A stretch of DNA of 64,000 nt from an uncultured bacterium (GCA_965112635.1 OZ218778.1:1248001-1312000); one strand, 5' to 3'. Shown: positions 1-64,000, numbered from the stretch's first letter. Notes: generated by a model from the letters alone, not told the origin. Made by a program: numbers and translations.

Positions 1-1203
1 GAGCCCTACGGCAAGAACTGCAACCAGGTTTACTGGTATTTGACCGAGCCCCTGGACCAGGCCTTGGTGGAAAACCTGGGCAACCAGGAGCCGGGCGCAG
101 CCAAAAAAAGGATCCTGGAGCTGTTAAATGTCGCGGTGGCCAAAACCAATGAGAAAATGATCGGCATCATCGCGCCGGAAAAAGAAAGATTCAGGAGGCA
201 GGTCGCTTTTGTGGTTGCCGCGGTCATTGTCCTGACCTTTTGCCTGGCTTTCTGGTATCTGATGAAAATTTTCACCCCGGAAGGCGTGAAATCCAGCTGG
301 GGATTCAAAAAATACTGGGCCGCCTATCTTTTATTGGTGCCGGGCGTTCTGGGCATGGCTGTCTGGAACTACCTGCCCACGTTGCGGGGAGCCCTGATCG
401 CTTTTATGAACTACCGGATCATGGGAGGCAGCGCCTTCGTTGGGCTCGATAATTTTGCCAACGTCCTGTTTGACCCGGTTTTCTGGGACACCCTGGGGCA
501 CAGCCTTTATTACGCCTTTATCAGCCTGGTGCTCGGTTTTTGCGCTCCCATCATCCTGGGGCTAATGCTCCATGAAATCCCCAGAGGTAAAGTGTTTTTC
601 AGGATCATTTTCTATTTACCGGCCGTAGTCAGCACGATCGTGGTCGTTTTCCTGTGGAAAAGTTTTTATGACCCTTCGCCGTACGGCCTGTTGAATCAGC
701 TATTGAGGATCTTTTCCTTTGGTCTTATCTCTAACCAGGGCTGGCTCACGGACCCCAAGTGGGCCATGCTGAGCGTCGTCATCCCCATCGTGTGGGCCGG
801 TATGGGGGCCGGCTCGCTCTTATACCTGGCGGCTTTAAAGACCGTGCCCGAGGAGCTCTACGAGGCGGCCGAGGTCGACGGCGCCAATGTCTGGCAAAAA
901 ATGTGGAGCGTCACCTTTCCGACCATCAAACCCCTGATCATCATCAGTTTCGTGGGCGCGTTCATCGGGGCCTTCCGGGCCAGCGATTTTATTCTGGCCA
1001 TGACCGGCGGCGGACCGGCCGGGGCCACCAAGGTATTAGACCTGCAGATCTATTATAGTGCTTTTATGTACCTGCAGTTCGGTCCGGCCACGGCCATGGC
1101 CTGGATCCTCGGATTCCTTTTGATCGGATTCACGGTCTATCAAATGCGGCGGCTGAGCAATATGCAGTTCAGGTCCGCCGGTGACGAAGGGAAAGGCAAA
1201 TAA
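1..1203 (+). CDS. Carbohydrate ABC transporter permease (MalF/UgpA-like), 5'-truncated by the window edge
   Basis: The frame is open from base 1 (EPYGKNCNQVYWYLTEPLDQ...). Contains FVGLDNF, the EAA loop (ELYEAAEVDGANVWQK...TFPTIKP) and multiple TM helices. Confidence 0.9.
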   Translation, partial: EPYGKNCNQVYWYLTEPLDQALVENLGNQEPGAAKKRILELLNVAVAKTNEKMIGIIAPEKERFRRQVAFVVAAVIVLTFCLAFWYLMKIFTPEGVKSSWGFKKYWAAYLLLVPGVLGMAVWNYLPTLRGALIAFMNYRIMGGSAFVGLDNFANVLFDPVFWDTLGHSLYYAFISLVLGFCAPIILGLMLHEIPRGKVFFRIIFYLPAVVSTIVVVFLWKSFYDPSPYGLLNQLLRIFSFGLISNQGWLTDPKWAMLSVVIPIVWAGMGAGSLLYLAALKTVPEELYEAAEVDGANVWQKMWSVTFPTIKPLIIISFVGAFIGAFRASDFILAMTGGGPAGATKVLDLQIYYSAFMYLQFGPATAMAWILGFLLIGFTVYQMRRLSNMQFRSAGDEGKGK

Positions 1204-1205
1204 CC

Positions 1206-3083
1206 ATGAGCCTGTTGAATACCACCCGACATCTGGACAGGGAAACCAAGATCTACCTGTTGATCATTTATATCTTCCTTGTCCTGGGGGGGATCACCAT
1301 GGTCTATCCTTTCCTCATCATGATATCGGGCTCTTTTAAGAGCGACGTGGACGTATACCAGTTCGACGCTGTCCCCGCCTACTTTTTCAGCGATACGGTG
1401 CTTTTTACCAAATATCTGGAGGCGAAATATAACGAGGGGATCGCTACTTACAATATGTGTAACCGGGAAAATGAATACGCCTTCAAGCAGATCCAGCCTC
1501 CTGCCAAGATCCACGAGAAAAAGATCGCAGATTGGCAGGAGTTCCTGGCCACGGCTCGGCTGCCTTTGGATTACAGCTCCCTGGGATTTTCCTCCTCCCT
1601 GAACAACCGCATGCTCCCAGAAATGGGAAGGAAATACAGGGATTGGATGGAGAAAAAATACGACGGTTCCATAGAGCTTTACGATAAAAAATACGGGGAC
1701 CGCGCTGTTTCCTGGCTCTCCCTTCATTACCCCATCGCGGCTCCTCCAGGGTCGTCTTTGTACCAAGCCGCCAAGGAGTTCCAGGCCCAACAGCCCTTAG
1801 GCGACTATTTTCTGCCATCCTTGGACGGATTTTATATCCAGGGATTCCTTCAATATAAATACGGGACGAAAATAGAAAATTACAACAAGGCCCACAGCAC
1901 CCATTACCAAAGCTACGATGAAATTTATCTGCCCCGCACAGCCCCCGCCAAGGGAAAAGTACAGACAGAGTGGCTGGAGTTCGTCAAGGAGTTGGGTTCC
2001 ACGGCGATCTTTGGTAATTCGACCCAGTTCCTTAGAGTTAGCCAGGAGGCCAAACCGGAATTCTCCCGTTATCTCAGCGCCAGGTATGAAGGGAAGCTAG
2101 CCCTTTTGAACAAGTCCTACGCCAGCCATTACCAAAAGTTCAGCGCAGTTCCTTTCCCCCAGGATGTCCTGGCTCCCAGCAACCAGCTGGTGGACTGGAA
2201 ACTATTTATCAACAGCGTATCCCCGAAATACCTCAGCCTGACGGGCCCGGATTTCCTGTGGCGGAACTTTTTAAAGCGCAAGTACGGGGACCGGCTGAGC
2301 CGGCTCAACCAGGCCCACGGGGAGACCTATGCCTCATTTGGAAAGATACCCCTGCCGACCCAGGAAGCGGATTACCAGGATATGCTTGGCCGTTCCCGGG
2401 CGCTGCGCTGGGAATTCATGACCCGTAATTACCGGTACGTTTTCGACTACCTTCTCTTCCACGGCAGGGCCGTATGGAACACCTTTGTCTTTTGCATCCT
2501 GGCCATTGTGATCGTCCTGATCGTGAACCCGCTGGCGGCCTATGCCATGAGCAGGTTCAGCCTGCCTTCCACCTACAAGATCCTCCTGTTCTTGCTGGCT
2601 CCCATGGCTTTCCCGGCCATGGTCACCCTGATCCCTAATTTTCTCCTGCTCAAAGAGCTCAATCTGCTCAACACTTTTTGGGCCCTGGTCCTGCCCGGGA
2701 TGACGAATGGCTTTTCTATTTTCCTGCTCAAAGGGTATTTTGACAGCTTGCCCCGGGAGATCTATGAGGCGGCGCAGATCGACGGAGCCGGGGAGTGGGT
2801 CATGTTCTGGAACCTGACCATGAACCTCTCCAAGCCCATCCTCGGCGTCATCGCCCTGAGCGTGTTCACGGGTGCTTACGGGGCCTTTATGTTCGCTTTT
2901 ACCGTTTGCCAGGACCAGAGCATGTGGACCATCAGTGTCTGGCTTTATCAGATGCAGCAATACAACGTGCACCAATCCGTCATATTTGCCGCCCTGCTGG
3001 TGGCTTCCATGCCTACTTTTGTGGTCTTTATACTGTGCCAGCGCATCATTATCCGGGGTATCGTCATTCCCATAGAAAAATGA
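1206..3083 (+). CDS. Carbohydrate ABC transporter permease (MalG-like) with a large extracytoplasmic insertion
   Basis: N-terminal YPFLIMISGSFKS and a C-terminal permease domain with EAA motif (EIYEAAQIDGAGE). About 370 hydrophilic residues lie between them. Confidence 0.9.
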   Translation: MSLLNTTRHLDRETKIYLLIIYIFLVLGGITMVYPFLIMISGSFKSDVDVYQFDAVPAYFFSDTVLFTKYLEAKYNEGIATYNMCNRENEYAFKQIQPPAKIHEKKIADWQEFLATARLPLDYSSLGFSSSLNNRMLPEMGRKYRDWMEKKYDGSIELYDKKYGDRAVSWLSLHYPIAAPPGSSLYQAAKEFQAQQPLGDYFLPSLDGFYIQGFLQYKYGTKIENYNKAHSTHYQSYDEIYLPRTAPAKGKVQTEWLEFVKELGSTAIFGNSTQFLRVSQEAKPEFSRYLSARYEGKLALLNKSYASHYQKFSAVPFPQDVLAPSNQLVDWKLFINSVSPKYLSLTGPDFLWRNFLKRKYGDRLSRLNQAHGETYASFGKIPLPTQEADYQDMLGRSRALRWEFMTRNYRYVFDYLLFHGRAVWNTFVFCILAIVIVLIVNPLAAYAMSRFSLPSTYKILLFLLAPMAFPAMVTLIPNFLLLKELNLLNTFWALVLPGMTNGFSIFLLKGYFDSLPREIYEAAQIDGAGEWVMFWNLTMNLSKPILGVIALSVFTGAYGAFMFAFTVCQDQSMWTISVWLYQMQQYNVHQSVIFAALLVASMPTFVVFILCQRIIIRGIVIPIEK

Positions 3084-3118
3084 CCTTATCGAATGAAAAA
3101 TATTAGGAGGCTAATCTT

Positions 3119-3772
3119 ATGAAATTATTCATCGATTCAGCGAACCTCAAAGAGATCAAAGAAATCAGCGACTGGGGCATCCTGGACGGGGTCACGACCA
3201 ACCCCTCCCTGGTGGCCAAGGAAGGCAAGAGTTACCACGAAGTGGTCCGGGAGATCTGCTCCCTCGTGGACGGGCCGATCAGCGCCGAGGTCATCAGCAC
3301 GGACCATCACGGCATGCTCAAAGAGGCCGAGATCCTCACCGGCATCCACCCCAACGTGACCGTCAAGGTGCCCTGCATTCCGGAGGGGCTCAAGGCGGCC
3401 AAGGTCCTGTCCAGCCTGGGCGTCAAGACCAACGTGACCCTGGTCTTTTCTCCCAGCCAGGCCCTGCTGGCGGCCAAGGCCGGGGCCACTTTTGTGAGCG
3501 TGTTCGTGGGCAGGATGGACGACATCAGCGAGGAGAGCCGGGAGGTCATCCGCGATTGCGTCACGATCTTCAAAAATTACGATTTTAAATCCGATCTTTT
3601 GGTGGCGAGCATCCGCCATCCCCTGCATATCGTGGAGGCGGCCCTGTGCGGAGCGCAGGCGGCGACCGCCCCTTTTAAAGTATTGGAGCAGCTCATCAAA
3701 CATCCCCTGACCGACGCGGGCCTCCAGAAGTTCCTAGAAGACGCCAAGAAGATCCCGAAAACGGGGAAATGA
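3119..3772 (+). CDS. tal: Transaldolase (small FSA/TalC-type family)
   Basis: [21 protein letters not shown] (Glu), Schiff-base Lys in VTVKVP, and FVGR (Phe, as in transaldolases). SD aggagg upstream. Confidence 0.9.
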
Positions 3773-5163
3773 ACGTGGCAGAAAAATATCAGATCGCGGT
3801 CCTGGGAGCCGGGCCGGGCGGTTACGTGGCGGCCCTGAGAGCCGGCCAGATGGGGGCGAAGGTCGCCCTCATTGAAAAACTAGAAGTGGGCGGCACCTGC
3901 CTGCAGCGGGGCTGCGTCCCCTCCAAAGTCCTCCTGGCCACCGCCACCCTGTTCCACCAGATCAAGAACCAGGCCCGCTCTTTCGGGGTCACGGTCGCAG
4001 AACCCCAGCTCAATATCGCGGATATGATGAGACGCAAGAACAAGGTCGTCCGGCAGCGTACCCTGGGCCTCCAAGCGCTCCTCCAGGACCGGAAGGTTGA
4101 TGTGATCTACGGCCAGGGGATCTTGGCCTCGGCCCACCGGATAGAGGTCCAAAAGAACGACGGGGGACAGGCCAGCGTGGAAGCCGACAAGGTCATCGTT
4201 GCCTCGGGGTCCGAGCCGAGCCAGCCCTCTTTTTTTCCTTTTAACGGCAAGACCGTCATCACGAGCAACGAAGCCCTGGAGCTAAAAGAGATCCCGGCCT
4301 CCTGTATCATCGTGGGAGCCGGGGCCATCGGCTGCGAATTCACCACCCTGCTCGCCTGCATGGGCTGCCGCGTCACCCTGGTGGAAAAACTCCCCCAGGT
4401 CATGCCCCAGACCGACCCGGAGAACGCCGCCTTTTTGGAAAAACACCTGAACAAGCTGGGCGTGCAGGTCAGGACCGGCGTTTCCGTGGACAAGATCGAG
4501 GCCCCGGAGAACGGCCCGGTCAAGGCCTGGCTGTCCGGGGCGGAGGCCGTGGAGGCCAGCCTGATGCTGGTGGCCATCGGCCGAAGCCTGAACATCAAAG
4601 GCATCGGCCTGGAAAAGGCCGGGGTCGAGGTGATCGAGGGAAGGGTCAGGGTCAACTCAAAACTGGAAACCAATGTTACCGGCGTGTATGCGGTGGGGGA
4701 TATCACAGGGCAGATACTCCTGGCACACAGCGCCTCGGCCCAAGGGCATGCCGCGGCGGAGAACGCTTTGGGAGGGAAAAGCGAGTTCCACCAGGACCTG
4801 GTGCCCCTTTGCGCCTATACCTGGCCGGAGATCGCTTCCGTGGGCCTGACCGAAAAAGAAGCGCAGCAAAAGGGTTTGACCTTTAAGATCGGCAGGTTCC
4901 CGTTCTTCGCGTCCAGCAAGGCCCAGGCCGAAGGGGATGCCCAGGGACAGGTCAAGATCATCGCCGAGAGCAAGACAGACAAACTGCTGGGGTTCCATCT
5001 GGTGGGGCCGCACGCCACAGAGCTCGTCCACGAGGGAGCTCTAGCGCTCAAGGCCGGATTAAAAGCCGGGGATGTGGCGGACATGATCCACGCCCACCCG
5101 ACCCTGTCCGAAGCTATAGGTGAAGCGGCCAGCGCCCTGCTGGGCAAGCCGTTGCATATCTAA
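3769..5163 (+). CDS. lpdA: Dihydrolipoyl dehydrogenase (E3)
   Basis: GAGPGG FAD motif, [13 protein letters not shown] redox disulfide, GAGAIG NAD motif and HAHPTLSE. Confidence 0.95.
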
Positions 5164-5180
5164 AAGGAGGCTGATTTTCC

Positions 5181-6113
5181 ATGAGCGTTTGCGGGTATCT
5201 TTACCCAGGGCAGGGGTCCCAAAAGGTCGGGATGGGCAAGGAGTTTTACAGCCAGGTCATTTCCATACGGCCGTTGTTCGAAACGGCTGAAAAAGCGACC
5301 GGCCTCAAGCTTCTCAGGCTCTGCTTCTACGGGCCCGCGGAGGACCTCAACAACCCCTTGGTTTCCGAGCTCTGCGTATTCCTCATCGATGTGATCACTG
5401 CCGAAGTTTTGAAACACAAAAGGCTACGGCCCCAGGCCCAGTTCGGGGCGGGAGCCGGGCTTTACGCGGCCCTGGTCGTGGCCGAAGTCCTGACCCTCAC
5501 GGAGGCCGTGGGCCTGCTCAAGCAGCGGGTGGAGCTGATCCAGGAAGAGGCCAAAAAATATGACAGCGTGATGATCCAGATCGTCGGCCTCACCGATTCC
5601 GAACTGGAACACCTGCTCATGGAGGTCCAGCTGGAGGGAAGGCTGGAAATAGCCTTTAAAATGGCGGATAAATACTTCACCCTGGCCGGAGAACGCAACG
5701 CCCTCAAAAAGTTCATCGGTTTGGCCAAAGCCTACCCGGAATGCAAGGCGCAGGGGCTGGTCCAGGGAGCGGCCTACCACAGTTCCTTGCTGGACCAGGC
5801 CACGGATAAGATGAGATCCCTGGTGCAGTCCGTGAGATTCCAGCCCATCAAGATATCCACCATCAACCCCGGCAAAGGCGAGTATTTTAACAGCGTGGAC
5901 GAGGTTAAAAAGGCCCTGTGCGAGGAATTCACCCACGCGGTCGATTTTGAAAAGGGCATCAACCGGTTAAAGCAGGACGGATGCTTCACCATGGTGGAGA
6001 CCGGGCCTGGGCAGATGCTGGGACAACTGGTCAGGAGGATAGACCGGGGCATCCGCATCCTCAACTGCGAGGACGCCAAGAGCCTGGCCCTGACCCTCAA
6101 GCTGGCGGAGTAA
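5181..6113 (+). CDS. FabD-like (malonyl-CoA:ACP transacylase fold) protein lacking the catalytic Ser
   Basis: YPGQGSQ, AYHS and ETGPG motifs are present. The GHSxG position reads GAGAG. Confidence 0.8.
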   Translation: MSVCGYLYPGQGSQKVGMGKEFYSQVISIRPLFETAEKATGLKLLRLCFYGPAEDLNNPLVSELCVFLIDVITAEVLKHKRLRPQAQFGAGAGLYAALVVAEVLTLTEAVGLLKQRVELIQEEAKKYDSVMIQIVGLTDSELEHLLMEVQLEGRLEIAFKMADKYFTLAGERNALKKFIGLAKAYPECKAQGLVQGAAYHSSLLDQATDKMRSLVQSVRFQPIKISTINPGKGEYFNSVDEVKKALCEEFTHAVDFEKGINRLKQDGCFTMVETGPGQMLGQLVRRIDRGIRILNCEDAKSLALTLKLAE

Positions 6114-6196
6114 ACTTCCCCGCCCTAAAGGCCGGGGTTTTCTCGGCAGTAGTCATAGCCTTACCGGACCGCTAGTCCAATCATTCCCTGGACACG

Positions 6197-6237
6197 AAAA
6201 AAGGAGTTCCCCGACGAGTGCGGGGAACTCCTTTTTT
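6197..6237. terminator. Bidirectional intrinsic terminator
   Basis: Perfect 17-bp inverted repeat AAAAAAGGAGTTCCCCG / CGGGGAACTCCTTTTTT with a 7-nt loop, between convergent genes. Confidence 0.9.
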
Positions 6238-6255
6238 GTTTATTGGATCGCTTGG

Positions 6256-6783
6256 TTATTTCTTAAGGTCGTGTTTCAAGTCTTTGATATCGTGCCGGCG
6301 GTTCTTCCTGTCGCTTTTGAGATCTTTCCAGTCCTGGTGGCGGTCCTTGAGGTCTTTCCTGAGGTCCTTGAGGTCCTGCTTGCGGTCCTTTAGGTTTTTG
6401 GCCAGGTCTTTGAGGTCCATCTTACGGTCGGACAGGTCTTTTTTCAGGCCAGCCAGAGCCGCGTCCAGAGCCTGGGTGTTGCCGCTTTTGCGGGCGTCCC
6501 TGATGGCGTCCATATCTTTGCGCAAGGCCGCGTCGTCCTGACGGACATCCTTGGCGTCCTTGGCGATATCCTTATGGTCCGCCTTGACACCCTTCGCGTC
6601 GGAATGGATGTCCTTTGTTTCTTGACCGATATCCTTTTTATCCTGGTGGATATCCTTGGTGTCCTGCTTGATGTCTTTGACGTCGCTGTTGACGTCTTGA
6701 CCCCAGGATTGCGGAGCCGCCCATATAACCAGGCCCGCGACCAGCGTTAAACCGACCAATTTCTGTGACATTTTCATAGCCAT
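6256..6783 (-). CDS. Secreted Asp/Lys-rich heptad-repeat protein
   Basis: Signal peptide followed by 7-residue repeats (KDIKQDT, KDIHQDK, KDLKDLR...). SD aggagg upstream on the minus strand. Confidence 0.8.
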   Translation of the reverse strand: MAMKMSQKLVGLTLVAGLVIWAAPQSWGQDVNSDVKDIKQDTKDIHQDKKDIGQETKDIHSDAKGVKADHKDIAKDAKDVRQDDAALRKDMDAIRDARKSGNTQALDAALAGLKKDLSDRKMDLKDLAKNLKDRKQDLKDLRKDLKDRHQDWKDLKSDRKNRRHDIKDLKHDLKK

Positions 6784-6910
6784 TTCCTCCTTTTAAAATT
6801 ATTGAAGGCTACTCCTAAGATTTTAGGAAAATACCTTTTGGGGCCTTCTGTCAAAATAAACAAACCATGGCTCAAAAAAATTTCATCCCCATGGGGAAAT
6901 GAGCCTTAGT

Positions 6911-8036
6911 TCATGGATCTATTTTAGTCACGATCTCGTTGGAAAAGGCGGTTCGCGTGGAGCCTTTGAAATAATAGACACCCTTGGCGCTATTTTGCGC
7001 AAAAGTCCCTTCAGAATTCGGCGGTCCCGGTTTTTCTTTTAGTGAATAAAGCAGTTCACCTTCATCGCCCCGGTGCAGGGGACCCGGTATTTTGAACAAC
7101 ACCTGATCGCCGGCCGCGTTAAAAGTCCCGCCCTGACCCGCGCTGACCTGCTGCAAGAAGGAGGGGATTGCATCGATGACCGTAAATCCGGCTTTGAGGT
7201 TTTGCGTGACAGACCAGTTGATCTTATAGATAAAGAACTGCTCGCCGGTATCTTGGTAACTGACGGAAAGGGTTTTGTGCAGGACAAGTTCAGAAGAGTT
7301 AGAAAGTTTTGCTTCAGGGGTTCTGGCCGGCCTGGGGGTGAAGGTCAAGGTGAAAGGGACCGGAGACAAAGTCTCCGCGACTGTGGAGGTTGGCGTCGGC
7401 GGGAAGGGTGTGAAGGTCAGCGTGGGCTGACTGGTCGGTGTTCCGGTCAGGGTCGGGGTCGGGAAGACAGGGACAGGGGTGCGGGTGGGGGTCGCGGACC
7501 AAGGCGTGAAGCGTGGGGTTAGGCTCATTGCCGATCCGGGTCAGGTCGTAGGGCTCGCTCCATTCCCTGCTGATGACCGTGCAGTCGTCAGGGTCAATAT
7601 GGGTGATCTGGAACCGGAAGGTGATCCTGTTGAAGTTCGGACTGATATAGCCGTTCGCTGCGGGAAAGTACTTGTCACCCTGACATTTCCTGATTCCTTC
7701 GGGATCCAGAGTCTCGGCGGTAAAACGGACAATGGAACCGGTCAGGGTCAGGCCGCTGACCTGGAACATTCCGCAGACCAGGCCGGGCCGGTAACCCAGG
7801 GAAAATTCCTCCGCGGTCGGCGTGACCGAGATGAGCAAGGCTTCGCTTCCGCTGGCCTGGAATTGCATGGCAGCGCCTTTGGGGAAATACCACTCTTTTT
7901 TATTTTGGGTATGCCACGGCCCTTCCAATTTTTTGGCCGCGTCCTCGTCCGTCCCGGAAAAAAGAAACGGCGGGTTGAGGCTAAGCGCCAAAATAAAGAT
8001 AAAAAGGAAAATTTTTTGTTCTATGGGAAGCCGCAA
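6911..8036 (-). pseudogene. Frameshifted secreted protein: N-domain, Thr/Pro linker, DUF11-like C-domain
   Basis: ORFs 7314-8036 and 6911-7528 join into one coherent protein of about 374 aa (...IGNEP-TPRFTPWSATPT...) if one base at 7519-7520 is removed. Confidence 0.65.
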
Positions 8037-8231
8037 ATCATTCCTCCCTGGAAAAAATGAAAAGGCCCGCCAATATTCGAGCGGATTTGATTATAAAGGG
8101 TTGTGGAGCCGGGCGGGCAATTTTTCTTGGCCATATCGCTCCAAAACCAGGCTTGAGAAACAGCAGGGGATTAGCTAATATTTAGTGAGAAGAAGGGAAC
8201 AGCGTTAAATTGACTGAAAAAGGAGTTTCCC

Positions 8232-8561
8232 ATGAGCAACCTTCCCCAAGTCGGAGACGATAATTTTAAAGAAGAGATCCTGGACCATAAAGGCGTGGCC
8301 ATGGTCGATTTTTGGGCGGCCTGGTGCGCGCCTTGCCGGATGCTCACCCCCATCGTGGAAGAGCTGGCCTCGGTCTTCCAGGGCAAGATCAAGATCGTCA
8401 GCCTGGACGTGGATGCCAGCACGGGCATCGCCTCCCAGTACGGCATCCAGGCTATCCCCACCCTGCTGATCTTCAAGAACGGCACGGTCATTGAGCAGGT
8501 CGTCGGAATGCAGTCCAAAGATGTCCTCACGGCCAAGCTGGAACAGGCCCTCACCAAGTAA
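8232..8561 (+). CDS. trxA: Thioredoxin
   Basis: VDFWAAWCAPCR and IPTL motifs; 109 aa; SD aaggag. Confidence 0.95.
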   Translation: MSNLPQVGDDNFKEEILDHKGVAMVDFWAAWCAPCRMLTPIVEELASVFQGKIKIVSLDVDASTGIASQYGIQAIPTLLIFKNGTVIEQVVGMQSKDVLTAKLEQALTK

Positions 8562-8562
8562 T

Positions 8563-9552
8563 ATGGCCAAATCTCCCAAGCTTTTAGCCGGTTGCGACCT
8601 GGGCGGCACCAATATCGTCAGCGCCGTGGTCACCTTGTCCGGCAAGATCCTGGCCAAGGACAAAAGGCCCACCGAAGCCTTCCGGGGCCAGGACACGGTC
8701 CTCAAGAACATCCGCGATTCCATCCATAGCGCCATCGCCCAGTCCGGGGTCCAGGTCAAGCAGCTGATGGCCGTGGGCGTGGGCTCTCCGGGCCCTTTGA
8801 ACACCACCCGGGGCGTCATCTACGAGACCCCCAACCTTCCTTTTAAGAAAGGCTTGGCCATCCGCAGCCTCCTGCAAAAACATTTCCCCTGCCCGGTCTT
8901 TTTGGAAAACGACGCCAACGCCGCGGCCTGGGGCGAGAAATGGGTAGGAGCGGCTAAATCCTGCGACGACGTCATCTGTCTGACCCTAGGCACCGGCGTA
9001 GGCGGGGGCATCATCCTGGACGGCAAGCTATGGCGGGGCAAGGACGACTCCGCGGCGGAACTCGGCCATATGATCCTTTTTCCCGGCGGGGTGCGTTGCA
9101 ACTGCGGCAACCAGGGGTGCCTGGAAAGTTACGCGTCAGCGACCGCCACGGCGCGCAGGGCCAGGGAGGCTGTGCAGAGCGGCCAGAAGACGGTCCTGAC
9201 CAGGCTTTCGCAGGGAGACCCGGCCAAGATCACCTCAGCCCTGGTCTACCAGGGTATTTTACAGGGGGACAAGTTGAGCAAAAAGATCATGGAGGACACG
9301 GGTAAATACCTCGGCATTGTCATCGGCACTCTTCTCAATATTTTAAACCCCCAGATCGTGGTCCTGTCCGGGGGCATGATATCCGCCGGACGCTGGCTTT
9401 TTGACCCCATCAGGGAAACAGCCAAAAAACACTGCTGGGCCGTGGCTTTTAAGCGCGCTCGCATCGTTCCCGCCCGGCTGGGCGATGACGCGGGAGTGAT
9501 TGGCGCGGCGGGCGTGGCCCTGGAAAGACTGAAAGAAAAAAAGCTTGCCTAA
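8563..9552 (+). CDS. ROK family sugar kinase (glucokinase-like)
   Basis: DLGGT, ENDANAAAWGE, GTGVGGG and ELGH...CNCGNQGCLE. Start placed at ATG 8563, just after the trxA stop. Confidence 0.9.
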   Translation: MAKSPKLLAGCDLGGTNIVSAVVTLSGKILAKDKRPTEAFRGQDTVLKNIRDSIHSAIAQSGVQVKQLMAVGVGSPGPLNTTRGVIYETPNLPFKKGLAIRSLLQKHFPCPVFLENDANAAAWGEKWVGAAKSCDDVICLTLGTGVGGGIILDGKLWRGKDDSAAELGHMILFPGGVRCNCGNQGCLESYASATATARRAREAVQSGQKTVLTRLSQGDPAKITSALVYQGILQGDKLSKKIMEDTGKYLGIVIGTLLNILNPQIVVLSGGMISAGRWLFDPIRETAKKHCWAVAFKRARIVPARLGDDAGVIGAAGVALERLKEKKLA

Positions 9553-10654
9553 ACTTTTCCGTTCCATCAAATTCCTTGCCTTATTATCCCTTTTATTGCC
9601 TTTTAGCCGGGCTTTTGGCCTGGACAGCGGCTGGCTGGAGGGCCAAAAAGTCCTGGCCCTGGTGGGGCCGGCCATCAGCCAGCAGACGAAAACCCTGCTC
9701 CAGGGAGCCCGCCAAAGGGTTTGGGTGGAGATGTATGAATTCCAGCGCCGGGATTACGCCCAAGAACTGGCGGACCTGGCCCAGCAGGGGGTGGAGGTCA
9801 AGGTCCTGCTGGATATTCGCACGCCTGGAAGCCTGAGCATCAAAAATTTTCTGGCTCACCACAAAGTGGCGGTCAGGACCCTAGCCATGGACGACCCTTC
9901 CCAGAAAAATCACGCCAAGCTAATCCTGGTGGACGGCGGCATAGCCATTGTCTCCAGCATGAACTGGGGCACCCGCTCCGAGGAAAACATCGAGGCCGGG
10001 GTGCTTTTGCAGGGGTCAAGTGCGGGATATTTGGAAAATGTTTTTTGCCGGGACTGGCAAAAAAGCACAGGCCAGACCCTGTTGCCCAGCCCGGTCCAGG
10101 CGGCCAGCCAGGGAAAAAGCAGGGTAAGAGTTTTGACGGACAAAGATTTCTGGAAACCCCTCCTGGAAACACTGAACTCCAGCAGTTCTGAGATCAAAGC
10201 AGGGCTCTATTCTTTCACCGACCGCAAGCTGGAAGCCAGTCTGAGCCGGGCCGCCAAAAAAGGGGTTACCGTGAGGGTCGTCCTGGAGCCCAGCCAGATG
10301 GAGAATCAAAAGACAGCGGAATATCTGGCCAAGGGACATGTAACCGTCAGATGGTATGATCCGGGTTCCAGCAAGTCCGGGGTCATGCATTTAAAGCTCG
10401 GCGAGGTAGACCAGCGCCTGACCGCGGTAGGTTCAGCCAACTGGAGTAGCAGGGGATTTGGCTGGAACCACGAGATCAGCCTGTTGATCGACGACCCTGC
10501 GATTGCCCGCGTTTTTAGCCAGGAGTTGGACGGCCTATGGTCGGCAGGTTCAACTGTGCCTACCAGTCCGGCCAGCGGACACGACAAGGGAAGCCGTTTT
10601 GGCGTCCATCCCAAAAAGGATTATGAGTTCAACCTCCGCTCCTCGATGGAATAA
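9545..10654 (+). CDS. Exported phospholipase D superfamily protein with two HKD motifs
   Basis: HAKLILVD...SSMN and HLKLGEVD...GSAN motifs; N-terminal signal peptide. Confidence 0.85.
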   Translation: MPKLFRSIKFLALLSLLLPFSRAFGLDSGWLEGQKVLALVGPAISQQTKTLLQGARQRVWVEMYEFQRRDYAQELADLAQQGVEVKVLLDIRTPGSLSIKNFLAHHKVAVRTLAMDDPSQKNHAKLILVDGGIAIVSSMNWGTRSEENIEAGVLLQGSSAGYLENVFCRDWQKSTGQTLLPSPVQAASQGKSRVRVLTDKDFWKPLLETLNSSSSEIKAGLYSFTDRKLEASLSRAAKKGVTVRVVLEPSQMENQKTAEYLAKGHVTVRWYDPGSSKSGVMHLKLGEVDQRLTAVGSANWSSRGFGWNHEISLLIDDPAIARVFSQELDGLWSAGSTVPTSPASGHDKGSRFGVHPKKDYEFNLRSSME

Positions 10655-10681
10655 TTAATGAGGTTGGCCAAAATGGCCGGG

Positions 10682-10690
10682 TGATATAAT
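10682..10690 (+). promoter_or_regulatory. Extended -10 promoter element
   Basis: TGATATAAT 17 nt before ATG 10708. Confidence 0.5.
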
Positions 10691-10707
10691 TGCCGCAGGG
10701 AGCTCTT

Positions 10708-12849
10708 ATGATGTCCGTTATTAGAAAAGAAAATTTTCTATTCCGATTATCCTTTTTATTCCTCTTGCTTTTCGTCCCCTGCAGGGCTTCCCTGGCTGAT
10801 ATGTGGACGGATTTTCACGGCACCACCAGCAACAACGGCGTGACGGACAGCGGAACCCGCAACAATCCGGCCACAACCGGAGTTCCTCCTTTCAACTACA
10901 TCTGGAGCCACACCAACTGGGACGGGGTGACCACGAGTGCTATCCAAGAGAACAGCCCGATCATCGTTAACGGGGTGGCCTATTTAGCGTCCTTTGACGG
11001 CCAGATCTTTGCCTGGGACACTGCGACCGGCAACCCCGTGGCGCCCTTTCCCCTGAATACAGGGGATGCCATGGCCTCAGCCCCGGCTGTGGCCAACGGC
11101 ACTATTTATGTGGAATCTCTGGACGACGGGCTTTTTGCCTACAATATCGCCACGGGGGCTTTGGTTTTCAATGTTCCTACGGGCATACCCTGCATGAATG
11201 CAGGCTGGGTCCTCGGGTCTTCTCCTGTCGTGGACAACGGTAAAGTTTATGTGGGAAGCTGCGACGGTAAAGTTTACGGTTTCAATGCTCTGACCGGGGC
11301 TGGCATCCCCAATTTTCCTTTGGCTACGGGAGGGGCTGTCTGGTCCTCGCCAGCCGTGGACAACGGCGTCCTTTACGCGGGCTCCGAGGACGGCAAACTC
11401 TACGCGTGGGACGCCAATACCGGAGCTCTGAAATTTTCCAACCCCGTGACGGCCGGATTTGGCATCGCTTCCTCCCCGGTTGTCAGCGGCGGCATCGTAT
11501 TCATCGGCGCGGACGACGGCAAGCTCTATGCCTGGAACGCGGCAACCGGGGCCGCCATCGCCAATTTCCCGGTAAGCACCGGAGGCCGGCTCTGGTCCAC
11601 ACCGGCTGTGGCCTACGGCAATGTGTATGTAGGTTCACAGGACGGGAAACTGTACGGCTGGAACATCGCCACCGGGGCTTTGGTGCCGGGATTCCCGGTC
11701 ACGCTCAACGACTCTATTGAATGCTCTCCCTCCGTGGCCAACGGCGTGGTCTATATCGGGACCGGAGAATGCTGCAACGCTGTCGGCAACTCGGTCTACG
11801 GCATCAATGCCGCGAACGGTTCGGTTCTGTGGAGCTATAATTTGCCTTCCGACCCCGATTTTCCTGAAGGATTGGACGAAAGTTCCCCGACCGTGGCTGA
11901 TAACAAGCTCTTTGTCAGCTCGGACGAACTCAACGGCATTTATGTGTTCTCCCTTTCCACGCAAACCTATACTCCCACGGCCACAGGGACCTCGACCCAC
12001 ACGGGGACCCCTACCACGACCGGGACAGTCACCTTGACGGCCACCCAGACCCAGACCCCTTCGCAGACTTTGACCCCCTCCAAGACCTTGACTTCCAGCA
12101 ATACCGCCACCCCAACCCTTACCTTTACACAGACCGAAACCCCCACGCAGACCCTGACGCCCAGCAAGACCTTTACCCCGAGCAACACGGCGACCCAGAC
12201 CAGCACCATGACGCCGACCCCCAATATCCTTGTCATCCATAAGTCAGCCTCGCCCAGCCAGGGAGACAACAACGATCTCATTACCTATTCCCTGACCCTG
12301 CGGAACAACGGCTCGGATGCCACAGGGGTGACCCTGTGGGACAGCGTGAGTTCCAGGCTGGACCTGGTGAGTTATTCTTCGCCCGGAGTGTCCAGCCCGC
12401 CGTTGCTGAGCTGGTCTTTGGGGACCGTCACCGCAGGCCAGCGTGTCGTGGAGACTTTTTCGGCCAAAATCGACAACAACGACGCTCCGGGGTCCGAGAT
12501 CCCCAATAATTTTTACGCGAGATATTTTGATACCGCCACCCTGCAGACCGTCGCGGGCTTAAAGAGCAATACCGCCTGGGTGACGGTGGGCAAGGATGTC
12601 TTGGTCTATCCCAACCCCTTCAGCCTGAGCGGCTCCCTGGGCCGGGTCCTCAAATTCGTCAACGTGGAACCGGGCACGACCATCGAGATCCGCAGCCTTT
12701 CCGGAGAGATCGTGACGTCCATCCAGGCCGCGGATTATTACGCCACCTGGGACGGCCGCAACAACAGGGGGGAACTGGTGGCGCCGGGCATATTTTTTTA
12801 CATCATCGGTTATCCCAGCGTGAAAGGCAGGCTCATCGTCCACCCTTAA
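10708..12849 (+). CDS. Secreted PQQ-like (BamB-type) beta-propeller protein with Thr-rich linker, DUF11-like domain and FlgD-Ig/T9SS-like C-terminal domain
   Basis: Repeated SSPAV.NG.LY.GS.DGKLYAW blades, a TxT linker, and C-terminal VYPNPF...WDGRNNRGELVAPGIFFY. Confidence 0.8.
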   Translation: MMSVIRKENFLFRLSFLFLLLFVPCRASLADMWTDFHGTTSNNGVTDSGTRNNPATTGVPPFNYIWSHTNWDGVTTSAIQENSPIIVNGVAYLASFDGQIFAWDTATGNPVAPFPLNTGDAMASAPAVANGTIYVESLDDGLFAYNIATGALVFNVPTGIPCMNAGWVLGSSPVVDNGKVYVGSCDGKVYGFNALTGAGIPNFPLATGGAVWSSPAVDNGVLYAGSEDGKLYAWDANTGALKFSNPVTAGFGIASSPVVSGGIVFIGADDGKLYAWNAATGAAIANFPVSTGGRLWSTPAVAYGNVYVGSQDGKLYGWNIATGALVPGFPVTLNDSIECSPSVANGVVYIGTGECCNAVGNSVYGINAANGSVLWSYNLPSDPDFPEGLDESSPTVADNKLFVSSDELNGIYVFSLSTQTYTPTATGTSTHTGTPTTTGTVTLTATQTQTPSQTLTPSKTLTSSNTATPTLTFTQTETPTQTLTPSKTFTPSNTATQTSTMTPTPNILVIHKSASPSQGDNNDLITYSLTLRNNGSDATGVTLWDSVSSRLDLVSYSSPGVSSPPLLSWSLGTVTAGQRVVETFSAKIDNNDAPGSEIPNNFYARYFDTATLQTVAGLKSNTAWVTVGKDVLVYPNPFSLSGSLGRVLKFVNVEPGTTIEIRSLSGEIVTSIQAADYYATWDGRNNRGELVAPGIFFYIIGYPSVKGRLIVHP

Positions 12850-12885
12850 AGGGTTCCGATTTAACCTGAAAAAGTCGCTATTGGC

Positions 12886-12914
12886 TTGACAAGAGGGGTT
12901 TGAGGGGTTAGATT
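12886..12914 (+). promoter_or_regulatory. Sigma70-type promoter of the his/trp cluster
   Basis: TTGACA (12886-12891), a 17-bp spacer, then TAGATT (12909-12914). Confidence 0.75.
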
Positions 12915-12959
12915 ATTAACAATTCCGCACAAGGCGGGTCAAAAAAAGGAGAATTTTTC

Positions 12960-13031
12960 GTGGAAAACATCAAGTTAGCGGGCTGGCATTGGCATTCTGG
13001 TTCCACTAGGGGTGTGCCCGCTGCTTGGTAA
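12960..13031 (+). CDS. Leader peptide with Trp-His-Trp-His control codons (MENIKLAGWHWHSGSTRGVPAAW)
   Basis: SD AAGGAG, then GTG start at 12960, TGG CAT TGG CAT at 12984-12995 and TAA at 13029-13031. Lies between the promoter and a terminator upstream of hisD. Confidence 0.85.
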   Translation: MENIKLAGWHWHSGSTRGVPAAW

Positions 13032-13049
13032 TCAGGTGCAGTAAATTCC

Positions 13050-13082
13050 AAAGGCCGTGGGTCACCACCCACGGCCTTTTTT
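13050..13082 (+). terminator. Attenuator terminator (3:4 hairpin)
   Basis: AAAGGCCGTGGGT-cacc-ACCCACGGCCTTT with a T6 tract, ending about 43 nt before hisD. Confidence 0.9.
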
Positions 13083-13125
13083 GTTACTATATCCATCATC
13101 CATTTAGGCGAACAAGGGAGAACTA

Positions 13126-14493
13126 ATGAAAATATTCAAATGCGGCAACGAAAAACAAAAACAAAAAGTGTTCCAGTGGCTGGAGGCGATGAGCCAGAGC
13201 GACCCCAAGGTCGATGAGGTCGTCGCTAGCATCGGGGGGCTGGTCAAAAAGGACGGGGACCGCGCTTTATGCCAGCTGGCCATGCTTAGCCGGCCTGATG
13301 TTTCCAGGGCCGTGAGGCTGGGCGGCAGCAGGGCGTTGCTGCGGTATTACACCCGTCTCAAGATGCCCAGGTTCCCCCTCAAGGTCACGGACAAGGAAAT
13401 GAAGGGTTCCCTGGCCAAAGTTTCGCCTGGTGTTTTAAGGGCCGTGGTCCAGTCCCGGGACAATATCAGACGGTTCCATGAGCAGGCGGACAAAAGGACC
13501 TGGCTCAAGACCACGAACAAGCGGGGACAGCGGATCACTTTGGGCCAGATATACCGTCCTGTGGAATGCGCTGGGCTGTATGTGCCCGGAGGCACGGCTC
13601 CCCTGGTTTCTACTGTGCTGATGACCGCGGTCCCGGCCAGGGTTGCCGGGGTCAAGCGCTGTTATATTTGCACGCCGGCCTCTAGCCAGGGTGTGGTGCA
13701 TCCGATTATCCTGGCCGCAGCCAGGCTGTGCGGGGTTAACGAGGTTTACCGCACTGGCGGCAGCCAAGCTGTTTTTGCCATGGCCTACGGCACCCAGACC
13801 ATCCCGAGAGCGGACAAGATAGCCGGTCCGGGCAATGCCTATGTGGCGGCGGCCCTGAGGCAGGTGCAAGGATTCGCTGGAGTGGAGAGCATCCCGGGCC
13901 CCTCCGAAGTCATGATCGTGGCCGATGAGAGCGCCGACCCCATGGCCTTGGCCATGGACCTGTGCTCCCAGGCCGAACACGACGAGCGGGCTGTGGCCGT
14001 GCTCGTGGCGCTGTCGCCGCGCGTGACCCGGCAGGTCGAGGCGGCTTTGATAAAAGCCCTGCCTATGCTGGAGCGCCAGAGCGTCATCGAAAAGGTGCTG
14101 CAGAACAGGGCGGCCATTATTGAGGTCAAAAATAAAGCCATGGCTTTGGCCCTGGCCAACCGCATGGCTGCGGAGCATCTGGAGGTCAATTTAAAAGGCA
14201 ACGAGTCGGAAAAGTTCAGCCGGCAGGTCCAGAACGCCGGGGCAATTTTGGTGGGGCCGTTCACGCCGGCCGCGGTGAGCGATTATTTCGCCGGACCGAG
14301 CCACGTGCTGCCTACCGGCGGGACAGCCCGTTTTTCCTCAGGCGTTACCGTGGACACTTTTTTAAAGAAGACCAGCTGGGTTTCCTATAACGAAAAGGCC
14401 TTAAAAGAGGCCAGATTAGCGGTGCAGGCCCTGGCTTTGGTCGAAGGCTTGACGGCGCACAGCCAGAGCCTGGCCGTGCGCACAAAAAGATAG
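13126..14493 (+). CDS. hisD: Histidinol dehydrogenase
   Basis: GLYVPGG, GPGNAYV, GPSE, SQAEHD, AEHLE and DYFAGPSHVLPT motifs. Confidence 0.95.
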   Translation: MKIFKCGNEKQKQKVFQWLEAMSQSDPKVDEVVASIGGLVKKDGDRALCQLAMLSRPDVSRAVRLGGSRALLRYYTRLKMPRFPLKVTDKEMKGSLAKVSPGVLRAVVQSRDNIRRFHEQADKRTWLKTTNKRGQRITLGQIYRPVECAGLYVPGGTAPLVSTVLMTAVPARVAGVKRCYICTPASSQGVVHPIILAAARLCGVNEVYRTGGSQAVFAMAYGTQTIPRADKIAGPGNAYVAAALRQVQGFAGVESIPGPSEVMIVADESADPMALAMDLCSQAEHDERAVAVLVALSPRVTRQVEAALIKALPMLERQSVIEKVLQNRAAIIEVKNKAMALALANRMAAEHLEVNLKGNESEKFSRQVQNAGAILVGPFTPAAVSDYFAGPSHVLPTGGTARFSSGVTVDTFLKKTSWVSYNEKALKEARLAVQALALVEGLTAHSQSLAVRTKR

Positions 14494-14509
14494 GATGAGG
14501 AAGGTCATT

Positions 14510-15596
14510 ATGAACAGCGACAAGGGAAACGATTTATATCTGAGAGGGGAGATCAGGACGCTCAAGCCCTATAGCGTCGAGGAAGAATCTTTCCGGGTCA
14601 AATTGGACGCCAACGAGAACCCGTTCGACCTGCCCGCGGAGGTCAAGGAAGAAGTCCTCAGCGCGGCCCGGTCCAAGCCGTTCAACCGTTATCCGGACGC
14701 CAACGCGACCGTGCTGCGGGAAATGGTGGCCCAGGACCTGAACCTTAAAAAGGAGAATATCCTGTTCGGAAACGGGTCGGACGAGCTCATCCAGCTTATC
14801 CTGGCCACTTATGGGGCGCCGGGGCGGCGGGCGGTCTTTCCCGCTCCTACCTTTGAGATGTACAACGTCCTGACGCAGGTCAGCGGCATGGTGCCGGTGA
14901 GCGTAGCCCTGGACAAGAGGAATTTCGATTTGGACGAAAAGGAGTTCCTTAAAGAGCTGGCCAAGGAAAAGACCGAGCTGTGTTTTTTGGTCTATCCCAA
15001 CAGCCCGACCGGCAACTGCTTCAGCACAGCCAAGGTCGAGGAGGTCCTCAAAGCCAGCCGGGGTCTGGTGGTCATTGACGAGGCCTATTTTCAATTCTGC
15101 GGCAAGACCTTTGTGCCGAGGCTCAAGACCTATCCCAACCTCATTGTGCTGAGGACATTTTCCAAGGCGTTCGGCCTGGCGGGTTTGAGGGCGGGTTATT
15201 GTGTGGGGACGCCGGAAGTGCTGGCCAACCTATGGAAGGTCAAGCTGCCTTACAACCTCAACGCCCTGACCCAGCTGGCCGTGCAGGGGGCCATGCGTTA
15301 TAAGAAAAAAGTTCTGGAAAAAGTCGAGGAAATATTGCGGGAAAGGGATAAACTTGCGGACAGGCTGGCCCATGTCCCCGGGGTCAAACCATACCCGAGC
15401 GAGACCAATTTCATCTTTTTCGAGGTGGAAAAGGGCGCTTCCCGGGTCTTTGAACAGTTGAAAAAAGAAGGGATACTCATCCGGAGTTTCCAGGACCAGC
15501 CCGGGCTGGATGGTTTTATGAGGGTCACAGGTGGGGTCTAGCGAAGAGAACGAGGAGTTTTTGCAGATTCTAGAGAAGATAGTTAGAAATTTGTAG
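14510..15596 (+). CDS. hisC: Histidinol-phosphate aminotransferase (apparent one-base frameshift near 15530)
   Basis: KLDANENP, RYPD, GNGSDELI, DEAY and RTFSKAFGLAGLRAGY. The canonical C-terminus RVTVGSSEENEEFL continues in a shifted frame to TAG 15594-15596. Confidence 0.9.
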
Positions 15597-15638
15597 GAGC
15601 CGCTCCTGGCCAAGCCGGGAGGGGACGAGGAGGTTACG

Positions 15639-16238
15639 ATGAAAGCCAGGATCGCCAAGGTCGTGCGCAAGACCAAGGAGACCGACATCAAGGCAGTCCT
15701 AAACCTGGACGGCAAGGGTGAGATCACGGTCAGGACCGGGATCCCCTTTTTCGACCACATGCTTACCTCCCTGGCCAAACACGCTGGTTTTGACCTCCAA
15801 CTCTCGGCCAAAGGGGACACTCAGGTAGACGACCACCACACGGTCGAGGACGTGGGACTGGTCCTGGGGCAGGCTTTGGCCAAAGCCCTGGGGGATAAAA
15901 AGGGCATCCAGCGGTTCGGTTCGGCCATCGTGCCCATGGACGAGGCCAGGGCATACGCGGCCTTGGACATCAGCGGCCGTCCCTGCCTCAGTTACAGCAT
16001 AAGCATCGTCAAGGAGATCAAGGAGTTTGACCTGGAACTGCTGGAGGATTTTTTTGAGGCTTTTACCGTGGAAGGCCGGCTCACCCTGCACCTGTGGACC
16101 GACAGCCAGGCCGGGAAAAAGGTGAACAGCCACCACCAGGCCGAGGCCATGTTCAAGGCCAGCGCCTGCGCTCTCAGGCAGGCGGTCAGCCTCAACCCTC
16201 GGGTCAAGGGCGTGCCCTCGACAAAGGGAAAGCTATAA
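15639..16238 (+). CDS. hisB: Imidazoleglycerol-phosphate dehydratase (monofunctional)
   Basis: RKTKETDI, FFDHML, DDHHTVED, NSHHQAEAMFK and PSTKGKL. Confidence 0.97.
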   Translation: MKARIAKVVRKTKETDIKAVLNLDGKGEITVRTGIPFFDHMLTSLAKHAGFDLQLSAKGDTQVDDHHTVEDVGLVLGQALAKALGDKKGIQRFGSAIVPMDEARAYAALDISGRPCLSYSISIVKEIKEFDLELLEDFFEAFTVEGRLTLHLWTDSQAGKKVNSHHQAEAMFKASACALRQAVSLNPRVKGVPSTKGKL

Positions 16239-16269
16239 AAAACTAAGGAAAAGGTAAGGATATTTTAAG

Positions 16270-16938
16270 ATGATCGCGGTTGTGGATTACGGGATGGGCA
16301 ATTTGAGGAGCGTCCAAAAAGCCCTGGAGAGCGTGGGCGGGGAGGCTGTGGTCACGGACAAACCAGAGGTGATCACTGAGGCCAGGGCCATTGTTCTGCC
16401 CGGGGTAGGGGCTTTTGGCGCTGCCGTGGAAAAACTCCAGGCGCAGAACCTGATCGGATTGCTCAAAAGAGAGATCAGCAGCGGCAAACCCTTTTTGGGC
16501 ATTTGCCTGGGGCTCCAGCTGCTCTTCCAGGAGAGCGAGGAGTCGCCGGGCGTTGCCGGACTGGGGCTTTTGGAGGGCAAGGTCAAGGCCCTGAAGGTCA
16601 GCCTCAAGATCCCGCATATGGGCTGGAACCAGGTCCACCTCAACCCCAAGAACAAGAGCAGGCTGTTCCAGGGGATCCACGACAAGACTTTTTTTTATTT
16701 TGACCATACCTTCGCGGTTGTGCCCAAGGATCCGCGGGACATCGCCACCACGACCGATTATGAGGTCGATTTTGTGAGCGCGGTCAAAAGGGACAACATC
16801 TACGGGGTGCAGTTCCATCCTGAGAAAAGCCAGGCCGCGGGTCTGCGCCTGCTCAGGAATTTCGTCATGTTCAGCAAGGTGCCGTTGGGCGCTTTTAAAC
16901 TGATCAAAGAGATCACAAGAAGGACCAGGAAAAGATAG
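16270..16938 (+). CDS. hisH: Imidazole glycerol phosphate synthase, glutaminase subunit
   Basis: DYGMGNLRSV, PGVG, GICLGLQ, PHMGWN and QFHPEKS. Confidence 0.97.
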   Translation: MIAVVDYGMGNLRSVQKALESVGGEAVVTDKPEVITEARAIVLPGVGAFGAAVEKLQAQNLIGLLKREISSGKPFLGICLGLQLLFQESEESPGVAGLGLLEGKVKALKVSLKIPHMGWNQVHLNPKNKSRLFQGIHDKTFFYFDHTFAVVPKDPRDIATTTDYEVDFVSAVKRDNIYGVQFHPEKSQAAGLRLLRNFVMFSKVPLGAFKLIKEITRRTRKR

Positions 16939-16962
16939 CCTGGCCGGAGGAGGAGCAAAGCT

Positions 16963-17724
16963 GTGTTCGTTATTCCAGCGATAGACCTGAGGGACGGGTG
17001 CTGTGTCAGGCTGGTGCAGGGCGACCCGCACCGCCAGACCGTATATTCCAAGGAGCCGGTATCCATGGCCAAGCTATGGTACCTCAAGGGCGCCAAGTGG
17101 ATACACGTCGTGGACCTCAACGGCGCCCTGACCGGCAAGCCCATCCATATCGGCATCGTCAAACGCATCTGCCGGGAGGTCAAGGCCAAGGTCGAGTTCG
17201 GCGGCGGGGTGCGGAGCATGGACGTGATCGCGGAGCTCGTCGAGGCGGGAGTGCAGCGGGTCATCCTGGGCACTTCGGCCGTGGACCAGGCCAGCCTGGT
17301 GCAAAAGGCGGTGGCGCGGTTCGGCGGTAAGATCGCCGTGGCCCTGGACGTGAGAAGGGGCAAGCTGGCCACGCAGGGCTGGAAAACCATAGTGTCCCGG
17401 GAGCCTCTGGAGATGGCCCGGGAGATGCAAAAGCTGGGTGTGGGGACCTTTGTATTCACCGAGGTGAGCCGGGACGGCATGCTCAAAGGCCCTGCTTTTA
17501 AGGCCACTTCTGACTTTGTCCGGCAGGCCGGGGCCAAGGTCATCGCCTCGGGCGGCATCACCAAGCTGTCCAACCTGGTCAAGCTCAAAAAGCTGGAGCC
17601 CTTTGGGCTTATAGGCGCCATCGTGGGCAAGGCGCTTTATAGCGGGGACATGGACCTCAAGCAGGCCCTGGCCCTGGGCGAAGCCAAGGCCAGATCGAAG
17701 AAAAGACCGAAAAAAGGAGCGTAA
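16963..17724 (+). CDS. hisA: ProFAR isomerase
   Basis: IPAIDLRDGCCVRLVQG, HVVDLNGA, GGGVRS, RDGMLKG and ASGGI. Confidence 0.95.
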   Translation: MFVIPAIDLRDGCCVRLVQGDPHRQTVYSKEPVSMAKLWYLKGAKWIHVVDLNGALTGKPIHIGIVKRICREVKAKVEFGGGVRSMDVIAELVEAGVQRVILGTSAVDQASLVQKAVARFGGKIAVALDVRRGKLATQGWKTIVSREPLEMAREMQKLGVGTFVFTEVSRDGMLKGPAFKATSDFVRQAGAKVIASGGITKLSNLVKLKKLEPFGLIGAIVGKALYSGDMDLKQALALGEAKARSKKRPKKGA

Positions 17725-17730
17725 CCGAGC

Positions 17731-18504
17731 ATGTTAGCCAGGCGCATCATCCCTTGTCTGGATGTCACGGAAGGCAGGGTGGTCAAAGGGGTCAAGTTCG
17801 TGGACCTTAAAGATGCCGGAGACCCGGTGGAGATCGCGTCCTATTACGACAAGCAGGGCGCGGACGAGCTGGTGTTCCTGGACATCACGGCGTCGCACGA
17901 AAAGCGAAAGATCATCCTGACCCTGGTCAACAAAACCGCGGAGAGGGTCTTCATCCCCCTGACCGTGGGCGGGGGCATCAGCGAGATCGCGGACATCCGG
18001 GACCTATTGAACGCCGGGGCGGACAAGGTCTCGCTCAACACCGCGGCCGTGGAAAACCCCAAGCTTATCCGGAGCGCTTCGGACAAGTTCGGGGCGCAGT
18101 GCATCGTGACGGCCATCGACGCCATCCGCCGGCCTCCCAAAAAAAGGGGGGAGGTTTTTTGGGAGGTCTACACCCACGGAGGCAGGAAACCCACAGGCCT
18201 CAACGCCCTGGACTGGGCGCAAAAAGTGGTGGACCTGGGTTCGGGCGAACTTTTGGTGACCAGCATGGACCGGGACGGCACCCAGGTGGGCTATGACCTG
18301 GAACTTTTAAAAGCTATCTCCGAAAGGGTCCATGTGCCGGTCATCGCCTCGGGCGGGGCAGGGCATCTCAAACACCTTTACGAGGCCCTGGCCATCGGCA
18401 AAGCCGACGCGGTCCTGGCGGCATCCATATTCCATTTTGGGACCTATACCGTCAAACAGGTCAAGCGGTACTTGAAAGACCGGGACGTCCCGGTCAGATT
18501 TTGA
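17731..18504 (+). CDS. hisF: Imidazole glycerol phosphate synthase, cyclase subunit
   Basis: RIIPCLDV...[23 protein letters not shown] and AASIFH. Confidence 0.97.
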
Positions 18505-18522
18505 TCATAAGGAAGAAGAACG

Positions 18523-18933
18523 ATGAACCCACTCATTAAAGAAGTCAAATTCAATAAGGACGGGCTGGTGCCCGCCATCGTGCAGGACACGCGGGACAAA
18601 CAGGTCCTGATGTGCGCCTTCATGAACCAGAAGGCTTTGGCCCTTACCCTGAAGACCGGGCTCATGCACTACTACAGCCGTTCGAGGAACAAACTGTGGC
18701 TCAAAGGCGAGGAGTCCGGGCACGTGCAAAGGGTCAAAAAGATCTTTGTGGACTGCGACGCGGACTGTCTGCTTTTCTATGTCCAGCAGACCAAGGCCGC
18801 GTGCCATACCGGTTTTCGCACCTGTTTTTATAGGGTGGCCGAGGCCAGGAAGGGTAGGTGGAAAGTGATTGGAAAACCCTTATTCGACCCTAAAAAAGTG
18901 TATTCCATTCCTAAGGGAGGGCGCGCCCGATGA
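18523..18933 (+). CDS. hisI: Phosphoribosyl-AMP cyclohydrolase (no HisE domain)
   Basis: [20 protein letters not shown] and ACHTG..TCF. Confidence 0.95.
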
Positions 18934-20411
18934 TCAAGCCCGGGTGGCAGGAATTCCAGCAAAAGGCTAAAAAAGGCAACCTCATCCCGGTTTACCGGGA
19001 GATCCTGGCTGACCTGGAAACCCCTGTTTCCGCCTTTTTAAAGATAGAGGACGGCGAAAACTCCTTTTTACTGGAGAGCGTGGAGGGGTCCGAGCTCGTG
19101 GGCCGGTATTCCATTTTGGGGACCAACCCCTTGTTCGTGGTGTCCTGCAAGGACCAGAAAGTCACCTTCCAATACCACGGCAAGGTCCAGGAGGGCAGCG
19201 CGTCCACGGATCCCCTGGAACTGATCAAAAAGCTTTTGGCCGTTTACAAGCCGGTGCTGGACGAAGACCTGCCTCCTTTTATCGGCGGGGCCGTCGGGTA
19301 CCTGGCCTATGACGCGGTCCGCTATTTCGAGAAACTGCCCTATACCAAGGCCAAGGACGACCGGGAACTGCCGGACTGCCTCTTTATGGTCGCGGACACG
19401 GTGCTGATCTTCGACCACTTTAAGCACATGGTCCTGGCGGTCGCCAATGCCTACATCACGGACAAGGAAGGGCCCCGGGAAGCCTACGACAAGGCCTGCG
19501 AGAAGATAGACTTTCTGGTGGAGCAGCTCAAAAAACCCCTGAAGATCGCCAAGGCCAAGCCGGCCAAGTCCAAGGCCATCTCCTTGAGCCCGGATTTTGA
19601 GAAGCAAGGGTTCATCGAAGCCGTGGAAAAGATCAAAGAGCACATCCGGGCGGGCGACATCATCCAGGCCGTCCTGTCCCAGCGGCTCCAGGGCAAGATG
19701 ATGGTGGACCCTTTCACCGTGTACCGGGTCCTGAGGACCATCAACCCGTCCCCCTACATGTTCTACCTGCAGTTCGGGGACCTGCAGCTGGTGGGGTCCT
19801 CGCCGGAGATGCTGGTGAGGGTCAAGGGAACGCACGTGGAAACCCGGCCCATTGCCGGGACCCGGCCGCGCGGGAGGGACAGCGAAGAGGACGCCAACCT
19901 GATGAACGAACTCATCACGGATTCCAAGGAAAGGGCCGAGCACCTGATGCTGGTGGACCTGAGCCGCAACGACCTGGGACGGGTCTGCGACTACGGCACG
20001 GTGGAGGTCAGGGACCTCATGCGCGTGGAAAAGTTCTCCCATGTCATGCACCTGGTCACGGAAGTGCACGGGACTTTAAAGCAGGGGCACGACGTGTATG
20101 ACTGCCTGAGGTCCTGCTTCCCGGCCGGCACGGTCTCCGGGGCGCCCAAGATACGGGCCATGGAGATCATCGAAGAGCTGGAACCTTTTTATCGCGGGCC
20201 TTACGCGGGGGCCGTGGGTTATTTCGGGTTCCAGGGCAACATGGACACCTGCATCGCCCTGAGGACCCTGGTCATCCACAAGGAAGTGGCTTATGTCCAG
20301 GCCGGGGCGGGCATTGTCGCGGATTCCCATCCTGAACTGGAATACGAAGAAAGCATGAATAAATCCAAAGCCCTGGTCAAAGCCATTTCCCTGGCTTCCG
20401 AGGGACTATAG
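18930..20411 (+). CDS. trpE: Anthranilate synthase component I
   Basis: LLESVEG (Trp feedback site), [28 protein letters not shown] and [10 protein letters not shown]. Overlaps the hisI stop (ATGA). Confidence 0.95.
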
Positions 20412-20423
20412 GTAAGAGGAGGG

Positions 20424-23360
20424 TTGATGATGAACAGAAAGGCCGTTATTATAACGCTTTTACTGCTGGCAACCGGGGCTGTCCTGGCGCCCCGCTGGCT
20501 GGCAGCGGAAGATCTGAAGATCGCCATTACGAAGGATAATTCCATTTGCATGGATTCCGGCGAACGGAAATTGAATATGGGAGGTTCTTCCCGTATCAAA
20601 TTAAAAGCGGATGAGAACGCCATCCTGCTGGCCGTGGATACCGCAGCCATGCAGAACAAGCTTTTGACCAAGGCCGTGCTGCATATCCGGGGCACGGACA
20701 CCAATATGATGGTACGCAAAGTGGACTTTTCCACTCTGGCCTGCTCTCCCTGGAGCGAGGGGGTAGGCAACGGAGAGGCGGCCAACCAGGGGGATTCCAC
20801 TTTTTTTACGCCGGAGTTCGGCAGCGACCGTTTATGGGGCGGGCCGGATTCTGATTTTTACGACGTCATCGGCGGCCGCTGCGGGACCATCTGGATGCAG
20901 GCCTATGTCAAGCCCGGGCCGGACATGTGGTACGAGATGGAGATCGACCCGCGCCTTTTGGAAGCCTGCGCGGCCGGATTATCCGGCGGCATCCTGATGC
21001 ATGACGGCAACGGACAGGTCAAAGAAATGAATGGGGCGGTAATGCCCGGCAGCAATTACGGTAATAATTTATTTTATTCCAAAGAGCAGGCCGGCTCAGA
21101 GCCTTATTTTACGGCCGTAGCCCAGCCCGCGGCCAAGGCGGCTGGTGACACGCTGGCCGTGGAGGTCAAACCCTGGCAGGCCGGGGCTGATTTTGAAAAG
21201 GGCGGTGTGGAGATCAGCTGGCCAGGTCCCTTAAGCGACAAAGAGTACAGGTCTATGCTGGGAGCCCGCGTCTATCTCACAAGCGGGAGCAATCCCGAGG
21301 TCCCGGCGCCGCTGTGGACCATGCCGCCTTTGCCCAAGCCGGGCGAGACGGCCCGGTTGCTTTTGTCCGGCCAGGAACCGGGCGCTTCCCTGACGGCGCG
21401 GGTGGAAGTCGTGACCCGGGGCGGCCAGGTGCTGCACCAAGGCAGCGCTTCAGGACAGGTCTCGGACAAGTTCCCTGAGCCGCAGGCCTTGAGCCTGCAG
21501 GCCGTGGCCGGGAAAGCCGGCGACCCGCCGTCCAACTCCAAGGCCAAAGTCTGGGTGGTGCCGGACGGGGTCAAGGTCAATCCTCTGACCGGCAATGTCC
21601 AGGAGGAGGACGGGGTGACTTACGAAGGCGACCCGGCGGGCACTTACCGCCAGGCCAATGCCGTGTGGAGCGGGGGAGGCGCCACCATAAACCTGGCCGG
21701 GCTCAAAGGCGAGTGGGTCGGGTTCCAGATCGTGTGCGAGAACGCGGGTACCGACCCGGTGTCTTACCATATTAAACCGGGCAGCCTGAGCGGGGCCAGC
21801 GGCGTCCTGATCCAGGATGCCAATGTGGGGTTGTCCAGGATGTGGTATATCAAGAACGGGGACAAGGACCAGAGCTGGTACGAGGACCCCATGGTCCCCC
21901 TAAAAAATGACGAGGCTTTTGGCGTTCCCTGGGATAAGAACGCGGTGCCTGGCCAGAAAAACCAGGCTATTTATACGGAATTCTTCATTCCCAAGAGCGC
22001 GGCGCCAGGGGCGTATACCGGCGTCATTCAGGTATTTGCCGGGGACGAAAGCCCGGTGGCTTTGAATGTAAACCTGACGGTGGGTAACGGGGCCATTCCG
22101 GATGAGGCGCATCTGATCCTGTCCATGAACAATTACCAATCTCCGGGGGGAAATTTCGAGGAAAAGGATTTTCTCCAGGGCGAGAGGGCTTTTTACCGCA
22201 TGGCCCACGACCATCGTACGGATATATGCATCGTGCCTTACAGCCACATTGGCAATATCCAGAGGGATTATCAGCTCCCCTTGGCCGGCACGGGCAGTTC
22301 CATGCGTGTCGCTGACTGGTCAGCCTGGGACAAGCGTTTTGGGCCCCTGTTCGACGGGACCGTTTTCAAGGGGTCGCCCCGGGAAAACGCACCCTTGAGC
22401 CATTTTAACCTGATGTTTTCCGAGAACTATCCCACGACCATGGCGCAGGGTTATAAATACAACAACCTGAGCTGGGAAAACTGCTGGAAAGAGAACAATA
22501 CTCCCTGGGAAGATTTCAGCGACACCTTTAAAGCCCAGTGGGTGGCCGTGGCCAAGGACTTTATCAAGCATGTGAAGGAAAAAGGATGGCAGACCTCTTT
22601 TCAGGTATTGCTGAACGACAAGAGCAACTATAAGGCCGCGGACCCTACGACCAAACAGCCGGGAAAAGGCGTGAGTTTTTGGAGGCTGGACGAGCCGGCT
22701 TATACCGATGACTTTCTGACTGTTCAGCTCATCGGCAGACTGTTGAAACAGGCCCAGGAGGGCGACCGCAACCATGTCCTATTCCGCTGCGATGTTTCCT
22801 ATCCGGAACGGGCGTGGACCATGCTGAGCCGGGTTTTGGACCTGGACGTGTGCAGCAACCTCAGCTATCTCCGTTTCCTGCAGGACGACCGCGAGCGTTA
22901 CGGCGTCGGGATCTGGAATTACAGCGGGGCGCCGTCCTGCCAGGAAAGCAACCTGGGCATCAGCGCCATGGCCATGGACCTTTTTGGCCGGAGCGTGGAC
23001 GGGTATGTGCCCTGGAAGGCCATTGGGTCGGATTTCAACTGGAACAAGTTCGACGACTTTACCAGCGTCATTTATACCGGAGGGCGCTGGGGCATCATTG
23101 GGCCCTGCGCTTCCCTGCGGCTTAAGGCTTACCGCCGCGCGGAGCAGGACGTGGAGTACCTGTGGCTTCTGGCCAACAAGAGGGGGCTCCTGAACAACGA
23201 CCCGAACCACAAACAGGTGGCCAGGCTTTTGACCAGTTCCCTGAACCTGCAAAAGACCACGAGCGCCCTGGACAACAACGGGGGCGTGGTCGAGTCGTTT
23301 AAAAGCATAAAGCCCGACCAGCTGGAGAGCCTCAGGCGGGCCATAGCAGGGGCATTGTGA
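20424..23360 (+). CDS. Large secreted protein with putative glycoside hydrolase-like (DUF4091/GH123-like) C-terminus
   Basis: Signal peptide, LDEP motif and C-terminal SLRLKAYRRAEQDVEYL. The family assignment is from recalled motif similarity only. Confidence 0.55.
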   Translation: MMMNRKAVIITLLLLATGAVLAPRWLAAEDLKIAITKDNSICMDSGERKLNMGGSSRIKLKADENAILLAVDTAAMQNKLLTKAVLHIRGTDTNMMVRKVDFSTLACSPWSEGVGNGEAANQGDSTFFTPEFGSDRLWGGPDSDFYDVIGGRCGTIWMQAYVKPGPDMWYEMEIDPRLLEACAAGLSGGILMHDGNGQVKEMNGAVMPGSNYGNNLFYSKEQAGSEPYFTAVAQPAAKAAGDTLAVEVKPWQAGADFEKGGVEISWPGPLSDKEYRSMLGARVYLTSGSNPEVPAPLWTMPPLPKPGETARLLLSGQEPGASLTARVEVVTRGGQVLHQGSASGQVSDKFPEPQALSLQAVAGKAGDPPSNSKAKVWVVPDGVKVNPLTGNVQEEDGVTYEGDPAGTYRQANAVWSGGGATINLAGLKGEWVGFQIVCENAGTDPVSYHIKPGSLSGASGVLIQDANVGLSRMWYIKNGDKDQSWYEDPMVPLKNDEAFGVPWDKNAVPGQKNQAIYTEFFIPKSAAPGAYTGVIQVFAGDESPVALNVNLTVGNGAIPDEAHLILSMNNYQSPGGNFEEKDFLQGERAFYRMAHDHRTDICIVPYSHIGNIQRDYQLPLAGTGSSMRVADWSAWDKRFGPLFDGTVFKGSPRENAPLSHFNLMFSENYPTTMAQGYKYNNLSWENCWKENNTPWEDFSDTFKAQWVAVAKDFIKHVKEKGWQTSFQVLLNDKSNYKAADPTTKQPGKGVSFWRLDEPAYTDDFLTVQLIGRLLKQAQEGDRNHVLFRCDVSYPERAWTMLSRVLDLDVCSNLSYLRFLQDDRERYGVGIWNYSGAPSCQESNLGISAMAMDLFGRSVDGYVPWKAIGSDFNWNKFDDFTSVIYTGGRWGIIGPCASLRLKAYRRAEQDVEYLWLLANKRGLLNNDPNHKQVARLLTSSLNLQKTTSALDNNGGVVESFKSIKPDQLESLRRAIAGAL

Positions 23361-23399
23361 GGATTTGACCGTCAAACTGGAGAGGAGTTCAGCGTCGCT

Positions 23400-24751
23400 T
23401 TGAAGGCCAGGTGTTTCCTAAGCTTGTTTTTGCTTGTTGTTACAGCGCTTTTGTGGCTGCAGGGATGTTCAACCCTTTCCGACCGGGTGTCCTCAGATGA
23501 CGAGTACACCCGATTGCCGGCCCAGAGGGAGTTGCGCGACCTCAAACCCGACCAGGCCAACCAGGTCGTGGAGGGGCTCGTCGCGAGGATGGACCAAAAA
23601 TCAGACCCCCTCAGCCGGGAATGGGCGGCCCAGTCCCTGGGGCTGGTGGGGCCGCAGGCCAAGGCCGCTGTGCCTAGCCTGATCCGGGCCCTGCAGGACG
23701 AGTACTACTATGTCCGGGAAAAGGCCGCGGAGGCTTTGGGCAAGATCAGGAGCGACCAAAAGGCCGTGCCGGCCCTCATCGCCGTTTTGCACGACGAGAA
23801 CGGTATTGTCCGGGACAAGGCCGAGGGTGCCCTGAACATGATCGGACCGCCGGACAAGGGGTCCATCGAGGACCTGGTCAAGCTGCTGACTGACCAGCCG
23901 GACCCCTTTATTCGGGCCAAGGCGGCCGAGTCGCTGGGGAGCATGGGGGAGGACGGACAGCCGGCCACCAAGACCCTGGCCGCGGCCCTGGGGGATAAAG
24001 ACCCCGGCGTGCGGGCCTACAGCGCGGAGGCTCTGGGCAGGATCGGCGAAGGCGCCGAAGAGGCCCTGCCCCAGGTGGTGCAGGCCCTCAAGGACGCCGA
24101 CGACCAGACCAGGAAGAACGCCAGGCTGGCCCTGTCCAGGGTGGTGCTCCGCTGCAACCTGATCCCCGGCATGGTCCCGCCGGAGCTGAGGCTGATGGAA
24201 AAGCGGCTCCAAGACATTTTCAACCGGCAGGTGGGATGGGCCAGCACCAACAAGCAGGTCAAGATCATCGCGGTCATGTGGAAGGGCATGGAGCCCGAAA
24301 TGGCCCAGAGAAAAGTTCCGAAGGTGATGATGGACAAGCTCGACACGGCCCTGCAGGACCTGGGGCAAAAGGCAGGGGCCAAGGACGACGACGGGATGGT
24401 GGGAGCCTTGCAAAGCTCCTGCGAGGCCCTGCTGGACCTGTATGAGCTGTACCAGCCCAGGATGCCCTGCGACTTTAACCGCCTGCTGGTGTACCAGGAG
24501 ATGATCACCCTGGCCCGCTGGGACAGGATCGGGCCCCTGCTGATGCAGGACCGGTGGACCTGGAACAGGGCCAAGCCGTGGCTCATCCAGTGGGGGGAGA
24601 GGGTGAGGCCGGGGAATACGAGAAGTGCCTCAACCGGCAGGAACGGGCCGCAGCGGACAAGGATATCGTCCTTTTGAACAAGGAGTCCCAGAACGGCTGG
24701 GGCCTGGCCAACAAGGTCTATAAATTTATCGCGGAGAGGAAGAAGTCATGA
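23400..24751 (+). CDS. HEAT/PBS-lyase repeat lipoprotein (apparent frameshift in G6 tract at 24592-24597)
   Basis: Lipobox LQGC and repeats of VR.KAAEALG.I...AVPALI..L.D. Adding one G extends the ORF to TGA 24751, which overlaps the trpG ATG. Confidence 0.75.
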
Positions 24752-25317
24752 TCCTGATGATCGACAATTACGATTCATTCACCTACAACCTGGTGCAATA
24801 CCTGGGCGAGCTCAAAGAGGACCTCATCGTCCGGCGTAATGACAAGATAGAGCTGCAGGAGATAGAGAACATCAGGCCGGACCGCATCGTCATCTCGCCG
24901 GGGCCGGGAACCCCCAGCCAGGCAGGCATTTCCTGCGATGTCATAAGGCGTTTCGGGCCGGAGATACCCATTTTGGGGGTCTGCCTGGGACACCAGGCTA
25001 TCGGGCAGGTCTTCGGCGGAGAGGTGGTCAGGGCCGAGCGGCTGATGCACGGCAAGACCTCGCTGGTGCACCACGACGGCAAGAACCTGTTCCGCTACAT
25101 CCGCAACCCGTTCGAGGCCATGCGTTACCACTCCCTGATCGTGAAAAAAGATACCCTGCCCTCGTTCCTGGAGGTCACCGCGTGGACCGACCAGGGTGAG
25201 ATCATGGGTCTCAGGCACAAAACCTTTCCGGTCGAGGGGGTGCAGTTCCATCCGGAATCCATCATGACCAAAGTGGGCAAGGATATCCTGAAAAATTTTC
25301 TGATGCTGGAGCGTTGA
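24748..25317 (+). CDS. trpG: Anthranilate synthase component II (glutamine amidotransferase)
   Basis: IDNYDSFTYNL, SPGPG, GVCLGHQ, RYHSL and QFHPES; lies within the trp cluster. Confidence 0.93.
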   Translation: MILMIDNYDSFTYNLVQYLGELKEDLIVRRNDKIELQEIENIRPDRIVISPGPGTPSQAGISCDVIRRFGPEIPILGVCLGHQAIGQVFGGEVVRAERLMHGKTSLVHHDGKNLFRYIRNPFEAMRYHSLIVKKDTLPSFLEVTAWTDQGEIMGLRHKTFPVEGVQFHPESIMTKVGKDILKNFLMLER

Positions 25318-25345
25318 ACCAGCCGAGCAAGATGAAGGAGGGATC

Positions 25346-26350
25346 GTGATCAAGGAAGCCATCCAAAAATTGATCGAGAAAAAGGACCTGACCGAGGCCG
25401 AGGCCTTGGCCGCCCTGGGCGAGATCATGGACGGCCAGGCGACGCCGGCGCAGATCGGGAGTTTCATCACGGCCCTCAGGATGAAAGGCGAGACCATTCC
25501 CGAGATCATCGGGTGCGTCAAGGCCATGCGGGCCAAGGCCACCCATATCCAGAGCGACGGCGCGGTCCTGGACACCTGCGGGACCGGCGGGGACCGGAAA
25601 GGGACCTTTAACATCTCCACGGCGGCGGCCTTTGTGGCGGCCGGGGCGGGCATCCGCGTGGCCAAGCACGGCAACCGGGCCGTATCCAGCGGATGCGGCA
25701 GCGCGGATGTGCTGGCGGCCCTGGGGGTCAACCTCGAGATGCCCCCGGACAAGGTGGAGCAGGCCCTGAGGGAGATCGGGATCGCTTTTTTGTTCGCGCC
25801 CATGCTGCACTCGGCCATGAAACACGCCATCGGTCCGCGCCGGGAGATCGGCATCCGGACGGTCTTTAACGTCCTGGGGCCCATGACCAACCCGGCCGAG
25901 GCCAGGTACCAGCTCATCGGGGTTTACGACCCCTCCCTGACCGAGGTCATTGCCAGCGTGCTGGGAGAACTGGGGAGCGAACGGGCCTGGGTGGTGCACG
26001 GCGAGGAACTTTTGGACGAGATCTCCATCTCCGGCCGGACCAGGGTCAGTGAGCTCAGGGACGGCAAGGTCAAGACCTTTACCATTGAGCCCAAGGACGC
26101 GGGATTGAAACCGGTACCTTTATCCCTGCTCCTGGGCGGGGACGCGACCCGCAACGCCCAGATTCTGGAGATGGTTTTAAGGGGTGAAAAAGGCCCTCAC
26201 CGCCAGGCGGTCCTCATTAATGCCGGAGCGGCCATTTATGTGACCCTGCCGGGAACCTTTCAGGATGGGGTGGAAATGGCCAGAAAATCCATTGATTCCG
26301 GGGCGGCTATGGCCAAGCTGGAAGCCCTGCGAAAATTTGCCAAGAAATGA
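25346..26350 (+). CDS. trpD: Anthranilate phosphoribosyltransferase
   Basis: DTCGTGGD, FNISTA, KHGNR and RTVFNVLGP. Confidence 0.96.
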   Translation: MIKEAIQKLIEKKDLTEAEALAALGEIMDGQATPAQIGSFITALRMKGETIPEIIGCVKAMRAKATHIQSDGAVLDTCGTGGDRKGTFNISTAAAFVAAGAGIRVAKHGNRAVSSGCGSADVLAALGVNLEMPPDKVEQALREIGIAFLFAPMLHSAMKHAIGPRREIGIRTVFNVLGPMTNPAEARYQLIGVYDPSLTEVIASVLGELGSERAWVVHGEELLDEISISGRTRVSELRDGKVKTFTIEPKDAGLKPVPLSLLLGGDATRNAQILEMVLRGEKGPHRQAVLINAGAAIYVTLPGTFQDGVEMARKSIDSGAAMAKLEALRKFAKK

Positions 26351-26356
26351 CGAGCC

Positions 26357-27766
26357 ATGTTCCTGGAAAAGATAGCCAAACAAAAGAAAAAAGAGGTCAG
26401 GGCCGCTAAAAAACAAAAGCCCCTGGCCCAGCTCCAGGAGGAGGTGCGGCAGGCTCCTCCGGTGCGGCCCTTTTTGGCCGGCCTCAAGAACAGCCCCTAT
26501 TTCCCCCTTATCGCCGAGATAAAAAAAGCTTCGCCTTCCAAAGGCCCCTTAAACCCCAATCTGGACGTCGTCAACCTGGCTAAAACCTACGAGCAGGGAG
26601 GGGCTGCGGCCCTTTCCGTCCTGACCGAGGAGAAATTCTTCGGGGGCAGCCTGGCTGACCTGGCCAACTGCCGGCAGGCGGTCAGCCTGCCTGTCCTGCG
26701 CAAGGACTTTATGGTCGACGCCTACCAGATCTGGGAGTCCCGGGCCGGCGGAGCCGACGCGGTCCTGCTCATCGCCGACCTTTTGGCCCAGGAAGAGCTG
26801 GAGAAGTTCTACAGCCTCAGCCATGAGTTGGGCATGGAGGCTCTGGTGGAGGTCCATGGCAAACTGGACCTCAAAAAGGCCCTGGCCCTCAACCCCGGCC
26901 TGCTGGGCATCAACAACCGCGACCTGAAAACTTTCAAGACCAAGCTAAAAAATTCTTTTCAGCTCATCCCCGAGATCCCGGGGGAGATCTTCACCATCAG
27001 CGAGAGCGGTATCTTTACCTACGACGACCTGATGGCCTTGAAGTCCCGCGGCCTGAAGGGAGCGCTCGTCGGCGAAAGTCTGGTGACCAGCCCTGACCCG
27101 GCCCTAAAACTGGACCAGCTGCTGGGCAAGAGGCCGTCGCCGCTGGCCGACACTTTCCTCATCAAGATCTGCGGCATCACCAGCCTCAAGGACGCCCGAT
27201 TGGCGGTGGAGGCCGGAGCCAACGCCCTGGGGTTCAATTTTTACCCCAGGAGCCCGCGCTACATCACGCCGGAGGCGGCCAGCTCCATCGTCAAGGGCCT
27301 GCCGGGGCACGTGCGCAAAGTCGGGGTGTTCGTGGACGCGCCCGCGCCCGAGGTGCGCTATATCGCCGGCCTTTGCCAGCTGGACACCCTGCAGTTCCAC
27401 GGGCAGGAGAGCGAGACCTATTGCGGGAGCTTTGAGCAGGAAGTCATCAAGGCGTTCAGGGTGAGGGGAGAGAAAGACATCAAGCAGGCTTATACCTATA
27501 CCGCGGACGCGTTCCTGCTGGATAACTTCAGCGAGGAGCTGCCCGGCGGGACGGGCAGGGTCTTTAATTGGACCCTGCTCAAGCAGGCCAGGCGGCCTTT
27601 TATCCTGGCCGGAGGGCTGAACCCGGAGAACATCCGGGAGGCCATCCAGACCTGCCGTCCCAACGGCGTGGACGCGTGCAGCGGGGTCGAGGAAGCACCA
27701 GGCAGGAAAAGCCCAAAAAAATTAGTAAAATTCGTGCAACAGGCCAGGAAAGCACTGAATCATTAA
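26357..27766 (+). CDS. trpCF: Fused indole-3-glycerol-phosphate synthase / phosphoribosylanthranilate isomerase
   Basis: IAEIKKASPSKG, LRKDF, GINNRDL and SESGI, followed in frame by KICGIT, QFHGQE, GGTG and LAGGL. Confidence 0.93.
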   Translation: MFLEKIAKQKKKEVRAAKKQKPLAQLQEEVRQAPPVRPFLAGLKNSPYFPLIAEIKKASPSKGPLNPNLDVVNLAKTYEQGGAAALSVLTEEKFFGGSLADLANCRQAVSLPVLRKDFMVDAYQIWESRAGGADAVLLIADLLAQEELEKFYSLSHELGMEALVEVHGKLDLKKALALNPGLLGINNRDLKTFKTKLKNSFQLIPEIPGEIFTISESGIFTYDDLMALKSRGLKGALVGESLVTSPDPALKLDQLLGKRPSPLADTFLIKICGITSLKDARLAVEAGANALGFNFYPRSPRYITPEAASSIVKGLPGHVRKVGVFVDAPAPEVRYIAGLCQLDTLQFHGQESETYCGSFEQEVIKAFRVRGEKDIKQAYTYTADAFLLDNFSEELPGGTGRVFNWTLLKQARRPFILAGGLNPENIREAIQTCRPNGVDACSGVEEAPGRKSPKKLVKFVQQARKALNH

Positions 27767-27816
27767 AAAAGTTGTCGTTCATGCAATAATTAAACTTAAC
27801 AGGGAGGGTAACAGTC

Positions 27817-28035
27817 ATGGCTGATTTGAAACGGTTCCGGGTGGGGATCGAATGGAAGATGTACGGGTATTGTTACTCGGAGGCCAAGGACGAGAAGGAG
27901 GCGCTTTTGCTGGTGCAGGGTATGCTCAAAGACCCTAAAACCAAGTATCCAGATAATGCTAAATTTGTACCGAACAGCGCCATCATAGACCATCTTTCCA
28001 TCAAGGAAGTCAACAAGGGTGAAGCAAGCCGTTGA
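27817..28035 (+). CDS. Small hypothetical protein (72 aa)
   Basis: SD gggagg and ATG; fills the trpF-trpB gap. Confidence 0.65.
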
Positions 28036-28051
28036 GGATGAAAGAGGAAGA

Positions 28052-29263
28052 ATGAGCAGCTTAAAACAAAGACTATTGCCTGACAAAAAAGGGCATTTTG
28101 GGCTTTATGGCGGCAAGTTCGTGCCGGAAACCCTGATGCCGGCCCTGTTGGAACTGGAAAGGGCCTACGAGGCAGCCCAAAAAGACCTCTCCTTTAAAAA
28201 GGAGCTCGGGTTTTACCTCAAACATTACGTGGGCCGGCCGTCGCCCCTTTACCTGGCCAGGCATCTCTCTGTAGCATTGGGCGGGGCGAAGATCTACCTC
28301 AAGCGCGAAGATTTGAACCACACTGGCGCGCACAAGATAAACAACACCCTGGGCCAGGTCCTGCTGGCCCGGAGGATGGGCAAAAAACGGGTCATTGCCG
28401 AGACCGGAGCGGGCCAGCACGGGGTGGCCACGGCCACGGTGGCGGCTCTCTTTGGTATGGAATGCGAGGTCTTTATGGGCGAGGAAGACTGCCAGAGGCA
28501 GGCCCTCAATGTTTACCGCATGCAGCTTTTGGGCGCCAAGGTCACTCCGGTGATCTCGGGCTCCAAAACCCTCAAAGACGCGATGAATGAGACCATCCGC
28601 GACTGGGTGACCAATGTCCGCACCACCTTTTATATCATCGGCTCCACGGCCGGGCCGCATCCCTATCCGATGATGGTCAGGGATTTTCAAAAGGTCATCG
28701 GCGAGGAGTCCAGAAAACAGATCATAGAACTCGAGCGCAGGATGCCGGACCATCTGGTGGCCTGCGTGGGCGGGGGCAGTAATGCCATGGGATTGTTTTA
28801 TCCTTTTCTTGGAACCAAAGCCAGGATGACCGGGGTGGAGGCGGCCGGGCTGGGCCTGTTGAGCGGGAAACACGCGGCCACCATCAGCAAAGGCCGGCCG
28901 GGCATCCTGCACGGCAGCCTGAGCTACCTTTTGCAGGACAAGGACGGCCAGGTGCAGATCGCGCACTCGGTCTCGGCAGGCCTGGATTACCCAGGTGTGG
29001 GTCCGGAGCACAGCTACCTCCATGACATCGGCCGGGTCCAATACACTTCGGCCACAGACAAGGAAGCGGTGGAGGCTTTTCATCTGCTCAACCATACCGA
29101 AGGCATCATGCCGGCTCTGGAAAGCGCTCATGCCTTGGCTTATGTCAAGAAGCTGGCGCCCAGGCTGGCAAAGGACAGGGTCATCATCGTCAACCTGTCC
29201 GGCAGGGGCGACAAGGATATAGAGACGGTCAAGAAATACGGATCCATGGGGAGACATTCATAG
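28052..29263 (+). CDS. trpB: Tryptophan synthase beta chain
   Basis: [43 protein letters not shown] and NLSGRGDKD. Start placed at ATG 28052. Confidence 0.97.
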
Positions 29264-29265
29264 CC

Positions 29266-30093
29266 ATGAGGATTTTTCGGCCATCCCACAACCGTTTGGA
29301 ACGGACCTTGCACACCTTAAAACAGCAGGCGAGGAAGTCTTTTGTGCCTTATGTGACCGCGGGCCATCCTGACGCGGCCAGCACCAAAAAAATCGTGCTG
29401 GCTTTGGAGCAGGCAGGCGCGGACGCGGTGGAGCTGGGCATTCCTTTTTCAGACCCCATGGCGGACGGCAAGACCATCCAGGCCTCTTCCCAAAAGGCTT
29501 TGGCAGGCGGTATGACCCTGGCCAAGGCCCTTAAACTCGTCAGGGAACTGAGGAAAAAGACCCAAATACCCCTTGTTTTTATGACCTATTACAACGTGGT
29601 TTACCAGTTCGGCTTAAAGGCTTTTTGCCGGCAGGCGGCTAAAGCCGGGGTGGACGGGGTCATTGTGCCTGACCTGCCGGTGGAGGAGTCCGGGCCCCTG
29701 GGTCAGGAGTGCAACCGCAATAAATTGTGCCTCGTATTCCTGCTGGCTCCCACGAGTTCCAAAGAGCGGATGAAACTGATCACCCACAAGAGCCGGGGGT
29801 TTGTCTACTATGTTTCCCTGACGGGCATCACCGGTGTGCGCAAGGCCCTGCCTAAAGACCTCAGGGATAAAATAAAACTGCTGGATAAACTCACGGCCAA
29901 GCCCGTGCTGGTGGGGTTCGGCATTGCCGAGCCGGCACAGGCCCGGCAGGTGGCCCAGTTCGCCGACGGGGTCATCGTGGGAAGCGCCCTGGTCAGCCTC
30001 ATTGACCAGCACGCCGGAAAAGCCAGCCTGATCCCGGCCGTTAAAAGATTCAGCGCCAGCCTGGCCCGCGCCGTTCATTCAGCCGACCGGTAA
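29266..30093 (+). CDS. trpA: Tryptophan synthase alpha chain
   Basis: ELGIPFSDPMADG, MTYYN, PDLP, GITG, VGFGI and DGVIVGSA. Confidence 0.97.
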   Translation: MRIFRPSHNRLERTLHTLKQQARKSFVPYVTAGHPDAASTKKIVLALEQAGADAVELGIPFSDPMADGKTIQASSQKALAGGMTLAKALKLVRELRKKTQIPLVFMTYYNVVYQFGLKAFCRQAAKAGVDGVIVPDLPVEESGPLGQECNRNKLCLVFLLAPTSSKERMKLITHKSRGFVYYVSLTGITGVRKALPKDLRDKIKLLDKLTAKPVLVGFGIAEPAQARQVAQFADGVIVGSALVSLIDQHAGKASLIPAVKRFSASLARAVHSADR

Positions 30094-30111
30094 GAGAATA
30101 GGAAAACCTTT

Positions 30112-31842
30112 ATGCTCAGAGAGTTACATGTCAAAGATTTCGCCCTCATCGACAAGCTGGACCTCGAGTGGGACCAGGGTTTCACGGTCCTGACCGGAGA
30201 GACCGGAGCCGGCAAGTCCATCCTGCTGGGAGCCGTGGGGCTGGCTTTGGGCGACCGGGCCTCCCTGGAGGACATTCGCACTGGGTGCGAAGCAGCCGTG
30301 GTTACGGCCCTGTTCGACATCAGGGAACAGGAATGGCTCAAGGACAAGCTAAGAGCCATGGACCTGGACCCGGCCAGCGGCGAGCTGCTGCTCAAAAGGG
30401 AAATCCAGAGGAACGGACGCAGCCGGTGCTGGATCAACGGCGAAACCGTGACACAGAACATGCTCCAGGCCGTGGGCGAGCACCTCGTGGACATGCACGG
30501 TCAGCACGAGCACCAGTCTTTGCTGGACCTGGCGACCCAGAGGACCCTGCTGGACCAGTTCGCCAAGGCCGGCGACAGGGCGGCCAAGGTGGCCAAAGCT
30601 TACGGGGAATATCTGGATATCCAGCGGACCCGGCAAGCCCTGGTGGGCGACCCCAGCTTGAGAGCCCAAAAAATAGACCTCCTGCAATTCCAGGTGCAGG
30701 AACTCACTGAAGCCCGCCTTAAACCCAAAGAAGACGAGACCCTGCACAACGAGTACACTCTGCTCAGCCAGGCCGACAAGCTTTTCAGCGCCAGCCAGAA
30801 TGCCTACCAAAAAATAGAGGAAGGCCCGGCCGGAAGCGCGGTGGCCGCTGAATTGTTGGGTGAAGCCATCGCCAGCCTGGATGAGGCGGCCAAGCTGGAT
30901 GTCGCGCTTTTGCCCTATCTAAAAGACGCCAAATCATTACAGGAACAGACGCAGGAGCTGGGGCTCAAACTCAGGCAATATGCCGAAAACATAGAGTTTA
31001 ACCCTGAAAAACTGGCTGAAATCTCCAGCCGCCTGGACCTGATCAACCGGCTCAAGAAAAAATACGGGCCAAGTTTAGAACAGGCCATGGAGTTCAAGGA
31101 AAGAGCCAGCAAAGAGCTGGATATGCTCTCCGGGAGCGAGGAAAAACTGAAGGAATTGGCTGAGCAGGAAAAGAAAGTCCTGAAAGTTTTAGGTCAGGAA
31201 GCTCAGGCTTTGTCGCAGGCCCGCAAAAAAGGCGGGCAGGAACTCAGGACGAGAATACAAAAAGAGCTGGCTGAGCTGGCCATGCCGGGAGTCAGGTTTG
31301 AGGTCAAATGCGAGTGGCAGGAAGACCCCAACGGCATCCTGGAAATACAGGGAAATAAATATGTGTGCGACGCTAACGGTTTAGATCAGGTGGAGTTTTT
31401 AATAGCTCCCAATGCCGGGGAAGAATTGAAACCCCTAATCAAGATAGCTTCAGGTGGAGAAATATCACGGGTCATGCTGGCCATGAAAGCCATCCTGGCG
31501 CCTCTGGATCAGGTAGCCACCATGATCTTTGATGAGGTGGATACGGGCATCGGAGGCAGGGTGGCCGAGGTGGTGGGCAAAAAGATCGCTGAGGTGGCTC
31601 GGAGCCGCCAGGTCATCTGTATCACCCATTTGCCCCAGATCGCCAGCCTGGGACAGACCCACTTTTTTGTATCCAAGGAAACTGTAGCGGGCCGCACAGC
31701 CACACGCGTGGAACTGCTCTCTGAACCGGAGCGCGTCAAGGAAATCGCCCGCATGCTCGGCGGCGAAAAAATAACCGACACCGCCCTGCAGCATGCCAAA
31801 GAGATGATGGGCAAGAGCACGACAAGCAAGGGGATTGCTTGA
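30112..31842 (+). CDS. recN: DNA repair protein RecN
   Basis: TGETGAGKS, HGQHEHQ, coiled coil, ASGGE, FDEVDTG, ITHLPQ and EIARMLGG. Confidence 0.96.
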   Translation: MLRELHVKDFALIDKLDLEWDQGFTVLTGETGAGKSILLGAVGLALGDRASLEDIRTGCEAAVVTALFDIREQEWLKDKLRAMDLDPASGELLLKREIQRNGRSRCWINGETVTQNMLQAVGEHLVDMHGQHEHQSLLDLATQRTLLDQFAKAGDRAAKVAKAYGEYLDIQRTRQALVGDPSLRAQKIDLLQFQVQELTEARLKPKEDETLHNEYTLLSQADKLFSASQNAYQKIEEGPAGSAVAAELLGEAIASLDEAAKLDVALLPYLKDAKSLQEQTQELGLKLRQYAENIEFNPEKLAEISSRLDLINRLKKKYGPSLEQAMEFKERASKELDMLSGSEEKLKELAEQEKKVLKVLGQEAQALSQARKKGGQELRTRIQKELAELAMPGVRFEVKCEWQEDPNGILEIQGNKYVCDANGLDQVEFLIAPNAGEELKPLIKIASGGEISRVMLAMKAILAPLDQVATMIFDEVDTGIGGRVAEVVGKKIAEVARSRQVICITHLPQIASLGQTHFFVSKETVAGRTATRVELLSEPERVKEIARMLGGEKITDTALQHAKEMMGKSTTSKGIA

Positions 31843-32444
31843 TGGATAAAAAGGGCAAAGAGGCTATCCAAACCTTTCAAGTAAAAAATCTAGGGATTGT
31901 TCTTGGATTAATATTTCCGTGTTTGACTGGCTATGGATTTTTTATAGATTTTAGAGATAAATATTTTTTAGTTCAGTCTTCATTTCAAAGTGGAACATTA
32001 ATCGATATCCTTTGGCCTGTGGGTGGTAGCATCATTTGGAGTCTTTTTTGGTTACTATTTTGTTTAATAACGGAATGGTTTCTCCTAAGTCTAATTTTGT
32101 TAAATATTGAAGTTACACGCTCTGAATTGAGATTTACTTCTTCTCTCCCGGTTTTTCCGAACATAATTATGTTTCGTCATAAAAGGTCTTTTAATGCCCG
32201 ATATCTTTCTGTTTCCTGGAGTAAAATTCGTGAAATAAACTATGATAAACTTCCATTATTTTTTAGATGGCATCCAATTTTAAGGATTCATTACGGGTTT
32301 AGAATTCCCATTGCAGTTTATTTGCCTGAGGTTTTTTATCCCTTAAGAAATCTTTTTTCTGCAATTAATCTTCATGTCCCTCTGCACAAATTTAACAAAG
32401 GTGCGCAAAAGTTTTTTGTGAAACTGAAAAATAGGAGAGGTTAG
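31839..32444 (+). CDS. Hypothetical membrane protein, AT-rich
   Basis: Two hydrophobic segments; abuts both neighbouring genes; visibly much lower GC than the flanks. Confidence 0.6.
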   Translation: MMDKKGKEAIQTFQVKNLGIVLGLIFPCLTGYGFFIDFRDKYFLVQSSFQSGTLIDILWPVGGSIIWSLFWLLFCLITEWFLLSLILLNIEVTRSELRFTSSLPVFPNIIMFRHKRSFNARYLSVSWSKIREINYDKLPLFFRWHPILRIHYGFRIPIAVYLPEVFYPLRNLFSAINLHVPLHKFNKGAQKFFVKLKNRRG

Positions 32445-32448
32445 GTAA

Positions 32449-33312
32449 TTGGAACCAGATTTAAGGACTGTTGACCTGCATGTGCATACCTACTTCTCTG
32501 ACGGGACGTTTTCACCGGAAGAGGTCGTAAGCCACGCCCTAAGCATCGGTTTATCAGCCATTGCCATCACGGATCATGACTGCGTGGACGGCATCAAGCG
32601 GGCCCAAGAGGCCGCAAAAGGAACAGGTTTAGAGGTCATAGCCGGAGCAGAGCTTTCCGCGGATAAAGACGGGCGCGAGGTGCATGTGCTAGGTTACTTC
32701 AATGAGAAATTAACTCCTGAATTTGAGGGACAGCTCATTAGCTGGCGCAAAAAAAGGATAGAGCGGGCCAAGGAGATCATAGCCAAATTAAACCATCTAG
32801 GTTTACCGCTCACCTTTGAGCAGGTCCGGGCCGTGGCGGAACGGGGCATGACCGGAGAAAAATCCATACATAAACTGGTGGGCCGGCTGCATATTGCCAT
32901 AGCCCTGGCTGAAGCAGGCTTGGTCGCAGAAAAAGAAGAAGCATTTAGGAAGTATATCGGGGACGGCAAAAAAGCCTATGTGGCCAAGGCGGTCCTGACG
33001 CCGGAGCAGGCCATTGACGCCATTCATAATAGCAGCGGGGTGGCGGTGCTAGCGCATCCGGGCATCATGCAAATGGACGAATGGATAAGTGAATGGGTAC
33101 CGCAGGGACTGGACGGACTGGAATGCTATCACACCAACCAGTCGCCCGCAGTGTCCGAGCATTATTGCCAAATGGCCCGGCGTTATGACCTCCTCATCAC
33201 CGGCGGGTCGGACTGCCACGGCCTGGGCAAGCCCCGTGTTTTGATGGGTGAGGTCAAGATGCCCTATGCAACTTTGGAAGAACTCAAAAACAGACTGGCC
33301 CAAAAACAATAG
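32449..33312 (+). CDS. PHP-domain phosphoesterase (TrpH/YciV-like)
   Basis: DLHVHTYFSDG, ITDHD, GRLHIA, LAHPG and GGSDCHG. Confidence 0.9.
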   Translation: MEPDLRTVDLHVHTYFSDGTFSPEEVVSHALSIGLSAIAITDHDCVDGIKRAQEAAKGTGLEVIAGAELSADKDGREVHVLGYFNEKLTPEFEGQLISWRKKRIERAKEIIAKLNHLGLPLTFEQVRAVAERGMTGEKSIHKLVGRLHIAIALAEAGLVAEKEEAFRKYIGDGKKAYVAKAVLTPEQAIDAIHNSSGVAVLAHPGIMQMDEWISEWVPQGLDGLECYHTNQSPAVSEHYCQMARRYDLLITGGSDCHGLGKPRVLMGEVKMPYATLEELKNRLAQKQ

Positions 33313-33381
33313 TTTGGTCTGGATAAGTTTTGAAAACAGGCTAAAATTAAGGGCAATATACCTAGGCGGGAGGAACAAACA

Positions 33382-33816
33382 GTGAAAAAAATACTGGTCA
33401 TTCACGGTCCCAACCTGAACCTTTTAGGTAAAAGGGAAAAGAACATTTACGGCAAGACCACTTTGGGCGAGATCAACAAAAAACTCCTGGCCCTGGCCAA
33501 AGAACTCAAGCTGGAGCTTAAAATCGTGCAAAGCAACAACGAGGGGAGCATCGTGGAGGCCATCCACCAGTCCCTGGGATGGGCCCAGGGCATCCTCATC
33601 AACCCGGCCGCTTATACCCACACCAGCCTGGCCATCCGCGAGGCCATTAGCGGAGTGGATATCCCGGCCGTGGAAGTGCACCTATCCAACATCTATTCCC
33701 GCGAAGAGTTCCGCCATCATTCCTTTGTGGCGCCAGTGGCCAAAGGCCAGATAGCCGGTTTCGGGGTCAACAGCTATTTGCTGGGATTACGGGCTCTGGC
33801 CGGCCTGAAAAAGTAG
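33382..33816 (+). CDS. aroQ: Type II 3-dehydroquinate dehydratase
   Basis: [25 protein letters not shown] and [15 protein letters not shown]. Confidence 0.97.
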
Positions 33817-33839
33817 TTTGAGCACCGCGGAGGTGTCGC

Positions 33840-35753
33840 GTGGGACTGCGTAAGCTCCTCAATCCTCATAAGCTCTGGGCCTCGGCCCTGGGCCTCCTGC
33901 TCGTGGCCAATACCGTGTGGACCGCCAAGCGCTATCCCTGGATGCTGCCATTGTCCCTGCTGTTACTGGTCTGGCTGTCCGGGTTGTGGATGCTTTTTAA
34001 AAAACGGGGGGCAGGCGTTTACCTGCCCAAGTTCCTCCTGCCCCTGGGCCTTTTCTTTATTTATTCCAGCGTGTCGTTCGTCACTTCCACCGCGCCGTTG
34101 ACCAGCGTGGACGAGTTCATGCTCCTGTGCGGGGCGTTTTTGGCCATGCTCTTTGCCAGCGAGACCCTGCATGACCAGGACAGCCAGGACGCGTTCCTTT
34201 TTTTCACGGGCCTGTGCCTGCTGGTCGTCAGCCTCCACGGACTGGTCCAGCATTTCCTCACCCTGCCGCAGAACTACCAGAGGATCATCGCCGGAGAACA
34301 GAACAACCCCGCCTTGGTGGAGTTCGGGGCGTATTTCCATTCAGGCAGGGCCTACTCCTTTTTTGTCTACCCCAACGCGCTGGCCAGCTTCCTCATCCTG
34401 TGCCTGCCGCCCTGGGTGGCGTGGCAGTGGAGCAGGGGCCATCAGGGGATACTCGGCAAGACCCACAAGTTCATGAGCGTCCTGATGCTGGTTTTGGGGG
34501 GGGCGTGCCTCATTTTCACCTATTCCATCGGCGGCTGGTTCTCGCTTTTGCTGGCCGTGTTCCTGGTGATCTACCTGGAGGGCCATTTCAAAGGCAAGAA
34601 TATCTGGGCATTGGCCGGATTGATCGTGGTGGTGCTGGCTTTCCTGCTGGCCGCCCGGGGATGGCAGAGCTGGCGGGACGCTTCGGTCGGGCTGAGGCTG
34701 GAGAACTGGAAGTCCATCATGAACATCGTGTTCGATTCGCCGGCCTGGGGCAAGGGCCTGGGCAGCTTTGCCAGGGAATACATGCGGGTCAAAAGTTTCA
34801 GCGCCACGGAAATGCAATACGCCCACAACACCTACCTGCACTGGTTCGCGGAGCTGGGGCTTATCGGGTTCGTCCTGTTCTTCTGGTTCCTCTACGCCTG
34901 GTTCCAGTTCGCCAAGCAGCGCTTTGACCAGGGTAAATTGACCCTGGCCCAAAAGGCATTGTTTATGAGCCTGATAGCCTTTTGGATCCACGCCGGGATA
35001 GACCTCAACGCCCAGCTGTGGGAAATGTGTCTGCCGGCATGGCTTTTCATGGGCATGTTCACCTCGGACCCGACGGCGGAGCGTGTTTCCTCCCGTTTGC
35101 CGGGGTGGCTCAGGGCCGTCGTCATCCTGCTGGTGATGCTGGGAGCCCTGCCTTTGCTGGGCCTGCCGTTCCTCAACCAGTGGCACCGGGCCAAGGGCAT
35201 GGAGCTGGCCCTGGATAACGACCTGGAAGCGGCCCAGGCCGAACTCAACCAGGCCGTGCGGTTCGACCCCTGGGATGTCCGGACCCATGACGACCTGGCC
35301 GGGGTCAATTTCAAGCTGTGGCAGGACCGGGGCAAGGAAGAATATTACGCCGTGGCCGAGGCCAACCTCAATGAGGCTGTCAGCAGCGACCCGGAGAACG
35401 CCTATTACCACGAGCACCTGGCCATGCTGCTGCTCTCCCGCAAGGAACCGGAAAAAGCCTACGGGGAAATGGCCCTGGCTTTGCAATACAATCCTACGGG
35501 CCTGGACTATTGGCAGCAGTCCGCGGACACAGCCTACAAGCTGGCCTACATCGACCGGATGAACGACCTTATCGACAGCGCGGCCAAGTACGACAGCATC
35601 CAACCGTTGGTGACTGTCGGCGACGTGTTCTATAAAGAAGGGGGCAAGGACCTCGCTGTCAAAGCCTGGCAGAAGGCCCTGGAAAAATCTCCCAACGACC
35701 CTCTGGTTTTGCAGAGACTCCAACTGGCCCAACAGCCGGAGGGGAAGAAGTAG
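33840..35753 (+). CDS. O-antigen-ligase-like (Wzy_C) membrane protein with C-terminal TPR repeats
   Basis: Multi-TM protein with YPNALA, R..NW, GKGLGSF and AHNTYLHWFAELG; TPR-like tail. Confidence 0.8.
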   Translation: MGLRKLLNPHKLWASALGLLLVANTVWTAKRYPWMLPLSLLLLVWLSGLWMLFKKRGAGVYLPKFLLPLGLFFIYSSVSFVTSTAPLTSVDEFMLLCGAFLAMLFASETLHDQDSQDAFLFFTGLCLLVVSLHGLVQHFLTLPQNYQRIIAGEQNNPALVEFGAYFHSGRAYSFFVYPNALASFLILCLPPWVAWQWSRGHQGILGKTHKFMSVLMLVLGGACLIFTYSIGGWFSLLLAVFLVIYLEGHFKGKNIWALAGLIVVVLAFLLAARGWQSWRDASVGLRLENWKSIMNIVFDSPAWGKGLGSFAREYMRVKSFSATEMQYAHNTYLHWFAELGLIGFVLFFWFLYAWFQFAKQRFDQGKLTLAQKALFMSLIAFWIHAGIDLNAQLWEMCLPAWLFMGMFTSDPTAERVSSRLPGWLRAVVILLVMLGALPLLGLPFLNQWHRAKGMELALDNDLEAAQAELNQAVRFDPWDVRTHDDLAGVNFKLWQDRGKEEYYAVAEANLNEAVSSDPENAYYHEHLAMLLLSRKEPEKAYGEMALALQYNPTGLDYWQQSADTAYKLAYIDRMNDLIDSAAKYDSIQPLVTVGDVFYKEGGKDLAVKAWQKALEKSPNDPLVLQRLQLAQQPEGKK

Positions 35754-35821
35754 AACGGCTCTTCCGCTGTCCCCGCATTAATTCCTCCCAAGCCGGGGAA
35801 GTTAAGATATAATCTACTCCT

Positions 35822-37225
35822 ATGAAAAAGACTTTTTGCCTCCTTATCTGCCTGGGCCTGATGGCCGCAGGCTCCGCCTATGGCGACATCAAAGAAGGCC
35901 TGGTCCTCAAGCTCAAAAAGACCGTGGTCAATGTGGAAAAGCTGGTCACGGTCGGGCTTAATTCCGAATATGCCGGCCAGTTCAGGGCTTCGGGGTTCAT
36001 CGTGGACGCCAAGCAGGGCCTTATCGCCACCAACCGCCATGTGACCGGCACCAGCCCCAGCATCGTCAAGATCACCTTTGAGAACGGGAGTTCCACGGAA
36101 GCGAACCTCGTGTATTACGACGCCTGGCACGATTTCGGCATCTACAAGGTGGACCCGGCCAAGGTGGAGATGAAAATAGAGGCCGTGGAGCTGGGCAGCT
36201 CCTTCGGCCTCAAAGAGCAGGACGACGTTTTTATGATAGGCAACAATGACGGCGAGGAGTATTCGGTCAAGTTCGGCAAGATCTCCAACCTTTACCTCAA
36301 CAAAGGGGCCCGGCATTCAGCCACCCTGCAGACCACCTTTGACCGGGCGGGCGGTTCCAGCGGCAGCCCGGTCTTTAACGCCGACGGCAAGGCCGTGGCC
36401 ATCCATTTCGCGGGCACGGAAACCACCAGTTTTGAGATGCGCATCGAATACCTCAGGGACGCCCTGAGCCAGCTTAAGAAGGCCGGCAAGGTCAGACGGG
36501 GAGACGTCGGGCTCCAGGCGGACCTGATCCTGGTCTCGGACGCGCAAAAGCATTTCCACCTGGACGAGGCCACGGCCAAGAAGGTCAAGGCCCTGCGCCA
36601 GGACCTCAAGCAGATGGTCGCGGTCAGGTCCCGCGTGCCCCGCACCCCGGCTTTTTCCAAGCTTTTGCCGGGAGACCTCATCCTGACCGTGGACGGCATC
36701 TGGGTGGGGGACAACCTCTATCTCATGGACAAGCTGGTGGACGCCAAAGTCGGGGGAACCGTGACCCTGGGAATGGTCAGGAACGGCAACCCGTTCAAGG
36801 CCAAACTCGAGGTCAGCGACGCGGAGTCCCTCAAGATACAAAAATTCGTGCAGTGGGCCGGAGGCGTCCTGCAGGACCCCACCCCGGAGCTCAGGCTGAA
36901 CGACTGCATCGAGACCGAGGGCGTTTTCCTGACCCAGTGCGATAACGGTTCTTCCCTGACCTCTTTGGGATATCCTTTGGAAGGCGAGCGCTATATGGTG
37001 ATGATCGAGGGCGTCAACGGCGCACCAACCCCCAACCTGAAAACCTTTGTCCACGCGGTCAAGGACATCAAGGACCTGGACCATATCTACCTCATCGTGC
37101 GGGACAAGAACGCCCATAACTCCAACATCAAAGCTGTTCCCATCATCCTGAGCCTCAAATTCTTTCCCCTCAAGGTGAACGAGTGGTCTTCCAAAGCCAT
37201 GGACTGGGTAGAGGTCAAAGAGTAG
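35822..37225 (+). CDS. Exported trypsin-like (HtrA family) serine protease with PDZ domain(s)
   Basis: Catalytic triad in TNRHV, HDFG and GGSSGSPV; LLPGDLILTVDG PDZ signature; signal peptide. Confidence 0.88.
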   Translation: MKKTFCLLICLGLMAAGSAYGDIKEGLVLKLKKTVVNVEKLVTVGLNSEYAGQFRASGFIVDAKQGLIATNRHVTGTSPSIVKITFENGSSTEANLVYYDAWHDFGIYKVDPAKVEMKIEAVELGSSFGLKEQDDVFMIGNNDGEEYSVKFGKISNLYLNKGARHSATLQTTFDRAGGSSGSPVFNADGKAVAIHFAGTETTSFEMRIEYLRDALSQLKKAGKVRRGDVGLQADLILVSDAQKHFHLDEATAKKVKALRQDLKQMVAVRSRVPRTPAFSKLLPGDLILTVDGIWVGDNLYLMDKLVDAKVGGTVTLGMVRNGNPFKAKLEVSDAESLKIQKFVQWAGGVLQDPTPELRLNDCIETEGVFLTQCDNGSSLTSLGYPLEGERYMVMIEGVNGAPTPNLKTFVHAVKDIKDLDHIYLIVRDKNAHNSNIKAVPIILSLKFFPLKVNEWSSKAMDWVEVKE

Positions 37226-37238
37226 CGGGAGGCCAAAA

Positions 37239-39176
37239 TTGGCGGCCGTGAACATCCAAACGATGGTTTTTTCCCTCTATGTGTACGCCCTGATCTTTTT
37301 GCTCCCCATCTTTAACGGCGGGAAGGGACTGGGCATCCGGGTTTTCCTGGAAATTGGAACCTTCATTTTTGCGGCCCTGTTCCTGGCGCTGGGCCGCCGG
37401 AGAACCCAAACCAGGCCGGTCCAAGGCGTGATCTACAGCGCGATCCTGTTCTTGGTTTGGTCGGTTTTGGGCAGCCTGGTCCACCATACCTTTTTCCACG
37501 CATTTCCCTCCGTGATGACCGTGCTGGCCTATGTTGCCCTGTTTATCCTTTGCCAGAACATGCCTTTATGGCCCCAAAGCAAGAGGGAACCGCTCCTGTG
37601 GTTCTTTTGTTTTTTGGGTGCGGCTACTGTCCTTTATGGGTTCTATCAATTGTGGACCGGGCACGCGGCTGTGTATATCGCCGGGGCCATGCCTTTTAGC
37701 AGGATAGCCTCCACTTTTCCCAATCCCAATCTCTACGGCGGATACCTCCTGATCCCTTTTGCCTGCGCCATGGCTCTGTTCCTGGAAAACCTTGGTAAAA
37801 AGAAGTGGGGCAATTCCTTTTACGCGCTCATTATTATTCTCGTTTGCCTCTGCGCGGGATTTATTGTTTCCAATTCCCGCGGAGCGCTCCTGGGGCTGGT
37901 TTTTATGGGAATTTGGTTCGTGTTCCGGAGAGGAACAAAGGAAAGCCCTGAACAACACAAAAAAAAGCTGAGGCTTTTCCTTTACACGGGGCTGGCAGTG
38001 CTGGCCTTGCTCGTCATTGTCCCCAACCCCCTGATGACACGCCTCGTCAACTTAAAGGCGGGTGTGGACACTTTGTCCGGCCTGCGCCCAAACATTTGGA
38101 AACAAACTTTTCTCCTGGCCTGCGAGCATCCCCTGGTAGGATGCGGCTGGGGCAGCTACCAGGAGGCGATGTATTGCCACGCGGTGCCGTTGGAAACGGC
38201 GGTGGGACGCTATGGCCGCTTTGCCAATTTCGCCCACGATGAATTTCTGCAGGTGACAGGGGAGAGCGGTTTTCCCGCTTTGGTCTTTTTCCTCGTTCTA
38301 TTATTTTTTGTTTACCGGGCCCTGTGGCAGGGGCCTCTGAGCAGTACTGCTCTGGCAGGCCGGGCGGTCCTTATCGGGCTCCTGATCCATAGCCTGGTCG
38401 ATTTTAACCTGCACCCTCCGGCCATCGTGGTCAGCGCCATTGTCCTGATTTCGGCCCAGACCAGGAAAGACGGGAAAAGCCCCAGCCCTGCCGCTAAACC
38501 GTGGGGCGGGGTTTTTAGGGTAATCCTGATCCTTGGTTTGGCACTTGGCATCCTTTTCATCTGCTTGCATGCAGTGGGAACCTTTTATGCGTCCCGGGCC
38601 CGGCTTGACCAGGATGTCCATTCTTCAACCCTGAAGTACCAAGCAGCGCTGCATTGGTTCGATGGGGAGAGCCAGTGGCAAGACGAATTGGGCCTTAAAT
38701 ATTTACAAGACAGCTCTTTAGGCGACCAAGCGAAGGCCATCCTCAGCGAAGAATGTTTTAACAAGGCCGTTGCGCTCTATCCGGCAGACCCGTTCCCGCA
38801 CCAGCACCTGGCCAGGCTTTATGATCATGAAAGGGGCATGGCGAACCTGGAGACCCTCTCGATCTATGAGTACAGGCAGGCCATAAACCTGGCCCCTTAC
38901 TCTCCCTTCCCCAGGTTTGAGTTGGGGTCCATCTTTTTTAATCAGAAGAAATACACGGAAGCGAGGAAAGAGTGGCTGGCCGCTGTCGAGGTCGAACCGA
39001 ATTACGCGGCCGCTGTTTTTGGCGTGGGACTGACCTACCAAAAACAAGGCCAGAAAATTCTAGCCCGCTCCTGGTTCGCCAAGTTGGACCGGATCAAAAA
39101 AATCCCTGTCACGGGCCAAACCACGGATTATGAAAAGCAGCTCATTTTTATTCCGGACAAACTGTCCTTTCAGTGA
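37239..39176 (+). CDS. O-antigen-ligase-like (Wzy_C/PglL-like) membrane protein with TPR repeats
   Basis: FPNPNLYGGY, SRGALLG, GCGWGSY, AHDEFLQ and HSLVDFNLH; TPR tail. Confidence 0.82.
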   Translation: MAAVNIQTMVFSLYVYALIFLLPIFNGGKGLGIRVFLEIGTFIFAALFLALGRRRTQTRPVQGVIYSAILFLVWSVLGSLVHHTFFHAFPSVMTVLAYVALFILCQNMPLWPQSKREPLLWFFCFLGAATVLYGFYQLWTGHAAVYIAGAMPFSRIASTFPNPNLYGGYLLIPFACAMALFLENLGKKKWGNSFYALIIILVCLCAGFIVSNSRGALLGLVFMGIWFVFRRGTKESPEQHKKKLRLFLYTGLAVLALLVIVPNPLMTRLVNLKAGVDTLSGLRPNIWKQTFLLACEHPLVGCGWGSYQEAMYCHAVPLETAVGRYGRFANFAHDEFLQVTGESGFPALVFFLVLLFFVYRALWQGPLSSTALAGRAVLIGLLIHSLVDFNLHPPAIVVSAIVLISAQTRKDGKSPSPAAKPWGGVFRVILILGLALGILFICLHAVGTFYASRARLDQDVHSSTLKYQAALHWFDGESQWQDELGLKYLQDSSLGDQAKAILSEECFNKAVALYPADPFPHQHLARLYDHERGMANLETLSIYEYRQAINLAPYSPFPRFELGSIFFNQKKYTEARKEWLAAVEVEPNYAAAVFGVGLTYQKQGQKILARSWFAKLDRIKKIPVTGQTTDYEKQLIFIPDKLSFQ

Positions 39177-39263
39177 GGAAAAACCTTACAGCGGTTGCTT
39201 CATGATCCTGCTTTTTACCAGTTAATTTTTCCGCCGTTTACCGGCCTGTGTTAAGATACTCCC

Positions 39264-40148
39264 ATGAACTTAAAACACCTGAAATTCACTCTTTATAGCG
39301 GGGTTTTTGGGCTCAAAAGGCTCAAGATACCGCTCAGGGCGAGGGTCCTGGAAATAGGTTCGGGCGACCATCCGCATTACCGCTCCCAAGTACTCTGTGA
39401 CAAGTATGTGTCCGATTCCTCGGAGCGGGGCGGGGCCGTGGTAGTGGACCGGCCCTTCGTGGCCGCGGACGCGGAACACCTGCCCTTCAAGGACGGGGCG
39501 TTCGATTACTGCATCTGCCGGCATGTCCTGGAGCACCTGGAAAACCCCGGCGAGTGCCTGGGCGAAATGCAGCGGGTGGCCAGGGCCGGATACATCGAGT
39601 CTCCTTCCAGGCTGGCCGAGACCTGGCTGGGTTGGCCCTACCATCTATGGACCGTGGGACTGGAACAGGGAGTTTTGACCCTGCGGCCCAAAGAGACCAA
39701 GCCCTTCGGACTTTTTGGGAAACCTTTCCATGACCTGGCGGGCCAGGATCCCCAGGTCTCTGATTTCATCTTTATTAACAAGGATCTTTTTAACACCAGC
39801 TTGGAATGGAAGGACCGGATAGCCTGGAAAGTAACGGGCAAGGCCAAAGGAAGACCGGTCAAGGCGAAGCTGGGCAGGATCACAGCCATCCCGACGAAAA
39901 AAGAGACCCTGCCGGCCACCTGGCGCAACCGCCTGGTGCTTTTACTCAAGGGGGTCTTGCGGAGTTACTATGCCAGCAATCACTGGATCAGCCTGGGCAA
40001 ACTGTTCTCGCTGCTCCAGTGTCCCTGCTGCGGAGGCGAAGTGAAGAGCCCTGATGGGAAAGGTTTAACCTGCGTGAAATGCCGGACAAACTATCCGGTC
40101 ATCGACCATGTTCCCGTGTTTTTGGTCCCTGACCAGAAGAGGTCTTGA
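39264..40148 (+). CDS. Class I SAM methyltransferase with C-terminal Trm112-like Cys4 module
   Basis: VLEIGSG, DAEHLPFKDGAFD and HVLEH; C-terminal CPCC...CVKC..YPVIDHVPVF. Confidence 0.8.
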   Translation: MNLKHLKFTLYSGVFGLKRLKIPLRARVLEIGSGDHPHYRSQVLCDKYVSDSSERGGAVVVDRPFVAADAEHLPFKDGAFDYCICRHVLEHLENPGECLGEMQRVARAGYIESPSRLAETWLGWPYHLWTVGLEQGVLTLRPKETKPFGLFGKPFHDLAGQDPQVSDFIFINKDLFNTSLEWKDRIAWKVTGKAKGRPVKAKLGRITAIPTKKETLPATWRNRLVLLLKGVLRSYYASNHWISLGKLFSLLQCPCCGGEVKSPDGKGLTCVKCRTNYPVIDHVPVFLVPDQKRS

Positions 40149-40151
40149 GCA

Positions 40152-42506
40152 ATGAATATGCTTTTTAACCAAAAGAAAAAAGCCGGAGTGCGGCTTTTTT
40201 TGGGGGTCATTTTCCTGGTGTTGTTTTTTTTCATGCCCATGCTTCAGAGCGGGCGGGTGTTCTGCTTCAGGGACATTCCCCGGTATTTTTACCCCCTGAA
40301 ATTTTTTGGCGCCTCCCAGCTCCAGCAGGGGAGGATGCCGCTGTGGAACCCTTTGCTCTTCTGCGGGATGCCCTTTTTTGCCAATCTGCAAAGCGCGGTC
40401 CTGTATCCCGTCAGCCTGGTCTGCAACCTGCTGAGCTTCCCTTATTGCTTTAACCTCTACGTGATCCTGCATTTTATCCTGGCGGGATTTTTCATGGCCC
40501 TGCTGGCCCGGGACTGGACGGGCAGAAATTCCAGCGCGTTCCTCTCGGCCGTGACCTTCACCTTCGGGGGGTTTTTGGTATCCGTCATTGACATGAACAG
40601 CACCCTATCCGCCGTTGTTTGGCTGCCTTTGGCGGTCCTGCTGTTCAAAAGGGTTTTGGGCGCCAGGCCAGCCCCCTATTTTTTCTGCGGCAGTCTGGTC
40701 CTGGGCCTTGTTTTCCTCGGCGGAGAGCCCACGGTTTTTGTGGAAACCTTTTTTTTGCTCCTGACCCTGGTCCTGTTCCTGCCTCACCAACCGGAAGAGA
40801 CCGTATGCCGGAGGAGCGACGGGCTGGTAAGATTGGTCCTGTTCTTTAGTTTGGCCCTGGGGGTCGTGGCCTGCCAGGTCTTTCCTTTTATGGAACTTTT
40901 GGGCCGTTCATTAAGGAGCCAGGGGACCCCCATGGACAACGCCATGGCCTGGTCGCTCCCTCCCAAACACCTGCTGACTTTTTTGTTCCCCTTTTTGTTC
41001 GGCAGCCTCAAGGAAGCCAACCATTACACGGGCCAACAGTTATGGCTCAACAGTTTTTACATCGGAATATTGCCTTTTATCCTCTGCCTGGTGGCCCTGA
41101 AAAAAGAAAGCAAGAAAGACGTGCTCTGGCTGTGGTTCGTGGCCCTGACGGGACTGGTCCTGAGCTTGGGCGCCTTTACGCCGGTCTATCCCTGGCTCTA
41201 CGAACATAGCCTCATCTTCAAATGGATACGGTATCCGATCAAATTCATGCTGCTGACCAGCTTCAGCCTGTCCCTCTTGGCCGGCATCGGCTGGGACCAA
41301 TGGCAGAGACAGAGCCTGGAGTTCAAAAGAACGCTGACCAACGGCCTGGTCATCCTGGTCTGCCTGGGGCTCATACTCTTTTTGGTCCTCAATCTGGGCC
41401 GGGAATCCATCATCAGGGTTTTGATCCACGGCAAAAAATATTCCCTTGAGCAGATCTACTTCAGTGTGCAGCAGTACAACCAATACCTGGACCTGGGGCT
41501 GCGGACCCTGGGGATGTTTGCCGCTGTCACCCTCCTCGCTTTTTTGGTACAGAGGGTGGACGGCGCCGGCAAGCTGGCGGGCCTGCTGGCCGTGTGCCTG
41601 GTTTTCGGCGACCTTTATACCGTGCACCACGATTCTTTTCATACCGCTTCGCCCGAGTTTTATACCCAGCCTCCGGCGGTCCTGGCCAAGCTGACCCAAG
41701 AGGGAAGGGTGTATCTGACCAAGGCGGCCGAGGATAAAGGGCATGTGATCTTTGCCGACACTTATGACCAGGCCTTGGAACAGGCCAAGCAATGCTTTTT
41801 CGCCAATACCCTTTCTACCTTTGGGGTTTCCTACGTCACCGGCTATGATTCCCTGACCCGGCAGGACTATGAGCAATACACCGCCCTGCTGGAAGTGTCG
41901 CCTCTGGAAAAGTCACGGCTGCTGGACCTCAGCAACGCGCGCTATGTGGTCTCCACCACTCCCCTGCAGGATAAAAAGTTCAACCTGGTCTACCAGGGAC
42001 CGTCCCTGGTCTACGAAAACAAGGGGGCGCTGGCGCGGGTTTTCGGGGTGGGCCGGGCAGTGACCATAAAATCCAGAATGGCGGTCTTAAAAGCAATGTC
42101 CAGCCCGGACTTTGACCCGAGCCGGACCGTGATCCTCGAACAAGGAGATTCCGAAGGGGCCAGCGGGACGGCGTGGCCAAAGCCGGCTCTGGCAGAGGTC
42201 ATGGAAGACCAGGGAGACCAGGTCAGACTGGGAGCCAGCATGCCGGATAATGGGTGGGTGGTGCTGGGGGACTCCTATTATCCCGGATGGCAGGCCCAGG
42301 TGAACGGCAAACCCGCCGCGGTTTTACGCGCCAACGGATCTTTCAGGGCCGTGGCGGTCCCCAAAGGGTTGTATGAAATCGTCCTCTCTTACGAACCTGT
42401 CTGGTTCAAGCGGGGTTTGTGGGTGAGCGGGGCGGCCCTGCTGTTGTGTTTCGCGGGTGGTTTGTCCTGCCTGTCCCGGCCCGGTTCATGCCGGAGGAAA
42501 ACATGA
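40152..42506 (+). CDS. YfhO-family GT-C membrane protein
   Basis: D...YFYP, PLWNP...GMPFFAN, multiple TM helices, and C-terminal DSYYPGWQAQVNG...RANGSFRAV. Confidence 0.82.
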   Translation: MNMLFNQKKKAGVRLFLGVIFLVLFFFMPMLQSGRVFCFRDIPRYFYPLKFFGASQLQQGRMPLWNPLLFCGMPFFANLQSAVLYPVSLVCNLLSFPYCFNLYVILHFILAGFFMALLARDWTGRNSSAFLSAVTFTFGGFLVSVIDMNSTLSAVVWLPLAVLLFKRVLGARPAPYFFCGSLVLGLVFLGGEPTVFVETFFLLLTLVLFLPHQPEETVCRRSDGLVRLVLFFSLALGVVACQVFPFMELLGRSLRSQGTPMDNAMAWSLPPKHLLTFLFPFLFGSLKEANHYTGQQLWLNSFYIGILPFILCLVALKKESKKDVLWLWFVALTGLVLSLGAFTPVYPWLYEHSLIFKWIRYPIKFMLLTSFSLSLLAGIGWDQWQRQSLEFKRTLTNGLVILVCLGLILFLVLNLGRESIIRVLIHGKKYSLEQIYFSVQQYNQYLDLGLRTLGMFAAVTLLAFLVQRVDGAGKLAGLLAVCLVFGDLYTVHHDSFHTASPEFYTQPPAVLAKLTQEGRVYLTKAAEDKGHVIFADTYDQALEQAKQCFFANTLSTFGVSYVTGYDSLTRQDYEQYTALLEVSPLEKSRLLDLSNARYVVSTTPLQDKKFNLVYQGPSLVYENKGALARVFGVGRAVTIKSRMAVLKAMSSPDFDPSRTVILEQGDSEGASGTAWPKPALAEVMEDQGDQVRLGASMPDNGWVVLGDSYYPGWQAQVNGKPAAVLRANGSFRAVAVPKGLYEIVLSYEPVWFKRGLWVSGAALLLCFAGGLSCLSRPGSCRRKT

Positions 42507-43813
42507 AAACTGCCAAATTGTTCTTGCCTCTGTGCCTTTTATTTTTATGCAGGTTGTTACCAGCTGAGGAAAATCTTTTTCCGGTCCAGGATATTTTTGG
42601 CCACGAGCATTATGTGCACTCCCTGGTGCTGAGCCAGGATGGCAAGTTCCTGGTGTCCGGAGACGGGATGGGGGTCGTGAGGCTGTGGAAGCTTCCGGAG
42701 TGCCAGCCCATCGCCAGCGTGCAAGGCCATCCTTACCATATCTATGCCCTGGCATTGAACCAGGCCGGCGACCAGCTTTTCACGGCCAGCGCGGACAAGG
42801 TGGTCAAGGTTTGGCGGGTCAATCCGCAGGAACATTCTGAAGCGGCGTTGAAGTTTATCACCAGGCTGGAAGGCCATCTAGACAAGGTCTGGGCCGTAGT
42901 CCTCAATGAAGACGCCAAGGAGATCTATACGGCTGGATGGGACGATACTATCGTCGTCTGGAACTGGGCAGACTGGTCCATCAAAACGACCCAGCAGGCG
43001 GGCCAAGGCGGGGTCATGTGCCTGGCCTTGAGCCCGGACCGCAAAACGCTTTATTCAGGCGGCCGGGACGGTTCCATCAAGGTCTGGAACCTGGCGGATA
43101 GAAAGACGACCCAGATGCTGACCGGCCATCGGGATTGGGTGCAATCCCTAGGGGTGAGCCCTGACGGGAAATGGCTGGTCTCAGGCAGCAAAGACACGAC
43201 TGCGGCTGTGTGGGCCCTGCCCGAGGGCAAGTTAACCCAACTTTTCCAGGGCCATACCGGGGACGTGATGGCCGCGCTCTTCACCCCGGACAACCAATTT
43301 GTCGTGACCGCCAGCCAGGATACCACGCTCAAACTGTGGGACCTGCCCGAGGGAGACCTGCTGGCGACCCTCAAGGGTCATCAGGCGACCGTGCTTTCTC
43401 TGGCTTTGTCCCAAGACGGGCGCTGGCTTTATTCCGGGAGCGAAGACAAGACCATCAAAAGATGGGACCTCGCCTGCCTGAACAGTTACGGGGCCCATAT
43501 TAAAAAAGGGGATGAACTGCTGAAAACCAAGAGCCCGGAAAATATTTCCTGGGCCATCGGCGAATTTGAGGCGGCGGTCCAGGCTTTTCCGGTCAGCCAG
43601 GCTAAGCTCAGACTGTCCAAGGCATTTGACGCCCAACGAGAATTAACTTATGACATTTTTTTTAAAAAAGGCCTGGACTGCCTGAAGAGAAAGACCAAGA
43701 AAAACCTGACACGGGCGGTCTTTTATTTTGACAAGGCGGTCAGTGTTTCTCCGACCGCGGAGGCCAAGGAAAAATTGGCCTACGCCCAAAAGGCCCTGAA
43801 GGCAAAGAAGTAA
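42503..43813 (+). CDS. Exported WD40-repeat protein
   Basis: GH...SGS.D.TIK.WD repeats. Signal peptide starts from ATG 42503 (SD ggagg; overlaps the upstream stop). Confidence 0.88.
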   Translation: MKTAKLFLPLCLLFLCRLLPAEENLFPVQDIFGHEHYVHSLVLSQDGKFLVSGDGMGVVRLWKLPECQPIASVQGHPYHIYALALNQAGDQLFTASADKVVKVWRVNPQEHSEAALKFITRLEGHLDKVWAVVLNEDAKEIYTAGWDDTIVVWNWADWSIKTTQQAGQGGVMCLALSPDRKTLYSGGRDGSIKVWNLADRKTTQMLTGHRDWVQSLGVSPDGKWLVSGSKDTTAAVWALPEGKLTQLFQGHTGDVMAALFTPDNQFVVTASQDTTLKLWDLPEGDLLATLKGHQATVLSLALSQDGRWLYSGSEDKTIKRWDLACLNSYGAHIKKGDELLKTKSPENISWAIGEFEAAVQAFPVSQAKLRLSKAFDAQRELTYDIFFKKGLDCLKRKTKKNLTRAVFYFDKAVSVSPTAEAKEKLAYAQKALKAKK

Positions 43814-43831
43814 AAGGTCCAGAGGAGAGAT

Positions 43832-45919
43832 ATGGCCTCGAGAAAAAAAGAAGCGGTTGTATTGTTCCTGATCGCCAGCGTCACCGGGTTGTTCTACTGG
43901 CGGCTGGTCTCCTGGGACAAGGTCGCCTGCAGCCACGACCTGCTGGCGTTTTTTTATCCTTATAAGTATTTCCTGGGACAAAGCCTGCAACAGGGGCAGA
44001 TCCCTTTGTGGAACCCGTACACCTACAGCGGCACGCCCTTCATGGCCAACCTGGCCTCGGGTGTGTTTTATCCCTTTAACCTTTTGTTCTGTTTGTGGAC
44101 ATTTGTCCCGGCCATGAACCTTTTTTTCTTGTTGCATTGTTTTTTGACGGGTTACTTCACTTACTTGTTCCTCCGCTCGCTGAATTTGACCCGGTGGTCC
44201 GGTTTTTTGGGCGGGGTGGTGGTCATGGGCTGCGGGAGTTTCAGCAGCCAGCTGGAGTGGCTGGGCGTCATCGCTTCCTGGCCGTGGGTGCCCCTGTGCT
44301 TTTTCATCTTGGAAAAGGCGCTGACCAGCAAACGGCCGCGGGGAATATGGGTCTTTTTGGGGCTGGCCCTTAGCTGGCAGTTCCTGGCCGGACACCCCCA
44401 GGTTTTGTTTTACAATGTCCTGGCACTTTTTTTCTACTATTTGTACCACAGCGTCCAGATCAAAAAGTTCTCGTTTTGGTGGCTGGCCTCTTTGCTGGCC
44501 GCTGGGGTCGTCCTTATCCAGCTGGTGCCTTTTGTGGAGTTCTCCCGCCAGACCATCCGGGGTGCGGGCATTTCCTATGAGGCGGCTATTCAGGGGTCAC
44601 TAGACCCTCGGGACCTGTCCGCTCTCGTCAATCCCTGGCCCGCTCTTTATGGGTTCGCCACGATCAATTCGTGGCAGGTCAGTCTCTATGCCGGGTTGGT
44701 GCCGTGCCTGCTGGCTTTGCTGGCTGTCTTTTTAAAGGCAGGGCGGCCTAAAAACTTTTTTGCTTTGCTTCTGGTGGCCTCCTTGTTCGTTGCCCTGGGC
44801 GTGCATAATCCGCTCTATAAATTTTTATACGACCATTTCCCGCCTTTTCAATATGTACGGCAACCGGTCAAAATACTTTTCCTATGGCATTTTTCCCTGG
44901 CCGTGCTGGCCGCTTACGGTCTGGATTGGATCGCCAGGAGGCCCGGCCGCTACACCTTGATCGCCATGGTCTTGATCCTGGCTGTGGTGATCGATCTGTT
45001 CTACTTCAGCGCTGACCTTTACGCCACCGTGCCTTTTACGGCACTGCAGCGGTCCGTGACAGCCCCTTGTTTGAGCCAGGAGCCTTCCCGTTTTTTTCTC
45101 ACCCCCAAAACGCAACAAAGCTGGTTCGATCTGGGTCTGCCTTCGGACGAAGCGACCCTGCAAAAACAGGCCGATGCCTTGTTCAGCAACTTCTCCATTT
45201 ATTACGGGCTTTGGGATGCGGATGGTTTCGGGTCCATGAGGTTGAAATTGCTGGACGAGGTGCTGGATAAAGTGAAACGCCAAAAAAACCCGAGCGAGAC
45301 CAGGTTGCTGGACCTGCTGGCCGTCAAAAGTATTGTCACTTTTTGGGAACTCAAGGACCCGGAGTTTGCGCTGCTCAAGCTGAGGGCGGCGGAAGGTCCG
45401 GGAGGATCCAGAGAACTGAAGGTGTATCAAAGATCGAGCACCGCGCCCATGGCTTGGATTGCGGACAAGGCCGTTTGGGTCAAGGATTATCCAGAGGCGT
45501 GGGCTGCCATTCAATCGCCCGGTTTCCGTCCTTATGAACAAGTTGTCCTGGTCGGAGACTTGGGCGGGGTGAGCCAGGTGTCTGGAAAAAAGAACAACAG
45601 GCTCCAGGTGGAAGAATGGGGCCCGCAACAGATAAGGCTCAAGGCTTTTTGCGGGAGTCCCTGCTGGGTCGTGGCCAGCTTGCCTTATACGCCGGGATGG
45701 AGGGTTTGGGTAGACCGGCAGGAAAGGCGGTTGTTCCGGGTGGATTACCTATTGCAGGGTCTTTTTCTAGAACCAGGACAACATGATCTTCTGATCAGTT
45801 ATAGGCCAAAATCCTATATTTGGAGCGGCTGGGCCAGCTTTCTATCACTTATTTTTATTGGGTTTGCCGGGGTGTTTTGGCTGAAAACAAGGAAAGCAAA
45901 ACAAAAAACCACGAGATAA
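43832..45919 (+). CDS. YfhO-family GT-C membrane protein
   Basis: DLLAFFYP, PLWNPYTYSGTPFMAN, GHPQ and YTPGWRVWVD. Confidence 0.82.
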   Translation: MASRKKEAVVLFLIASVTGLFYWRLVSWDKVACSHDLLAFFYPYKYFLGQSLQQGQIPLWNPYTYSGTPFMANLASGVFYPFNLLFCLWTFVPAMNLFFLLHCFLTGYFTYLFLRSLNLTRWSGFLGGVVVMGCGSFSSQLEWLGVIASWPWVPLCFFILEKALTSKRPRGIWVFLGLALSWQFLAGHPQVLFYNVLALFFYYLYHSVQIKKFSFWWLASLLAAGVVLIQLVPFVEFSRQTIRGAGISYEAAIQGSLDPRDLSALVNPWPALYGFATINSWQVSLYAGLVPCLLALLAVFLKAGRPKNFFALLLVASLFVALGVHNPLYKFLYDHFPPFQYVRQPVKILFLWHFSLAVLAAYGLDWIARRPGRYTLIAMVLILAVVIDLFYFSADLYATVPFTALQRSVTAPCLSQEPSRFFLTPKTQQSWFDLGLPSDEATLQKQADALFSNFSIYYGLWDADGFGSMRLKLLDEVLDKVKRQKNPSETRLLDLLAVKSIVTFWELKDPEFALLKLRAAEGPGGSRELKVYQRSSTAPMAWIADKAVWVKDYPEAWAAIQSPGFRPYEQVVLVGDLGGVSQVSGKKNNRLQVEEWGPQQIRLKAFCGSPCWVVASLPYTPGWRVWVDRQERRLFRVDYLLQGLFLEPGQHDLLISYRPKSYIWSGWASFLSLIFIGFAGVFWLKTRKAKQKTTR

Positions 45920-45949
45920 ATTCCTGGTAAATGGGCAGAAAAAACATAG

Positions 45950-45977
45950 TTGAGTATTTGGGGTTTGATGGTAAAAT
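45950..45977 (+). promoter_or_regulatory. Putative sigma70 promoter of pilin copy 1
   Basis: TTGAGT, 16-bp spacer, TAAAAT with an extended TG. Confidence 0.4.
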
Positions 45978-46028
45978 TGTAACAGATTTATATATTTCAT
46001 AATTCTCAAAGGGAAAGGGGTGATTACA

Positions 46029-46472
46029 ATGAAGAGGAGCGAGAGAGGTTTTACCTTGATCGAACTAATGATCGTTGTGGCCATAATCGGTATCTTGGCA
46101 GCCATAGCTATTCCTAAATTTGCATCGATGTTAGAGAAGTCGAGGGAAGGAAGCACGAAAGGTAACGTGGGAGCCATCCGTTCGGCCTTGGCCATTTATT
46201 ATGGAGACAGGGAAGGTGTTTGGCCGACGACTTTGAACAACAACACTTGGACCAGTTACCTCATGTCCTCGTACCTGGATAAGATGCCTATGGTGGTGTG
46301 CACCCACAGCGGACTAGGGACAAGCCCGGTAGGAGCCAATGTTGCTTATATCGCTGGTAACGCGGTTCCAGTAGCACCGAGCACGGGTTGGGCCTATGAC
46401 AGCGTGTACGGCAGGATGTATGTGAACAGCTGTTATCAGGACACCAAGGGTATATCGTACACAGCTTATTGA
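46029..46472 (+). CDS. Type IV pilin/pseudopilin, copy 1
   Basis: Class III signal MKRSERG|FTLIELMIVVAIIGILAAIAIPKF with Glu5; two Cys in the C-terminal half. Confidence 0.92.
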   Translation: MKRSERGFTLIELMIVVAIIGILAAIAIPKFASMLEKSREGSTKGNVGAIRSALAIYYGDREGVWPTTLNNNTWTSYLMSSYLDKMPMVVCTHSGLGTSPVGANVAYIAGNAVPVAPSTGWAYDSVYGRMYVNSCYQDTKGISYTAY

Positions 46473-46493
46473 TTTTGTTTTGAAGGAATGAGG

Positions 46494-46534
46494 AAGAGCA
46501 CAAGCGGGTTAAAACCTGCTTGTGCTCTTTTTTT
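46494..46534 (+). terminator. Intrinsic terminator after pilin 1
   Basis: AAGAGCACAAGCGGG-ttaaaa-CCTGCTTGTGCTCTT followed by a T tract. Confidence 0.9.
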
Positions 46535-46702
46535 ATGATGCAATCATCTGTCGAGTTAAAATCTTTTGTGTTTCCAGTGCTTTTTAATATGATGGTTTGA
46601 TACAAAATGATACACATTCCATCATTGTGATTTAACAACACAGTGCTAACATTATATCAGATTGATATTTGTTAAAACTTTCAAGTAAAGGGGGTGATCA
46701 TG

Positions 46703-47146
46703 ATGAAGAGGAGCGAGAGAGGTTTTACCTTGATCGAACTAATGATCGTTGTAGCCATAATCGGTATCTTGGCAGCCATAGCTATTCCTAAATTTGCATC
46801 GATGTTAGAGAAGTCAAGGGAAGGAAGCACGAAAGGTAACGTGGGAGCCATCCGTTCGGCCTTGGCCATTTATTATGGAGACAGGGAAGGTATTTGGCCG
46901 ACGACTTTGAATAATACTAGCTGGACGTCCTATCTGATGTCTTCGTACCTAGATAAGATGCCCATGGTGGTGTGCACCCACAGTGGACTAGGGACAAGCC
47001 CGGTAGGAGCCAATGTTGCTTATATCGCTGGGGATGCGGTTCCAGTAGCACCGAGCACGGGTTGGGCCTATGACAGCGTGTACGGCAGGATGTATGTGAA
47101 CAGCTGTTATCAGGACACCAAGGGTATATCGTACACAGCTTATTGA
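46703..47146 (+). CDS. Type IV pilin/pseudopilin, copy 2
   Basis: Same class III signal as copy 1; differs from it at 4 residues. Confidence 0.92.
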   Translation: MKRSERGFTLIELMIVVAIIGILAAIAIPKFASMLEKSREGSTKGNVGAIRSALAIYYGDREGIWPTTLNNTSWTSYLMSSYLDKMPMVVCTHSGLGTSPVGANVAYIAGDAVPVAPSTGWAYDSVYGRMYVNSCYQDTKGISYTAY

Positions 47147-47167
47147 TTTTGTTTTGAAGGAATGAGG

Positions 47168-47208
47168 AAGAGCACAAGCGGGTTAAAACCTGCTTGTGCT
47201 CTTTTTTT
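47168..47208 (+). terminator. Intrinsic terminator after pilin 2
   Basis: Identical hairpin to 46494-46534. Confidence 0.9.
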
Positions 47209-47321
47209 ATGGTTGGGCTGGAACGGCGGATGGAAAGGGAAGCGAAGCTATTTAGAGTGTGATAAAATCCGTTTTGAAGCAATTGTGCAGTCTTAAAAGA
47301 TTATTTATATTGAGGAGCTAT

Positions 47322-48254
47322 ATGAAGGTCCTGGTCACTGGGGGTGCCGGGTTTATCGGATCCCATCTGTGTGAATATCTGGTGCTCAATGGCCATGAAG
47401 TAACCTGCTTGGACAATCTCAGCACGGGTAACAAAGCCAATATCCGTTTCCTGCTTTCCCTCAAGCGATTCCGTTTCATAAACCAGGATGTCAACCTGCC
47501 CCTCAACATCCCGGTGGAGGCCATCTTTCATATGGCCAGTCCGGCCAGCCCTCCCCAGTATATTAAACGGGCCGTGGCCACGATGCTGACCAATTCCATG
47601 GGGACCTACCGGATGCTGGAGTTAGCCCGGCGGCACCGGACAAAGTTTTTGATGGCCTCCACTTCCGAGATCTACGGGGAGCCGTTGCGGCATCCCCAGG
47701 TGGAAACCGATTGGGGACAGGTTAACCCAATCGGGGTCAGAAGTTGTTATGACGAATCCAAGAGATTCTCCGAAGCACTGACCATGGAGTTCCTGAGAAA
47801 ATACAACTTGGACGTCAGGATCGCCAGGATATTCAACACCTATGGGCCGCGTTTGGACCCCCAGGACGGCAGGGTGATCTCCAATTTTATCGTGCAGGCC
47901 TTGCATGGCCGGCCTTTGACCATCTACGGCAAAGGAGACCAAACCAGGAGTTTTTGTTTTGTGTCGGACCTGGTAAGGGGACTGTATCTGGCCATGTTCA
48001 TGGACCGCACCAAGGGAGAAGTTTTTAACCTGGGCAACCCGGAGGAATACACTGTCCTGGAATGCGCCAGGATGGTCCAGCGGTTCATCCCCCGGTCCAA
48101 AGGGCTGATTCGTAAACCCCTGCCGTCGGATGACCCGACGAGGCGGCGGCCTGACATTCGCAAGGCCAAAAAGGTTTTAAAGTGGGAACCCAAGGTGTCC
48201 TTTGAAAAGGGGCTTTTGAGGACCATCGAGTGGTTCAAAGAGCAACGAAGTTAG
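47322..48254 (+). CDS. UDP-glucuronate decarboxylase (UDP-xylose synthase family)
   Basis: TGGAGFIGSH, ASPASP, ASTSEIYG, RSCYDESKR, RIFNTYGPR, DGRVISNF and DDPTRRRPDI. SD gaggag. Confidence 0.9.
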   Translation: MKVLVTGGAGFIGSHLCEYLVLNGHEVTCLDNLSTGNKANIRFLLSLKRFRFINQDVNLPLNIPVEAIFHMASPASPPQYIKRAVATMLTNSMGTYRMLELARRHRTKFLMASTSEIYGEPLRHPQVETDWGQVNPIGVRSCYDESKRFSEALTMEFLRKYNLDVRIARIFNTYGPRLDPQDGRVISNFIVQALHGRPLTIYGKGDQTRSFCFVSDLVRGLYLAMFMDRTKGEVFNLGNPEEYTVLECARMVQRFIPRSKGLIRKPLPSDDPTRRRPDIRKAKKVLKWEPKVSFEKGLLRTIEWFKEQRS

Positions 48255-48302
48255 TTTCGCGCTATACTAAAATCTAACTTACCTTTTGGTTAGGGGCAAA
48301 AA

Positions 48303-49715
48303 TTGGGCAAAAAATCCATAGGAATATTTTTAAATTTTCTTTTGTTTATTATTTTGTTTCCTTTTTCAGCCATTGGTCAAACCAATACTCCTACGCCCTT
48401 CCTTGATGCCGGCATCAACTGGGTTTCCATGACCAATAATGCGAATTTCACCCCGCGATGCGCACAGACCAACCTTGTGTTCAATGACCTTCTATGGACC
48501 ATTGCAGGGTCAGACCTATCCAGTTATTTTAGCGATGTTTGGTACTCCTCGGATGGCATCACCTGGACCCGGGCATCCACAGGGCAGTTTCCTGGCCGTT
48601 ATTATCATAAAAGCCTCGTTTACAATAACAAAATGTGGGTGATCGGTGGAATGCAAACGAATATCCTGAATGTTTTTAGCGATGTTTGGAATTCCTCTGA
48701 TGGAATTACTTGGACTGAGGTCACGCCCACTGCCACCTTTGGACCCCGAGAAAACGCTGGCGCGGTCGTATTCAACGGAAAAATGTGGATCGTCGCAGGA
48801 TTGGCCAACGGCGTTTACAAAAACGATGTTTGGTCTTCCACGGACGGCATCACCTGGGCGCAGTCACCGGCAACCGCTTTTCCCGTGAGAGCGGGCCATA
48901 CTTTAGTCGTGTTCAACAATAAGATGTGGATCATTGGGGGCACTCAGGGTGGGCCATCCATTCTTTCGGACGTGCTTTCTTCGCCCGACGGAACAACCTG
49001 GACGACTGCCATCAATCCATTTCCTTTAGGAGGAAGAGCCGACCATTCCTGCATTGTTTATAATAATGAAATGTGGGTCATTGGGGGTTACAACGCAGGC
49101 TGCCTCAAAGATGTTTGGTATTCTTCCGACGGTTCCACCTGGAACGAAGCGACCGCAAACGCCCAGTTCGGCATCCGTTACAACCATGACAGTGTCGTCT
49201 ATAACAACAATATCTGGATGATCGCAGGGGCCCAGACCCTGACTTCGAGTTTCTATAACGATGTATGGTCCTCTCCTCCAAGCTATACCCCGACCCCGGC
49301 AGTGACCAATACCCCAACGGGTACCATCACCCAGACCGTTTCCATGACCCCGACACCCTCCCAAACTGTTACCGCGGCTCCTACGTCAACGACGACCCTG
49401 ACCTTTACCATCACGTCAACTTTCACGCCCACGCCCCTCCCTGCGGAAACCTATCTCTATCCCTCTCCGGCAAAAGGAGATAGTGCGAAGATATATTGCC
49501 GGTTACCGCAAGATGGAAGAGTGAAGCTGCTGGTTTATAACGAGGCGGGGGATCTAGTCGCTAAAATGGAAGAGGCTTATCAAGCAGGTGTCTGGACCTT
49601 TAATATGCCCCTTAAAGATTTTGCCCAGGGTGTATATTTTTACACCCTGCGGCTTAACTACAATTCTGGTTCGTCGGATTTATTGGGTCCCAAGCGGTTC
49701 GTCGTAATCCATTAA
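48303..49715 (+). CDS. Secreted Kelch-like repeat protein with Thr-rich linker and T9SS-like C-terminal domain
   Basis: Six repeats of R..H..VVFNNKMW.IGG...DVW.S.DG.TW, a TPT linker, and YLYPSP...GVYFY. Confidence 0.8.
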   Translation: MGKKSIGIFLNFLLFIILFPFSAIGQTNTPTPFLDAGINWVSMTNNANFTPRCAQTNLVFNDLLWTIAGSDLSSYFSDVWYSSDGITWTRASTGQFPGRYYHKSLVYNNKMWVIGGMQTNILNVFSDVWNSSDGITWTEVTPTATFGPRENAGAVVFNGKMWIVAGLANGVYKNDVWSSTDGITWAQSPATAFPVRAGHTLVVFNNKMWIIGGTQGGPSILSDVLSSPDGTTWTTAINPFPLGGRADHSCIVYNNEMWVIGGYNAGCLKDVWYSSDGSTWNEATANAQFGIRYNHDSVVYNNNIWMIAGAQTLTSSFYNDVWSSPPSYTPTPAVTNTPTGTITQTVSMTPTPSQTVTAAPTSTTTLTFTITSTFTPTPLPAETYLYPSPAKGDSAKIYCRLPQDGRVKLLVYNEAGDLVAKMEEAYQAGVWTFNMPLKDFAQGVYFYTLRLNYNSGSSDLLGPKRFVVIH

Positions 49716-49728
49716 GCAGGGGTGCAAC

Positions 49729-50643
49729 TTGCCTTTATTATTACTGTTATTTTTCATTCTTTCCGGTGCCTTGTCCCTTGATGCCGATGTCTCAGTGCTC
49801 GCTCCCGCGAGTTTAGCTATGCCTTTGGAAAATAGCTTGAACTCGGCCCGGGGTGCCGCAATGGGTTCAGCCTTTGTGGCTATCGCGAATGATTCGGCGG
49901 CGTTGTTTTGGAACCCCGCGGGACTGGGGATGGTCGATTCCATGGAGCTGGGATTCCACCACAATAGCTGGTTAACCGGTATTCTCCAGGAGACCGCGAT
50001 CTTCAATATTCCCGCTGAGGAGTTTGGAGGATTCGGGCTGGCCCTCAGTTATGTGAACTATGGAAGTTTCGAGGGCCGTGATGATAACGGCCTCTTGAGC
50101 GATTCTTACAGCGCCAATATGGTTTTTTTGGACCTGGGATGGGGCAATGAACTGATGCCCGGTTTATACGGAGGGGCTGCTGTCAAAGGTACCAATCAAA
50201 ATCTGGCGAACATCCAATACGGCGATGTTTCGGCGGATGTGGGGGTGATCTGGAAGGGTATTAAAAGGCTTTCCCTCGGAGCCACCGTCAGCAATCTAAG
50301 TCCCGGGGTGAACGGTTATGCCAAATCCGCCAGCGTGGATCTGGGGGCGGCTTACAATTTATTCCTGGGCAAGAAGAACCCTCCCTTGTTATTGGCTCTC
50401 AGTACCCAACTGGTACCAGGAGGGGTGAACAAGATGCATGGGGGCGTAGAGTATGTGGTCATGCGTATAATGGCCCTAAGAGGCGGTTTCCAAAATAGCC
50501 TAACAGATAATCAGATCGAAGGGATCAGCGGTCTTACTTTTGGGTTTGGGATCATTTACAAAAACTTTAACATTGATTACGCCTATCAAACTTTCGGTTA
50601 TCTGGGCAATCCTCAGATGGTCAGCGTGAGCTGCAGCTTTTAG
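49729..50643 (+). CDS. PorV/PorQ (UPF0164)-like outer-membrane beta-barrel
   Basis: SARGAAMGSAFVAIANDSAALFWNPAGLG, alternating beta-strand pattern, IDYAY and a terminal Phe. Confidence 0.8.
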   Translation: MPLLLLLFFILSGALSLDADVSVLAPASLAMPLENSLNSARGAAMGSAFVAIANDSAALFWNPAGLGMVDSMELGFHHNSWLTGILQETAIFNIPAEEFGGFGLALSYVNYGSFEGRDDNGLLSDSYSANMVFLDLGWGNELMPGLYGGAAVKGTNQNLANIQYGDVSADVGVIWKGIKRLSLGATVSNLSPGVNGYAKSASVDLGAAYNLFLGKKNPPLLLALSTQLVPGGVNKMHGGVEYVVMRIMALRGGFQNSLTDNQIEGISGLTFGFGIIYKNFNIDYAYQTFGYLGNPQMVSVSCSF

Positions 50644-50649
50644 TGTTTA

Positions 50650-51255
50650 TTAGGTTCTGGCAATGATCTTGATGTCTGGGGCTTCGTAAGGAATGCCAAC
50701 CAGGATGGAACGCGTCCAGCGGACCAGGCGGCGCAGGGGCCCGCGGGCCCAACTTTCTTTGTCCTCGCCGCTTTCCACGATCTCAAAACCCAGTTCGACA
50801 AGCTTTTCTTCTAAAATCTCTCTGGGATACGGCCGGACATGGTCAAAACCTTTCCAGAAATTCTCCGTCATCACATTGATGTTCCGCACATTAGGGGTGA
50901 TGAGGACGAGCAGCCCGCCTTTTTTCAGGTTACGGCGGCATTGAACCAGAATGTCCACCGCGATTTCAGAAGGGAAATGTTCTATCAAATGACGGCAGAA
51001 GATGCCGTCATATTTTTTCTTGGATCTTTTTAGAAAAAGATAAGCGTTGCCCTGGACGATCCTATGGCCCCGCCCGCGGCATTTGCGGACCACTTCAGGG
51101 TCAAGGTCCACCCCAAAACAGTCAAGGCCATTGGCCCGGCAAAGGTCCAGAAAATCACCCCTGCCACAGCCCAGTTCCAAAATAGCCTGGCCAGACTTAA
51201 ACAGGCTGATGTATTTCCTCTGGACCGCCACATTTTGGACCGCTATGTCAAACAA
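50650..51255 (-). CDS. Class I SAM methyltransferase
   Basis: LELGCGRG, GVDLD, HLIEH and LKKGGLLVLITPN. Confidence 0.85.
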   Translation of the reverse strand: MFDIAVQNVAVQRKYISLFKSGQAILELGCGRGDFLDLCRANGLDCFGVDLDPEVVRKCRGRGHRIVQGNAYLFLKRSKKKYDGIFCRHLIEHFPSEIAVDILVQCRRNLKKGGLLVLITPNVRNINVMTENFWKGFDHVRPYPREILEEKLVELGFEIVESGEDKESWARGPLRRLVRWTRSILVGIPYEAPDIKIIART

Positions 51256-51426
51256 AGGATATCCTTTCCTAAAGCAGAAAATCCGAAACTTGAATATAAC
51301 AGCCGAAGTGGTAATTAACTATGATAATTGTAGTATTATATCATTTAGTCCCAAGGAACTTCACGCAAAACCCCGCGTGGAGTCCAACAACGACAAAAGT
51401 TCCAAAACATTTTTTAAAGAGGCCCA

Positions 51427-52881
51427 ATGGTCAGTATCACAGCAAAGGTATTCAGGAACACCCTGGTCATTTTTCTAGGCCAGGTAGGTTATATGTTCCT
51501 GGGTTTTATCTGGTCCATCAAGCTGGGCCGGTATCTGGGGCCCCATGATTTCGGGCTCTACAACTCCCTTTATAGCTATATAGCCTTCTTTGAACTCCTG
51601 ACCAACAGCGGCATAGATACGGTCACGGTCAGACAGATCTCCGCGGAACCCGAGACCAAGGACCAGTGGGTTGGCCACGCGTTCCTGCTCAAGTTGATCT
51701 TGGGCGCCGTTGCCTGGTTGTTGTGCCTCTCCTGCATCGGCCTGATTCCGACAGACAAGATCCCCATCCAGCCATACCTGATGGTCGCCAGTTTCACGAT
51801 CTTTTTGTCCTGCTTTTCGTTTTTTACTTCGGTTTTCCAGGCCCAGCTTAAAATGCTGGTGCCGGTCCTGGCCAAATTGGCCGGAGCCACCCTTTTTATC
51901 GTTGCGGCTTTTTACCTGGCGGCCCGCCAGCATCCTTTGCAGGCTTTTGTGGCGGCCAAACTCCTCGTCCTAGGGTTGGGACCCTTGCTCATCGGCCTCG
52001 CCGGCCTCTCTATGTTGGACCATTATGGGCCGATCAAAGCCGTTTACCTCAAAAGGATCCTGGTTGAGTCATTCCCCTTTTTTGTTTCCAGTATTTTCAT
52101 TCTCATCTATTATCGAATCGGGGTGTTAATGATCGGGTGGTTCAAAAGCCAGGAGCAGGTGGGGTTTTATTCAGCGGCTTTCCAGCTGACCGCCTCGTTG
52201 GCTGTCATCCCCAGCGCTTTGATGACCTCTCTTTACCCGGTATTTTCCAAGGAAGCCGGGGAAGTGACGGACCGCCTCAGAAAAGCGTTCCGGTACAGCT
52301 TGAAGTACTTGTTCCTGCTCATCCTGCCTATTGCCGTTGGCACCACCCTGCTGGCCACTGAGATCATCCAGTTCTTTTTCAAGCAGGCCTATCTTCCTGC
52401 GGGTCAGGCTCTGGCCATCCTTGTCTGGGCCCAGGTGTTCAACTTTATCGGTTATGTCCTGGGCTATCTGCTGTGGGCTTTAAAAAAACAAAATATCAAT
52501 GCCTGGACCAACGTGGGCATGGTCGTGATCAATATCGGACTCAACCTGGTTTTGATACCTGGTCTGGGATTCAACGGAGCCAGCTTGGCCACGGTGGCCA
52601 CAGAAGCATTCAGCGTCGCGGTATGGTCCTGCTTTATCTTTAAGATATTCAAAGGTTTTCCCCAGGGTTGGCTGGTCAAGCCCCTGTTCGCCGCGGGAGT
52701 GATGGCCGGGGCGCTTTGGGGCCTGAACCAATCGCCGTGGATGGGGATGTGGCCGGCCTACGCCAGCCTGGGTTTCCGGGTGATCGCGGGGGCCGCGGTC
52801 TATCTAGTCGCTCTCCTGCTGCTCAAGGTTTTGGGCGATGAAGATTGGATCCTCTTTAAAAGCGCATTGTGGAAAAGGTAG
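51427..52881 (+). CDS. wzx: Wzx-type polysaccharide flippase
   Basis: RYLGPHDFGLY, VGFYSAA and GASLATV; roughly 12-14 hydrophobic segments. Confidence 0.88.
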   Translation: MVSITAKVFRNTLVIFLGQVGYMFLGFIWSIKLGRYLGPHDFGLYNSLYSYIAFFELLTNSGIDTVTVRQISAEPETKDQWVGHAFLLKLILGAVAWLLCLSCIGLIPTDKIPIQPYLMVASFTIFLSCFSFFTSVFQAQLKMLVPVLAKLAGATLFIVAAFYLAARQHPLQAFVAAKLLVLGLGPLLIGLAGLSMLDHYGPIKAVYLKRILVESFPFFVSSIFILIYYRIGVLMIGWFKSQEQVGFYSAAFQLTASLAVIPSALMTSLYPVFSKEAGEVTDRLRKAFRYSLKYLFLLILPIAVGTTLLATEIIQFFFKQAYLPAGQALAILVWAQVFNFIGYVLGYLLWALKKQNINAWTNVGMVVINIGLNLVLIPGLGFNGASLATVATEAFSVAVWSCFIFKIFKGFPQGWLVKPLFAAGVMAGALWGLNQSPWMGMWPAYASLGFRVIAGAAVYLVALLLLKVLGDEDWILFKSALWKR

Positions 52882-52891
52882 GGAGTAAACT

Positions 52892-55312
52892 TTGAAACAA
52901 AATGTCCTGGTTTTTCTTTTGCTGGTTTTATTGGCGGCCTGTTTTTTTTACGGAGTCGTGTTTAAGCAAGAGACTTTTTTCCTGGGCGACATTTACACCA
53001 TCCATATGCCGGAGAAGGTTTTTTTTTCCGAGAGGATCAGGGCCGGAGCCATGCCTCTATGGTGCCCTTATGGGCTTCTGGGATATCCCTTTCACGCGGA
53101 AGGACAGAGCCTCAGTTTTTATCCCCCGAACTTGTTCTTTGCTTTTTTCCCGGCAGCCCAGACCCTGGCCTGGCAGGTCGTCTTGCATGTTTTGCTGGCC
53201 GCCTTGTGTTTTTATTTTCTTGCCGCGGATTACGGGTTAGGCCCCGCGCCTGGAATTTTAGCCGGTATCACCTACGCGTTCTCCGGATTTATGGTGGCCC
53301 ATACCGAGAATTTCAATATGCTCACCGCTTGCGCCTGGCTGCCCCTTTTGTTCCTGTGGGCAAAGAAAATGCTGGAAAGACCCCGCTTTATTTTCGCCCT
53401 ACCGTTCTGCCTGACAGCTTGTTTGATGGTCCTGGGAGGCAATCCGCATGTAGTTTTCCTGGGATTTTTGCTGACCTTGAGTTACGGGGTCTTTTTGTCC
53501 ATCCGGTGTAAAGGCAGACGCCTAGCCTGTTTGGCCGTTCTCTTTGGGTGTTTTATCCTGGTTTTGCTGCTCACCGCGGTCCAGCTGCTGCCCACCTTGG
53601 AGTTGATCGGGCAGTCCCTCAGGAACAATCGCGGAGCCTGGGCCCAAGAGGGCGACCTGCATCCCTTATTGCTGGCCCAGTTCCTTTTCCCTTACCTTCT
53701 GGGGGACCCGGCCAACAACACTTACTGGGGAGCAAACCTTGGGGTATGGAACTTTCCCAACTATGCGGTTTATCTCGGCCTCCTGCCCCTTTGTCTCATC
53801 CTCCTTTTTTTCGGCAAGCAAAAGAGAAAAGATTTTGGTTTCTTTGGCTGGGCCTTTGTCCTCAGCCTGGTCCTGTCCCTGGGAAAATATTTTCCACCCA
53901 ACGAATGGATCAATAGTCTGCCTGGTTTTGCCTGGTTCAGGGATCCCGTGCGATTCCTTTTTATAGCAGGATTTTGCGGGAGCCTGCTGGCGGCCGGGGG
54001 CTTGGACCGCTTGGCTCAAAAGGATATCACTCAGTGGAAAAATAGACTCAGGTGGTTCCTGGGGATCGGGACCGCGGTCTGGGTCCTGGGAGCCGCGGCG
54101 CTGCTTGCAGGCTGGACGCTTCGTTCCAAGGCCATGGAGGCGGGTCTGGCCTTCATGCAACAGAGGGTATTTGAAAAGGGAAGTCATTTTTATCCATGGG
54201 ATTATTACGTCAGCAAGCTGACCCGTTCTCTGGCTTTCCTCGAAGTCCACTTCAGCCTCCAATGGATCATCCTGGCCGCCTGCTTGGTCCTGCTCTTCCT
54301 GAGGAAGCGCCGAGCCCTATCCGGGAGTTCTTTCCAGACCGCCTGCGTGATCCTGACGGTGCTGGACCTGTTCCATTTTGGGATGAGTTATAACGCCACG
54401 ATCTCCAAAAGGTTCTACAGCACTCCGCCTCAAACGGTGCTGGCGTTCCAGGCAGGGCTGGGACCCTACCGGTATTTTCCCTGGAGGATCTTTGACGCGG
54501 AGCGAAAGATCTTTCCAGAAGGACGACAGTGGCTGGGGGACCTGAGCGCCTATTATGAATACCGGGAAATGATCCCAACCAACGCCAACTTTTTTTATAA
54601 ATATTCCACTCTCATGGGCAGCGACGCCCTGGATGTCCAAAGGCATTGGACCTGGGTGGACAAATTGTACCAGGCGCAGGCCGGCCCAGTTTCGCTGCCG
54701 CTGGAATATTTCCTGGAAAAGGAACCTGTTCTGTCGCTTTCCGGCGTAAGATATATTTTGACAACCGAGGAGAATAAAGCTTCCTTTCTCCAAGAGGATT
54801 ATCAGTTGGGAAAGGTGAGGATCTACGAGAACAAGCTAGCTGTCCCGCGGGCCTACCTGGCAGACAAGGTGGGTTATGCCTCCTCAGGGGAGGAAGCCTT
54901 GGCCATGACCCTGCGACAACGGCCCCAAGACTTTCCGGCTATCCTGGAATGCCCTCCGATCGACACTATTACCAACATCCGGCCGAAGAAAAAGGGAGAG
55001 GTTGTTTGGTTCAAAAACAACCCCGAAGATATCATCCTTGAAGTGCATACACAGCAGGCTAAGGTGCTGGTTTTGACCGATGTTAATTATCCGGGTTGGA
55101 ACGCTAAATTAGACGGCAAAACAACGGATATCCTAACCGCCAACTATTTATTCAGGGGCTTGGCCGTTCCAGCCGGGACCCATGTTGTGGAATTCAGTTT
55201 CGAGCCCGAGTCTTTTTATCGAGGGGTCCTCATCAGTTTATCGGTTTTGGGCGTCGTGCTGTTAGGTGCTCTCGTGGTCTTTATCCGGAGGAGCGGGCAT
55301 GGAGTTTGCTGA
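52892..55312 (+). CDS. YfhO-family GT-C membrane protein
   Basis: PLWCPYGLLGYPFHA, FRDPVRF and C-terminal NYPGWNAKLDG...ANYLFRG. Confidence 0.82.
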   Translation: MKQNVLVFLLLVLLAACFFYGVVFKQETFFLGDIYTIHMPEKVFFSERIRAGAMPLWCPYGLLGYPFHAEGQSLSFYPPNLFFAFFPAAQTLAWQVVLHVLLAALCFYFLAADYGLGPAPGILAGITYAFSGFMVAHTENFNMLTACAWLPLLFLWAKKMLERPRFIFALPFCLTACLMVLGGNPHVVFLGFLLTLSYGVFLSIRCKGRRLACLAVLFGCFILVLLLTAVQLLPTLELIGQSLRNNRGAWAQEGDLHPLLLAQFLFPYLLGDPANNTYWGANLGVWNFPNYAVYLGLLPLCLILLFFGKQKRKDFGFFGWAFVLSLVLSLGKYFPPNEWINSLPGFAWFRDPVRFLFIAGFCGSLLAAGGLDRLAQKDITQWKNRLRWFLGIGTAVWVLGAAALLAGWTLRSKAMEAGLAFMQQRVFEKGSHFYPWDYYVSKLTRSLAFLEVHFSLQWIILAACLVLLFLRKRRALSGSSFQTACVILTVLDLFHFGMSYNATISKRFYSTPPQTVLAFQAGLGPYRYFPWRIFDAERKIFPEGRQWLGDLSAYYEYREMIPTNANFFYKYSTLMGSDALDVQRHWTWVDKLYQAQAGPVSLPLEYFLEKEPVLSLSGVRYILTTEENKASFLQEDYQLGKVRIYENKLAVPRAYLADKVGYASSGEEALAMTLRQRPQDFPAILECPPIDTITNIRPKKKGEVVWFKNNPEDIILEVHTQQAKVLVLTDVNYPGWNAKLDGKTTDILTANYLFRGLAVPAGTHVVEFSFEPESFYRGVLISLSVLGVVLLGALVVFIRRSGHGVC

Positions 55313-56381
55313 CATGATCAAAAGGAACCCTCAAAAAATCCTTGTCCTTAAAGACGATTCTCTGGGTGATTTCTTGATGGCAGTGCCGTTTTTCAAGAAA
55401 TTGAAAGAGCTCTACCCTAAAAGCCGCATCAGCGCCCTAGTAAGTTCGAGCGCCAGGGAAGTCGCGGAAGTATGCCCCTATATCCAGGAGGTGATCGTGG
55501 CCAACCCCACCTGGTACAAGAGGAATCCTGGGCATTTAGAAAACCTCAAGATGTGCTGGCAGCTGGCCAAAGTGCTTTCTCAAAAACAATTTGACCTGGT
55601 CATCGGTATGAGAAGACGGGACCGCATGGAATCTTTGTTGCTCTCCCTGATCAAAGCAAGGTTAAAAGTCGGTTACAGCGTGGGAATGACGGGATGGGGG
55701 ATCCAGGTCAAGCTGCCTAGAACGAGTCTGACGCAACACGAAGTGCTAAAAAATTTAGAGATCCTAAAAGTGTGGGGCAAGCAGGAGCAAAAACCTGTTT
55801 TGGAAATGTGGCTAAACCCTGAAGATGAACAATGGGCCAAAAGGTTCCTCGACGGTCTTGGCCGGGACAGGTCAAAGCCGCTGGCCACCCTCCATCCAGG
55901 AGCAGGCAAGCCGGTCAAGCAATGGGGAGCAGAAAATTTCGCCAACCTAACCAATAGTCTCGTCGAAAAAGGCTGCCAGGTACTGGTGGTTTTGAGCAGC
56001 GCTGAGATCAGTTTGTGGGAGGAGATCGCCCCCTTGCTCAAGCACGAGGTGTTCGCCTGTATCGGTCAGGCAACGGTAAGGCAGATGGCGGCTTTACTGA
56101 AGACCAGCGATGTCTTTGTGGGCAATGACAGCGGGCCCACGCATTTGGCCGTGGCCCTTAGAGTGCCGGCGGTCTGCCTTTTCAGCGGAGCCAATCTTTC
56201 GGACGAGTGGAGGCCGTGGAACACCGACAGTCCGCTTAAGCTTTTGGAAGGCAGGACAGAATGCCGGCTCTGTGGCAGGTGGGACTGCCCGCAAAAACCA
56301 GAGAACCTGTGCCTGAGGCAGATCACGGTCGCGGATGCCGTCAGCGCTGTGGAGGAGTTGCTACGAACAAAAAAGGCCTGA
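55299..56381 (+). CDS. Glycosyltransferase family 9 (heptosyltransferase-like)
   Basis: SLGDFLMAVP, HPGA...KQW and GNDSGPTHLAVAL. Confidence 0.88.
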   Translation: MEFADMIKRNPQKILVLKDDSLGDFLMAVPFFKKLKELYPKSRISALVSSSAREVAEVCPYIQEVIVANPTWYKRNPGHLENLKMCWQLAKVLSQKQFDLVIGMRRRDRMESLLLSLIKARLKVGYSVGMTGWGIQVKLPRTSLTQHEVLKNLEILKVWGKQEQKPVLEMWLNPEDEQWAKRFLDGLGRDRSKPLATLHPGAGKPVKQWGAENFANLTNSLVEKGCQVLVVLSSAEISLWEEIAPLLKHEVFACIGQATVRQMAALLKTSDVFVGNDSGPTHLAVALRVPAVCLFSGANLSDEWRPWNTDSPLKLLEGRTECRLCGRWDCPQKPENLCLRQITVADAVSAVEELLRTKKA

Positions 56382-57130
56382 AACAACAGTGGGATAAAAC
56401 CCAGCGTCACTGGGACGACCGGGAGTTCCTAGCCAACCAGGCTTCCAGCCTGATGAAACTGCGTTGGAAGCTTATCGACGAAAGGGTCGCGGCCAGGGTC
56501 CGGGACCTCTTCCGGCAACAGGGAAAGGCTCTGCGGATTTTGGATGTGGGCTGCGGCAGGGGAGAGCTCTGGGGAAAGGTCAAGCCGTTCGCCAGGGATT
56601 ATGTCGGAATAGACGCTTCGGATAAGATGCTCCCGAGCTGGAAAAAAGCGGGTGATACCCGCCGATTCATAAGGGCCGAGGCTGAAAAACTTCCCAAGAC
56701 CCTGCGGGAATTTGATGTTGCGGTCTATAAAGAGAGCCTGGACCATTGCTACGACCCGGGTTTGGCCCTGAAAAACACCTGTTTTGCCCTGAAAAAAGGC
56801 GGGAAAATCATGGTGACCCTTAACAACCACTCTTCCTACTACAAGAGGATGTTCTCAGGCCATACCGGGAACCTGGAAAGGCGGCAAGCCGACCATTTCC
56901 ATTTTTTTGATATCCCTTCCCTGGGGCGTCATTTGGAACAGCAGGGTTACAGGGTGGTCTACTGGCAGACCTTTCATTACCTCAGGCTGCCTCTGGCAGT
57001 GGAAAACATCCTCGGTAAAATATTCCCTGAGGTCGTGAACAAGGGCTTGATCGCATTTTTTGATCTTTGCGGCAGGGCTGTGATGCCGCGTTCCGGAGGG
57101 GCTTTGATCGTGGAGGGAGAAAAAAAGTGA
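56363..57130 (+). CDS. Class I SAM methyltransferase (start codon reads ACG)
   Basis: LDVGCGRG, GIDAS, SLDH and LKKGG. A strong SD GGAGGAG lies 5 nt before the in-frame ACG at 56363. Confidence 0.75.
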   Translation, partial: TNKKGLKQQWDKTQRHWDDREFLANQASSLMKLRWKLIDERVAARVRDLFRQQGKALRILDVGCGRGELWGKVKPFARDYVGIDASDKMLPSWKKAGDTRRFIRAEAEKLPKTLREFDVAVYKESLDHCYDPGLALKNTCFALKKGGKIMVTLNNHSSYYKRMFSGHTGNLERRQADHFHFFDIPSLGRHLEQQGYRVVYWQTFHYLRLPLAVENILGKIFPEVVNKGLIAFFDLCGRAVMPRSGGALIVEGEKK

Positions 57131-58272
57131 AGATCGCGCTGGATGGACGCCTGATCTACAAAAGGGGCATCGGCCGTTATTTGGAAGGGCTGGTCGCCGG
57201 CCTCCAAAAGATAGACAAAAAAAATTCCTACACTCTTTTTCTGGACCAGAGGTCGCATTCCATAGGACCTTTGGCAGCCAACTGGGACGCCAAAGTTGTC
57301 CGCGCCTTTAACCCGGCCTGGTGGGAGCGGGTAGCTTTTCCCCAGGCTGTCCAAAAGGGCGGCTTTGACCTGGCGCACTATACGGACAACACCGGTTTCT
57401 GGAATTTGAGCTGTCCGTATCTTGTCACTATCCATGACACGCTTTTTTTCCGGCCCAGCCGGGATACCTTTCCCAAAGCCACCCTGTATCAAAGGATGGC
57501 CTTGGCTTACAGGCGAAAAGTCGTTCCCCGGGTCGCCCGAAAGGCAGGCCGGATACTGACCGTTTCAGAATTTTCCAGCTCGCAGATACAGGCTTGCCTC
57601 AAAGTACCCAAAGAAAAGATCGTGGTCACTCCGGAGGCGGCGGGCAAGGACTTTTTCGCCCGGAAGTCCCAGGCTGCGGTCAAAACAACCAGGGAGCATT
57701 ACGGAATCCATTCAAAGTATATTCTGAACTACGGCGCCCTGGACCTTAGGAAAAATACCGGCCTGATGCTGGAGGCTTTTGCTTTGATGTCCAAAAGCTT
57801 GGGGCATAGCCTTGACCTCGTCATCCTGGGAATGCCGGCCAGGGAACTATGGCAGGGAGGGTTCGGCCAGAAAGCAAAGAGATTGGGCATTGAGGCGAGG
57901 GTGCATTTCCTGTCCGAGGTCAGCCAGGAAGACCTGGTGGCCTTATATCAAGGCAGCGACCTTTTTGTATTTCCCAGCAAGGGAGAGGGTTTTGGCCTGG
58001 CGCTGCTGGAGGCATTCGCCTCAGGCGTACCGGTCCTTACTTCGGACGCAGCCAGTCTGCCTGAGGTTGCGGGCGGTGCCGCCCTTTTGTTGCCGCCTTT
58101 TTATCCGGACCAATGGGCGTCGGCGATGGTCAGGGTTTTGCAGAGCCCATCCCTCAGGAATAGTATGATAAAAAAAGGGTTTTCGCGGGCCAGGCAGTTC
58201 AGCTGGGAAACTACAGCCCGGCTGACTTTGAGCGCCTATGAAAAACTCCATAAGGAGGCGGGTATTGATTAA
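57127..58272 (+). CDS. Glycosyltransferase family 4
   Basis: GIGRY, TIHD, RKN and FPSKGEGFGLALLEAFASGVPV...SLPEV. GTG start overlaps the upstream stop. Confidence 0.9.
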   Translation: MKIALDGRLIYKRGIGRYLEGLVAGLQKIDKKNSYTLFLDQRSHSIGPLAANWDAKVVRAFNPAWWERVAFPQAVQKGGFDLAHYTDNTGFWNLSCPYLVTIHDTLFFRPSRDTFPKATLYQRMALAYRRKVVPRVARKAGRILTVSEFSSSQIQACLKVPKEKIVVTPEAAGKDFFARKSQAAVKTTREHYGIHSKYILNYGALDLRKNTGLMLEAFALMSKSLGHSLDLVILGMPARELWQGGFGQKAKRLGIEARVHFLSEVSQEDLVALYQGSDLFVFPSKGEGFGLALLEAFASGVPVLTSDAASLPEVAGGAALLLPPFYPDQWASAMVRVLQSPSLRNSMIKKGFSRARQFSWETTARLTLSAYEKLHKEAGID

Positions 58273-60025
58273 CGCGATCCTATTGGTCATCTTGTCCGCG
58301 GCCCTGACCTCTTGGGGTTTGGGTAAAGCCGGACAGGAACAAAATATATTGAGCTGGTTCCTGGTCCTTATGTCCATTTACCTTGTGGTATGGGCTGGTT
58401 TGGCTGGAGCCGGGGCCAAGTGGGGCAAAACCACCTTTAGAGAAACAGGGAGACTGTTCTCCTACGGATTTCTGTCATCCATTCTTCTTTTTTTGATCCC
58501 CGTGGCGGTCCGGATGCCTCTGCCTATGCCGCACAACTTTGCCCTGCGCAAGATACAGCTGGTGTTCGGACTGGCTTACTTGGTCTTTGGGGTCATTCAA
58601 TTCGTTATTTTTTTACGTCTGGTGAACCGGAACGGACAGTGGCAAAAACTGGAGATGAAAAAGCTCAAAGTATTGCTCTGGAGCACGGCTTTTGTTTTCT
58701 ATTGTTTTGTGGGGCTGTGGATGAGCTATTGCAACCAACCCACCGGGGATGAGCCCCACTACCTGCTCATGGCCCACAGCCTTGTATACGACCACGACCT
58801 TGACCTGAAGAACAATTATGAGAACAAGGATTACCAAGAATTCTACCAGGGCGAAATCGAGCCGCAGGATGAAGGACAGGCCACGGGAACCCACTATTCC
58901 CACCATTCGCCCGGCCTGGCTTTTTTGCTGGCCCTCCCTTACCTGATGTACGGCGTGTGGGGGGCGCGAGTGTTGATGTTGGGCATCGCGGCTTTTTTCA
59001 GTTTGAACCTGTTTTTGCTTGTCTGGGAAGTTTATAAGAGGCGGCAGGAAGCGTTTTTGACCTGGCTGATTTGCCTGACATCCGCTCCACTGGTCCTTTA
59101 CAGTAACCACTTGGCCACGGAAATGACCAGCGGCTGTATTGTCACCTATTTGTTCCGCAAATGTCTGGATGAAAAAAAGAGTTTTTCCCCTATTCTTCTG
59201 GGTCTGGGTCTGGGAGCTTTGTGCTGGCTGCACGAGATGAACTACCTGATGTCCCTGCTTTTGTTTTCTGTTCTGGTCTGGAAAAAACCGGGGCGCCCTT
59301 ATTTGGCCTGGACCTTGTTGAGCTATACTGTCATGGTGGGCCTGATCTCGTGGCTCAACTACAGACATTTCGGCTCCATCCTTGCAGGACATAACCTGGA
59401 GAATTTTGTGATATCCGGCAATCCTTTATACGTGCCCGCGGCAGCCTCGCCATTCCTGGTAGCGTTAAAGAGCATGTTCCGGGCCGGAATGGGCCAGTTC
59501 CTTGACCAGGAATGCGGACTGTTTTTTTATGCCCCTGTTTTCATTTTTGTGGGTGCGGGTTGGTTTTACCTGAAAAAGTTCAATAAAGAACTGGCCTTTA
59601 CGCTGGCCTTGATGCTGTTGTCCTACCTCCTGGTCATCAGCTCTTTCGGGGGTTGGAGGGGAGGAGGGCCTGGGCCGCGCTACCTAGTTCCCTTACATCT
59701 GATCTTTACCTTGTGTTTGGCCGGGGTCCTGATTTGGCTGAAAAAGAGCAAGTTCTGGAAGTGGCTTTGGCTGCTGGTTGGAATAGGCTGGCTGGAGGCT
59801 TTTGTTTTTGCCTGGATACCCTGGATGCGTTTCAGCAGGGGCAATGGGATAAATTGGATATTTGTCATTTTAGAAAGGCCGCTGCATTTGCCTCTTCATC
59901 TCCTGTTCCCGAGTTTATGGGTGGGGGGAATGAGGTCTTATGTTTTATCCTTATTGTACGGTTTCTTGATCGTGTGGGGGACATGGAAGGTTTATAGGGA
60001 ACTAGGCGGCAAAGGCCGCGTCTAA
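58265..60025 (+). CDS. GT-C-fold membrane glycosyltransferase-like protein
   Basis: Multi-TM protein with GDEPHYLLMAHSLVYDHDLD in the first large loop, plus GLFFYAP and PRYLVP. Confidence 0.7.
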   Translation: MINAILLVILSAALTSWGLGKAGQEQNILSWFLVLMSIYLVVWAGLAGAGAKWGKTTFRETGRLFSYGFLSSILLFLIPVAVRMPLPMPHNFALRKIQLVFGLAYLVFGVIQFVIFLRLVNRNGQWQKLEMKKLKVLLWSTAFVFYCFVGLWMSYCNQPTGDEPHYLLMAHSLVYDHDLDLKNNYENKDYQEFYQGEIEPQDEGQATGTHYSHHSPGLAFLLALPYLMYGVWGARVLMLGIAAFFSLNLFLLVWEVYKRRQEAFLTWLICLTSAPLVLYSNHLATEMTSGCIVTYLFRKCLDEKKSFSPILLGLGLGALCWLHEMNYLMSLLLFSVLVWKKPGRPYLAWTLLSYTVMVGLISWLNYRHFGSILAGHNLENFVISGNPLYVPAAASPFLVALKSMFRAGMGQFLDQECGLFFYAPVFIFVGAGWFYLKKFNKELAFTLALMLLSYLLVISSFGGWRGGGPGPRYLVPLHLIFTLCLAGVLIWLKKSKFWKWLWLLVGIGWLEAFVFAWIPWMRFSRGNGINWIFVILERPLHLPLHLLFPSLWVGGMRSYVLSLLYGFLIVWGTWKVYRELGGKGRV

Positions 60026-60081
60026 AAAACGCCAGGGATATTTTGGGATGACCTGGCAGGACAAAAAGTGAGAGGTGTATC

Positions 60082-61563
60082 TTGTTCAACTTTCAAACTT
60101 CTATTCTAGGATATATTTTTACAGGCAGCGGGTTCATCAAGCTGGACCCAGGCGTTTACGCCTGGTTCAGTTTGGGCGGGGCCGTGGTGATAGCCGCGGT
60201 TTATTATTTCTTTTACCGGTACGGTAAAACTCTTTTTTGGAATTCCAGGTTACCCAAGCGGTCCGTTTTCCTTGTGGTCTTTGTTTTTTACCTGGTGGTC
60301 ACCACCTGGGTTACGGTCCTTTACCCGCCGGTGGCGGACGAGCCGCACTACCTGGTCATGAGCCACAGCCTGGTCTATGACCATGACCTGGATACCGCCA
60401 AGGTCTATGCCAACAAGGAATATCTGAAATTTTACCCGGCCGATAACCTGGATCCCCACCATCACGAGGCCGGGTTGTCATTCCTGGTCGCGCCGTTCTA
60501 CTGGCTGGGGGGGAGGTTCGGGGTCCAAGTCCTGTTGAACTTCTTGATGGCCCTGGTAGCGGTCAATATTTTCCTGCTGTGCGTGGAATCCGGGTTTACT
60601 CAGGAGGTCAGTTTCAGCGTGGCCTTTCTGATGGCCATAGGCAGTCCTCTGGTGACCCATGCTTCTTTGGTCCTGACCGAGGTCCCGGCGGCCCTGCTGA
60701 CCATCTATTTGTTCCGCAAGATCATCTTCAATAGCATCATTCCGGTCGGGTTGCTGGTCGGGGAAACGATTTTGATCCTGTTGTTCCCCTGGCTGCATCT
60801 CAAATACACCCTGCTGGCTGTCCTGTTCATATTTTTCCTTTTGATGCACCTCAAGAACCAATATAAATTGCTGGTGCTTTTTATCATCCTTTTGCTGGCG
60901 GGCGGGGGAGGGTTCGCCCTGTTCCATTACCTGTATTATGGATGGAGCGTGCCCCTGCACGGCCAAGAGACCACTCAAGGCGCTCTTCCTATGTTCACAG
61001 GAGACCTGCTGCGCGGCGGGCTGGGGCTGTTGTGGGACAGGGATTTCGGGCTGTTCCCTTACTGCCCGCTGTTCCTTTTTATGTTCTGCGGCTGGTTCCT
61101 TTTCCGCAAAGATAATCCCAAAGTTTCCCAAGCCATCAATGTGTTTTTTTTCGCGTTATTCCTTGTTTACAGTCTGACCGTGCCTGAATGCTGGAGCGGT
61201 TCTGCCGCACCCAGCCGGATGCTGGTGCCGGTTTTACCTTTGCTGGCCCCATTTCTGGCCCGGGTCAGGGAAGAAAAGAGCCTCCAAAACCTATGGCAAA
61301 AGGTGACCATTTTAGCGGTTTTTATCGGCTATCTTTTGAATGTCTTTCCCTTCCTGCGCTATTTCACGGGCAAGGAAAAACTTCTGGGGCATTTGGCCAC
61401 CTCTCTGGGAATTGACCCACTTTTTTTCCTGCCAGCCCTTTTTCAGGATAAGGCAGACAGCCAGTTCCTGGCCGCCTTTTACCTGATCGTGTTGTTCCTA
61501 ATATCCTATTTTTATTCCAAGGCCAAAACACTGTTCAAGTTCCAATGGAGGGTCGGACGATGA
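60082..61563 (+). CDS. GT-C-fold membrane glycosyltransferase-like protein (paralogue of the preceding gene)
   Basis: ADEPHYLVMSHSLVYDHDLD, GLFPYCP and SRMLVP; multi-TM. Confidence 0.7.
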   Translation: MFNFQTSILGYIFTGSGFIKLDPGVYAWFSLGGAVVIAAVYYFFYRYGKTLFWNSRLPKRSVFLVVFVFYLVVTTWVTVLYPPVADEPHYLVMSHSLVYDHDLDTAKVYANKEYLKFYPADNLDPHHHEAGLSFLVAPFYWLGGRFGVQVLLNFLMALVAVNIFLLCVESGFTQEVSFSVAFLMAIGSPLVTHASLVLTEVPAALLTIYLFRKIIFNSIIPVGLLVGETILILLFPWLHLKYTLLAVLFIFFLLMHLKNQYKLLVLFIILLLAGGGGFALFHYLYYGWSVPLHGQETTQGALPMFTGDLLRGGLGLLWDRDFGLFPYCPLFLFMFCGWFLFRKDNPKVSQAINVFFFALFLVYSLTVPECWSGSAAPSRMLVPVLPLLAPFLARVREEKSLQNLWQKVTILAVFIGYLLNVFPFLRYFTGKEKLLGHLATSLGIDPLFFLPALFQDKADSQFLAAFYLIVLFLISYFYSKAKTLFKFQWRVGR

Positions 61564-62774
61564 AGATCCTGGTTGTCGCGCCTATTATCCCTTATCCCCT
61601 GCATGACGGGGACAAGCTCAGGTTTTACCATTTGCTGGAGGGTATGGGCCGCAAGCATGAGGTGACCCTGCTGGCCTGCTCCAGGGACCCTGAGGCCCAA
61701 GAGCAAGCCAAAGGTTTGCGCGGAATCGTCCGGGAGTGTCAGGTCATCCATCTTTCCAATTTTCAGCTCTATATGAACTGTATAAAGAAGTTGTTCTCCC
61801 AGCTTCCCTTCAATGTCAGTGCCTACCTTTGGCCGGAAATGCAAAGGGCCGTAGATAAAAAACTGGCCAGCCAATCCTTCGACCTTGTTTTCGCTTACAG
61901 GCTGCGTATGGCTCCCTATGTCGCCAAAGTCAGTCTGCCCAAGGTATTGGACCTGACGGATTCCATGTCCATTTATCTGACGAGAGTGGCTAAGCAGGCC
62001 AGCCCGCCCTGGAAAAAAATTTTTCTTCATTGGGAAGCGGCGAAGATGAGGAAATACGAGCCCGTCCCCTGCGGGCAATTCAAGACATGCCTCATTTCCT
62101 CACCCGAAGATATGAAGTATCTGGAAAGTCGGGGAGTTAAGAACCTGGCCCTGGTCCGCAATGGGGTGGCTATGAAAGATTTCACGGGGATCAAAGCCAA
62201 ACGAAACCCCGACACCCTGCTTTTTTCAGGCAACCAGGGTTATTACCCCAACCAGCAGGGTATCGCGGACTTTAAAGAGCATAGCTGGCCTTTGATCAAA
62301 TCCAGCGTGCCAAGCACGAACCTGCAGGTCGTAGGCGGCAACCCTCCGGCCTGGATGCAGAAATGGAACAGAGAGGCCGGTATCCGGGTGACCGGCCGGG
62401 TGGACCAGATCGCGCCTTATTTTAAGAGAGCCGCGGTCTTTATCTGCCCCATCCAGGTGGGGTCGGGCATCCGGTTCAAGCTCCTTGAGGCCATGGCCGC
62501 GGGACTTCCCATCGTGACCACCACTTTGGGCTGCGAGGGCATAGGCGTCACCCCGAACAAGGAGATGATGGTCGCGGACAGTCCGGAATCCTTTGCGGCG
62601 GCCGTAGTCGTGCTTTTGACCAGCCCTAAAATGAGGAATAAACTAAAGGGGCAGGCATTCTTAGCCTGTCAAAAAAGCTTTGATTGGCCGGTTATCCAGA
62701 AGGTTTTGAGCGAGGTCCTAGCCCTGGCTGTTTGGGGCAGGAAAAGCAAGAATGCCCGTTCTAAGCGGTTATAA
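61560..62774 (+). CDS. Glycosyltransferase family 4
   Basis: PYPLHDGDKLR, RNGV, YYPN and GSGIRFKLLEAMAAGLPIVTT..GCEG. Confidence 0.88.
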   Translation: MKILVVAPIIPYPLHDGDKLRFYHLLEGMGRKHEVTLLACSRDPEAQEQAKGLRGIVRECQVIHLSNFQLYMNCIKKLFSQLPFNVSAYLWPEMQRAVDKKLASQSFDLVFAYRLRMAPYVAKVSLPKVLDLTDSMSIYLTRVAKQASPPWKKIFLHWEAAKMRKYEPVPCGQFKTCLISSPEDMKYLESRGVKNLALVRNGVAMKDFTGIKAKRNPDTLLFSGNQGYYPNQQGIADFKEHSWPLIKSSVPSTNLQVVGGNPPAWMQKWNREAGIRVTGRVDQIAPYFKRAAVFICPIQVGSGIRFKLLEAMAAGLPIVTTTLGCEGIGVTPNKEMMVADSPESFAAAVVVLLTSPKMRNKLKGQAFLACQKSFDWPVIQKVLSEVLALAVWGRKSKNARSKRL

Positions 62775-62819
62775 TTGACAATGGCAGCTAAGGACTAAAC
62801 CAGAAAGGTATTTCGGAAT

Positions 62820-64000
62820 ATGTGCGCGATCTTCGGATTTTTGAAAAATTCTGAAACGATGTTCTGCCCGGAAAATATCCTCAGGGCCATGGGAGAGGTC
62901 CTCAAACACCGCGGCCCTGATGACAATGGTTTTTTTGTCGACCTCAACGTAGGGATAGGGATGCAACGGCTGAGCATCCTGGATGTCCAGGGCGGCCACC
63001 AGCCCATGGCCAGCGAAGACCATAAGGTTTGGGTGGTTTTCAACGGAGAGATCTACAATTACCTGGAACTCAAAGAAACGCTTAAGGCCAAGGGCCATCA
63101 GTTCAAAAGTTCATCGGACACCGAGGTCATTGTTCATGCCTATGAGGAGTACGGAGAGGATTTCCCCGTACATCTGCGGGGTATGTTCGCCTGCGCGGTG
63201 TGGGACCAAAATCACCGCAACCTTTATCTGGTCAGGGACCGCTTGGGAATCAAACCTCTTTTTTACACAGAAACCTCCGAAGGTATGGCTTTTGCCTCAG
63301 AGGCCAAAGCCTTGTTCGTTGTTCCGCTGGTCCCGCGCGAGCTGAACCTGGCCCTGCTGCCGGTCCTGTTCCATTTACAGTATGTTCCCGGGCCGGGAAC
63401 ATTATTCAAAGGTATCCAAAAACTCATGCCCGGCCAGGTCCTCAAATGGCACGGGGGCCAAATCACCCTCAAGCGGTACTGGGACCTGCCCAAGGCGGCT
63501 CCTGTCCCCAAAGACCCACTTACCCTGGAGCAGGCCGGACAAAAGCTCAGGGAGTTGCTCAAAGAGTCGGTCACCCAGCATTTGCAAAGCGACGTGCCAC
63601 TGGGGGCTTTTTTAAGCGGGGGGCTGGATTCCTCGGCCATGGTCGCTCTCATGACCCAGGAAACCGAACATCCGGTCAGGACTTTCACGGTAGGTTTTGA
63701 AGGGCCCAAGCATTTTAACGAGCTGGAATATGCCAGGGAGGCTGCCAAAGAGCTGCATACAGACCACACAGAGATCATGATCGCTCCCGATGAGATCGCC
63801 AAGCTATTTGACGAGACCACCTGGTACCTGGACGACCTGATCCTGGACCCGGCGGTCCTGCCCACCTATCTGATGAGCAGGCTGGCCAGGCAGAGCGTGA
63901 CCGTGGCCTTGTCCGGCGAAGGCGGGGACGAGTTGTTCGGGGGATACTTGCGTTACCGGTTGGACCAGTTGGCTCCCTGGGTCCAGAGAGTTCCCGGGGC
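62820..64000 (+). CDS. asnB: Asparagine synthase (glutamine-hydrolysing) family amidotransferase, 3'-truncated; absent from the ORF track
   Basis: MCAIFG (Ntn Cys), HRGPD, RLSILD, NGEIYN, RDRLGIKPL, LSGGLDSS and LSGEGGDELFGGY, all in one open frame to the window end. Confidence 0.93.
   Translation, partial: MCAIFGFLKNSETMFCPENILRAMGEVLKHRGPDDNGFFVDLNVGIGMQRLSILDVQGGHQPMASEDHKVWVVFNGEIYNYLELKETLKAKGHQFKSSSDTEVIVHAYEEYGEDFPVHLRGMFACAVWDQNHRNLYLVRDRLGIKPLFYTETSEGMAFASEAKALFVVPLVPRELNLALLPVLFHLQYVPGPGTLFKGIQKLMPGQVLKWHGGQITLKRYWDLPKAAPVPKDPLTLEQAGQKLRELLKESVTQHLQSDVPLGAFLSGGLDSSAMVALMTQETEHPVRTFTVGFEGPKHFNELEYAREAAKELHTDHTEIMIAPDEIAKLFDETTWYLDDLILDPAVLPTYLMSRLARQSVTVALSGEGGDELFGGYLRYRLDQLAPWVQRVPG

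Follow-up and report, generated by a model that had tools for sequence, protein, structure and literature searches.

A candidate leader-peptide attenuator with tryptophan and histidine codons ahead of a his-trp gene cluster in an uncultured bacterium

Results

The his-trp gene cluster

The window, by which we mean the whole stretch of 64,000 nucleotides that was analysed, belongs to the genome of an uncultured bacterium (2.88 Mb in one contig, 96.9% complete). It contains a set of histidine genes followed by a set of tryptophan genes, with a leader region directly ahead of hisD. The features are listed with their coordinates in the window:

12886..12914, + strand: promoter-like site TTGACA-17 nt-TAGATT (TTGACA at 12886-12891, TAGATT at 12909-12914), matching 10 of 12 consensus positions
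12946..12951, + strand: Shine-Dalgarno (SD) site AAGGAG, 8 nt ahead of the leader start codon
12960..13031, + strand: leader ORF of 23 codons, with a GTG start (12960-12962) and a TAA stop (13029-13031)
12969..12983, + strand: segment 1, the 5' arm of the 1:2 anti-antiterminator hairpin, predicted by folding
12984..12995, + strand: control codons TGG-CAT-TGG-CAT, codons 9-12 of the leader ORF (W9 H10 W11 H12)
13011..13029, + strand: segment 2, predicted by folding to have segment 1 and segment 3 as alternative partners; the stop codon of the leader ORF starts at its last base (13029)
13048..13066, + strand: segment 3, predicted by folding as terminator 5' arm plus loop and also as the 3' side of the 2:3 antiterminator
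13050..13082, + strand: intrinsic terminator (3:4), with a 13-bp stem containing 8 G-C pairs, a 4-nt loop and T6
13126..18933, + strand: hisD, hisC, hisB, hisH, hisA, hisF and hisI (PRA-CH only), assigned with Pfam
13126-14493, + strand: hisD within this set (Pfam)
18523-18933, + strand: hisI, PRA-CH only, within this set (Pfam)
18930..20411, + strand: trpE (Pfam); its start and the hisI stop share 4 nt (ATGA)
20424..24677, + strand: two unrelated genes inside the cluster, one for a protein of 978 aa that has a weak GH123_N-like match, the other for a HEAT-repeat protein of 425 aa
24748..30093, + strand: trpG, trpD, a fused trpC-trpF, a 72-aa ORF, trpB and trpA (Pfam)

All genes of the cluster are encoded on the + strand and separated by short gaps, and the 72-aa ORF is without a significant family. 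An earlier note, prepared from this DNA sequence, had described the cluster as a hybrid his-trp operon. As a gene arrangement this is genuine, since hisI and trpE overlap and the order of his genes followed by trpE recurs across the phylum. The note had also stated that the control amino acids of the leader are exactly those of the two pathways encoded downstream, and the Pfam assignments agree with this. No match to PRA-PH (hisE) was found. The hisG gene is a lone gene of the long form, situated about 22 kb upstream and without a leader of its own.

The leader ORF and its control codons

A consensus scan of positions 12500-32400 (19.9 kb) returned seven promoter-like sites, of which the one at 12886 is the best. 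Such sites are not enriched in this region (7, compared with 6.8 +/- 3.0 in shuffled sequences), and the scan gave none between the terminator and hisD (13083-13125).

From the promoter-like site to the terminator there is a single short ORF preceded by an SD site, and its GTG is the first start codon past an in-frame stop. The leader region contains an SD site and a start codon between the promoter-like site and hisD, as is typical of leader-peptide attenuators, and it also has the clustered end-product codons of such systems, here W-H-W-H ahead of both his and trp genes. The control-codon stretch is a perfect tandem repeat of the 6-mer TGGCAT, and a third TGG (13026-13028) is the final sense codon of the ORF. 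When 12700-13300 was read again, the promoter-like site, the SD site, the 23-codon ORF and the TGG-CAT-TGG-CAT stretch of the earlier note were all found in place; the ORF itself stood, but it begins with GTG at 12960 and not with ATG.

The terminator and the alternative stems

The terminator has its arms at 13050-13062 and 13067-13079, its loop at 13063-13066 and the T6 tract at 13077-13082. With -24 kcal/mol (z = -6.4) it is more stable than the same hairpin region after shuffling in every case (0 of 200 shuffles equal it), and by energy it ranks 23rd of the 559 terminator-like hairpins found genome-wide. Positions 12500-32400 hold 44 terminator-like sites (26.6 +/- 5.6 in shuffles), and the one at 13050 has the most pairs. 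It lies 47 nt ahead of the hisD start codon (13126), i.e. before the first gene of the cluster, as it does in known attenuators.

Two further stems compete for the same segments. Stem 1:2 joins 12969-12983 with 13016-13029 and has an inner extension; it amounts to -27.1 kcal/mol (z = -2.45, with 3 of 200 shuffles as good) and is present in the minimum-energy fold. Stem 2:3 joins 13011-13028 with 13048-13066 through 16 bp (-19.3 kcal/mol). At z = -0.42 this energy is unremarkable, being matched by 65 of 200 shuffles; the antiterminator matters by which bases its pairs use, not by its energy.

The minimum-energy fold of 12921-13090 holds both stem 1:2 and the terminator (-61.3 kcal/mol, z = -3.45, reached by 0 of 200 shuffles), and stem 2:3 is the minimum-energy fold of a transcript cut at 13066. 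The predicted folds thus alternate in the manner of an antiterminator and an anti-antiterminator, with 2:3 on the cut transcript and 1:2 together with 3:4 on the full leader. All three pairings (1:2, 2:3 and 3:4) that had previously been traced by hand were reproduced by folding, and the anatomy of a trpL/hisL-type attenuator that had been claimed for the region is present with all parts in the right order.

Folding with modelled ribosome stalls

At equilibrium the terminator always wins in the full-length leader, even when a ribosome mask is applied. It had been expected that the antiterminator would dominate with 12965-13005 held unpaired, but on the full leader this constraint gave the terminator and not the antiterminator. 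Dominance of the terminator at full length would be expected for a kinetic switch. When the transcript was cut at 13062-13070 and the ribosome mask was placed on the W/H codons, stem 2:3 became the minimum-energy fold. Since the terminator is favoured at equilibrium, the switch rests on assumed kinetics and on an assumed ribosome footprint.

A stall map was made by placing the ribosome on each codon in turn, with an assumed footprint from -15 to +11 relative to the A-site, and folding the nascent transcript. With RNA extending to 13066, stalls at codons 2-13 sequestered 10 of the 13 bases of the terminator 5' arm, whereas stalls at codons 14-18, at codons 20-23 and at the stop codon sequestered 0-1 bases, and a stall at codon 19 sequestered 6. 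With RNA extending to 13072, where the 3' arm begins to compete, the antiterminator persisted only for codon 6 and codons 8-13. The W-H-W-H stretch occupies four of the six adjacent positions (8-13) in this stall window. Under the assumed footprint, and with RNA to 13072, the control codons and the stop codon are therefore placed as in an attenuator, with the antiterminator predicted for codons 8-13 and not from codon 14 to the stop.

In this model segment 2 is covered once the ribosome has reached the stop codon, which lets the terminator form, and all four W/H codons give the same outcome, from which OR-gate behaviour would follow. The OR gate suggested in the earlier note is borne out to the extent that segment 2 becomes free under a modelled stall on any of the W/H codons but not with the ribosome at the stop codon; on the negative side, there are only two control codons for each amino acid. 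In the accessible part of their paper, Elf and Ehrenberg link low codon frequency to sensitive attenuation (PMC1183508). The codons concerned are of low frequency in the present genome (TGG 1.43%, CAT plus CAC 1.89% of codons). With two codons per amino acid, the response to a single amino acid should be shallow and of the trp type, not steep and of the his type, going by the same part of that paper (PMC1183508).

Chance expectation within the genome

Of all six-frame windows of four residues in the whole genome (5,751,990), 69 consist only of H and W. Two W and two H are combined in 7 windows, and just one of the 7 falls outside long ORFs, namely the leader motif. The sequence TGGCAYTGGCAY has a single occurrence in the 2.88-Mb genome, and the leader sequence as a whole is single-copy and not a repeat.

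In what we define as a three-way design, segment 2 has two partners: the terminator 5' arm when the transcript is cut, and an upstream segment when the full-length fold contains the terminator. This design was seen at 6 of the 559 terminator-like hairpins, and among these the leader site ranks first by antiterminator energy. When the number of sequestered 5'-arm bases and the energy are taken together, 10 of the 559 hairpins match or beat the leader site. The tests were picked after the feature had been seen, so that a joint probability derived from them is not to be taken literally. It is nonetheless very unlikely that the combination of elements arose by accident. The sequence and the computations made on it directly provide the elements with their spacing, the pairings that alternate and the estimate of how rare the codon motif is.

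In a crude genome-wide scan no other convincing amino-acid leader was found. The scan did return a few short ORFs rich in F, I or L, which were discarded on inspection, as neither a recognisable biosynthetic gene nor a proper terminator follows any of them.

The locus in relatives

Among the 99 genomes of the phylum that were examined, the present genome is the sole member of its family, and its relatives are related at the level of the phylum only. No hisD above about 50% identity occurs in the genomes of 61 relatives, and the best hisD in public genome contigs (53 loci) and metagenome contigs (80 of 105 loci kept) is 47% identical. Near-identical DNA is present in four DNA runs from peat or sediment, one of which spans the leader and has an identical sequence there, whereas the other three do not reach it. 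A look for RNA runs containing this sequence gave none.

Of the 58 relatives that gave a hisD match, 40 have trpE 3-9 kb downstream of hisD, on the contig and strand that carry hisD. We compared 40 his-trp loci, made up of 37 of those 40 relatives and three loci chosen by their trpE match. The order hisD-(hisC)-hisB-hisH-hisA-hisF-(insert)-hisI-trpE is kept in 38 of the 40; of the two exceptions, one locus ends at a contig end (L203) and the other has only hisI-trpE (L202). In all 40 loci trpE directly follows hisI, and murA ends just ahead of hisD in many of them. The gene orders compared here show his-trp linkage to be a trait of the phylum. Five genomes from other phyla were also tried; four of them (records labelled Planctomycetales, Opitutales, Chloroflexota and Latescibacterota) have trpE matches, and the positions of these matches showed no sign of his-trp linkage.

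None of the 40 loci of the phylum combines a short ORF containing an H/W run with a terminator, either before hisD or in the internal gaps, and an nhmmer search of 202 loci (1.27 Mb) with the leader sequence gave no match. The earlier note had proposed conservation of the W/H codons as a check, and it was absent from the 40 loci; the relatives all belong to other families and have hisD genes at most about 50% identical, and for this reason the conservation test is weak either way. One family of relatives has a conserved TGCTATAGT-type promoter 40-90 nt before hisD, without a leader. Short H/W ORFs seen before hisD in L167, L177 and other loci were rejected, being overlapped by promoters or repeated promoter-like boxes and unconserved between sister genomes.

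A scan of this type was run on 163 other loci as a positive control. It recovered classical leaders in 39 of them (from records labelled Bacteroidales, Pasteurellaceae and others, many of them near-identical gut contigs), and all of these leaders have His-only runs of 4-5 His. The present leader is the only one with a mixture of W and H among the leaders recovered from 164 loci, and no relatives of the leader peptide were detectable in the loci examined. By this comparison the leader is specific to its own lineage, which neither proves nor disproves a function. Leaders are known to turn over between families, and lineage-specificity is consequently not decisive on this point.

Discussion

Proposed mechanism

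We consider it probable (about 0.7) that the region is a ribosome-mediated leader-peptide attenuator with two inputs, shortage of Trp or shortage of His, that controls the his-trp cluster. Transcription would start at about 12921 and produce a leader of about 160 nt, on which a ribosome would load at AAGGAG/GTG and translate the 23-codon ORF. With charged tRNA-Trp and tRNA-His in plentiful supply, the ribosome would reach the stop codon at 13029 and cover segment 2. The 3:4 hairpin and the U6 tract could then form, and transcription would end at about 13082. If Trp or His were scarce, the ribosome would stall on codons 9-12 and cover segment 1, leaving segment 2 free. Segment 2 would then pair with segment 3 before segment 4 is made, and RNA polymerase would read into hisDCBHAFI-trpE...trpBA. 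If the ORF were not translated at all, 1:2 and 3:4 would form and transcription would terminate.

Translation of the ORF, stalling of the ribosome and read-through in response to Trp or His are what we infer from this arrangement. Every transcript entering hisD passes the terminator, and some conditional read-through is therefore needed whatever the sensor may be. The interpretation is plausible and internally consistent, with one sequence as its basis.

Distant relatives share the operon and do not have the leader, so that the leader would have arisen de novo in this lineage. Taken jointly, the proposal of a two-input OR-gate leader, of de novo origin in the lineage and acting on a his-trp super-operon ancestral to the phylum, seems to us evenly balanced between right and wrong. 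From established knowledge, enzyme-level feedback on long-form HisG (encoded outside the operon) and on anthranilate synthase could correct the effects of joint expression. An additional role in trans is conceivable for the leader RNA (about 160 nt) that termination would produce.

Alternative explanations

An attenuator with a single input, where the stall senses only Trp or only His and the other codon pair is incidental (e.g. a duplicated TGGCAT), appears unlikely. One slippage event could account for the perfect tandem 6-mer repeat, but windows with two W and two H are ten times rarer than H/W windows of any kind (7 and 69, respectively, of 5.75 million), and the genes downstream make both amino acids. 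It is also in favour of a single input that two codons per amino acid are at the low end for sensitivity, as far as the accessible part of PMC1183508 goes, and that 39 of 39 other leaders in the control scan (164 loci) are His-only runs of 4-5 His. On the other hand, the four stall positions share one predicted outcome, as the two-input attenuator would have it.

We regard it as similarly improbable that nothing is sensed at all, i.e. that the terminator is leaky or constitutive, possibly belonging to the upstream beta-propeller gene (10690-12849), and that the ORF and the pairings are due to chance. The terminator is situated 200 nt past the stop codon of that gene, and 57 of 126 intergenic terminators are as far away or farther from the nearest co-directional ORF, a count that uses a crude gene list and leaves the distance to the upstream gene uninformative. 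Although promoter-like matches are unenriched in the region, the best of them is situated past the upstream gene and ahead of the terminator, and there is none from the terminator to hisD. The energy of 2:3 is within the range of shuffled sequences, but few terminators (6 of 559) show the three-way design, and the control codons are located exactly inside the predicted stall window. The leader is absent from the relatives examined; against this, its codon motif is unique in non-ORF DNA and fits the content of the operon.

Still less probable is that the terminator is overcome in trans, by a factor that might be an RNA-binding protein, an uncharged tRNA or a small ligand, and that the ORF is irrelevant. 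T-box, TRAP-type and riboswitch systems do use switches of similar shape, and relatives in the phylum, which have no leader ORF, evidently regulate this operon all the same. However, the searches gave no candidate for such a factor. A T-box search of the whole genome at E up to 0.001 (47 candidates scored) gave no match, nor did one over 12000-14000 at E up to 10, and neither the TrpR/HisR family nor TRAP nor Spo0A was found in the genome. All 4227 Rfam models, run over 12000-14000 at E up to 10, gave just four unrelated families at chance level (E 2.6-9.4), and there was no match at the gathering score anywhere in the window. In addition, the SD site and the ORF fill the approximately 90 nt before segment 2, which leaves no room for a sensor of Stem-I size.

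An independent gene for a small RNA or for the 23-residue peptide (12921-13082), lying beside hisD by chance, is highly unlikely as well: promoter and terminator do bound a unit of about 160 nt, and terminated attenuator RNAs can act in trans, as described for rnTrpL of Sinorhizobium in the accessible part of PMC6614838, but hisD has no further promoter-like site, the peptide is without detectable relatives in the loci examined, and a function in trans would add to attenuation and not replace it.

Significance

If the proposed two-input attenuator is real, it would extend leader-peptide attenuation to an uncultured lineage in which no T-box, TrpR/HisR or TRAP is seen. Quantitative models of attenuation would also gain a compact natural example to be tested on, in which the inputs are interleaved and each has two codons. 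The relatives that have the same operon without the leader would provide a test case for how such switches arise.

Comparison with known systems

The trpL leader of E. coli and Salmonella shares with the present region a short ORF that is translated (here predicted to be), adjacent Trp codons, two Trp codons as sensor, the four segments that form 1:2, 2:3 and 3:4, and an intrinsic terminator that precedes the structural genes. In contrast to trpL, the leader described here has no sequence or covariance-model similarity, its Trp codons are interleaved with His codons, the operon also makes histidine, and the host belongs to a different and poorly known phylum. We take trpL to be the Trp_leader of Rfam, and Trp_leader and His_leader to be proteobacterial families. 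Neither was among the Rfam matches over 12000-14000 at E up to 10, and as the leader matches no model it lies outside the proteobacterial leader families of Rfam.

With hisL of Salmonella and E. coli the region has in common a leader peptide containing His codons and a terminator/antiterminator before his genes; the loci of the hisL type differ in their first gene, which is hisG and not hisD as here. His leaders have also been predicted in the Bacillus cereus group, Peptostreptococcaceae and Erysipelotrichales, as stated in the accessible part of PMC9413887. Those leaders contain 3-7 consecutive His and no Trp, whereas here two His alternate with Trp.

The aro-trp-his supraoperon of Bacillus subtilis is controlled by the TRAP protein and senses Trp only. 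Both systems combine trp genes and a histidine-pathway gene in one unit under terminator/antiterminator control, but TRAP was not found in the present genome, and the content and order of the genes differ.

A comparative study of attenuators was reportedly made by Vitreschak and colleagues in 2004. In a review on the evolution of the his operon, tryptophan is mentioned only in passing in the accessible part of the text (PMC10138114). A search of the full-text literature, whose coverage leaves out most subscription journals, gave no described His+Trp leader and no 'his-trp operon'. The mechanism proposed here is a textbook one, and it is the pair of inputs, Trp and His, that is undescribed in the literature covered.

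The closest parallel for several inputs is found among the multivalent leaders of Enterobacteria, thrL (Thr, Ile) and ilvL and ivbL (Leu, Val, Ile), where starvation for any one of the amino acids relieves termination. As in these, one leader here contains codons for several amino acids. To our knowledge, described leaders sense one amino acid, or several of one branched pathway. The thrL and ilv leaders each serve one such pathway, whereas His and Trp synthesis share only PRPP, and the two amino acids are linked here because two gene sets have been fused into one operon. If the present reading is true, the codon content of a leader would simply follow the genes that end up in the operon.

Conservation of the his-trp gene order

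The order hisD-(hisC)-hisB-hisH-hisA-hisF-hisI-trpE, found in the window at 13126-20411, is common across the phylum and was present in 38 of the 40 his-trp loci fetched from other families (L165-L204). The junction between the two pathways was seen in the whole set, with hisI adjoining trpE in 40/40 loci, and in many relatives murA lies immediately 5' of hisD. The literature searched yielded no account of a his-trp super-operon shared by a whole phylum.

Inserts and junctions inside the cluster

The features that lie within or between the his and trp genes in the window are the following.

18478-18495, G+C-rich hairpin of 7 bp with a short T-run, at the extreme end of hisF and just 5' of hisI-trpE
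20424-24677, same strand as the cluster, two genes unrelated to his or trp, between trpE and trpG
27763-27790, promoter-like site with an extended -10
27817-28035, ORF of 72 aa preceded by a good Shine-Dalgarno site, occupying the 252 nt that separate trpC-trpF from trpB

The hairpin in hisF might be a weak internal terminator lying between the his and trp halves. At the neighboring hisF-hisI junction an additional 1-2.9 kb is present in many relatives, and in four of the fetched loci (L190, L193, L196 and L199) this insert opens with a conserved small ORF sharing the motif G-H-P-Y-H.

One of the two genes between trpE and trpG encodes a product of 978 aa whose only matches were weak and GH123_N-like, and for which Planctomycetota were the commonest source of look-alike clusters; the other encodes a HEAT-repeat protein of 425 aa. 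Direct succession of trpE and trpG was seen in two relatives (L185 and L197). The 72-aa ORF matched no Pfam family significantly (DUF1801 at E 0.03).

hisG and hisE

A solitary, long-form hisG is located about 22 kb upstream of hisD, outside the window (C1:1239101-1240012, in coordinates of the genome's single contig), and it has no leader. No match to PRA-PH (hisE) was obtained anywhere in the whole genome, and the domain content of hisI is cyclohydrolase only; no gene for the pyrophosphohydrolase step was therefore found.

Hairpins and short ORFs elsewhere in the genome

A dispersed repeat of about 35 nt, containing a hairpin and a weak T-tract, recurs ahead of genes at several places in the contig, and some copies begin short ORFs whose first seven residues are identical. 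Example copies and the other elements are listed here.

C1 138040, 704667, 1241122 and 1370709, and minus strand 603771 and 1618422, copies of the ~35-nt hairpin repeat
C1:272982-273053, minus strand, outside the window, Lys/Cys-rich ORF of 23 codons with a strong Shine-Dalgarno site
Window ~46493-46530 and 47167-47204 (genome 1294493 and 1295167), two identical terminator hairpins with a 17-bp stem, 674 nt apart

The Lys/Cys-rich ORF is followed by a terminator hairpin of 14-17 bp, ending 11-14 nt before a 209-aa ORF. The same 16-codon ORF stands ahead of both twin hairpins and the gene after the hairpin differs between the two, which looks as if a module for control or termination had been duplicated.
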